Positions 1 to 49,746 are shown, counted from the first letter of the stretch. The stretch is 49,746 bases of DNA from an uncultured Alphaproteobacteria bacterium (GCA_944390205.1 CALXPF010000002.1:1-49746), one strand, 5' to 3'. Translations and numbers: made by a program. Notes: generated by a model not told the origin, from the sequence alone.

Positions 1-2
1 TT

Positions 3-1571
3 TTAAAGATGGGGTGGAAACTCCCTGTTTTGATGAAAGCCAACGAGATTGTGTATGGGGGAAACGACTTGATCTGTGAACCGAGCGAGATGGATAACAG
101 AGAAACGGCCACTATGGTGTTTTTGTTTGATGAGGATCTGGACGAGACGGCACTGCCCAACTGGTATTGTGAGGAAGATTCGGATTGTAATGCTTGCCAA
201 CGGTGTCAAGAGAACATTTGTGTGTCCTCCTGCGAAGGGTATGAGCGATGTGCTCAAGATACGGAGACAGGGGAACAGATCTGTTGCCCGAAAGAGAGAG
301 GCTCAGGCCCCTATTGTTGTGCGAAAGCGGTGAACGGGATGTGCTGTAATGAGGACGATCAGTGTTGTCCGTGGCATAAACCGTTGATTAATAGAAACGG
401 AACGTGTTATTCATGTGACAATGAAGCAGGTGTGGATGTGACCGGCGTAGAAGGGAACTGTAGCGTTTGTACGAATAGAGAGGTGTGGGAATTAGATAGT
501 GCAAATATTCAATGTGTAATTCCGTGTCCTTTTGATAAACCGCTGAGAGGTCACGATGGTAAATGCTATTCTTGTGATTATCCGAACCCGATTACCGTGA
601 ATCAAGATGTTTGTGAGCGTGTTTGTCCTAATCGAATTGGGAATGGCAATGTAAACTCACATTGTTCACTCCCTTGCGGAGAGGGGACATTTACGGGGCA
701 GGATGGGAACTGCTATTCTTGTGATGAAGAAAAGAATGTGAATGTATCTGGGGTTTCTCATGAGGGATGTGAACAGTGCCCAAACCGAACTCAATATGGA
801 TCTCATTGTGTGGAAGATTGCCCTCAGGGGGAGTTTAAAGGGATAGATGGTATTTGCCATCCTTGTGATTATCCAAACCCTGTTGATTTCTTTTATCCCT
901 CTTCACCATACTGTCATACGGTATGTCCTAATCGTGTTTCTAATGGTTGGAGTGAACGCTGGTGTTCTTTACCCTGTGGAGAAGGAACTTTTACGGGGAG
1001 TGACGGAAAGTGTTACTCGTGTGATGAAGAAAAAAATATCTATATGTTAGGGGTTACACACGATGGTTGTGAACGATGCCCCAATCGTCGATTAACGGGA
1101 AACGCCTGTATTTTAGATTGCCCTATGGGAGAAATAAAGGGAGATAATGGAATTTGCTATGATTGTGATTACTCTGAACCAATTGCCGTATTTAATTTGT
1201 CGAAAGAAGAATGTACTGCTAAATGTCCCAATCGCATTGCCAATGGAACTTTAAATAGGTATTGTTCTATTCCCTGTGGAGAAGGAACATTTACGGGAGG
1301 TAATGGGAAATGCTATACTTGCGATGAAGAAAAAAATATTGATGTAAATAGTGTTTCTCATGAAGGCTGTGAACAATGTCCCGATTCAAGGAATTTATAT
1401 AATCTCATGTGTGTTCCAAAATGTTCCGGAGATACCCCGCTCAGGGGCTTGGATAACAAGTGCTATCCGTGTGATACCGAAACGAGGGTTCCGGTCACGA
1501 ATATGACGGATGCGTGTTATGAATGTGCCGATCAGCGAAAACTCGATGGAAACTATTGCGTTTTAAAATAA
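3..1571 (+). CDS. Cysteine-rich tandem-repeat protein, 5' end probably outside the window
   Basis: The long ORF (track 9..1571) stays open in frame to the window edge, and its first residues show no signal peptide. Cys-rich modules of ~45-50 aa recur (C-x2-C-P-N-R ... C-x3-C-x2-G-x-F/K-x-G-x-D/N-G-x-C-Y-x-C-D) in two alternating subtypes. The DNA string 'ccctgtggagaaggaac.tttacggg' recurs near 972 and 1272. Confidence 0.7.
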   Translation, partial: LKMGWKLPVLMKANEIVYGGNDLICEPSEMDNRETATMVFLFDEDLDETALPNWYCEEDSDCNACQRCQENICVSSCEGYERCAQDTETGEQICCPKERGSGPYCCAKAVNGMCCNEDDQCCPWHKPLINRNGTCYSCDNEAGVDVTGVEGNCSVCTNREVWELDSANIQCVIPCPFDKPLRGHDGKCYSCDYPNPITVNQDVCERVCPNRIGNGNVNSHCSLPCGEGTFTGQDGNCYSCDEEKNVNVSGVSHEGCEQCPNRTQYGSHCVEDCPQGEFKGIDGICHPCDYPNPVDFFYPSSPYCHTVCPNRVSNGWSERWCSLPCGEGTFTGSDGKCYSCDEEKNIYMLGVTHDGCERCPNRRLTGNACILDCPMGEIKGDNGICYDCDYSEPIAVFNLSKEECTAKCPNRIANGTLNRYCSIPCGEGTFTGGNGKCYTCDEEKNIDVNSVSHEGCEQCPDSRNLYNLMCVPKCSGDTPLRGLDNKCYPCDTETRVPVTNMTDACYECADQRKLDGNYCVLK

Positions 1572-1668
1572 TCTTTGAAAAGATTCGTTCCTTTTGAGAG
1601 ATTGATTTTGAGATGATTGCTTGATTTGTACTTTTCAATAGTCTGTTGTGGATTGTTTTGAAGATGAG

Positions 1669-3573
1669 CTAGAAAAACTTTTTAATTCCTATTTTAAATG
1701 TGTTTTGGCTGTGGTATTTTTGATCCTGAAACTGATAACTCGTGATCAGATCAAAGTTGTGTTTAAGATGTATGGATAGGTTCCCCGAGAATCTTGTTTG
1801 ATTCATCCATTCATTATCCGAAAAATCTCGCGCCGTTTCTATTTGAGCGGATATTTTATGGCCGGTATAAAGCCATCCAAACGATGGTCCGATCATACCA
1901 CCAAAATTATGAGGCATAATTCCGCCCCCGTTAATCCCCGTGTTGAGAAAGGCGTAAATCGATTGCGTGGGTGTCAGACGAAAAGTGAGCCCGCTCCCGC
2001 CTTTGATTTCATAAACCAAACCGTCTTTTTGTGTTTTGGGATTCCAAATTCGATGAATGCCGGTTTTAATTTGAAATGACGGAGGATGAAAAAGAGCATT
2101 CCATGGAGAAAGCGATGTAATTTTAACCAAATCCAAATCTTGAAAAACAAAACGATGTGTTCGATTTTTATAGCGAACCGTTGTGTTTAAAAAGTTAATC
2201 TCCGCTCCCGAAAGCAATCCCTCAACCGGATCCGTTAAGGAATGATAGGCCGGTCTTATGGAGATTTCTTCAAAAGTTTCACCGTTATGAGCGCCGGTCT
2301 CAATGGATATCGCTGATGAATCATGAGCCGTTAACGGTGAAGAACCGATCATTTTAGGCGGTGTTGACACATATCCTAAATCTCTTCGCTCCTTTAAAAG
2401 AGAAAATGTTTGAGGACGATATTCCTTTAAGGAAATGTCTTGATTGATCCATTGGTACTGAACGTATTCGTAGGCGGTTTCCAAAACAAGGGCTTTTTCT
2501 TCCGTGGATAAATCGCTTTGAATCGGCTCCGGTTTTTCCAAGCGCTTTTTTAACAGTTGTCGTTGTGTTGGGGTCATTGCATAATAGGCTTCTTGAATCC
2601 TTTTTTGACGAGACGGCCGATAAGTCGTATCTAAAATGAAATGATCTTGATTTGAAACAGCCTTAAGCGTGTCTAACGGAATGGCTTGTACCGGAAATTG
2701 ATCTGCTAATTTTAATGAGGGCCTGACGGCATCTAAAACTTCCATCAGTAAATAGGAACAGTTTCGAGTGAAAAAATAATAGCGGGCACGGGTATGACCA
2801 AGTTCCCAGAGGTGAGCAACCATCCATTCTTGTTCCGTTTTAGTTAAATTGAGTTTAAATTCCCAAATATCTCGATTTTCTATGTTGTTGTACATGTTGA
2901 TGACGGCATAATAGGGTTTGACCGTAAATCCGCCCCAGTATCCGCCGGTGAGCCCCAAAACAGCAAACAAAATACCATTATCGTCCGGATTGATAAAGGC
3001 CCCGTAATTCATTCCGTGAGCAACCAATTGGGTTCGTCCCTCCGGAATATCAATTCTAAAAAGCGTATGTCCGAACAAAGAAGATGGGTTATTCATGTAG
3101 GCGTCCGTATACAGGAGCGTGACGCCTGCCGGATTTAGATCTTTTTGAAATTGCTCATATTCAGGACAGGAGGGAAAATCTTTTTGAATAAGATCTCGCT
3201 GTTTTAAATAGGTATATCGAGCGGGAAATAAACATTGCTTGTCACGATCCGATCCTTCAAACAGTTGAATGGTCGCTTTCAGTTCCTGTTGCGGATCTGT
3301 CCTCCCTGATTCGGATAAAAAGAAATTATCTCCATCTATCGTACTGCGGAATCCTCCCGTTATTGTCGGTCGGTAATGAACCAATGCCAGCCAAAGCGGA
3401 TCTGAACCAGCTTCTTTCTCTCTTGAAAAATGTGTTGAACCGGTGTCTTGATTTGATATATTCGGAGATTTATTTTCAAGTAAAACGGCGTGTCCGATTG
3501 TAATCCCCGTGAAAAAGAATAAAAAAAAGGTCATACAGAAAATATGTACAACCCTTTTTAATCTCATGACCAA
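1669..3573 (-). CDS. DUF4105 (Lnb-like) domain protein with outer-membrane-style C-terminus
   Basis: 634-aa ORF with an N-terminal hydrophobic signal or anchor. The motif 'WLALVHYRPT..GGFRSTIDGDNFFLSESGRTDPQQEL' is typical of DUF4105 proteins. The C-terminus ends '...FKIGIKKFF', with the terminal aromatic residue expected of a beta-barrel signal. Assignment is by motif memory only. Confidence 0.65.
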   Translation of the reverse strand: MVMRLKRVVHIFCMTFFLFFFTGITIGHAVLLENKSPNISNQDTGSTHFSREKEAGSDPLWLALVHYRPTITGGFRSTIDGDNFFLSESGRTDPQQELKATIQLFEGSDRDKQCLFPARYTYLKQRDLIQKDFPSCPEYEQFQKDLNPAGVTLLYTDAYMNNPSSLFGHTLFRIDIPEGRTQLVAHGMNYGAFINPDDNGILFAVLGLTGGYWGGFTVKPYYAVINMYNNIENRDIWEFKLNLTKTEQEWMVAHLWELGHTRARYYFFTRNCSYLLMEVLDAVRPSLKLADQFPVQAIPLDTLKAVSNQDHFILDTTYRPSRQKRIQEAYYAMTPTQRQLLKKRLEKPEPIQSDLSTEEKALVLETAYEYVQYQWINQDISLKEYRPQTFSLLKERRDLGYVSTPPKMIGSSPLTAHDSSAISIETGAHNGETFEEISIRPAYHSLTDPVEGLLSGAEINFLNTTVRYKNRTHRFVFQDLDLVKITSLSPWNALFHPPSFQIKTGIHRIWNPKTQKDGLVYEIKGGSGLTFRLTPTQSIYAFLNTGINGGGIMPHNFGGMIGPSFGWLYTGHKISAQIETARDFSDNEWMNQTRFSGNLSIHLKHNFDLITSYQFQDQKYHSQNTFKIGIKKFF

Positions 3574-3577
3574 AACC

Positions 3578-4045
3578 TTAGGCCGCTTGAATTTCTAATA
3601 AGTCTAATAATTTTGTCGCAACGGCGATCACTTGAACATTCTCGTCCGGAAACAACTCGTTAAAGTGCTCTTGTGATACGGCGGCAACCTGTTCTTCCGG
3701 AACATTTAAAATGCCGGCAATGGTTGTCAATGTCTCACCGCTTCCGCGAGAAGCGTCAAAAGCATATTGATCCATATTATTCTCTAAAAACGCAAAGAAC
3801 ATTTTTTGAGTGCCTCCCGTGATACGACCGTTCGGATCACATCCCGATGTTCCGGATGAAATACCAAATGTTTGGTTTCCAAAGATACCGTTTGTCGTAA
3901 CAGCCAATACCTGCGGAATGGCACCGGATTGACCGCGCCATGCCATACTGCCCAGTCCGCAACCCGTACTATCATGAGCGGAAGCCATGTGAGACATCCC
4001 GATAACAGCTAAAACAGCAACCGAAGTGAAAATAAGTTTTTTCAT
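3578..4045 (-). CDS. DUF3015 family secreted protein
   Basis: 155-aa ORF with signal peptide 'MKKLIFTSVAVLAVIGMSHMASA'. It has the DUF3015-like motifs 'GCGLGSM' and 'QTFGISSGTSGC'. It lies 4 nt upstream, on the same strand, of the DUF4105 gene, a pairing seen in other bacteria. Confidence 0.65.
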   Translation of the reverse strand: MKKLIFTSVAVLAVIGMSHMASAHDSTGCGLGSMAWRGQSGAIPQVLAVTTNGIFGNQTFGISSGTSGCDPNGRITGGTQKMFFAFLENNMDQYAFDASRGSGETLTTIAGILNVPEEQVAAVSQEHFNELFPDENVQVIAVATKLLDLLEIQAA

Positions 4046-4250
4046 TGTCTATCCTTTCTTTCTAAATAGCATAGACCATCGTACAGGGATCTTTTCAGAA
4101 AATCAAGCGTGTTTTTGCATAAGACCCGATAGAGACGCTTATTTTTTTTATAACCGTATGGTAGGATAAATAAATTTATAAAAAAAAAGAACCGTAGAGA
4201 TATTTCAGATCTTAAAATTTATGAGTTGTATTTCGATAGAAACCTTTATC

Positions 4251-5513
4251 TCAACGAGCCGGCGGAATAACATCAATTAATGCCAGTCGATTCTTGTCTT
4301 TCTCGACAATTGTAAATGTAAAACCGTTAATGACAAAAGATTGACCGACTGTCGGAATGCGTTCCGTCTCATACATAATGTATCCGGCTAAAGTGGCGGC
4401 ATTGTCATCCGGTAATTCCCATTTGAAGTGACGATTGATATCTCGAATGGTCGCAGATCCTTCCAGTCGAAAGGCCCCCGAATCGGTTTTGTGAATCTGT
4501 AGGGTCGATTCTTCCGGCGGATCGTTTTCATCCGAAATATCACCAACGATTTCTTCCAGAACGTCTTCCAGTGTCACAAGGCCCTCTAGCACACCATATT
4601 CATCCACAACCAATGCAAAATGTTCTCGTCTCTTTTTAAAAGCATGTAGTTGATCCAAAAGAGATCGTGTATTGAGAACAAACCACGGCTTGGAAGTATA
4701 ATCTTGAATATGAATGTTTTTATACCCTTTGTAGTAGGTATTCATGATTCTTAAAAGAGCTTTAGAATGTAAAATGCCGATAATGTTATCCCTTTTTCCT
4801 CGCCACAAAGGAATGCGACTAAACGGACTTCGGGAAACAAAATCAAATATCTCCGAAAGAGGTAAATCGGCATTCAGAGAAATAATTTGACTGCGATGGA
4901 TCATAATATCTTCAACCGTCACATCTCCTAAATCCAAAACACTTTTAAGCATACCGCTTTCCTGACATATATCCGGATCATCCGTTTGCAAGTCTAACGC
5001 TCCTCGAATTTCCGCTTTAATTTCATCGGCAGAAGTTTTCCCTTGATCTGATTTGGGTAAAAGTTTCATGATTTGACGAGAGAGCAAATTTAATAAATTA
5101 ACAATCGGAGTCATAACCGTCACAAAAACGGATAAAAACGGTGCCGCAGACATGGCAAATGAAAAAGCATTGTTGATCGCATAGGTCTTTGGCAATATTT
5201 CCGAAAAAACCAAAACGACGGTACTGACGACAAAAGTGGAAATTAAAACCCCGTAATGATCCCCGAAAACTTCTATTAACATACTTGTCGATAAAGCGGT
5301 GATGGCAATATTAACCACATTGTTTCCCAATAAAAGAGATCCCAATAATCGAGCAGAATCATTTTTTAGAAGATTTAATCGATAGGCTCGAACGCTTCCT
5401 TGTTTGGCGTGTTCATGTAAAAGCGGTTTTGAAACGGCCGTGACGGCTGTCTCCGTTCCGGAAAAGAAAAAGGATAATCCCAGTAGAAAAAGAAGAATGA
5501 GGTATTCTGTCAT
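4251..5513 (-). CDS. HlyC/CorC (CNNM) family transporter: DUF21 membrane domain, CBS pair and CorC_HlyC domain
   Basis: 420-aa ORF. It has N-terminal multi-helix hydrophobic segments, a CBS-like middle ('VEDIMIHRSQIISL', 'IPLWRGKRDNIIGILH') and a C-terminal 'ALVVDEYGVLEGLVTLEDVLEEIVG' motif typical of this family. Confidence 0.85.
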   Translation of the reverse strand: MTEYLILLFLLGLSFFFSGTETAVTAVSKPLLHEHAKQGSVRAYRLNLLKNDSARLLGSLLLGNNVVNIAITALSTSMLIEVFGDHYGVLISTFVVSTVVLVFSEILPKTYAINNAFSFAMSAAPFLSVFVTVMTPIVNLLNLLSRQIMKLLPKSDQGKTSADEIKAEIRGALDLQTDDPDICQESGMLKSVLDLGDVTVEDIMIHRSQIISLNADLPLSEIFDFVSRSPFSRIPLWRGKRDNIIGILHSKALLRIMNTYYKGYKNIHIQDYTSKPWFVLNTRSLLDQLHAFKKRREHFALVVDEYGVLEGLVTLEDVLEEIVGDISDENDPPEESTLQIHKTDSGAFRLEGSATIRDINRHFKWELPDDNAATLAGYIMYETERIPTVGQSFVINGFTFTIVEKDKNRLALIDVIPPAR

Positions 5514-5514
5514 T

Positions 5515-6177
5515 TTAAACTAAATTAGGTCTCTTTTTTTTTGAAGCTGATTTATAAAATTTACATCGGTTGTTTGTCGATCGGTTTGAAGAGGAACCAG
5601 ACGTCGTCGGTATGGGTTTAATCACTTGCCGTCTCTCCAATTCCTTTAAAACACGATTAGCCGTTTTAAAGGGGGGCTCATTAAACGATTCGACCATAAT
5701 ATCCGCTTTTGCGTAAATCGGGTATCGTTCTCGGACAAGACGTTCAATGGCGCGTTGGTTGTCTGCAGCCGGAACAAAAGGCCTGTGTGTGCGCCCTTGT
5801 GTTCTTTTTGATATAATCTCCGTTTCTGCCTTGAGCCAGACGGATATGGCTGATCTTGAGGCAGCTTCTCTTGTTTTTTCCGATAAAAACGCTCCGCCTC
5901 CCGATGATAAAATACAGGGCTTTCCGGATAAAAGACGGGCCATGATTTTTTCTTCCCCCGTTCGAAATTCTTGCTCCCCGTATCGTGCAAACAAATCCGA
6001 AATGGTAAAGCCCGTAATTCGTTCAATTTCCTTGTCACTATCAATGAAAGGTAAGTTCAGACGCTTCGATAAAATCCGACCCAAGCTGGTCTTCCCGACT
6101 CCCATCATGCCGACAAGCAAAATAATCTTTGGTTCCAATAACCGGTGTTTCATGTTCTCTTCTTGACAAATAACCAA
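5515..6177 (-). CDS. aroK: Shikimate kinase
   Basis: P-loop 'LVGMMGVGKTSLGRIL', followed by 'FIDSDKEIE' and 'GGGAF' motifs. An alternative start is M9 at 6153. There is a Ser/Lys-rich C-terminal extension. The gene sits 1 nt from the downstream CNNM gene. Confidence 0.85.
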   Translation of the reverse strand: MVICQEENMKHRLLEPKIILLVGMMGVGKTSLGRILSKRLNLPFIDSDKEIERITGFTISDLFARYGEQEFRTGEEKIMARLLSGKPCILSSGGGAFLSEKTREAASRSAISVWLKAETEIISKRTQGRTHRPFVPAADNQRAIERLVRERYPIYAKADIMVESFNEPPFKTANRVLKELERRQVIKPIPTTSGSSSNRSTNNRCKFYKSASKKKRPNLV

Positions 6178-6343
6178 TAAAATTGTACACTCCTTCGTAT
6201 CATATCAATTTTTAGGACTTTTGTCCAGTAAAGGATCAAAAAAATGCGTAACAGAGAAGAAAAAAAGCATTACTTTATTAAAATCTTGTTTGTTTTGGTT
6301 GTCATCTTCCTTGCCGTTGTCGGTTTTATGGATTTTAATCCCC

Positions 6344-7912
6344 ATGTTCAACAAATTGAAAAATCCGTTCCAATTGAAACCAATTCCTGATTTTTTGAAA
6401 AGGATTTGTTTGTGCCTCGCTCTTCTTTTGGCTGAAAACGTTTCGGCAAGCGAGGTTGTGATTGAAACACTCCCTAAACTCTCTTTCAATACGGTGGGAA
6501 CAGAGACAACGACGGATCCTCACTTGTTTGATCAATCGGATCCGCAAGTCATTCAAAACCTGATACAAAAGATGGGCTCAAAAAGTTTTTCACCCGCTCT
6601 TTTAAGGACGGTACGCCATATGTTGATTATGGATACGGAGGGGACAAACTTTGGAAATCAGGTCTTTCAACAGGACTCTTTTTTGCAAACGAGATTAAAC
6701 GCCCTTTTGGACTTGGGATTGTTTGAAGAGGCCGTCGCATTGACCGAAAAAATCCCCGTTTCTCAAATGAATGATTCCGTTTTTCAACTGGCCGTTCGTG
6801 CTCTTTTGTTGAAGGGGGACACAAAAAAAGCCTGTGATCTATCTCAACAAAGAGAGTTGGGAGCTTTTTCCGAAAAAATACGCATGAATTGCTTTTTAAT
6901 ACAAGACGACAAGGAAAAGGCCGGTTTAACGTTTGATGTATACGCAGAGCAACCGTCTGATGATGATCCGTTGTTTTTGGCTCTCGGCAGGCAAGTCTTT
7001 CATGAAGAAAATGTTTCGATCCCCTCGGAAAAAATTGATCCGGAAGACGTCTTTTTGTTGTCTTTTGTGTCAGAAAAATATCCACACTTATCCTCTCAAA
7101 ACAGAGGTGTTTTGAGAGTTTTGAGCGCTTTGCCCACAACGCCTCTTCCCCTTCGCTTGAAATACGGAGAACAAGCCGGATTATCACAAGAAGAAATGAT
7201 TAAATTATATCAAATCCCGTTGTTGAAAACCCCTTTGACGGAAGAGCCTCTCAAACGAGCCGACCTGTATCAAAAAATTCAAAAAACATCACCGGAAAAA
7301 AGAGTATCGATGGTTGCCGAATTTATTCGATCGGTTCGAAAGTCCGATTTGTTCCTTGCGTTAACTCCCGTTATAAAAACATTGTTGGATGATATAGAGC
7401 CCAATCAAAAAGCAACCGCTCTTGCTTTTGACGCCGTTCAGATCTATGCGTTGGAATCCGATTTCTCACTGGCTGAAAAATGGTATGCTGTCCTTGAACA
7501 TAATGATGGTGTGGAAAATCGTAAAAATCAATTGCTCTTAATGCCGTTGATGGCTCATATTTCCCAAAATCAATTTTCATCATTTCAAAAACTTGTGGGG
7601 TTATGCGTCACCGGTGCGGATGATCGGAAATGCCAACGTTTTTGGGAAATATTACCCCCCGATTTTCAGGCCTTTTCATCCGATTTTTTGGATATAATCG
7701 TTCCGTATGAAATGACAAAATTACCCGATGTTTTTGTGCGTGAACCGGCTTATTTATATGCTTTGGGAAAACGAGGAGAGGCGTTGCTTTTGGCTCTTCT
7801 GTTGTTGGAAAAATCAACCGGTTTTGAAAAGGAATTGATCGGGCTTCTCAAACAAAGCGGACCGGAGTGGAATGCTTTTTATATAGAAACGGAGCGGTTG
7901 ATTTATCCATGA
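6344..7912 (+). CDS. Hypothetical exported helical protein
   Basis: The track ORF (6221..7912) begins at a TTG. The first ATG (6344) gives a plausible signal peptide '...KRICLCLALLLAENVSA|SE'. No family was recognised. The stop overlaps the xerD start (ATGA at 7909..7912). The true start is uncertain (6221, 6344 or 6410). Confidence 0.55.
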   Translation: MFNKLKNPFQLKPIPDFLKRICLCLALLLAENVSASEVVIETLPKLSFNTVGTETTTDPHLFDQSDPQVIQNLIQKMGSKSFSPALLRTVRHMLIMDTEGTNFGNQVFQQDSFLQTRLNALLDLGLFEEAVALTEKIPVSQMNDSVFQLAVRALLLKGDTKKACDLSQQRELGAFSEKIRMNCFLIQDDKEKAGLTFDVYAEQPSDDDPLFLALGRQVFHEENVSIPSEKIDPEDVFLLSFVSEKYPHLSSQNRGVLRVLSALPTTPLPLRLKYGEQAGLSQEEMIKLYQIPLLKTPLTEEPLKRADLYQKIQKTSPEKRVSMVAEFIRSVRKSDLFLALTPVIKTLLDDIEPNQKATALAFDAVQIYALESDFSLAEKWYAVLEHNDGVENRKNQLLLMPLMAHISQNQFSSFQKLVGLCVTGADDRKCQRFWEILPPDFQAFSSDFLDIIVPYEMTKLPDVFVREPAYLYALGKRGEALLLALLLLEKSTGFEKELIGLLKQSGPEWNAFYIETERLIYP

Positions 7913-8814
7913 AAGAAGATACCTTGATTAACTCGTTTTTGGAAATGATGACGGCCGAACGAGGGTCCAGTCAACGAACGATAGAAGCCTATAGAAATGA
8001 TTTGTCGGATTTGTTTTCTTTTTTAAAAATGAGGGGAATTCACCCTGTCAAAGCCAAAAGAAGTGACTTGAGGGCGTTTGTGCAAACACTTTCTGAAAAC
8101 GGATTGTCCGCCAAGACGCAAAGTCGTAGGTTATCTGCCATTCATGAATTTTATCGGTTTTTATATTCGGAAGATCAAATTCAAAAAAATCCGGCGGATT
8201 ATTTACAATCTCCCAAAATAGGAAAAGCATTACCGAAATATTTGTCTGAAACGGAAATTACACAATTAATCGCGGTGGCGGAGCGAAAGAATCTTCGAAT
8301 GAAAACATTGCTGGAGATTTTATATGCTACCGGAATGCGCGTGAGTGAATTGGTCTCTTTGCCACTCTTGTCAATAACCGCCGATAACAAAATGGTTATG
8401 GTGCGCGGAAAGGGAAATAAAGAGCGAATAATCCCTTTAAATGAACCGGCCTCCAAGGCATTGGAACAGTGGCTTATTCAACGGGAATTTTTTTTGAAAA
8501 AGGGGCGAACATCAAAGTGGCTGTTCCCCTCTGCCGCTAAAGAGGGACATTTGACCCGAGACGGCTTTTTTAAAGCCCTTAAAGAGATTGCATCAGAGGC
8601 CGGAATTGATCCGGCTCGTGTTTCTCCCCACGTTTTTAGACATTCTTTCGCCAGTCATTTAATCGCACATGACGCTGATTTACGGTCTGTTCAAAAAATG
8701 TTGGGACATGCCGATATCGCAACAACCGAAATCTATACTCACATTTTGGAAGAAAGATTGAAAAAGACGGTTGAAAAATCTCATCCTTTATCGTATAGTG
8801 GCGGAAAAGGGTAA
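7909..8814 (+). CDS. xerD: Site-specific tyrosine recombinase XerD
   Basis: The N-terminal 'FLEMMTAERGSSQRTIEAYRNDL' core-binding motif is present. The catalytic region reads 'ATGMRVSEL...', 'HVFRHSFASHLIAHDADLRSVQKMLGHADIATTEIYTH'. The start was moved to the ATG that overlaps the upstream stop. Confidence 0.85.
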   Translation: MKEDTLINSFLEMMTAERGSSQRTIEAYRNDLSDLFSFLKMRGIHPVKAKRSDLRAFVQTLSENGLSAKTQSRRLSAIHEFYRFLYSEDQIQKNPADYLQSPKIGKALPKYLSETEITQLIAVAERKNLRMKTLLEILYATGMRVSELVSLPLLSITADNKMVMVRGKGNKERIIPLNEPASKALEQWLIQREFFLKKGRTSKWLFPSAAKEGHLTRDGFFKALKEIASEAGIDPARVSPHVFRHSFASHLIAHDADLRSVQKMLGHADIATTEIYTHILEERLKKTVEKSHPLSYSGGKG

Positions 8815-8817
8815 AGA

Positions 8818-11800
8818 ATGAAACTTTTAAACAAATATATCTTAAAACAAATTTTTGTCGGCTTCGTCTTGGTTTTGGCAAGTATGACTGTTTTGGTGTG
8901 GTTGACACAATCTTTAAAAATGATTGATATGATCGTCACCAACGGAGTCCCCGTGCGTATTTTTTTGAAAATGACGCTGTTGGTTTTGCCGAATTTTTTG
9001 CAAGTATTATCCCCGTTGGCCCTGTTCGCCGTTGTTTTGTTTGTTTTTTCCAGAATGCAGTCCGATAAAGAATTGATGGTTATGCAGGCAATCGGTATGT
9101 CTCCGAAACAAATTATGAAACCGGCGTTGATGTTTGCTTTTGTCTTGACGATTTTGGGATTTGTGTTGACATTGGTCCTTGTTCCCGAAGCAACGACCGC
9201 TCTTCGTGAAATGAAGTGGCAAGTCAAGAATGACTTGTCTCATTTGCTGTTGCAAGAGGGGCAGTTCAATTCTTTTAAAAACGGATTGACCCTTTATGTT
9301 AAAGAACGATTGCCGGACGGTTCTGTTAAAGGCGTGATGGCTTATGAAGCAAAAGATCCCGAAAAAACCTCCGTTCTTATTGCAAAAGAAGGTGTTGTTC
9401 TTCAAGAAGAAAAAGGTGTTCGCGTTATTTTTCAAGATGGCATGCGCCAAGAACTGAATCCCAAAACAAAACAATTTTCTGTTTTGAAGTTTGATCAATA
9501 TACCATGTGGTTCAATGATAAAAAGAATGAGGGAGTAACAAGGTCCAGTGATGTAGGCGAATATGATTTGAAAACGCTTATTTTATCACAACCGAAAGAT
9601 GCCGAAAATGATGTTGTTTATCGAAAAATGAAAGTTGAGGCGGTAAAGCGTATTTTACAGCCGTTTTATAATTTTACGTTTGCCTTTTTGGCCATGTTCG
9701 GTGTTCTTTCGGCTCACTACAATCGTCGTGGCCAAATGGGAAGAATTAATCTGGTTGTCGTATTGGCCTTGATCATTCAGTCTCTGGCGTTGGCGTTTGA
9801 AAATATTTCCGGTAAAAATTTGGTCTTTTTACCTTTGATGGCGGTTAATGTGTTTTTACCGATCATTGTTTTGTATTTGATTATGATACGAGGTTATTCG
9901 GTCAAAATCAAAGGGGTGCGAATTGAAATGATTTTGATTGCCCTGATTACCTCTTTGATCGCCTCAACGGCGGTCGCTCAAGTGAAGGCTGATTTTGAAC
10001 ATGCCGTGGATAAGGACAAGCCTGTCGATTTTGAATCCGATACGGTTTTTTATGATAAAAAAAATGATACGGTTATCGCTTCCGGAGATGTTGTTGCCAT
10101 ACAGGAAAAAACAATTTTAAAGGCGGATAAACTGGTTTATAACCGCCAAAAAAATCAAATGACGGCTCAAGGAAACGTTGTCTTAACAATACCGGACGGA
10201 ACAACAACAAAAACACAAGAATTAACCTTGTCGGGAGATATGAAAGAGGCGGTCTCCGGAGCCATGATCATGAAATTGGTCGATGGGACGCATATAACGG
10301 CCTCTCGCTTAAAGCGAACCCACGCCGGAACGGCTCTTTATTTGAAAGATGTGACATATACCCCTTGCGATTTTTGTGAGGGAAGTGCTCCCCTTTGGTC
10401 TTTAAGGGCCAATGATGTTAAACACGATGCCGTTGATAAAACAATGACATATAAACATTCTTTTTTAGAAGTTAAAGATATTCCGATTTTTTATTTTCCG
10501 TATTTGCAAACACCTGATTTTACCGTCAAAAGAAAAACAGGATTTTTGGCCCCCAGTTTGTCACACGGAGAGGAAATGAAGGGCGGAATTACAACTCCTT
10601 TTTTTGTGAATTTATCAGATAATCAAAATTTACTTTTAACGCCAACGTTTTCTCCGACGCATGACCCCCTTGTGATTGCTGATTACAGGGGCTTGTATAA
10701 AGAAGGGTTTTTGAATGTTCAGGCCAGTGGAACGCGGGATAATGATGATGATAAAAAGCAAGGCCATATTAAAGCGGATTTTCGTTATGATGTCTCGGAT
10801 TTGTGGCGTATTCAGGGACAATATTTCAGAACTTCCAGCGATACTTATTTCAGGCGATACAGCATTCCGGGGATTGATGATTCACGCTCTTTTTTAAGAT
10901 CTTATATTGCAGCAGAGCGATTTGGAACACAAAATTATTTTGCCGTTCAAGGGTTATCGTTTCAAAGTTTGCAAGATCGCGTTTCCAGTGATTCAATCCC
11001 GATCATTATCCCTATGATGTTTTATAAAATAAGCACAGATCCGTTGACGGATAATGGGTTGTATGCTTTTACCGAGGTTGATTCGGCTATTTATCAAACC
11101 AGACAACGCTTTAAATCTAATCGATTATCTGTGACGCAGGGTGTTCATTTGCCTTATGTCAGCACATGGGGGGCCGCTTTTGATATTATCGGAACGGTTC
11201 GTGCGGATGGATATCAAATTGATACGGGAGAATATGCATTCGGTGAGCAGAAAACGGATGATACATATACGACGGGGCGTATTTATCCGGTCGGGTCCGT
11301 TAAAATGAGTTATCCGATGGCCATGTCTACCGAAAACACCAGTCAGGTTTTAGAGCCGATCGTTATGTTGGTTTCAGCGCCGAACAGCGGAAATAAAGAT
11401 AAAATTCCGGATGTTGACAGTATTGATTTCGATTTTGACGATACAAACCTTTTTTCCAGAAACCGATTCGCGGGATATGATCGTGTAGAAACGGGAACTC
11501 GTGTTAATTACGGGGTACAGTGGTCTTTGTATGATACGAATGATCGATCTGTTTCGACCATGTTCGGGCAATCTTATCGGTTGACGGATGATGATGAAAT
11601 GAATGCCCTTATGGGAAATGCCGATTCAAATGCATCTGATTATGTCGGACGAGTTCAAGTAAATTATCACACAATTTCTTTGGCCTATCGGTTCCGGTTG
11701 GATGAGCAAAACATGCAGCCCAAAAAGAATGAAATTACATTGTCGGGCGGGTCGGATCCTTTGCGCCTAGGGATTGATTATGTTTATTTAAAACCGGTTC

Positions 11801-12069
11801 AAATCGCAGATAACTATTATTCATCTCGAGAGGAATTACTCTTTTTCGGTTCTTCTAAGTTTTCAAAAAATTGGTCTGTTTCCGGTTATTATCGCTATGA
11901 TTTGGCTAAAGAGGGAGGGCCTGTTGAGGCGGGTCTTATTACACAATATGACAACGAGTGTATCACGATTGCATTTGATGTGGAACGCTCTTTTACCAGT
12001 GATCGTGATTACAGCGGCGGGACATCGATGACCGTTAAATTCATTTTGAAATCTTTGGGGGGTATGTAA
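8818..12069 (+). CDS. lptD: Single ORF joining an LptF/LptG-family permease (aa 1-370) to LptD (aa 371-1083)
   Basis: Residues 1-370 look like a YjgP/YjgQ permease ('YILKQIF...', hydrophobic helices, a periplasmic beta-jellyroll-like middle, and three C-terminal helices). At 9928 an in-frame ATG opens 'MILIALITSLIASTAVAQ|V', a signal peptide. OstA-N-like ('VFYDKKNDTVIASGDVVAIQEKTILKADKLVYNR') and LptD barrel sequence follow. There is no stop codon between the two parts. 'aagggg' lies 11 nt upstream of 9928. Confidence 0.8.
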   Translation: MKLLNKYILKQIFVGFVLVLASMTVLVWLTQSLKMIDMIVTNGVPVRIFLKMTLLVLPNFLQVLSPLALFAVVLFVFSRMQSDKELMVMQAIGMSPKQIMKPALMFAFVLTILGFVLTLVLVPEATTALREMKWQVKNDLSHLLLQEGQFNSFKNGLTLYVKERLPDGSVKGVMAYEAKDPEKTSVLIAKEGVVLQEEKGVRVIFQDGMRQELNPKTKQFSVLKFDQYTMWFNDKKNEGVTRSSDVGEYDLKTLILSQPKDAENDVVYRKMKVEAVKRILQPFYNFTFAFLAMFGVLSAHYNRRGQMGRINLVVVLALIIQSLALAFENISGKNLVFLPLMAVNVFLPIIVLYLIMIRGYSVKIKGVRIEMILIALITSLIASTAVAQVKADFEHAVDKDKPVDFESDTVFYDKKNDTVIASGDVVAIQEKTILKADKLVYNRQKNQMTAQGNVVLTIPDGTTTKTQELTLSGDMKEAVSGAMIMKLVDGTHITASRLKRTHAGTALYLKDVTYTPCDFCEGSAPLWSLRANDVKHDAVDKTMTYKHSFLEVKDIPIFYFPYLQTPDFTVKRKTGFLAPSLSHGEEMKGGITTPFFVNLSDNQNLLLTPTFSPTHDPLVIADYRGLYKEGFLNVQASGTRDNDDDKKQGHIKADFRYDVSDLWRIQGQYFRTSSDTYFRRYSIPGIDDSRSFLRSYIAAERFGTQNYFAVQGLSFQSLQDRVSSDSIPIIIPMMFYKISTDPLTDNGLYAFTEVDSAIYQTRQRFKSNRLSVTQGVHLPYVSTWGAAFDIIGTVRADGYQIDTGEYAFGEQKTDDTYTTGRIYPVGSVKMSYPMAMSTENTSQVLEPIVMLVSAPNSGNKDKIPDVDSIDFDFDDTNLFSRNRFAGYDRVETGTRVNYGVQWSLYDTNDRSVSTMFGQSYRLTDDDEMNALMGNADSNASDYVGRVQVNYHTISLAYRFRLDEQNMQPKKNEITLSGGSDPLRLGIDYVYLKPVQIADNYYSSREELLFFGSSKFSKNWSVSGYYRYDLAKEGGPVEAGLITQYDNECITIAFDVERSFTSDRDYSGGTSMTVKFILKSLGGM

Positions 12070-13241
12070 TGAAATATTTTATTTGTTTGCTTCTTTTTAT
12101 GTGGAGCAGTGTTTCTTATGCGGGGGAAATTATTGCCACCGTTAATGATGAACCGATTTCATCGTTTGATGTCGATATGCGTGCTCGATTGATGAATTTG
12201 CAAAAAGGCATAACTTCTCCGATGAATAAGCAAATGAAAAAGCAAATTTTGAATGCCCTTATCGATGAAAAAATTAAAGTTCAATATGCTCAAAAAAACG
12301 GAATTGTCGTTCGAGATGAAGATGTCCAAAATGCAATTGCTCATCTGGAACAACAAAATGGGATGAAAACAGGGCAATTGGTTCGTGTCCTCAAACAAAA
12401 TAATGTTCCGCTTGATTTTTTAAAAGATCAAATTCGTTCGGATCTTATGTGGTTGCAACTTGTTCAACGCCAAAAACAAAATATTCAGCCCGTACAGCCT
12501 GCCGAAATTAGCGCAAGAAAAAACAAAATACGACGGAGTCTGAGAGAAGAGGGATATTTGTTGGCGGAAATATTAATTCCCAACGAGGCGGAAGCTTTAA
12601 AATGTGAAGAAGAAATTCGCTCCGGAAAAATCGCTTTTGATCAGGCGGCTCGTCAGTATTCAAAAGCTCCTTCCGCTTCTCGAGGCGGACAGATCGGCTG
12701 GGTTAAAAAGAATCATTACGAATCAGTTGTCCAACCTATTTTGGAGCAAATGGTACCGGGTCAGTTGTCACGCCCAATCGAAACAAAAAATGGTTTTTTA
12801 ATTTTGGCCATGTTGGATAAAAAGAAAGCTTTAACAGGTGATACAATTCAAATTTGGGAGCTTGTTCAACAAGCGTTAACACCCAATAAAACGGTTGCTC
12901 TCATGCCGACCATTATCGGTGACTTGCATTCTTGTCAGGATTTTATGACTTTTGCTCGTAAAGAGGCTATTCCGGAATCCATTCAAAAGGGGATGGTTTC
13001 GCCTGATCAATTACCACCCGAGTTAAAGGATTTATTGTCTCCGGCCGATGCCAATACGGTAATCGGTCCCTTGCAAATGAATGGTGCAAATGTTTTCTTT
13101 ATGAAGTGTTCCGTTTCTCAAAAGAACGTTCTTCCCTCTGATGATGAAATTCGAACTCAAATAGAGTTGGAAAGATTGGAGCACTTGTCCGATAAAATTT
13201 TGGAAAATGCCAAACGGTTTGTCGTTGTTGAGTATAAATGA
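12069..13241 (+). CDS. surA: SurA-like periplasmic chaperone / parvulin PPIase
   Basis: It has a signal peptide, a SurA N-domain-like helical region and one parvulin domain ('YSKAPSASRGGQIGWV...NGFLILAM'). The lptD-surA order is conserved, and the start overlaps the lptD stop. Confidence 0.8.
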   Translation: MKYFICLLLFMWSSVSYAGEIIATVNDEPISSFDVDMRARLMNLQKGITSPMNKQMKKQILNALIDEKIKVQYAQKNGIVVRDEDVQNAIAHLEQQNGMKTGQLVRVLKQNNVPLDFLKDQIRSDLMWLQLVQRQKQNIQPVQPAEISARKNKIRRSLREEGYLLAEILIPNEAEALKCEEEIRSGKIAFDQAARQYSKAPSASRGGQIGWVKKNHYESVVQPILEQMVPGQLSRPIETKNGFLILAMLDKKKALTGDTIQIWELVQQALTPNKTVALMPTIIGDLHSCQDFMTFARKEAIPESIQKGMVSPDQLPPELKDLLSPADANTVIGPLQMNGANVFFMKCSVSQKNVLPSDDEIRTQIELERLEHLSDKILENAKRFVVVEYK

Positions 13242-14104
13242 AAGGAAGTATTATGGTTTCAACGGTCTTGATTGATGGGAAAAAACAAGCTGACGAGCTT
13301 TGCTTGCAAATGAAAGAAAAAATAAAAAATTTTTCTCGTCCCCCTTGTCTGGCCGTTATTTTGGTGGGAGATAATCCGGCCAGCTTAATTTATATCAAAC
13401 ATAAAAGAAAATATGCGGAAAGACTTGGTGTCAGCGTTAAGTTTTATCAGTTATCGCCCGTTATGACGGAAGATTCTCTCTGCTCTTTTATTAAGGAGTT
13501 AAATGAAAACCCGCTCATTGACGGAATTTTGGTTCAGTTGCCGTTGCCGTTTCCGTTCGATTCCTATAAAATTATAGATACAATTGATCCCCATAAAGAT
13601 GTTGATGGCCTTTCAAGTACAAACTTGGGGTATCTATTTGTAGGTCAGCCACGTATTATTCCGTGTACACCGTTGGCTTGTATGGCCTTGTTGAAAACGG
13701 TTGTTTCCGATTTTTCCGGCCTGAATGCGGTTGTTATCGGACGATCTCGTTTGGTGGGAAAGCCTTTGGGACAATTATTGTTGGATGCAGGATGTACATT
13801 GATACAGGCTCACTCCCAAACAAAAAATTTGTCGGAACATTGTAAAAATGCTGATATTGTTGTTTCGGCAACCGGGCATACCGGCTTAATCAAAAAAGAT
13901 TTTATAAAGGCGGGAGCCGTTGTTATCGATGTCGGTATATCAAGAACACCGGAGGGTAAAATAGTCGGAGATGCCTGTGCGGACGAGCTCATGGGAATTG
14001 CAGGGGCAATTACTCCGGTTCCGGGGGGTGTCGGACCTATGACAGTCAGTATGATTTTTCAAAACCTTATTTCCATATGTGAAAAAAACTTGTATAATCG
14101 GTAA
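13238..14104 (+). CDS. folD: Bifunctional methylenetetrahydrofolate dehydrogenase/cyclohydrolase
   Basis: Motifs 'LAVILVGDNPASLIYIKHK', 'DGILVQLPLP', 'DVDG', 'CTP', 'VVIGRSRLVGKP' and 'TPVPGGVGPMT' are present. The ATGA overlaps the surA stop. An alternative start is at 13253. Confidence 0.9.
   Translation: MKGSIMVSTVLIDGKKQADELCLQMKEKIKNFSRPPCLAVILVGDNPASLIYIKHKRKYAERLGVSVKFYQLSPVMTEDSLCSFIKELNENPLIDGILVQLPLPFPFDSYKIIDTIDPHKDVDGLSSTNLGYLFVGQPRIIPCTPLACMALLKTVVSDFSGLNAVVIGRSRLVGKPLGQLLLDAGCTLIQAHSQTKNLSEHCKNADIVVSATGHTGLIKKDFIKAGAVVIDVGISRTPEGKIVGDACADELMGIAGAITPVPGGVGPMTVSMIFQNLISICEKNLYNR
14070..14098 (+). promoter_or_regulatory. Candidate sigma70 promoter with extended -10 for the secreted-protein/T4SS block
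   Basis: 'tttcca' (14070..14075), a 17-nt spacer, then 'tgtataat' (TG-n-TATAAT, 14091..14098). It lies inside the 3' end of folD, about 55 nt upstream of the 14151 start. Pattern match only. Confidence 0.3.
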
Positions 14105-14150
14105 TTTATGTTAAAATATAAGTATATACAGATACTAAACGGAGGCAGAG

Positions 14151-15110
14151 ATGAGGAAACAACTTTTGTCAGGAATTGGGATATTTCTTTTAGGGACAAG
14201 CCTTTTGCTGACCTCGACTAAAGAATGTTATGCAGGGCAACCGGTTAAGTATATTGATAATATCCAGCCGATGATTATTGCCGTTTTGTCTACGTTAATT
14301 GCGGATGTTATCAATAATCTTGCCACGCTCTCCGAAGAAACGCTTCAAAACCTTATTATGGGTCCTTCCGGAGATATGTCCGGCGGTAAAAAGGTGGCTT
14401 CATCGGGAGGTGGATCATCGGGAGGTTCTTCATCGAATGCTTCTTCATCAAATGGATCCTCATCGGGGAACTCTTCATCAACATCAACCGGTTCTGCGTC
14501 CACGGGTTCTTCAACAGGTGGTTCTGCTTCCGGAACAACCGCCGGCAGTACGACGATCGAGACGGGTTCTTCTGTTCCGGGTGAGGGCTTTGTCACCGCC
14601 GAAACGGCTTCCAGTGTGTCCCCGACGGGTTATTTGTTTGGAAATGTGGCAGAAGCGGGAACGCCTCAAAAGCCTCTTGTTGATTTAACTTCTTATGGCT
14701 TATCGGAAGATCAATTGGGCAATCCGTCCGCAGCTAAAAACCTTTTGAATAAAAATTTTGTTATCAGCAACGAGAAGGGGGGAAACGCCGCTTCGCAAAC
14801 GTCATTGAAAAAGGTGTATGATAATTTGGTTCAGGTGATTTATGATGCCGGTAGCTCCGCCATGTCCGATTCGTTGAACATGATGGCCGTTTCAACCGAA
14901 TATAACAAAACGAAGGAAGAGGCGGTTGAGTTGATTAAAAAGCCGATCAATATTCGTGAAGATATTCAGGTTTGGACGGGAATGACATTGGGAATGAACA
15001 CCAACATGAATTTGTTGTTGGCGTCTGAGGCAACATCCGCCGGTTTGAATTCTGCAATAGTATTGCAGGATGCTACATCGGCCAAAGCGTTTGGGGAGGA
15101 ATTAAAATGA
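14151..15110 (+). CDS. Secreted protein P1: helical ends around a Ser/Gly/Thr low-complexity core (possible VirB5-like)
   Basis: GGAGG lies 5 nt upstream of the start. The signal peptide is '...LLLTSTKECYA|GQ'. The core is 'SSGGGSSGGSSSNASSSNGSSSGNSSSTSTGSASTGSSTGGSASGTTAGS'. The C-terminal helical part ends '...MNLLLASEATSAGLNSAIVLQD'. Confidence 0.75.
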   Translation: MRKQLLSGIGIFLLGTSLLLTSTKECYAGQPVKYIDNIQPMIIAVLSTLIADVINNLATLSEETLQNLIMGPSGDMSGGKKVASSGGGSSGGSSSNASSSNGSSSGNSSSTSTGSASTGSSTGGSASGTTAGSTTIETGSSVPGEGFVTAETASSVSPTGYLFGNVAEAGTPQKPLVDLTSYGLSEDQLGNPSAAKNLLNKNFVISNEKGGNAASQTSLKKVYDNLVQVIYDAGSSAMSDSLNMMAVSTEYNKTKEEAVELIKKPINIREDIQVWTGMTLGMNTNMNLLLASEATSAGLNSAIVLQDATSAKAFGEELK

Positions 15111-16093
15111 TACTAAAAAAGATTTTAATAATCGGCTTTTCTTGCCTCTTGACATCTTCGGTTTTCGCACAAGGAACGGCGTTTATTACCGGACCGCAGT
15201 TGAGTGTTGAAAAGGTATTGGATAATATTAAGACAGAACTCCAAAAGCAAGTGGGATTGGATCAAAACTTATTATCTCAATGGGAAAATTTATCGTTGGG
15301 TAATATTGTTTCTTCTCAATTAAAGACGCTTCAAAGCTCGGCTATTTCAAAGGGGCGTCAGATGAGTGACTCTCTATGGAATGCCATTAACGGGAAAAAA
15401 CCGAACGGATCCAGTGCTTCTTCCGGCGGTAAAACGTCGGGTGGCAGATCTTCGGCATCGAGCTCTTCCGGCGGAACATCGAATGCATCCACTGCTTCTT
15501 CAAGTGCTTCTTCAAGTGCTTCTTCAAGTGCTTCGTCGACCGGAACGGCGTCTTCCGGAAAACCAAACACCGGTACGGCAACGGCAGTTGCAAATTCTAC
15601 CTCATCCGCTGCTCAGGAGGCAACACAAGCGGCAAGCGGTACGACCGCAGCGACAACTTCCGGTGTTGTAGACGGCTCTTCATTGATGGAGGTGAACGGA
15701 TCAACAAATTACGGCAATTTGGAGAAGTATAAAAATGCGGAACAAAATAAAAAGTTAATTCAACAAAATCTTCAATTTAAAGCGGGGAGGACCTCTTCTG
15801 TCGGAGATTTTAATACCATTGTTCAAAATTTAGAGAATGCCATTAAGTCAACGGCAACAAATTCAACGGCTGTTTCGTTGGTCCATCAGGCAACGGCACC
15901 GAAATATTTGGATTGGGTTGAAGAGGCTGAAAAGCAGTTAGAAACGGCTCAAGATGAAAGAACGGCCATTCAATGGAATTCATTTATCACAATTTCCGGT
16001 TTGGATTTTTGGAACAAGCTATTGATTACCAAATCGGGCGCTTTGAATCTGGAAGGCATTCTTGCCAATCAAAAGGCGGGATCTCAATTTTAG
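15107..16093 (+). CDS. Secreted protein P2: helical ends around a Ser-rich core (possible VirB5-like)
   Basis: The ATGA overlaps the P1 stop. The signal peptide is 'MILKKILIIGFSCLLTSSVFA|QG'. The core contains an (ASSS)n run. The C-terminal helical part ends '...WNKLLITKSGALNLEGILANQ'. Confidence 0.75.
   Translation: MILKKILIIGFSCLLTSSVFAQGTAFITGPQLSVEKVLDNIKTELQKQVGLDQNLLSQWENLSLGNIVSSQLKTLQSSAISKGRQMSDSLWNAINGKKPNGSSASSGGKTSGGRSSASSSSGGTSNASTASSSASSSASSSASSTGTASSGKPNTGTATAVANSTSSAAQEATQAASGTTAATTSGVVDGSSLMEVNGSTNYGNLEKYKNAEQNKKLIQQNLQFKAGRTSSVGDFNTIVQNLENAIKSTATNSTAVSLVHQATAPKYLDWVEEAEKQLETAQDERTAIQWNSFITISGLDFWNKLLITKSGALNLEGILANQKAGSQF
15494..15535 (+). repeat. 12-nt in-frame microsatellite (gcttcttcaagt) x3 plus a degenerate copy
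   Basis: Three exact consecutive copies of 'gcttcttcaagt' at 15494..15529 are followed by 'gcttcgtcgac'. They encode the ASSS repeats inside P2. Confidence 0.85.
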
Positions 16094-16102
16094 GAGGTTG
16101 AA

Positions 16103-16840
16103 ATGAAGTTAGGGCGAAATATATTGATTGTTGGGGGACTCCTCATTTTACCCATGATGGGATGGGCTAATTCAACCTTTGATATCCCCGGTGTTGCTCA
16201 GTCAATTGAGCAAATTGCGGCAACGGTTAATACGACTGTCTCAGATCTTCAAGCCGTGGAAGATGCACGCCAGAAATTGCAAAATATCGGGATGCCGGGA
16301 GTTCAAAAAAGTGAAACGGTAGAAGAGCAGGCAAGTATCCTTGTGAACGAGGAAATTTTGCCGATTGTTCCGAAAGAATTAAAAAGCTTGTTAGAGGAAA
16401 AAGATCCGGACGTTGTTAAGGTGGAAGAAAAATTGAGAGAATTGATTTATTTTGATCCAAAGACAATGATCGCCACCACAGAAACGGTTGAAGGACAATC
16501 CAATAAGAATCAGGATAAACCGGGAGAATTGGCGTATCAGCAAAAATATTATGTGCTAAACTTATTGCATGCAAAGGCCGTTGCAACGATTTCACAACAA
16601 AACTCCGAAAAGACAACTGAGGATTTTAAAAAATTAAAAGAAGATTTGGAAAAAAGAGAATCAATCATTGATTTGTATAAGGGGTTGGGCATTTTGACCA
16701 TACAAATGGCGGGAAAAATGACAGAGTTAAATGTTCTGGCCTCAGAGAGAGCTCGAATTGATGCGTTGAGAGCTCTACAAGGTGCTCGTGTTGATGAAGA
16801 TAATACTTCTGCTTCAACGGGTCAGAAGGGGTTATTTTAG
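16103..16840 (+). CDS. Secreted helical protein P3 (possible VirB5-like, no low-complexity insert)
   Basis: AGGAGG lies upstream. The signal peptide is '...LLILPMMGWA|NS'. The mature N-terminus 'STFDIPGVAQSIEQIAATVNTTVSDLQ' resembles the 'IPV.D...Q' start of VirB5/TraC proteins. The protein is helical and charged throughout. Confidence 0.7.
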   Translation: MKLGRNILIVGGLLILPMMGWANSTFDIPGVAQSIEQIAATVNTTVSDLQAVEDARQKLQNIGMPGVQKSETVEEQASILVNEEILPIVPKELKSLLEEKDPDVVKVEEKLRELIYFDPKTMIATTETVEGQSNKNQDKPGELAYQQKYYVLNLLHAKAVATISQQNSEKTTEDFKKLKEDLEKRESIIDLYKGLGILTIQMAGKMTELNVLASERARIDALRALQGARVDEDNTSASTGQKGLF

Positions 16841-16857
16841 AAAGGAAAGGGTAGAAC

Positions 16858-18360
16858 ATGAAAAAACATCTTCTTTTTTTGGCTGTGTCGGTTGTATCCT
16901 TTTCACTTTTAGCAGAAGGATCCTTTGCGGCAATTACCCCGATAGAGGATGAACCGTTTGATTTGTTTTTGCCGGGGTCGGATACATTGGGAACGGTTCA
17001 AGATACGGTTCAGCAGGTTGGGAGTGCCGTGGATAGTGTCAGTGGGGTTGTCGGAAATGTCTCCGGCGTTGCGGATAAGGTTGTCGATGGGGCCGTGAAT
17101 AGCGTGACGGGTTCTGTTTCAAATGTTGTCGGCGGAGCCGTGAATAGCGTGACGGGTTCCGTTTCGAACGCCGTCAGTGGTGCTATCGGTGGGGTGACGG
17201 GCTCTGTTTCGAACGTCGTCAGTGGTACCGTGAGTGGTGTGACGGGTTCCGTTTCGAACGCCGTCAGTGGTGCTATCGGTGGGGTGACGGGCTCTGTTTC
17301 GAACGTTGTTAGCGGTACCGTGAGTGGTGTGACGGGTTCCGTTTCGAACGCCGTTGGCGGTGTCGTGGATAGTGTGACGGGCTCCGTTTCGGGTAGCATC
17401 GGCGGTGTCGTGGATAGTGTGACAGGCTCCGTTTCGGGTAGCATCGGCGGTGTCGTGGATAGTGTGACGGGCTCTGTTTCGGGTAGTATCGGCGGTGTCG
17501 TGGATAGTGTGACGGGCTCCGTTTCGGGTAGTATCGGTGGCGCTGTGGATAGTGTGACGGAGGGTATTACCGGCTCGTTGGGAAGTTTGGATCCATCGGG
17601 TGTTATGGATAGTATTGATGAGGTTGTTCCGATCTCTGATGTTTACAAGGACTTCTCGGCGGTTTTGGAAGAAATTGGTCCGATGGAGTTTTCTGCCGTC
17701 TCAACGGGTATTCCGACAACGGATAGCGAGGGTACGGTGAAAACCGAAGCACAACAGGTTCAGACGGAAAGTAATAAGGAGGCTCAACTTCAGACGGATG
17801 AAGAAGTTCTCAAACAAAATGAGGCTCTGGCCGGAGACGGTGGATGTGGTACAATTCAAGGAGCCACTCCCACTTCATCGGATGGCAAGACAAAAACTTA
17901 TACAAAGGTTGAGAGCAACGCATATGACTATGTTGAGGAAGAAATACTGAAAAAAGCTGGCGAATCAAAGTTTGCGCCCCCTCAAAAAGATTTTAAAACG
18001 GCGAATTCTTTTGTTCAAAAAGAGTTCTTTTTAACGGAGAAAAATCCTTCATCCGATCAGTTAAATGCGATGTCTTGGAAGCGGTCTCAGTATTTGAATG
18101 AGGTGGCAACAAAGGTTTTGTCCTTAAGTACGGGAATTCGATCTAAATTAAAGACAGATAGTGAATCAATTACGGGGGCCCCGACAAACGGCTGTAACCA
18201 GATTGAGGATATCCAAATTAATACAAAGGCTTCTTTGGCTCGAATTAAACAAACGGTTGCATTGATCGGAATTGGAATCGCCAATGCTGAAGTTCTGACG
18301 ACACAAATGCTTTTGGGACAGCCTCTTGAGTTGATGGCAAAACCGGAAGAGCCGAAGTAA
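16858..18360 (+). CDS. Secreted protein P4 with a 15-aa tandem-repeat array (possible VirB5-like ends)
   Basis: The signal peptide is 'MKKHLLFLAVSVVSFSLLAEGSFA|AI'. Ten 15-residue units follow ('VTGSVSN(A/V)VSG(A/T)(I/V)(G/S)G', 'VTGSVSGSIGGVVDS'). The C-terminal helical domain ends '...AEVLTTQMLLGQPLELMA'. Confidence 0.8.
   Translation: MKKHLLFLAVSVVSFSLLAEGSFAAITPIEDEPFDLFLPGSDTLGTVQDTVQQVGSAVDSVSGVVGNVSGVADKVVDGAVNSVTGSVSNVVGGAVNSVTGSVSNAVSGAIGGVTGSVSNVVSGTVSGVTGSVSNAVSGAIGGVTGSVSNVVSGTVSGVTGSVSNAVGGVVDSVTGSVSGSIGGVVDSVTGSVSGSIGGVVDSVTGSVSGSIGGVVDSVTGSVSGSIGGAVDSVTEGITGSLGSLDPSGVMDSIDEVVPISDVYKDFSAVLEEIGPMEFSAVSTGIPTTDSEGTVKTEAQQVQTESNKEAQLQTDEEVLKQNEALAGDGGCGTIQGATPTSSDGKTKTYTKVESNAYDYVEEEILKKAGESKFAPPQKDFKTANSFVQKEFFLTEKNPSSDQLNAMSWKRSQYLNEVATKVLSLSTGIRSKLKTDSESITGAPTNGCNQIEDIQINTKASLARIKQTVALIGIGIANAEVLTTQMLLGQPLELMAKPEEPK
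17104..17553 (+). repeat. Perfectly phased 45-bp tandem repeat, 10 copies, in frame within P4
   Basis: 'gtgacgg' recurs at 17104, 17149, 17194, 17239, 17284, 17329, 17374, 17419, 17464 and 17509, with a degenerate copy at 17554. The spacing is exactly 45 bp. Copies 2/4 and 3/5 form a 90-bp higher-order unit, and copies 7-10 are near identical. Confidence 0.95.
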
Positions 18361-18373
18361 AGGAGGAGTTGCT

Positions 18374-19504
18374 ATGATGAAAAAAACGTATCTTGTATTG
18401 CCGGCATTCTTACTTCTCTTGTTTCCTCTGAGGGGTGAGGCAGTTTGTACCACGCTGAAATGTATTTTAGAAGCCGGAAGCGGAACGCCTATTTCCGATA
18501 TTTCTAAACAGGCTCAGGATTATGTTAAGCAATATCAGTTGCAGGTAACGGAGAAATTGACGGATATTCAATCTATTCTTGAGGGGACCCAAAAGGATAT
18601 GATTAACATGTTGCCGAGTGTTCAGGATGTCAAATCAAAATTGCCGGATATTCCTTCCTTGCCGGACGGATCAATCGTCTCTTCCACTATTTCCAATTAT
18701 ATCGATCAGGGAGCGGAAAATATGCGGGATGTTATTGAAAGTCAGGGAGAGGCTTTCGTCAATAAATACTGGAGAGAGGATCAACAGAGTGCCTCAAGCG
18801 GGGGGGGATCTTCTTCAGCGTCCGGTAATTCCGGATCGACAAGCGGATCGTCTTCAACATCCGGAAATGTCGGAACGACCGGTGGAACTTCAACGACTGC
18901 GGGAACGGCCGGAACAACCACCGGAACAACGGGCACAACCGCGGGAACAACCGGAACAACAGCCGGGACGACCGGTACAGCATCACAAGCGGGGGTTCAG
19001 GCATCTCAAACAGCCGAAAATATTGTCGGATCCGTTTCCGATAAAGGCATTAACAGTACCGCAGATACCGTTGATAAAAACATGTCGGAGAATGCTCAGA
19101 ACTTAATTGAGCGAGAAGAAAAGGGCGGTTTGAAAAATGAAACATATGCTCGTCAAATGCGAATGTATGAAGAACAACAAGCCGTGATTAAAAATATGGC
19201 TCGTGTTTTGATTTTAAAAGATCAACTCGAAAAATTGGCTAAAATGGTGGAAGAGTTGGAAGATTCTCTGTCTGTCAGCACACCCAATAAATATGCGGGA
19301 GTTATCTTGGATTCCACACAATTGCAAGGAACGGATAAAGTGTCGGCCATTAAGGAGAATATAGCCGTGCGGTTGGTCGAATATCAGTTGACAATGTTGT
19401 TGCAACAAATTTGGGCGTTTAGCTTAGAGCTACAAGCAGATCAACAACTGGCTTCAATTCCTTCAATCAGAAACATTAAAACATTGACAGAAACATTTGA
19501 ATAA
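18374..19504 (+). CDS. Secreted protein P5: helical ends around a Ser/Gly then Thr/Gly-rich core (possible VirB5-like)
   Basis: AGGAGG lies upstream. The signal peptide is '...LLLLFPLRGEA|VC'. The core is 'SSGGGSSSASGNSGSTSGSSSTSGNVGTTGGTSTTAGTAGTTTGTTGTTAGTTGTTAGTTGTAS'. The C-terminal coiled part ends '...LLQQIWAFSLELQADQQLAS'. Confidence 0.75.
   Translation: MMKKTYLVLPAFLLLLFPLRGEAVCTTLKCILEAGSGTPISDISKQAQDYVKQYQLQVTEKLTDIQSILEGTQKDMINMLPSVQDVKSKLPDIPSLPDGSIVSSTISNYIDQGAENMRDVIESQGEAFVNKYWREDQQSASSGGGSSSASGNSGSTSGSSSTSGNVGTTGGTSTTAGTAGTTTGTTGTTAGTTGTTAGTTGTASQAGVQASQTAENIVGSVSDKGINSTADTVDKNMSENAQNLIEREEKGGLKNETYARQMRMYEEQQAVIKNMARVLILKDQLEKLAKMVEELEDSLSVSTPNKYAGVILDSTQLQGTDKVSAIKENIAVRLVEYQLTMLLQQIWAFSLELQADQQLASIPSIRNIKTLTETFE
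18872..18980 (+). repeat. Degenerate short in-frame repeats (ggaaca/acg/acc units) encoding (T/A)GTT runs
   Basis: The sequence is visibly reiterated: 'ggaacaaccaccggaacaacgggcacaaccgcgggaacaaccggaacaacagccgggacgaccggtaca'. It is imperfect, with a period of about 12 nt. Confidence 0.6.
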
Positions 19505-19515
19505 GGATGATATTC

Positions 19516-21135
19516 ATGGAATACAGATCTTTTTTTATGCTTACGGTTTCATCGCTTTTGTTATCATCGGTTGCCGTGGCTGAGTCGCCGTTTGTTAAAG
19601 TAGAACGAGTTCCGGCGGCTCAAACTCAGGCGGAAAAGCAAAGTAATTATCAAATTCCGTTGTTGAAAGCGTTGGATTTGCATAATTTAATGGTGTCTCT
19701 CCCTTCTTTTCGTCAATTCCAACAGACGCAAGCGGATGCAAAGGAGCAATTGGACTACCAAAATAAACGATTCGATGATATGACGGCTTGTAATATTCGA
19801 CGACTTGGAAAATATTTCCAAAATCCGGAGGATGTTTGGGAGAAAATGACAAAAACTTATGATGCTCAGGAAAAACAATTGGCCGTTTTCTTGAATTCGG
19901 CACAGCGGTACGATCCCGATCAATTGCCCAATGTGACGCCGGACGATCAAACGATTATTGAACAAAATGCCACATGGACGCTGGGGAAAAATATTTTAAC
20001 GGATGTGTATGCCAATCCCGAAAAATGGGGGACCCCAAAGGGTGGGGTCGGAAAATCTTCGGTTTTCCCGCTTTGGAAAGATCAAAAATATCTCTATGAT
20101 AAAGAGTATAATGATTTTTATGCTCAAATAAATGCGTATTTCGGCGTTTCTGCGGATATACTTCCCCAAATCGGTGATCAGAAGTACGACTATACACAGT
20201 ATGGCGAATTGATTAAAGCGCATGCCGATTATCTGAAAAAAATTAGTGCGAGGGCTCCCCAAAAATTAATGGGAATGCCGGCTTCTTTCAAAACACCTCC
20301 GGTACCGCCCAAACCGCTTCCGCCGGCAGATGAAATCATAAAATATATCGGGGATCCTGAAAAAACAGGACAAGTCTTTCCGGAATGGCCGGAACCATGG
20401 CAAAAATTTATGAAAAGTAATTTTGAGGATTTCAATCCGACGGGGGAAATGGCCCAAGATTTTGTCGGAAAATCACTGCGTCTTAAAGAGAGTGTTCGTA
20501 ATCAAGATGCAACCCTTCAAAATAATCGACTGAATGTTTATCAGGGTATCAAAAAGGAAAGGAGTACGGCTCAAAAGTTGGTCGAAATTACTCAGGCGGA
20601 AGAAAATGATTTGATGAATGTATTGGATTCCAGACTCGCTTCGCACGGCCTCACCATGGAAACACCGAATTTGCTGGATGAAACACAGTATAATCAGGTT
20701 AAAGAGGCTATCCGTGACCGGAAAGAGATGTATTTAAAACAAGCTGAGGAAGAAATGAGTATGCTTCCGAGTTCTTCGGGGGATGGGCAAGAAACATTAT
20801 CCGTGGAAAGTGTTTTATCTATTTCACCGCAAGGTCAGGAAGATGTTTTGGACCAATTAACAAAAGATCGTTCGCTTTATGTAAAAACGGCTGATGCGAT
20901 ACAATCTTCACGTGTGTATCAGGCTCGTCAATTGATTGATGCTCTTAAAACGGATTCGGACGGGCATGTCACTTTATCTCGTCAAAATGCGGGTCAAATC
21001 GATCAATTGATGAAAGAAGCTACCGCAACGGAGGCTTTAAAGAAAGAGATAGAGTCGTTTAATAAAAGAATGAATAAAACCCAAAGAAAAAAATTGGATG
21101 ATATGTGCTTAAACGGAGGAACATATATCCAATGA
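19516..21135 (+). CDS. Secreted hypothetical protein P6 with a Pro-rich segment
   Basis: The track ORF starts at 19507. The ATG at 19516 lies 8 nt after AAGGA and gives the signal peptide 'MEYRSFFMLTVSSLLLSSVAVA|ES'. The protein has an internal 'TPPVPPKPLPP' and a charged helical C-terminal half. No family was recognised. The stop overlaps the next start (ATGA at 21132). Confidence 0.7.
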   Translation: MEYRSFFMLTVSSLLLSSVAVAESPFVKVERVPAAQTQAEKQSNYQIPLLKALDLHNLMVSLPSFRQFQQTQADAKEQLDYQNKRFDDMTACNIRRLGKYFQNPEDVWEKMTKTYDAQEKQLAVFLNSAQRYDPDQLPNVTPDDQTIIEQNATWTLGKNILTDVYANPEKWGTPKGGVGKSSVFPLWKDQKYLYDKEYNDFYAQINAYFGVSADILPQIGDQKYDYTQYGELIKAHADYLKKISARAPQKLMGMPASFKTPPVPPKPLPPADEIIKYIGDPEKTGQVFPEWPEPWQKFMKSNFEDFNPTGEMAQDFVGKSLRLKESVRNQDATLQNNRLNVYQGIKKERSTAQKLVEITQAEENDLMNVLDSRLASHGLTMETPNLLDETQYNQVKEAIRDRKEMYLKQAEEEMSMLPSSSGDGQETLSVESVLSISPQGQEDVLDQLTKDRSLYVKTADAIQSSRVYQARQLIDALKTDSDGHVTLSRQNAGQIDQLMKEATATEALKKEIESFNKRMNKTQRKKLDDMCLNGGTYIQ

Positions 21136-21773
21136 GTTCGCAAGAATTATCTCGACGTGTTTTAGGGAAAAAAGGAAGTTCCGAGTTCTTAGCCAAGTTC
21201 TGGATGATTGTTGCGGCTGTTATCATCGCATTCAATTTATTGATTGTCTTAACATTGTTGCAAATGGCTCCGCGTCTAAAAGTTATTTCTCAAATATTGA
21301 CTTCTCCGATGAATTCTAATCAGTTGATTCAAGCTGAGCCTTTATCTTCCGATATCGGTGACAAAAAGTTATTGGATGAGATGCTGATTCGATATTATTT
21401 GGAAATGCGGTTATCTTTGTTTGCCGATCAAACGGAATTTAATCGGCGCATAGGTGTTGGCGGACCTGTCTGGTTGCTTTCGAATGCAGAGGTTTATCGA
21501 CAATTTTTAAGGGGGTTCGGAGAAGAGGCTACTCAACTTCGGAATCTCTCTTATACGGAAAGTGTCGATATACATCGAATCAGCCGTTTGGGAAATACAT
21601 TTACGGTCGAGTTTGATGTGGTTCGCCTCCTCGGAAGCACGATTTCACGAGAAAGCAAAGTAGCCATCATTGAGATTATACATGACCCTTCCAGACGTGT
21701 TTTCAGAACTACTTTTGCAAATCCGTACGGATTAACCGTTGTTAAATATAACGAGTCAAAGAAAAAGCAATAA
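21132..21773 (+). CDS. virB8: VirB8-like T4SS inner-membrane protein, copy 1
   Basis: It has a short cytoplasmic N-terminus, one TM helix ('FWMIVAAVIIAFNLLIVLTLL') and a periplasmic domain with VirB8-like landmarks ('EMLIRYYLEMRLS', C-terminal 'NPYGLTVVKYNES'). It is a paralogue of the 22052 gene. Confidence 0.7.
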   Translation: MSSQELSRRVLGKKGSSEFLAKFWMIVAAVIIAFNLLIVLTLLQMAPRLKVISQILTSPMNSNQLIQAEPLSSDIGDKKLLDEMLIRYYLEMRLSLFADQTEFNRRIGVGGPVWLLSNAEVYRQFLRGFGEEATQLRNLSYTESVDIHRISRLGNTFTVEFDVVRLLGSTISRESKVAIIEIIHDPSRRVFRTTFANPYGLTVVKYNESKKKQ

Positions 21774-21814
21774 GAGTTCATTTTTTTATTGGATAAATAA
21801 AAATAATATGCTAT

Positions 21815-21835
21815 ATGTTAACATTAGGTTAACAT
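21815..21835. promoter_or_regulatory. 21-bp inverted repeat (candidate operator) in the virB8-1/lipoprotein spacer
   Basis: 'atgttaac-attag-gttaacat' has perfect 8-bp arms. It is preceded by the AT-rich 'aaaataatatgctatat' and lies about 20 nt upstream of the lipoprotein ATG. Confidence 0.25.
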
Positions 21836-21853
21836 CTTAAGAAAGGAAACCCT

Positions 21854-22030
21854 ATGAAAAAGCATTTATTCTTATTGAGCGTCTTGGCCGTTTTGGCCTT
21901 GGTGGCGTGCGGTTCTGTTTACGAAAAAGAAACGGTTGGTATCGGCCCTGACTATTCTGAGTTAAAGAAGTCTCCGTGCGCTTGTTTGGAGTTAAAAAGA
22001 GTTCCAAAAACAGTCTCTTGGATTTCTTAA
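21854..22030 (+). CDS. Small lipoprotein in the VirB7 position (58 aa, not in the ORF track)
   Basis: An ATG at 21854 follows 'gaaaggaaa'. The translation is 'MKKHLFLLSVLAVLALVAC|GSVYEKETVGIGPDYSELKKSPCACLELKRVPKTVSWIS' with a lipobox L-V-A-C, and the stop is at 22028..22030. It sits between two VirB8 paralogues, as rvhB7 does in Rickettsiales. Confidence 0.6.
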   Translation: MKKHLFLLSVLAVLALVACGSVYEKETVGIGPDYSELKKSPCACLELKRVPKTVSWIS

Positions 22031-22051
22031 TCGACAGGGGAATTTAACAGA

Positions 22052-22759
22052 ATGACTGTTGATACGACTCATTCAGAAGAAGAAATACGCGGAATGGAGA
22101 GTGATATCTCCGAAGAAGCCGTTAAAGAGCGGCGATATCTTTGGATGGCTCGAACGTTTGCGTTGGTTTGTGTCGTTTCGTTTTTGGCAACACTTATCTT
22201 GTTGAGCGCGTTGTTTTCTCTTCTTCCGATTGTTCGGGTTCAGCCCTTTTATTTAAGCACAATGGATAAGGATCAACAAATTATCAGTATTCAAAGACCT
22301 AATTATGCAGAATTGGATATGAATTTGTTGACGGAGTCATTCATCAGACAGTATCTGTTGTCTCGATTAACGGTGGGTACTAATATTCCGGAGTTGGAGC
22401 GTCGCTGGGGAATTGACGGAAATGTGAACTGGATGAGTGAGTCCTCTGTTTTTCAAGAGTTTGCTCGTACGGCCAATCTTCTTTTAGAACAGGCGCGAAA
22501 AGAGGGCTTGACGCGGAATGTTAAAATTTTGGTTGTTTCGCCGTATCGTTCCGAAGGCGAGGGCGTTAATGTGTGGCGTGCCGAAATCGAGTTGACGGAT
22601 ATGAAACAGGGAGACAGTCAGCCGACAAAATCCAAATGGTTGGTTGTCATGCAGGTGGCTTTTCGTCCGACAAGGCCGGGATTAACGTGGGATCAACGAT
22701 TAAAAAATCCACTTGGATTTACTGTCTTGAAGTTTGGAATTCAAGCCTTGCCGTCTTAA
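22052..22759 (+). CDS. virB8: VirB8-like T4SS inner-membrane protein, copy 2
   Basis: It has one TM helix ('FALVCVVSFLATLILLSALFSLL') followed by 'PIVRVQPFYL', 'SFIRQYLLSRLT' and C-terminal 'KNPLGFTVLKFG'. These parallel Agrobacterium VirB8 'VPLSRLVPVYLW', 'SLWEYVRLRESY' and 'TNPGGLVVTSYQ'. Confidence 0.75.
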   Translation: MTVDTTHSEEEIRGMESDISEEAVKERRYLWMARTFALVCVVSFLATLILLSALFSLLPIVRVQPFYLSTMDKDQQIISIQRPNYAELDMNLLTESFIRQYLLSRLTVGTNIPELERRWGIDGNVNWMSESSVFQEFARTANLLLEQARKEGLTRNVKILVVSPYRSEGEGVNVWRAEIELTDMKQGDSQPTKSKWLVVMQVAFRPTRPGLTWDQRLKNPLGFTVLKFGIQALPS

Positions 22760-22872
22760 CGTGAAAAAAGGTTGAAAAAAGTCGGATGGGTGTCATTTTT
22801 TTGTAGACTTTATAGTGTGTTTTGTTTTATTCTAAAGGAAACATTTTTTATATTAACAAGGAGAAAGAATGA

Positions 22873-24702
22873 ATGTTAAAAGGAAAATTTCGTAAATTAA
22901 ATTGGTTGGGGGCGACAAGCTTAGTTATTTTGTTAAGTGTTGCGGCGCAAGCTCAACAAATGTTGCCGGCTGATGTAGAGGCCGGTCAGCTCAGCGATGC
23001 CATAGCTCAAACAACCGGAGAGTTTGATCAAGTGAATTTAAATTACATTCATTCGTTGGGAATGCAACAAAAGGCATGGAATGATCCGTTGTCTCATTTG
23101 GGGGAGGGACAGACCAAACCGGGATATTCAAAATATTTGTGGTCTCCGGATGTTGTTTTGCCCATTCGTTTGCGAGAGGGGATGATGACGCTTATTAACT
23201 TCCCGACATGGGAGTTGATTGAAAAAGTTCATATCGGTTCTCCCGAATCTTTCGGCGGTGAAATTGCCGCACCGAATTCTCTCCTTGTTTATGCGGATCC
23301 GTCTTATATTGGTGTAGATAGCAATATGATTGTTTTTGGTCGATCCGGAAATCGGTATGTGTTTTATTTGAGAAGTGAAACGTACAATACGGATAAAATT
23401 ACACAATCGGTTGTCGATGTTTTGGTGGGCCCCAAATATACACCGGTTGAAAACGGAGGAAAACTCGGAAATTTTAACGGAGCCACGATCACAGCCTCTT
23501 CCAATACGTCAGTAAGCGGATCGGCTGCTCCGGGATGGGCAGGTCGTGGCTCTCAGAATCCTCAAATCGGCTTAAACACGGCATCAACGGGACCGAAAGA
23601 TTGGTTAAAATCGATACCGGTGGATCCGGAAAGTTTCCGGTTTGATATTGACATGTATTTGCCGAATCCGGCAGATGTTGATATGGCTCCGGAGAATGTC
23701 TGGCGTGATAATATTTTCACATATATTGACATGGGACCTAAAGCCCTAACGATGACGCAACGTCCGATTGTTAATTTGATCGTTCAAGATACGGAGGTTC
23801 CCGTCGGGTTTAGAACGAGGGGACCGAACAGCCGTTTAATCGTGGTGGAAGCTATCGGTGATTTGGTTTTGAGAAACGGTAAAAAAATTATTTGCTTGAA
23901 GCTCAGACGGGATCCTGCTTCCGGATTGGAGTATATTGATTATAGCGGATCTCAGGGACAGTCTGCTTCGTGGAGCGGAAAACCGTCGACTCAAAATAAT
24001 GCAGATTCAACTGGGGCGAACGGAGCTTCCGGTGCAATGGGCGGGAGCGATTCTCTCATGGGGGCCGGTGATTCTTCAATGACCGCCGGATCTTCTGTTA
24101 TGTCTCAATCTTCATTATCCGCGTCTCAGTCAATGAGCGGATACGCCGAGGGAATGAATGCGGATGGAACGTTTAAAGCTCAATTCCCCATGACAATGGA
24201 TGGGCAGACGATTACGCCGGACATGATGTCGGGCGGTGCCGCCGGAATTAATGCTGAGTTCGTCAACTCGTATCCGTCGTTTGTCTATACACAGGAGATG
24301 GCTCCCATTCAGGGAATTCCGGCAGAAGTTAAAAATTCTCCGTCGGCATCTTCCGGTATTGTCGGCGTGATGAATCAAATTACGACTTCAAAGTCTTCTG
24401 CGGGTTCGACATCTTCCGATGTCAGAACGTTTATCAGTGATAAAGAAACAATTTCCGTTGAATTGGGAACGCATGCCAGTATGGCCGAGCTTGAGACAAT
24501 TTGGGATAGCATTTATTCTAAAAACCAAGATTTGTTAAAAGGATATGAACCATATTATTCCGTTGATGCAACGGCAGACGGAGACGTGCGTGAATTGTTC
24601 CGGTTGCGGATCGGCCCGATGAAGAATGTAAAAACGGCTGATACTTTGTGTCAAAAGTTGGGACGCCGTGGGTTTACATGTTCAGTTGTACGGGTTCAAT
24701 AA
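22873..24702 (+). CDS. virB9: VirB9-like T4SS outer-membrane core protein with a long disordered linker and C-terminal SPOR-like domain
   Basis: The signal peptide is '...LVILLSVAAQA|QQ'. The VirB9/TrbG N-domain pattern is present ('YLWSPDVVLPIRLREGMMTLINFPTWELIEKVHIGSPESF...NSLLVYADP...NMIVFGRSGNRYVFYL'). The C-domain pattern is also present ('FRFDIDMY...MAPENVWRDNIFTYIDMG...PIVNLIV...LIVVEAIGDLVLRNGKKIICLK'). A Ser/Gly/Met-rich stretch follows, and then 'FRLRIGPMKNVKTADTLCQKLGRRGFTCSVVRV' (SPOR-like). Confidence 0.75.
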   Translation: MLKGKFRKLNWLGATSLVILLSVAAQAQQMLPADVEAGQLSDAIAQTTGEFDQVNLNYIHSLGMQQKAWNDPLSHLGEGQTKPGYSKYLWSPDVVLPIRLREGMMTLINFPTWELIEKVHIGSPESFGGEIAAPNSLLVYADPSYIGVDSNMIVFGRSGNRYVFYLRSETYNTDKITQSVVDVLVGPKYTPVENGGKLGNFNGATITASSNTSVSGSAAPGWAGRGSQNPQIGLNTASTGPKDWLKSIPVDPESFRFDIDMYLPNPADVDMAPENVWRDNIFTYIDMGPKALTMTQRPIVNLIVQDTEVPVGFRTRGPNSRLIVVEAIGDLVLRNGKKIICLKLRRDPASGLEYIDYSGSQGQSASWSGKPSTQNNADSTGANGASGAMGGSDSLMGAGDSSMTAGSSVMSQSSLSASQSMSGYAEGMNADGTFKAQFPMTMDGQTITPDMMSGGAAGINAEFVNSYPSFVYTQEMAPIQGIPAEVKNSPSASSGIVGVMNQITTSKSSAGSTSSDVRTFISDKETISVELGTHASMAELETIWDSIYSKNQDLLKGYEPYYSVDATADGDVRELFRLRIGPMKNVKTADTLCQKLGRRGFTCSVVRVQ

Positions 24703-24729
24703 GAAAATAAAAGAAAAAATAGGACGACC

Positions 24730-33223: not shown

Positions 33224-35095
33224 TTATTCCTTTGTCAGTCCGGACAACATAAGTTTTGTCATGCGTTCCATAAACTGAGCCGGATCTTTGATGGGTTCTC
33301 CTTCGGTGATCAGGGTTTGATCAAACAGCAAGTGAATCGTGTCGGTTAAGCAGTCCGAATCCTCATTTTTTTGCGCCATTTCAGCTAATTTCTTAATTAA
33401 AGGATGACGCGGATTAATTTCCAGTATACGAGCGCTGTTAAAAGCAATTTGTTGTCCGTGTGCTTTCATAAGTCGTTCCAGATTAAGACTCATTTGTCCT
33501 TCGGGTGTGATGAGGGCAATGGGGCTTTTTGTCAAACGTTCGGTTGTTTGAACGTCTCCGATTGCAGATCCGAGTATTTTCTTAAAGATCTTTTTGAGCA
33601 GATCGGTTTGTTCCTTTGTGAGGGGTTCTCCCGTCTCTGTTTCGGAGGGGGAAATTTTTTCTAAATCGTCTTTGGCATGCATGACCGATACGATTTGTTT
33701 CCCCTCAAATTCATTGAATGTCTGAATCCAAAATTCATCAATCGGATCCGTTAAGAGTAAAACATCGATTCCCCGTGCCTTAAAACCTTCTAATTGGGGA
33801 TTGTTTTTGAGCGTTTCCAAATCAGATCCGGTTAAGTAATAAATATTTTTTTGTTCCGGTTTCATTGCTTGAACATAATCCGAAAAGCTGACTAATTCAG
33901 AATTATTCAATGTATGAAAACGGCACAATTCGGATACCTCTTTGCGTTCATCAATCGGTTCATATAATCCTTCTTTAAAGACAATACCGAAGCTGTTCCA
34001 AAATGTTGCATAATCTTCTTTATTCTCAGATCTCTTTTTGAGCTCCTCCAAAATCCGATGAACGATTCCCTTCTTGATTTTTGCCATAACGGGCGTTTTT
34101 TGGAGCATTTCACGACTGACGTTTAACGGGAGGTCGCTGGTATCAATAACACCTGTCACAAAGCGTAAAAAATGAGGCATGAGATCAGGAATATCATCCG
34201 AAATGAAAACACGGTTGGCATAGAGCTGTAAACCGCTTTTACGATCCGGTTGAAATAGATTAAACGGTGGCTTTGTCGGAATAAAGAGAAGAGTGGTATA
34301 ATCAATAACCCCTTCGGCTTTATAATGAAGAGTCATCCAAGGATCGTCAAAAGCGTGGGAAATTGCTTGATAAAAATCGCGATATTGTTCCGGCGTGATT
34401 TCTGTTTTATTTCTTGTCCAAAGGGCGCTGGCCGCATTGATGACTTCTTCTTTCTGATCTGCTTTTAAGACAATGGGAACGGCAATATAGTCAGAGTACT
34501 GACGAACCAAATAGCGCAACCGAATCGGCTCGGCATAGTCTAAAGAATCTTTTTTGAGATAAAGTGTAATACTTGTTCCGTAATCGATATTTTTATCTTC
34601 TTTAATCGTAAACGAATCCGCCCCGTTTGATTCCCAAATCCATCCCGTTTCATCGCCGGCCTTTTTGGTTTTGACCACGACTTTATCGGCAACCATGAAT
34701 GAAGCATAAAAGCCAACGCCGAATTGTCCGATTAAGGCCATATCTTTTTGTTTGTCGCCCGTGAGTGTTTTTAAAAACTCTGCGGATCCCGAACGGGCGA
34801 TGGTTCCCAAATGATTGATTAAATCATCCTTGTTCATCCCGATCCCATTATCCGCAACAGTCAGAGTTTTTGCAGATGAATCGGGTATTAATGTAATTTT
34901 AAATTCACCTGCGGCATGTTTCAGACCGGGATGAGTTAACAGGGCATAACGGAGTTTATCACAGGCATCCGAGGCATTGGAAATAAGCTCTCGTAAAAAT
35001 ATCTCCGAATTAGAGTATAAAGAATGAATGACAATATCTAAAACTTTGGAAACTTCTGCTTTGAACGCAACCGTTTCTTCTTTTTTTTGAACCAT
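33224..35095 (-). CDS. htpG: Molecular chaperone HtpG (Hsp90)
   Basis: 623 aa. Motifs include 'FKAEVSKVLDIVIHSLYSNSEIFLRELISNASDACDKLRY', 'DNGIGM' and 'IGQFGVGFYASFMVADKV'. Confidence 0.95.
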   Translation of the reverse strand: MVQKKEETVAFKAEVSKVLDIVIHSLYSNSEIFLRELISNASDACDKLRYALLTHPGLKHAAGEFKITLIPDSSAKTLTVADNGIGMNKDDLINHLGTIARSGSAEFLKTLTGDKQKDMALIGQFGVGFYASFMVADKVVVKTKKAGDETGWIWESNGADSFTIKEDKNIDYGTSITLYLKKDSLDYAEPIRLRYLVRQYSDYIAVPIVLKADQKEEVINAASALWTRNKTEITPEQYRDFYQAISHAFDDPWMTLHYKAEGVIDYTTLLFIPTKPPFNLFQPDRKSGLQLYANRVFISDDIPDLMPHFLRFVTGVIDTSDLPLNVSREMLQKTPVMAKIKKGIVHRILEELKKRSENKEDYATFWNSFGIVFKEGLYEPIDERKEVSELCRFHTLNNSELVSFSDYVQAMKPEQKNIYYLTGSDLETLKNNPQLEGFKARGIDVLLLTDPIDEFWIQTFNEFEGKQIVSVMHAKDDLEKISPSETETGEPLTKEQTDLLKKIFKKILGSAIGDVQTTERLTKSPIALITPEGQMSLNLERLMKAHGQQIAFNSARILEINPRHPLIKKLAEMAQKNEDSDCLTDTIHLLFDQTLITEGEPIKDPAQFMERMTKLMLSGLTKE

Positions 35096-35140
35096 ATTTT
35101 ATCCTTTCTTGTTATTATAAATAATACGTTTTTATGCAGG

Positions 35141-35171
35141 ATATATAGTTGGTGTTTTGCCGTATTTCAAG
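35141..35171 (-). promoter_or_regulatory. Possible RpoH (sigma32)-type promoter upstream of htpG
   Basis: The minus strand reads 'CTTGAAAtacggcaaaacaccaaCTATATAT'. The spacer between CTTG and CTATAT is 19 nt, longer than the alphaproteobacterial CTTG-N17-CYTATNT consensus, so the match is weak. Confidence 0.3.
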
Positions 35172-35212
35172 ATTTGAACGAGATAAATACGAGATTTATA
35201 ATATATAAAGTA

Positions 35213-35713
35213 TTATCGGCGTTTCGGGTTTGATGCAATTCCTTCTCGAACAAAAATTTCCCAAGGGAACAATATTCCCGGATCTTGTTTGCGATTTGGA
35301 GCAATATCGGAATGTCCGACAACATTTTTAGGCAAAATGTGATATCTTTTTTGAATGTCATGGCATAATTCAAGACCACTTTGGATTTGATCTTGTGTAA
35401 AGTTTCCCAGCGTTCCGTCACTTTGCGTGGGGCACTGAAATTCTATTCCGATGGAGTAAGTGTTGATATCTTCTCGATCCCCCCATCTACTGATTCCGGC
35501 GTGCCAAGCTCGTTTTGATTCGTCAACCAACTGATAAACGGTTCCGTCCCGATCAATCACATAGTGAGCACTGACACGATGAGGCGCTTGGCTGTGAATA
35601 AGATATGAAAATGTTTCATCCAGCGTTTGTGTGGCCGTCGCATGAATGACAATCATATCAATCGGCGTTGTTCGATCATTAAAATGAGGAGAGGCTTTTT
35701 GAATAATTTTCAT
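35213..35713 (-). CDS. N-acetylmuramoyl-L-alanine amidase (amidase_2 / AmpD-like)
   Basis: Motifs include 'IVIHATA', 'VSAHYVIDRDGTVYQLV', 'AWHAGIS.W' and 'NTYSIGIE'. The start was moved to the ATG at 35713 because the longer track ORF (to 35776) would overlap the ruvC 3' end. Confidence 0.8.
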   Translation of the reverse strand: MKIIQKASPHFNDRTTPIDMIVIHATATQTLDETFSYLIHSQAPHRVSAHYVIDRDGTVYQLVDESKRAWHAGISRWGDREDINTYSIGIEFQCPTQSDGTLGNFTQDQIQSGLELCHDIQKRYHILPKNVVGHSDIAPNRKQDPGILFPWEIFVREGIASNPKRR

Positions 35714-35727
35714 ATATAATCCCTTCG

Positions 35728-36228
35728 TTATCGAAGAAGTTGTCGAGTTAAAGACGGTCGCATAAAACCATGGCAAAGAGCAATGGCTAACGCATCTGAC
35801 GCATCCGGCGGGATGTGCTCCGGAACTGTTTTTTTAAGAAGGGTTCGAACCATCATGTCTACTTGATTTTTATCAGCATGGCCGGCACCCACGATCATTT
35901 TTTTTATTTGATTGGGGGTATATTCAAACACACGAATATGCAAGATGGCCGGTGTTAATAAAACAACACCGCGAGCTTGTCCCAATTTTAAAGTCGAAGA
36001 GGGATTTTTGTTGACAAATGTTTCCTCTACCGCCGCCTCATCCGGATCATAAGACTCTATAATTCCCTTTAAATGTTCATGTAATTCTGCTAATCGCTCG
36101 GATAAAGACAAATGATCCGGCGGATTGATAACTCCTGCGGCTATAAAACGAAAACGGGTGCCATCCTGCTCAATGACACCCCATCCCGTATGTCGCAAAC
36201 CCGGATCCAAACCCAAGATGCGAATCAT
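35728..36228 (-). CDS. ruvC: Holliday junction resolvase RuvC
   Basis: Motifs 'MIRILGLDPGLRHTGWGVIE', 'AAVEETFVNKNPSSTLKLGQARG' and 'GAGHADKNQV' are present. Confidence 0.9.
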   Translation of the reverse strand: MIRILGLDPGLRHTGWGVIEQDGTRFRFIAAGVINPPDHLSLSERLAELHEHLKGIIESYDPDEAAVEETFVNKNPSSTLKLGQARGVVLLTPAILHIRVFEYTPNQIKKMIVGAGHADKNQVDMMVRTLLKKTVPEHIPPDASDALAIALCHGFMRPSLTRQLLR

Positions 36229-36229
36229 A

Positions 36230-36985
36230 TTATTCCGCTTCCAGCTGTTTCATAACGTTTTCATCAATGTCCGCATTTGTGATGACACGTTGAACATCGT
36301 CATCTTCATTAAGGAGGTTAATGAAATTCATTAACTTTTGAGCCGTTTCCAAATCAGAAATCGGTGTCTGAACCAATGGCTTCCAATCCAATCGAGCGGC
36401 ATTCGGAGTACCCAACTTGGCTTCCAAGGCCTCTCGTACAACAGCCAAATCTTCCGGAGTACAAGTAATTTCATGTGCTTCGTTTGTTGAAACGACATCT
36501 TGAGCACCTGCCTCCAGAGCCGCCTCAAAAATTGCATCCGGTGTCCCGACGGAAATCGGATATTCAATATATCCGATCCGTTCAAAATTAAACGTGACGG
36601 AACCCGTTTCTCCGAAAACACCTCCGTTTTTTGAAAATAAAGAACGCAAATTCGGTGCCGTTCTTGCACGGTTATCTGTCAGGGCTTCCACAATGATAGA
36701 GACTTTTCCGGGGCCAAATCCTTCATAACGGACTTCTTCATAGTTTGTTGTGTCAGCACCTTGTGTCCCTTTTGCAATGGCTCGTTCAATGTTATCTTTC
36801 GGCATATTTTCCGAACGAGCGTTTTGAATGGCTAAGCGTAAACGGGGATTCATGGCCGGATCCGGTAAACCCGTTTTAACGGCAACGGTGATTTCACGAG
36901 CCAGTTTTGAAAAAACCTTAGCCCTCATTTTGTCTTGGGCCCCTTTACGGTACATAATATTTTTAAATTGTGAATGTCCTGACAT
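36230..36985 (-). CDS. yebC: YebC/PmpR family DNA-binding regulator
   Basis: Motifs 'MSGHSQFKNIMYRKGAQDKMRAKVFSKLAREITVAVK', 'NPRLR' and 'YEGFGPGKVSIIVEALTDNRARTA' are present. The yebC-ruvC order is conserved. Confidence 0.9.
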   Translation of the reverse strand: MSGHSQFKNIMYRKGAQDKMRAKVFSKLAREITVAVKTGLPDPAMNPRLRLAIQNARSENMPKDNIERAIAKGTQGADTTNYEEVRYEGFGPGKVSIIVEALTDNRARTAPNLRSLFSKNGGVFGETGSVTFNFERIGYIEYPISVGTPDAIFEAALEAGAQDVVSTNEAHEITCTPEDLAVVREALEAKLGTPNAARLDWKPLVQTPISDLETAQKLMNFINLLNEDDDVQRVITNADIDENVMKQLEAE

Positions 36986-37054
36986 CTTTGTTTCCTCTAT
37001 AATTAATAATGTTTCTATGTTAAGAGATCATATTTTTAAATGGGCTTCTTTATA

Positions 37055-37867
37055 TCATATTTCATGCGTGTTTTCAAGATGGGCGCCGATTCGAACCGGA
37101 AAAATTTTTGTGGCAACCCCTGTTTTTTCTTCTATTTCAATAAAAACGGCGCAAAATGTTCCCTCGGAGTCCGCCGGTTCTAATCGGGATCCGTGTGCCC
37201 CGCAAAAAAATCGAGGAAGTGCTGTTTCTTTTTTCATTCCGATAACCGAATGATAATCACCACACATACCGATATCGGTTATATATCCCGTTCCGTTCGG
37301 CAAAATTTGGGCGTCCGCAGTCGGAATATGGGTGTGTGTCCCAACAACCAAACAGGCTTGTCCGTCTAAAAAATGGCCCATACCCATTTTTTCCGCCGTT
37401 GCTTCGGCATGAAAATCAACAATTAAAAAATCCCAGCATCCCCCCTTTGGATATTTTTCGAGCCAGGACTGAATGCTCTCAAACGGGCTATCCACGGATC
37501 GCATAAAAACGTGCCCTTGTAGTTGAACAACCGCCAATCGGTATCCGTTTGATAAAGTTTTGAAACAAAATCCCTTCCCGACCGTATTTTCGGGATAATT
37601 CATCGGACGAATAATATCGTCTCGTTCGTCCAGTATCGGGAAGATCTCTTTTTTATCAAAGGAGTGATTGCCTAAAGTGATGATGTCTATGCCGGCATTA
37701 AAAAAATCCTGAGCCATTTTGGGAGTCAGCCCAAAACCATGGGCGGCATTTTCTCCATTGGCGATTACAAAATCTAAATTGAAGCGGTCACGTAATTTGG
37801 GAATATATTCCAAAACCATACGCCGACCCGATTTGCCGACAATATCTCCGCAAAACAATCCTTTCAT
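37055..37867 (-). CDS. YmdB-like (TIGR00282) metallophosphoesterase
   Basis: Motifs 'FCGDIVGKSGRR', 'FVIANGENAAHGFGLT', 'ITLGNH', 'DFHAEATAEK', 'VVGTHTHIPTAD' and 'GYITDIGMCG' closely parallel B. subtilis YmdB. Confidence 0.85.
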   Translation of the reverse strand: MKGLFCGDIVGKSGRRMVLEYIPKLRDRFNLDFVIANGENAAHGFGLTPKMAQDFFNAGIDIITLGNHSFDKKEIFPILDERDDIIRPMNYPENTVGKGFCFKTLSNGYRLAVVQLQGHVFMRSVDSPFESIQSWLEKYPKGGCWDFLIVDFHAEATAEKMGMGHFLDGQACLVVGTHTHIPTADAQILPNGTGYITDIGMCGDYHSVIGMKKETALPRFFCGAHGSRLEPADSEGTFCAVFIEIEEKTGVATKIFPVRIGAHLENTHEI

Positions 37868-38193
37868 TCTCCGATATCCTTCTCAGTGTCGCTTAAATTC
37901 TCGGCTAATACATTCATTTTTATAGCTATGTTTTCAATACTTTCGGCAAGCTGTTTTTGAATAAGGGCTTGTTGCTCAAAATTTCCGCTTTTTTCTAAGT
38001 GTTGTTTCTCTTCCTCCAATAAAAGACACAGCATGGCCAAGAGCTGGCCCTCTTGCATGAATCCGAGAGATTTCATTAACTGATCGGCTCTCTTGTCCAG
38101 AATTTCCGCCAATTCTCTCATGTGGGCTTCTTGTCCGTCATTACAAGAAAATTTATAAAAACGTCCTCCGATCTTCAGTGATACGACAGCCAT
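37864..38193 (-). CDS. zapA: Cell division protein ZapA
   Basis: 109 aa. It has 'VSLKIGGRFYKFSCNDGQEAHMRELAEILDKR' followed by a coiled-coil tail. The stop overlaps the ymdB-like start. Confidence 0.75.
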   Translation of the reverse strand: MAVVSLKIGGRFYKFSCNDGQEAHMRELAEILDKRADQLMKSLGFMQEGQLLAMLCLLLEEEKQHLEKSGNFEQQALIQKQLAESIENIAIKMNVLAENLSDTEKDIGE

Positions 38194-38195
38194 TA

Positions 38196-38381
38196 TTATT
38201 CCTCCCCCTTGAAGGCTGATAAAGCTTTATCCAAACGATGATAGGCCGTTTTTATAACGGATTTTAACTCCCGAACCTCCTCAACGGCATGAACATGTTC
38301 CTTTTTGGCCACATGAACCGCCGTTTCCAGTTTTAAAACCGCTTGCTCTAAGGATTTTAATGCCTCTTTAATTTCTTCCAT
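38196..38381 (-). CDS. Small coiled-coil protein (DUF4164/ZapB-like position upstream of zapA)
   Basis: 61 aa with heptad-rich sequence 'EEIKEALKSLEQAVLKLETAVH...'. It lies 2 nt upstream of zapA, an arrangement seen in alphaproteobacteria. Confidence 0.5.
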   Translation of the reverse strand: MEEIKEALKSLEQAVLKLETAVHVAKKEHVHAVEEVRELKSVIKTAYHRLDKALSAFKGEE

Positions 38382-38408
38382 TTATATTATGTCCGTTCTA
38401 TCGTTGTC

Positions 38409-39002
38409 TTAGATGTCTCTTCTCGCGTTGAATGCCGTTTGCAGGGTGCCGTCATCTAAATAATCAAGCTCTCCGCCAATCGGAACTCCGCGAGATAAGG
38501 TTGAAATATGGATGGGAAAAGATTCTAATTTTTCTGTCAGATAATGAACCGTTGCCTGTCCTTCAACCGTCGCGGGAAGTGCCAAAATAACTTCGGTGGC
38601 AGGATGTTGGCTTATCTTGTCCACTAAACGTTGGATGTTTAACTCATCCGGTCCGATTCCATCCAGAGCAGATAGAAGCCCTCCCAAAACATGATAAACG
38701 CCTCTAAAAACGCCGGCTCGCTCCAGTGCCCACAGATCGGTTACGTCACGAACAACACAAATCTGCCCCTTATCTCTGTTCGGATCGGAGCAGATTGAAC
38801 AAGGAGAACAGGTGTCCATATTACCACATTCCGGACAGGAGCGAACATGATCCAAAACAGATTGCATGGACTGTATCAACGGAATAAAAAAAGTTTCTTT
38901 TTTACTTAATAAGTGTAAAACAGCCCGACGAGCCGATCTGGGCCCCAACGCCGGCAACTTGCTCATGAGATGGATAAGCTGTTCGATTTCTCCTGATTTC
39001 AT
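38409..39002 (-). CDS. recR: Recombination protein RecR
   Basis: It has 'LPALGPRSARR', a C4 zinc finger 'CPECGNMDTCSPCSIC' and Toprim 'ICVVRDVTDLWALE'. Confidence 0.9.
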   Translation of the reverse strand: MKSGEIEQLIHLMSKLPALGPRSARRAVLHLLSKKETFFIPLIQSMQSVLDHVRSCPECGNMDTCSPCSICSDPNRDKGQICVVRDVTDLWALERAGVFRGVYHVLGGLLSALDGIGPDELNIQRLVDKISQHPATEVILALPATVEGQATVHYLTEKLESFPIHISTLSRGVPIGGELDYLDDGTLQTAFNARRDI

Positions 39003-39011
39003 TCAACTGTC

Positions 39012-39335
39012 CTAGAACGGCATTTTAAATCCCGGAGGTAAACCTAAAGAAGATTGAATGCGTTCCATTTCCGATACAAGCGCTTCATCAGCTTTATTGC
39101 GGGAGTCATTGAGCGCAACGACCAAAAGATCTTCTAACGTTTCGACGTCATTCGGATCAACAACTGATTTATCTAAAGACACACTAACAGGGTTTCCCTT
39201 TCCCGTTAAAACAACTTTAACGGCTCCGCCGGCCGCAGTCCCTTCAAATTCGGCTTTTTCCATCTTTGTTTGAAGAATGCTCATTTGAGATTGAACTTGT
39301 TGGGCTTTTTTCATTAAATCGCCGATATTTTTCAT
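39012..39335 (-). CDS. ybaB: YbaB/EbfC nucleoid-associated protein
   Basis: 107 aa. It has 'LMKKAQQVQSQMSILQTKMEKAEFEGTAAGGAVKVVLTGKG' and ends 'GFKMPF'. It lies directly upstream of recR. Confidence 0.85.
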   Translation of the reverse strand: MKNIGDLMKKAQQVQSQMSILQTKMEKAEFEGTAAGGAVKVVLTGKGNPVSVSLDKSVVDPNDVETLEDLLVVALNDSRNKADEALVSEMERIQSSLGLPPGFKMPF

Positions 39336-39491
39336 TTGCTTTTCCTTTCTTTTTTCCTGATTTTGGGGATCATCCGAATTTTATTTTCGGATCGTCCGCT
39401 TGGCAGTATATCCTCTTTTCCTTTTTTATTCAATCAGAATATTTGACTTTGAGACTCATTTTTTATTCTCAAGCGAAAAATAGATGAGACC

Positions 39492-39520
39492 TTGCTTTTT
39501 TTTTGTTTTTCCGATATCAT
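39492..39520 (+). promoter_or_regulatory. Candidate sigma70 promoter for lepA
   Basis: 'TTGCTT', a 17-nt spacer, then 'TATCAT'. The -10 element ends 29 nt upstream of the lepA ATG. Pattern match only. Confidence 0.3.
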
Positions 39521-39549
39521 CGTCCCGATTTACATAAAAAGGATTTGAT

Positions 39550-41352
39550 ATGACTGATTTATCACATATTCGTAATTTTTCAATCGTGGCTCATATTGAT
39601 CACGGGAAATCCACTTTGGCAGATCGACTGATTCAATTGTGCGGAGCTGTTTCCGATCGTGAAATGAAGGCGCAAATATTGGATAATATGGATATTGAAA
39701 GAGAACGAGGCATTACCATTAAAGCTCAAACCGTTCGGTTGAATTATCGGGCTCAAGACGGGCAGGATTATATTTTAAATTTAATCGATACGCCGGGGCA
39801 TGTGGATTTTGGGTATGAAGTCAGTCGATCTTTGGCTGCATGTGAGGGATCTCTTTTGGTTGTTGATGCCTCTCAAGGCGTGGAAGCTCAGACGCTGGCG
39901 AATGTTTATAAGGCGTTGGATGCTAACCATGAAATTGTTCCCGTTATCAATAAAATAGATTTACCGGCGGCGGATCCGGATCGAGTGAAAGATCAAATTG
40001 AAAATGTTATCGGCATCGATGCTTCTGAGGCTCCTCTGATTTCAGCAAAAACAGGGTTGGGTGTTCAAGAGGTTTTGGAAACAATCGTTCATCGACTTCC
40101 GTCCCCTAAAGGTGAAGTGAATGCTCCGTTGAAGGCCATGCTGGTTGATTCTTGGTATGATTCTTATTTGGGTATTATTGTTTTGGTTCGAGTTGTGGAC
40201 GGAACTCTCAAAAAGGGAATGAATATTCGGATGATGTCAACAAATACCTCCTATAAAGTGGAACGATTGGGATATTTTACACCCAAAATGACAGATAGTT
40301 CAGAAATTAAAACAGGAGAGCTCGGGTTTATTATTTGCGGGATCAAATCAATCGGTGAAACTCATGTCGGTGATACGATTACGGATGAAAAGAACCCGAC
40401 TAAAGAGGCTTTACCCGGATTTAAACCAAGTCTGTCGGTCGTGTTTTGCTCATTGTTCCCCGTTGATATGAGTGATTATGAAAATTTAAAGGAATCGCTG
40501 GGGAAATTGCAGTTAAATGATGCGGCTTTTCAATTTACGCCGGATAAATCCATGGCGTTGGGGCAGGGATTTAGATGCGGTTTTTTGGGGCTCTTGCATA
40601 TGGAAATTATTCAAGAGCGATTGTCTCGGGAATTTAATTTGGATTTAATTACAACGGCTCCGTCCGTTGCTTATCGGGTTCATTTAACAAACGGAAACAT
40701 GATTGTCATGCATAATCCGGCAGATATGCCGGATCCGTCATCCATTGCGTTTATTGAAGAGCCATGGGTTAAAGCGAGTATTTTAACGCCGGATGAATAT
40801 TTGGGAGGAATTCTTCAATTATGCACGGAACGAAGAGGGGTCCAAAAAGATTTAACGTATGTCGGCAATCGGGCAATGCTTGTTTATCAGTTGCCGTTGA
40901 ATGAAATTGTCTTTGATTTTTATGATCGCCTTAAGTCTTTATCAAAAGGATATGCCAGTTTTGATTATGAAGTGGCTGATTATGAAAAAAGTGATTTGGT
41001 CCGTGTGAATATTATGGTTCACGGAGAGCAAGTAGATGCATTGGCGTTTTTGGCTCATCGGTCTCAGGCCGAACGAAGAGGACGCCAGATTTGTGAACGA
41101 TTAAAGGATTTGATTCCTCGTCACCAATTTAAAATTCCCATCCAAGCAAGTATCGGGGGTAAAATTATTGCCAGAGAAGATATTGCCGCTTTTCGGAAGG
41201 ATGTGACGGCAAAATGTTATGGCGGTGATATTACTCGAAAACGAAAACTTCTCGAAAAACAAAAAGAGGGTAAAAAGCGAATGCGCCAATTCGGAAGTGT
41301 CGAAATTCCGCAAACCGCTTTTATTAACGCCCTTAAAATCGGAGATGAATAA
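39550..41352 (+). CDS. lepA: Translation elongation factor 4 (LepA)
   Basis: Motifs '[21 protein letters not shown]', 'DTPGHVDF', 'NKIDLP' and the LepA C-terminal '[24 protein letters not shown]' are present. Confidence 0.95.
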
Positions 41353-41505
41353 AATATCTTGCGAATTCAGATGAATTTTCTTTGAAGGGAATTAAAATTT
41401 ATTACATCCGAAAAATAAATAAAGTTTCCGCTCTTGACGAATGAAATAAGAAATACTATGTTATGTCTAACTCTGACATGGGGTGATTGAAAGAAAGAAA
41501 AGGGG

Positions 41506-41533
41506 CTTGAAAAAAAGTCTATCCTACTTATAT
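41506..41533 (+). promoter_or_regulatory. RpoH (sigma32)-type promoter upstream of groES
   Basis: 'CTTG' (41506..41509), a 17-nt spacer, then 'CTTATAT' (41527..41533). This matches the alphaproteobacterial heat-shock consensus CTTG-N17-CYTATNT and lies about 32 nt before the groES ATG. A sigma70-like TTGACG-N17-TATGTT also lies at 41434..41462. No CIRCE element was seen. Confidence 0.45.
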
Positions 41534-41564
41534 AGTCAAAGAAAATAAAATGAAAGGACTCAAC

Positions 41565-41852
41565 ATGAAATTCAAACCATTACTTGATCGTGTCGTAATC
41601 AAAAGAACACCGGAAGAAAGTCGAACGGCCGGCGGAATTATTATTCCGGATACAGCTAAAGAAAAGCCATCGCAGGGCGTTGTTATCGCGGTCGGCCCCG
41701 GCGCTCGAGATGAGGCCGGAAAAGTCATTCCGATGACATTAAAGGAAGGCGATAAAGTTTTGTTCGGAAAATGGTCCGGAACGGAAATTAAAATTGACGG
41801 CGAGGAATTGCTGATCATGAAAGAAACGGATGTTTTGGGTATTTTGGAATAA
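41565..41852 (+). CDS. groES: Co-chaperonin GroES
   Basis: '[14 protein letters not shown]...[23 protein letters not shown]' is present. The start was set at the ATG that gives the canonical 95-aa protein. Confidence 0.95.
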
Positions 41853-41884
41853 TTTAGATTTTTAGAAAAATAGAGAAAGGATAA

Positions 41885-43546
<1,662 letters not shown>

Positions 43547-43567
43547 AAACCCAAGTTTAGAACTCAG

Positions 43568-43596
43568 AAAAGGTCGCTTCGGCGGCCTTTTTTGTA
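43568..43596. terminator. Bidirectional rho-independent terminator between groEL and the convergent GT2 gene
   Basis: 'aaaaggtcgc-ttcg-gcggcctttttt' forms an 8-bp GC-rich stem with one G-U pair. It is flanked by an A-run and a T-run. Confidence 0.65.
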
Positions 43597-43767
43597 TTAT
43601 GGCTTGATGAAACGGAACAAAATGGCGTCTCAAAAGTCATATGAAAGATATGATGGCTCATTTATTGATCCAAGAAGGGTTTTCAAAAGTTGAGGATATT
43701 GCCTATATTTCATTAGTTGTTAAAAAAGATCGAATAACAAGTATCTCCGAAATGATAAATAATACGC

Positions 43768-44712
43768 TTAATCCAAATGTATTGTCGGGCAGAAACGATT
43801 TATTTTTTGTTTGAGCGTTTCTCGATCAAAGATCATTTTTTTATCCGGTAAATCCCATAATGCTTTGTATTTATCACACTTTGTTCCTTTCATGAGGCGA
43901 TCTACTTCTTCTTTGGGAAAAAAATGTAAAAAAGCATTTCGTATAGCACGATCTCGAGATTCATATTGGGTTTTTCGATAGTGGTATTGCTTCGGGGATC
44001 GTTGATCGTATCCCAATAAAATATCAGGCAGACTGACGATGGATCCGCCGGCAAAAATAATATCCGTTAAAAATTTCATATCCTCGGCATATTTATATTT
44101 CTCATTGTATTGGATATGTTTTTCATCCAAAAAAGACTTTCGGATCATCCATGTGGAGTGGGGCGCAGGGGTATAAAAAAGAGTTTCGATGGCCGCACTT
44201 TTTTCATTGGGATCACTCATCCACGGGAATAGTCTTTGAAAGGGATCTTCCCCGATGGCGTATCGATTGGTTCCCAAGACGGTGATATGTGGATTTTCTT
44301 CAAGAAAAGCAACTTGCTTCTCAAAGCGGGTCGGTAGAGAAATATCATCATCATCCATGCGCGCAATATATTTTCCCCGAGCTTTTTTTATTCCTAAATT
44401 CAAATTATGGACAAGGCCTTTATTTCGCTTGTTTTTATAGGCTTTAATTCGAGGATCTTTTGCTTGATAAGCGGCGATGACTTCCTGTGTTTTATCAATG
44501 GATCCATCGTCAATAATAATGAACTCAAAATCTTGAAATGTTTGAGATAAAACGGAATCAATCGCTTTTGGTAAATAGGTAGCTCTGTTGTAGGTTGACA
44601 GAATAACCGAAACGGTGGGACGTTTTGTGATAAGGTAATATCCCCCTACAAAAAGAGAAACGGAAATAATTACAAGGCCTGATAATATATATTTTTTGGT
44701 ACTTTTTTTCAT
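43768..44712 (-). CDS. Family 2 glycosyltransferase with N-terminal membrane anchor
   Basis: Motifs 'VSVILSTYNRATYLPKAIDSVLSQTFQDFEFIIIDDGSIDKT' and 'ARMDDDD' are present. The start overlaps the rnr stop (ATGA on the minus strand). Confidence 0.85.
   Translation of the reverse strand: MKKSTKKYILSGLVIISVSLFVGGYYLITKRPTVSVILSTYNRATYLPKAIDSVLSQTFQDFEFIIIDDGSIDKTQEVIAAYQAKDPRIKAYKNKRNKGLVHNLNLGIKKARGKYIARMDDDDISLPTRFEKQVAFLEENPHITVLGTNRYAIGEDPFQRLFPWMSDPNEKSAAIETLFYTPAPHSTWMIRKSFLDEKHIQYNEKYKYAEDMKFLTDIIFAGGSIVSLPDILLGYDQRSPKQYHYRKTQYESRDRAIRNAFLHFFPKEEVDRLMKGTKCDKYKALWDLPDKKMIFDRETLKQKINRFCPTIHLD

Positions 44713-49746: not shown

What the first reader, a model, noticed from the sequence alone, without database searches (positions are those of the whole stretch)
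14151..19504. Tandem array of five secreted proteins with conserved helical ends and hypervariable low-complexity cores: candidate VirB5-like surface components
P1 to P5 each start with a clear Sec signal peptide. P1, P2, P4 and P5 share one architecture: an N-terminal amphipathic, Gln-rich helical segment, a Ser/Gly/Thr-rich or tandem-repeat core of very different length and composition, and a C-terminal helical domain. P3 has the same ends without the insert. Each C-terminal domain ends in a similar hydrophobic, Gln-containing helix: 'MNLLLASEATSAGLNSAIVLQ', 'WNKLLITKSGALNLEGILANQ', 'MTELNVLASERARIDALRALQ', 'AEVLTTQMLLGQPLELM', 'LLQQIWAFSLELQADQQL'. The mature N-termini (for example 'FDIPGVAQSIEQIAATV...DLQ') and these C-terminal helices resemble VirB5/TraC minor-pilin adhesins by eye. 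rvh-type systems are reported to lack VirB5. An amplified, diversified VirB5-like family next to the scaffold genes would therefore be new for this T4SS class. It would parallel the amplified trwJ/trwL surface genes of the Bartonella Trw system.
Basis: inference. Interest (0 to 1): 0.8.

Follow-up and report, generated by a model that had tools for sequence, protein, structure and literature searches.

The report
Five divergent VirB5-like T4SS proteins
Next to the core genes of a chromosomal type IV secretion system in an uncultured gut alphaproteobacterium lie five fast-evolving secreted helical proteins that are most likely very distant relatives of VirB5, the protein capping the secretion pilus; a whole clade of gut bacteria keeps this multi-copy set, which is an unusual variation on a known theme.

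Summary
P1-P5 are real genes, each with a Sec signal peptide. They are tightly packed upstream of P6-VirB8-VirB7-VirB8-VirB9-VirB10-VirB11. They are not a recent tandem amplification: pairwise BLAST finds nothing, and each has its own positional orthologs in about 60 related gut alphaproteobacterial MAGs (4-6 copies per locus, most often 5).

Profile-profile comparison shows that P1-P4 share a C-terminal domain of about 110 residues (P 5e-7 to 5e-5); P5 is marginal and P6 is unrelated. No Pfam, NCBIfam or PDB sequence hit exists. However, the domain matches (P about 1e-7) the proteins at the VirB5 position in the most closely related T4SS operons, on Erythrobacter and Microvirga plasmids. One of these passes Pfam's VirB5 threshold, though only through its N-terminal motif. 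Direct similarity to canonical VirB5 is weak (P about 1e-3).

An AlphaFold model (pLDDT 72) has the VirB5/CagL-like layout. Its best Foldseek hit is CagL, but the hit is not significant.

The Ser/Gly/Thr cores are insertions at a permissive central site; they recur across lineages and hold all the indels between near-identical strains.

The "rvh-type" framing is not supported. Verdict: probable divergent VirB5 paralog set, a new variant of a known kind.

The parts
14070..14098 (+). Candidate sigma-70-like promoter (TTTCCA-17-TATAAT) in the FolD-P1 junction
   Evidence: Best-scoring site (10/12) in the scan. The number of sites in the region is not above the shuffle expectation, so this is only a candidate.
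14151..15110 (+). P1, 319 aa: signal peptide, N-terminal helix, S/G/T-rich core (68-160), C-terminal VirB5-like helical domain
   Evidence: P1 family profile against the Erythrobacter VirB5-position protein gives P=1.8e-7; against the bridge profile 1.4e-7.
15107..16093 (+). P2, 328 aa: same architecture, core at 92-203
   Evidence: P2 family against P1 gives 4.6e-7; against the bridge profile 1.4e-7. A 'PVxD'-like motif lies near the mature N-terminus (P=0.015).
16103..16840 (+). P3, 245 aa: same ends, no low-complexity core; modelled by AlphaFold2
   Evidence: AF2 with a 58-sequence MSA gives pLDDT 72 and pTM 0.60, with helices 28-61, 91-97, 104-115, 141-184 and 188-225. Top Foldseek hit is CagL at E=0.75. 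The family has only 48 hits among 1.84 billion representatives.
16858..18360 (+). P4, 500 aa: signal peptide, repeat core, C-terminal VirB5-like domain
   Evidence: P4 family against Ery_251 gives 6.3e-7. Orthologs are mostly 220-290 aa without the repeat.
17092..17560 (+). 45-nt (15-aa) tandem repeat array forming the P4 core
   Evidence: TRF. The array is 69 aa shorter in L003, and a 100-N assembly gap lies here in L001.
18374..19504 (+). P5, 376 aa: signal peptide, core at 131-215, C-terminal helical domain; marginal member of the family
   Evidence: Against P1-P4: 0.004-0.04. Against the bridge profile: 4.2e-4. Closest to the second protein after VirB5 in the plasmid systems: 1.7e-4. Fused to P6 in the Scatocola-type loci.
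19507..21135 (+). P6, 542 aa: secreted orphan protein, conserved in 72 loci, unrelated to P1-P5; likely a further T4SS-associated component
   Evidence: No TM helices beyond the signal peptide.
21105..21773 (+). VirB8 paralog a (divergent)
   Evidence: Pfam PF04335, E=7.5e-7. 25% identical to paralog b.
21854..22030 (+). VirB7-like lipoprotein, 58 aa, lipobox LVAC, motif IGIGP...LKKSPCAC
   Evidence: 42% identical to the 58-aa protein at the VirB7 position of the Microvirga operon.
22052..22759 (+). VirB8 paralog b
   Evidence: Pfam PF04335, E=3.2e-15.
22873..24702 (+). VirB9 (CagX domain) with a C-terminal SPOR domain
   Evidence: This was the query that retrieved 80 syntenic loci.
24730..31341 (+). 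Giant VirB10 (2203 aa): beta-flower repeats plus a C-terminal TrbI domain
   Evidence: The size is conserved in relatives.
31355..32344 (+). VirB11 ATPase
   Evidence: 43% identical to the Microvirga pMVF16-3 homolog, against 24% to Agrobacterium VirB11.

Best explanation
P1-P5 are a set of ancient, very divergent paralogs of the VirB5 family, the minor pilin / stalk-tip protein of P-type type IV secretion systems. They belong to a chromosomal, vertically inherited T4SS of a clade of uncultured gut Alphaproteobacteria.

Shown here: they are Sec-signal-bearing, mostly helical proteins. They are packed head-to-tail, probably co-transcribed, with P6-VirB8-VirB7-VirB8-VirB9-VirB10-VirB11. P1-P4 share one C-terminal domain, and P5 probably does. 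That domain is homologous to the C-terminal half of the VirB5-position proteins of the nearest T4SS relatives. P1-P5 evolve about 2-3 times faster than the core genes. A central site accepts Ser/Gly/Thr-rich or repeat insertions that change length between near-identical strains.

Inferred: after export to the periplasm they assemble on the inner-membrane VirB6 platform as the stalk or pilus tip, as VirB5 does in R388. They are then pushed through the VirB7/9/10 outer-membrane complex. On the surface they expose the variable central region for contact with target cells, mucus or host surfaces, and possibly for antigenic variation. Several distinct paralogs would give either mixed (hetero-oligomeric) tips or alternative tips.
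For: Real genes and conserved array: positional orthologs of every member occur in most of 80 syntenic loci. Copy number is 5 in 26 of 44 complete arrays, 4 in 10 and 6 in 4, always between FolD and P6-VirB8. Mutual homology of P1-P4: hhalign P 4.6e-7 to 4.8e-5 with reversed controls 0.25-0.76. Link to VirB5: the window's VirB7/9/10/11 are closest to the Microvirga and Erythrobacter plasmid T4SSs (43/40/37/42% identity against 22-24% for Agrobacterium). In those operons the protein directly after VirB4 matches P1, P2 and P4 at 1.4-2.3e-7, P3 at 1e-5 and P5 at 4e-4, and does not match P6 (0.49); reversed controls are 0.17-0.69. The Erythrobacter protein passes the Pfam PF07996 gathering threshold (30.3 bits against 24.7). 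The Microvirga one is sub-threshold but collinear over profile positions 1-168. Direct, weaker evidence: canonical VirB5 profile against P3 gives 0.0026. The pooled P1-P4 plus bridge C-terminal profile against canonical VirB5 C-halves gives 0.0012 over 75 collinear columns, with reversed control 0.57. Structure: the AF2 model of P3 (pLDDT 72, pTM 0.60) has one long N-terminal helix, a cluster of short helices and two long C-terminal helices, the layout described for TraC. The top Foldseek hit among 350,542 PDB chains is CagL, the VirB5-like protein of the Cag T4SS, with 8 CagL chains in the top 32. Fast evolution: median identity to orthologs is 23-28%, against 69% for VirB9, 60% and 45% for the VirB8s and 56% for FolD. 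Insertions: SGT-rich cores of at least 30 aa recur in 12-22 members of each of the five families, never in P6, and always centrally. All indels against L003 lie in the cores. Literature: VirB5 forms a pentamer on a VirB6 pentamer and is pushed out at the pilus tip (PMC9259494, PMC12857230).
Against: No window protein, and none of 58 P3-family or 119 P1/P2/P5-family members, hits PF07996 even at E<=1. NCBIfam and PDB sequence searches are empty. The strong link is transitive and uses different halves of the bridge protein: Pfam's VirB5 call on the Erythrobacter protein comes from residues 30-90 (28.1 bits), and its C-terminal half alone gives no hit. With signal peptides removed, the N-terminal similarity of the P families to VirB5 is weak or absent (0.015-0.34). 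Foldseek has no match with E<=0.001; the CagL hit has E=0.75 and TM 0.32-0.42, and TraC and TrwJ are not among the top 50. Long amphipathic helices are prone to spurious profile matches, although the reversed controls argue against that here. P5 membership is marginal. No VirB2, VirB3, VirB4, VirB6 or VirD4 is present in the window, so a functional pilus or stalk context is assumed, not shown.
Confidence: 0.65

Rival explanations
1. P1-P5 are lineage-specific periplasmic or outer-membrane accessory proteins of this T4SS type. They share a helical domain with the Microvirga/Erythrobacter proteins but are not true VirB5 homologs. On this view the bridge proteins would be chimeras of a VirB5 N-terminal motif and an unrelated C-terminal helical domain, and P1-P5 would have some other role, such as spacing, anchoring the giant VirB10, or binding peptidoglycan or mucus.
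For: PF07996 support for the bridge protein is confined to its N-terminal 60 residues. The P families show at best a weak N-terminal VirB5 motif. There are no direct Pfam hits in 177 family members. Foldseek is not significant. The system is unusual in other ways, with a 2203-aa VirB10 and a VirB9-SPOR fusion.
Against: The bridge proteins have VirB5 size (251 and 273 aa), sit directly after VirB4, and are the only VirB5 candidates in otherwise complete operons. VirB5 is a single-domain helical bundle in which N- and C-terminal helices pack together, so a chimera is unlikely (established knowledge, TraC structure as described in PMC2653234). With the N-terminal motif removed, the C-terminal halves still align collinearly with canonical VirB5 (P 0.0012 and 0.013 against reversed 0.57 and 0.4). 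The top structural hit is a VirB5-like protein.
Confidence: 0.17
2. P1-P5 are Sec-secreted surface or mucin-like adhesins, or secreted effectors, that are merely co-located and co-transcribed with the T4SS genes and are not part of the machine. The profile similarities would reflect helical and compositional bias.
For: S/T/G-rich mucin-like cores (weak Pfam Mucin hit for P2). Very fast evolution. No direct family assignment.
Against: The array has kept a fixed position and order, immediately upstream of and overlapping the T4SS scaffold genes, across a clade whose VirB9 has diverged to about 50% identity. Most orthologs have no low-complexity core at all. Reversed-profile controls are flat, and the unrelated neighbour P6, also secreted and helical, does not match. 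P5 is fused to P6 in one subclade, indicating a physical complex.
Confidence: 0.08
3. The array is an rvh-type (Rickettsiales vir homolog) system that has secondarily gained VirB5-like genes.
For: VirB8 is duplicated with a VirB7-like gene between the copies, and the T4SS genes are split over at least two genomic sites, both reminiscent of rvh (hallmarks listed in PMC11077975).
Against: The hosts are gut MAGs labelled Alphaproteobacteria, and the one named genus is placed in Rhodospirillales. The closest core-protein relatives found are plasmid conjugative systems with a relaxase, VirD4 and VirB5. Only one VirB9 is seen. VirB4 and VirB6 copy numbers are unknown. No comparison with Rickettsiales sequences could be made.
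Confidence: 0.1

Closest known systems
VirB5 / TraC / TrwJ family (Pfam PF07996), minor pilin and stalk-tip protein of P-type T4SS
   Same: Sec signal peptide. Mature size of about 220-290 aa in most orthologs. Mostly helical, with one long N-terminal and two long C-terminal helices around a small helical insert. Encoded inside a T4SS operon upstream of VirB7/VirB8. Fast-evolving. Profile homology to VirB5-position proteins of the nearest T4SS relatives.
   Different: No direct PF07996 hit. N-terminal IPVxD motif weak or absent. 4-6 distinct paralogs instead of one. Large low-complexity or repeat insertions in many members. No adjacent VirB4 or VirB6.
Bartonella Trw T4SS (multiple variable trwJ/VirB5 and trwL/VirB2 copies)
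   Same: Several sequence-variable VirB5-type genes in one chromosomal T4SS of a host-associated alphaproteobacterium. No VirD4 next to the cluster. Variable surface-exposed parts are a plausible purpose.
   Different: Trw copies arose by recent tandem co-amplification of trwJ-trwI-trwH and of trwL, and the copies are recognisably similar to each other. Here the paralogs share no pairwise BLAST similarity. Each is individually conserved in position across a whole clade, and no VirB2, VirB6 or VirB7 copies are co-amplified.
Helicobacter pylori CagL (with CagI/CagH), VirB5-like adhesin module of the Cag T4SS
   Same: CagL is the best structural match to the P3 model. It is a highly diverged VirB5-like helical protein undetectable by standard sequence profiles. 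Several small secreted proteins with a shared C-terminal region are encoded together (CagH/I/L: own knowledge, not tested here).
   Different: The Foldseek match is not significant (E=0.75). There is no RGD motif, no sequence similarity, and the T4SS lineage is different.
VirB5-position proteins of Microvirga pMVF16-3 and Erythrobacter aureus plasmid T4SSs
   Same: Closest detectable relatives of the P1-P4 C-terminal domain (P about 1e-7). Same T4SS lineage by VirB7/9/10/11 similarity. The next gene in those operons also carries the domain and is closest to P5.
   Different: The plasmid systems are complete conjugative operons (relaxase, VirB2-B4, VirD4) with one or two such genes, a normal-sized VirB10 and a single VirB8.
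Rickettsiales vir homolog (rvh) T4SS
   Same: VirB8 duplication with VirB7 nearby; scaffold genes separated from the VirB3/B4/B6 genes.
   Different: rvh is defined as lacking a VirB5 analog and is a Rickettsiales signature. The host clade and the nearest relatives found here are different, and the other hallmarks are untested.

Membership tests
VirB5/TraC (Pfam PF07996) | Sequence reaches the PF07996 model (gathering score 24.7 bits) | tested here: not met
   No hit at E<=1 for window P1-P5, 45 and 58 P3-family members, or 119 P1/P2/P5-family members. NCBIfam VirB5/TrbJ models also give no hit.
VirB5/TraC (Pfam PF07996) | Profile-level homology to a protein that is itself a PF07996 member | tested here: met
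   The Erythrobacter protein L087:8923-9678 (PF07996 30.3 bits) against P1 1.8e-7, P2 5.6e-7, P4 6.3e-7, P3 3.4e-4 and P5 1.4e-3, with reversed controls >=0.25. Caveat: the matched region (C-terminal half) is not the region that carries the Pfam score.
VirB5/TraC (Pfam PF07996) | Profile-level homology to canonical VirB5 (Agrobacterium, Xanthomonas, IncX, Rhizobium, Shinella, Sphingomonas) | tested here: inconclusive
   Seven-sequence VirB5 profile against P3 0.0026 and P2 0.042, others not significant. Pooled C-terminal superfamily profile against VirB5 C-halves 0.0012 over 75 columns, reversed 0.57.
VirB5/TraC (Pfam PF07996) | N-terminal '(G)IPVxD' motif followed by a long helix directly after the signal peptide | tested here: inconclusive
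   Mature N-termini only: P2 0.015, P5 0.015 (motif 'PVxD'), P3 0.044, P1 0.34, P4 0.14. Earlier, better values were inflated by signal-peptide residues.
VirB5/TraC (Pfam PF07996) | Sec signal peptide and small secreted protein (about 220-250 aa) | tested here: met
   Median ortholog lengths are 259-319 aa including the signal peptide.
VirB5/TraC (Pfam PF07996) | Fold: three long bundled helices plus a small globular appendage (TraC) | tested here: inconclusive
   The AF2 P3 model (pLDDT 72) has the matching order of elements. Foldseek against PDB finds no significant match; the top hit is the VirB5-like CagL at E=0.75 and TM 0.32-0.42, and TraC/TrwJ are not in the top 50.
VirB5/TraC (Pfam PF07996) | Gene sits in a T4SS operon between VirB4 and VirB6/VirB7/VirB8 | tested here: inconclusive
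   Directly upstream of P6-VirB8-VirB7-VirB8-VirB9-B10-B11, but no VirB4 or VirB6 in the window. The upstream neighbour is FolD.
VirB5/TraC (Pfam PF07996) | Pentamer on VirB6; location at the pilus tip | not testable with these tools
   Needs multimer modelling or experiment.
rvh T4SS (hallmarks as listed in PMC11077975) | VirB8 duplication | tested here: met
   Two VirB8 genes, 25% identical.
rvh T4SS (hallmarks as listed in PMC11077975) | VirB9 and VirB4 duplication, multicopy VirB6 | not testable with these tools
   One VirB9 and no VirB4 or VirB6 in the window. The rest of the genome is not available.
rvh T4SS (hallmarks as listed in PMC11077975) | No VirB5 analog | tested here: not met
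   P1-P5 are the probable VirB5 analogs.
rvh T4SS (hallmarks as listed in PMC11077975) | Host in Rickettsiales | tested here: not met
   All 80 related loci come from animal-gut MAGs labelled Alphaproteobacteria. The only named genus, Ca. Scatocola, is filed under Rhodospirillales. No phylogeny was made.
Trw-type amplification (Bartonella) | Several sequence-variable VirB5 copies in one T4SS locus | tested here: met
   4-6 copies per locus.
Trw-type amplification (Bartonella) | Recent tandem duplicates that remain similar, co-amplified with VirB6/VirB7 and with VirB2 copies | tested here: not met
   No pairwise BLAST similarity between copies. Each copy has its own orthologs. No VirB2 or VirB6 genes in the array.

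The most novel reading that the evidence does not exclude
The five distinct paralogs are not alternatives. Together they would build one hetero-pentameric VirB5 tip or stalk cap, one subunit of each, in place of the homopentamer seen in R388. That would give an intrinsically asymmetric T4SS tip, each position carrying its own variable surface insert. The modal copy number of five, the fixed gene order across the clade and the individual conservation of each paralog fit this reading. The loci with four or six copies, and the possibility that P5 corresponds to a different (second) plasmid protein, speak against a strict 1:1:1:1:1 rule.
Probability: 0.12. Interest if true: 0.85.

Novelty: new variant of a known kind. 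Interest (0 to 1): 0.55.

Why it matters
VirB5 is the least understood essential part of P-type T4SSs. It nucleates pilus growth on VirB6, caps the pilus and contacts the target cell. Several systems are described as lacking it, possibly because it diverges beyond the reach of sequence profiles. This locus shows a VirB5-like family so divergent that Pfam, NCBIfam and a 5.8-billion-protein search miss it, found only through bridge proteins and synteny. The same approach could be applied to 'VirB5-less' systems such as rvh. It also shows a stable set of 4-6 ancient paralogs in a widespread but unstudied clade of animal and human gut Alphaproteobacteria. That raises the testable question of whether T4SS tips can be hetero-oligomeric. 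The recurring, strain-variable Ser/Gly/Thr or repeat insertions at one permissive site look like a surface-variation device in a gut commensal or symbiont.

Tried and rejected
- Pairwise BLASTP of P1-P6 with SEG masking found no similarity.
- Direct Pfam, NCBIfam and PDB-sequence searches with single proteins and with family profiles returned only noise.
- The word-indexed protein search with P3 alone found only P3 itself. With family alignments it found only 21 and 6 proteins, because these proteins are too divergent for the index.
- The first AF2 run with a 21-sequence MSA gave pLDDT 48 and was discarded.
- My first iterated HMM searches cross-linked the families. They included signal peptides, so I did not rely on them and repeated the test with stripped, masked positional groups and reversed controls.
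- N-terminal comparisons that still contained signal-peptide residues gave P down to 7e-6. I rejected these after the signal-peptide-free repeat gave 0.015-0.34.
- The apparent 100-bp length difference of P4 between the window and the ENA scaffold is a run of 100 N, not variation.
- P6 against the plasmid proteins at the equivalent position: no similarity.
- IncX VirB5 proteins against the P families: no similarity.
- Minus-strand ORFs inside the region (for example 17010-17444) mirror the repeats and have no support.
- No tRNA or Rfam elements in the window.
- A literature search for the T4SS of the RF32 gut clade found nothing.

Full report
**Observation**

They are separated by -4 to +17 nt, and P5 is followed after 2 nt by a sixth secreted ORF, P6 (19507-21135). 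Each starts with a typical Sec signal peptide. Ser/Gly/Thr-rich cores occupy P1 68-160, P2 92-203, P4 81-253 and P5 131-215; P3 has none. The P4 core is a 45-nt tandem repeat at 17092-17560. Minus-strand ORFs in the region are mirror images of these biased stretches.

**Context**

Downstream lie:
- VirB8 (21105-21773);
- an unannotated 58-aa lipoprotein with lipobox LVAC (21854-22030);
- a second VirB8 (22052-22759);
- VirB9 with a SPOR domain;
- a 2203-aa VirB10 with beta-flower repeats;
- VirB11.

The cluster ends there: HtpG follows on the other strand. The rest of the window is housekeeping (LptF/G-LptD, SurA and FolD upstream; LepA, GroEL, RNase R and AdhE downstream). VirB2, B3, B4, B6 and D4 are not in the window. 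The window matches a metagenome scaffold, ENA ERZ28614322.

**The array is old and conserved, not a recent amplification**

A scan of species-representative genomes with VirB9 returned 80 syntenic loci. All are from uncultured Alphaproteobacteria of ruminant, rabbit, human and chicken guts, with VirB9 identity of 41-95%.

In these loci the same order recurs: FolD, then 4-6 signal-peptide proteins of about 250-300 aa, then P6, VirB8, the small ORF, VirB8, VirB9 and a giant VirB10. Among 44 arrays with a defined upstream end, 26 have five genes, 10 have four and 4 have six.

P3, P4, P5 and P6 each find their own positional orthologs by phmmer. By contrast, BLASTP between P1-P6 finds nothing (best E=0.6).

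Most orthologs lack long low-complexity cores. Even so, cores of at least 30 aa recur in 12-22 members of each of the five families, never in P6, and always in the central part of the protein. Against the closest relative, L003, all indels and the mismatch peaks are in the cores, whereas P3 is 95% identical without indels. A supposed 100-bp difference in another assembly is a scaffold gap, a reminder that repeat lengths in these assemblies need long-read confirmation.

P1-P5 evolve far faster than their neighbours. Median identity to orthologs is 23-28%, against 34% for P6, 45% and 60% for the VirB8s, 56% for FolD and 69% for VirB9.

**Mutual homology**

I defined ortholog groups by position, cut 25 N-terminal residues, deleted the SGT-rich stretches and compared group profiles with hhalign.
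- P1-P4 align collinearly over their C-terminal 95-125 residues, with P from 4.6e-7 to 4.8e-5.
- P5 aligns over the same region at 0.004-0.04.
- P6 does not align.
- Reversed-profile controls give 0.2-0.96.

The shared domain includes a helix start resembling 'D-[IV]-Q-[VI]-[NW]-T': P1 REDIQVWT, P4 IEDIQINT, P2 RTAIQWNS (and direct reading). So the refutation criterion 'no mutual homology after masking' is not met for P1-P4. P5 is a probable, not proven, member.

**What family?**

Direct searches fail:
- no PF07996 or any other credible Pfam hit for the window proteins, for 45 and 58 P3-family members or for 119 P1/P2/P5 members;
- nothing in NCBIfam;
- nothing in PDB sequences with the P3 profile.

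The P3 family has only 48 members at E<=1e-3 among 1.84 billion representative proteins and is unannotated.

The lead came from the core genes. The window's VirB11 is 43% identical to a homolog on Microvirga plasmid pMVF16-3, against 23-28% for ordinary VirB11s. VirB10, VirB9 and the VirB7-like lipoprotein (shared motif IGIG..LKKSPCAC) are likewise closest to the Microvirga plasmid and a related Erythrobacter aureus plasmid.

Those plasmids carry complete operons: relaxase, VirB2, B3, B4, X, Y, B7, B8, B9, B10, B11, D4. Protein X, directly after VirB4, is 273 aa in Microvirga and 251 aa in Erythrobacter.
- The Erythrobacter protein passes the Pfam PF07996 gathering score (30.3 bits). The Microvirga protein is sub-threshold but collinear.
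- A two-sequence profile of X matches P1 (1.4e-7), P2 (1.4e-7), P4 (2.3e-7), P3 (1e-5) and P5 (4.2e-4). It does not match P6 (0.49). Reversed controls are 0.17-0.69.
- Protein Y, the next gene, also carries the domain and is closest to P5 (1.7e-4).

**Caveats on the VirB5 link**

The PF07996 score of the Erythrobacter protein comes from residues 30-90 (28.1 bits). Its C-terminal half, which is the part that matches P1-P5, gives no Pfam hit on its own. X matches canonical VirB5 at 2.5e-8, but over only 39 N-terminal columns. So the chain P family - X - VirB5 runs through different halves of X.

I tested both halves directly.
- N-terminal half, with signal peptides cut at predicted sites: similarity of the P families to VirB5 is weak. 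P2 and P5 give 0.015 with a 'PVxD'-like motif, P3 gives 0.044, and P1 and P4 are not significant. The better values were signal-peptide artefacts.
- C-terminal half, with the N-terminal motif removed: X against canonical VirB5 gives 0.013. The pooled P1-P4+X C-terminal profile against canonical VirB5 gives 0.0012 over 75 collinear columns, with reversed control 0.57.
- The seven-sequence canonical profile matches P3 at 0.0026.

These direct links are weak, but they are consistent in register. VirB5 is a single-domain bundle in which the N- and C-terminal helices pack together (TraC description quoted in PMC2653234). A chimera explanation for X is therefore unlikely, though not excluded.

**Structure**

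With a 58-sequence MSA, AlphaFold2 gave a usable P3 model (pLDDT 72, pTM 0.60; C-terminal helices at pLDDT 85-92). It has a long helix at 28-61, short helices between 82 and 124, and long helices at 141-184 and 188-225. This is the order of elements described for TraC: three long helices plus a small appendage.

Foldseek against 350,542 PDB chains found no significant match. The top hit is H. pylori CagL, the VirB5-like protein of the Cag system (E=0.75, TM 0.32-0.42), and eight CagL chains are in the top 32. TraC and TrwJ are not in the top 50. I count this as compatible and mildly supportive, not as proof.

The low-complexity insertions of P1, P2, P4 and P5 fall after the first long helix. 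In the P3 model this is the low-confidence loop and appendage region.

**How it most likely works**

Shown: the proteins carry Sec signal peptides (which predict export, not tested here), are encoded with the T4SS scaffold genes, form a family, evolve rapidly and carry variable central insertions.

Inferred from the R388 structure and current models (PMC9259494, PMC12857230): they assemble on a VirB6 platform as the stalk or pilus tip and are pushed through the outer-membrane complex. At the surface, the variable central region is displayed for adhesion or antigenic variation. Several paralogs give either mixed or alternative tips.

I put about 0.65 on 'divergent VirB5 homologs acting at the T4SS tip or stalk'. 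The main rival, at about 0.17, is a lineage-specific accessory family that shares only a helical domain with protein X.

**Comparison with what is known, and novelty**

The published rvh hallmarks are duplication of VirB8, VirB9 and VirB4, multicopy VirB6, and no VirB5 analog, in Rickettsiales (PMC11077975).

Only the VirB8 duplication is seen here (the two copies are 25% identical). The hosts are gut Alphaproteobacteria whose one named genus is filed under Rhodospirillales. The nearest relatives I could find are plasmid systems that have a VirB5. I could not compare with Rickettsiales sequences, so the class remains open, but the claim 'new for rvh' is not supported.

The closest functional precedent is Bartonella Trw, with multiple sequence-variable VirB5 and VirB2 copies and no VirD4 (PMC12857230, PMC10936683). 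Those copies are recent co-amplified duplicates. Here the paralogs are ancient, mutually unrecognisable by BLAST, fixed in order and individually conserved across a clade.

That is a new variant of a known kind. The most novel reading still open is a hetero-pentameric tip built from five different VirB5-like subunits, suggested by the modal copy number of five and the pentameric VirB5 of R388. The loci with four or six copies weaken it, and I give it about 12%.

Noticed in passing
window 8818-12069 (+): A single 1083-aa ORF joins an LptF/LptG permease domain (residues 6-355) to LptD N-terminal and LptD beta-barrel domains (406-1019). This would be a fusion of inner-membrane and outer-membrane LPS-transport parts. 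The same 1083-aa product is called on the independent ENA scaffold.
   Followed up: partly
window 24730-31341 (+): Giant VirB10 (2203 aa): about seven 5-fold beta-flower repeats, a DUF3659 segment and a C-terminal TrbI domain. A size of 2100-2500 aa is conserved in most related loci, but it is only 1146 aa in the Scatocola-type loci (L075, L082).
   Followed up: partly
window 22873-24702 (+): VirB9 (CagX domain) carries a C-terminal SPOR (peptidoglycan-binding) domain, at the Pfam threshold (21.2 bits against 21).
   Followed up: no
window 19507-21135 (+); L073, L075, L077, L078, L079, L082: P6 is a 542-aa secreted orphan found in 72 loci, with no Pfam, NCBIfam or P1-P5 similarity. In the most distant subclade, P5 and P6 are fused into one ORF of about 1420 aa, which suggests the two proteins act together.
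   Followed up: partly
window 21854-22030 (+): A 58-aa lipoprotein between the two VirB8 genes has the motif IGIGP..LKKSPCAC, shared with the Microvirga and Erythrobacter proteins at the VirB7 position. It looks like a distinctive VirB7 subtype with two conserved cysteines.
   Followed up: partly
L083 14050-15336; L087 9802-11163: In the plasmid T4SSs the gene after VirB5 (428 and 453 aa, no TM helices) also contains the P-family domain in its N-terminal half. No classical polytopic VirB6 is annotated there; a 228-aa protein with about three hydrophobic segments (L083 13334-14020) may fill that role.
   Followed up: partly
L045, L047, L052, L054, L057, L065, L067 (first gene of the array): In several relatives the P1 position is occupied by a 950-1070-aa protein that still hits the P1 profile, so it is a greatly expanded VirB5-like protein.
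   Followed up: no
L001 about 11190-11290 (the window's P4 repeat, about 17293): The public ENA scaffold of this organism has a 100-N gap inside the P4 tandem repeat. As a result, gene callers report a truncated 331-aa P4 there.
   Followed up: yes
protein P0066: A 1480-aa protein matches the P3-family profile in five separate stretches (E=1.2e-4). It may be a multi-domain or repeated version of the helical domain.
   Followed up: no
alignment A5 members: Three P1/P2/P5-family members give weak hits (best E=0.018) to Pfam DUF4141. I did not check what that family is or whether it relates to conjugation proteins.
   Followed up: no
window 7867-8814 (+): A XerC/D-type tyrosine recombinase sits just upstream of the LptFG-LptD gene. 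There is no other sign of a mobile element around the T4SS cluster, and GC content and GC skew run smoothly through it, apart from 53% GC in the P4 repeat.
   Followed up: partly
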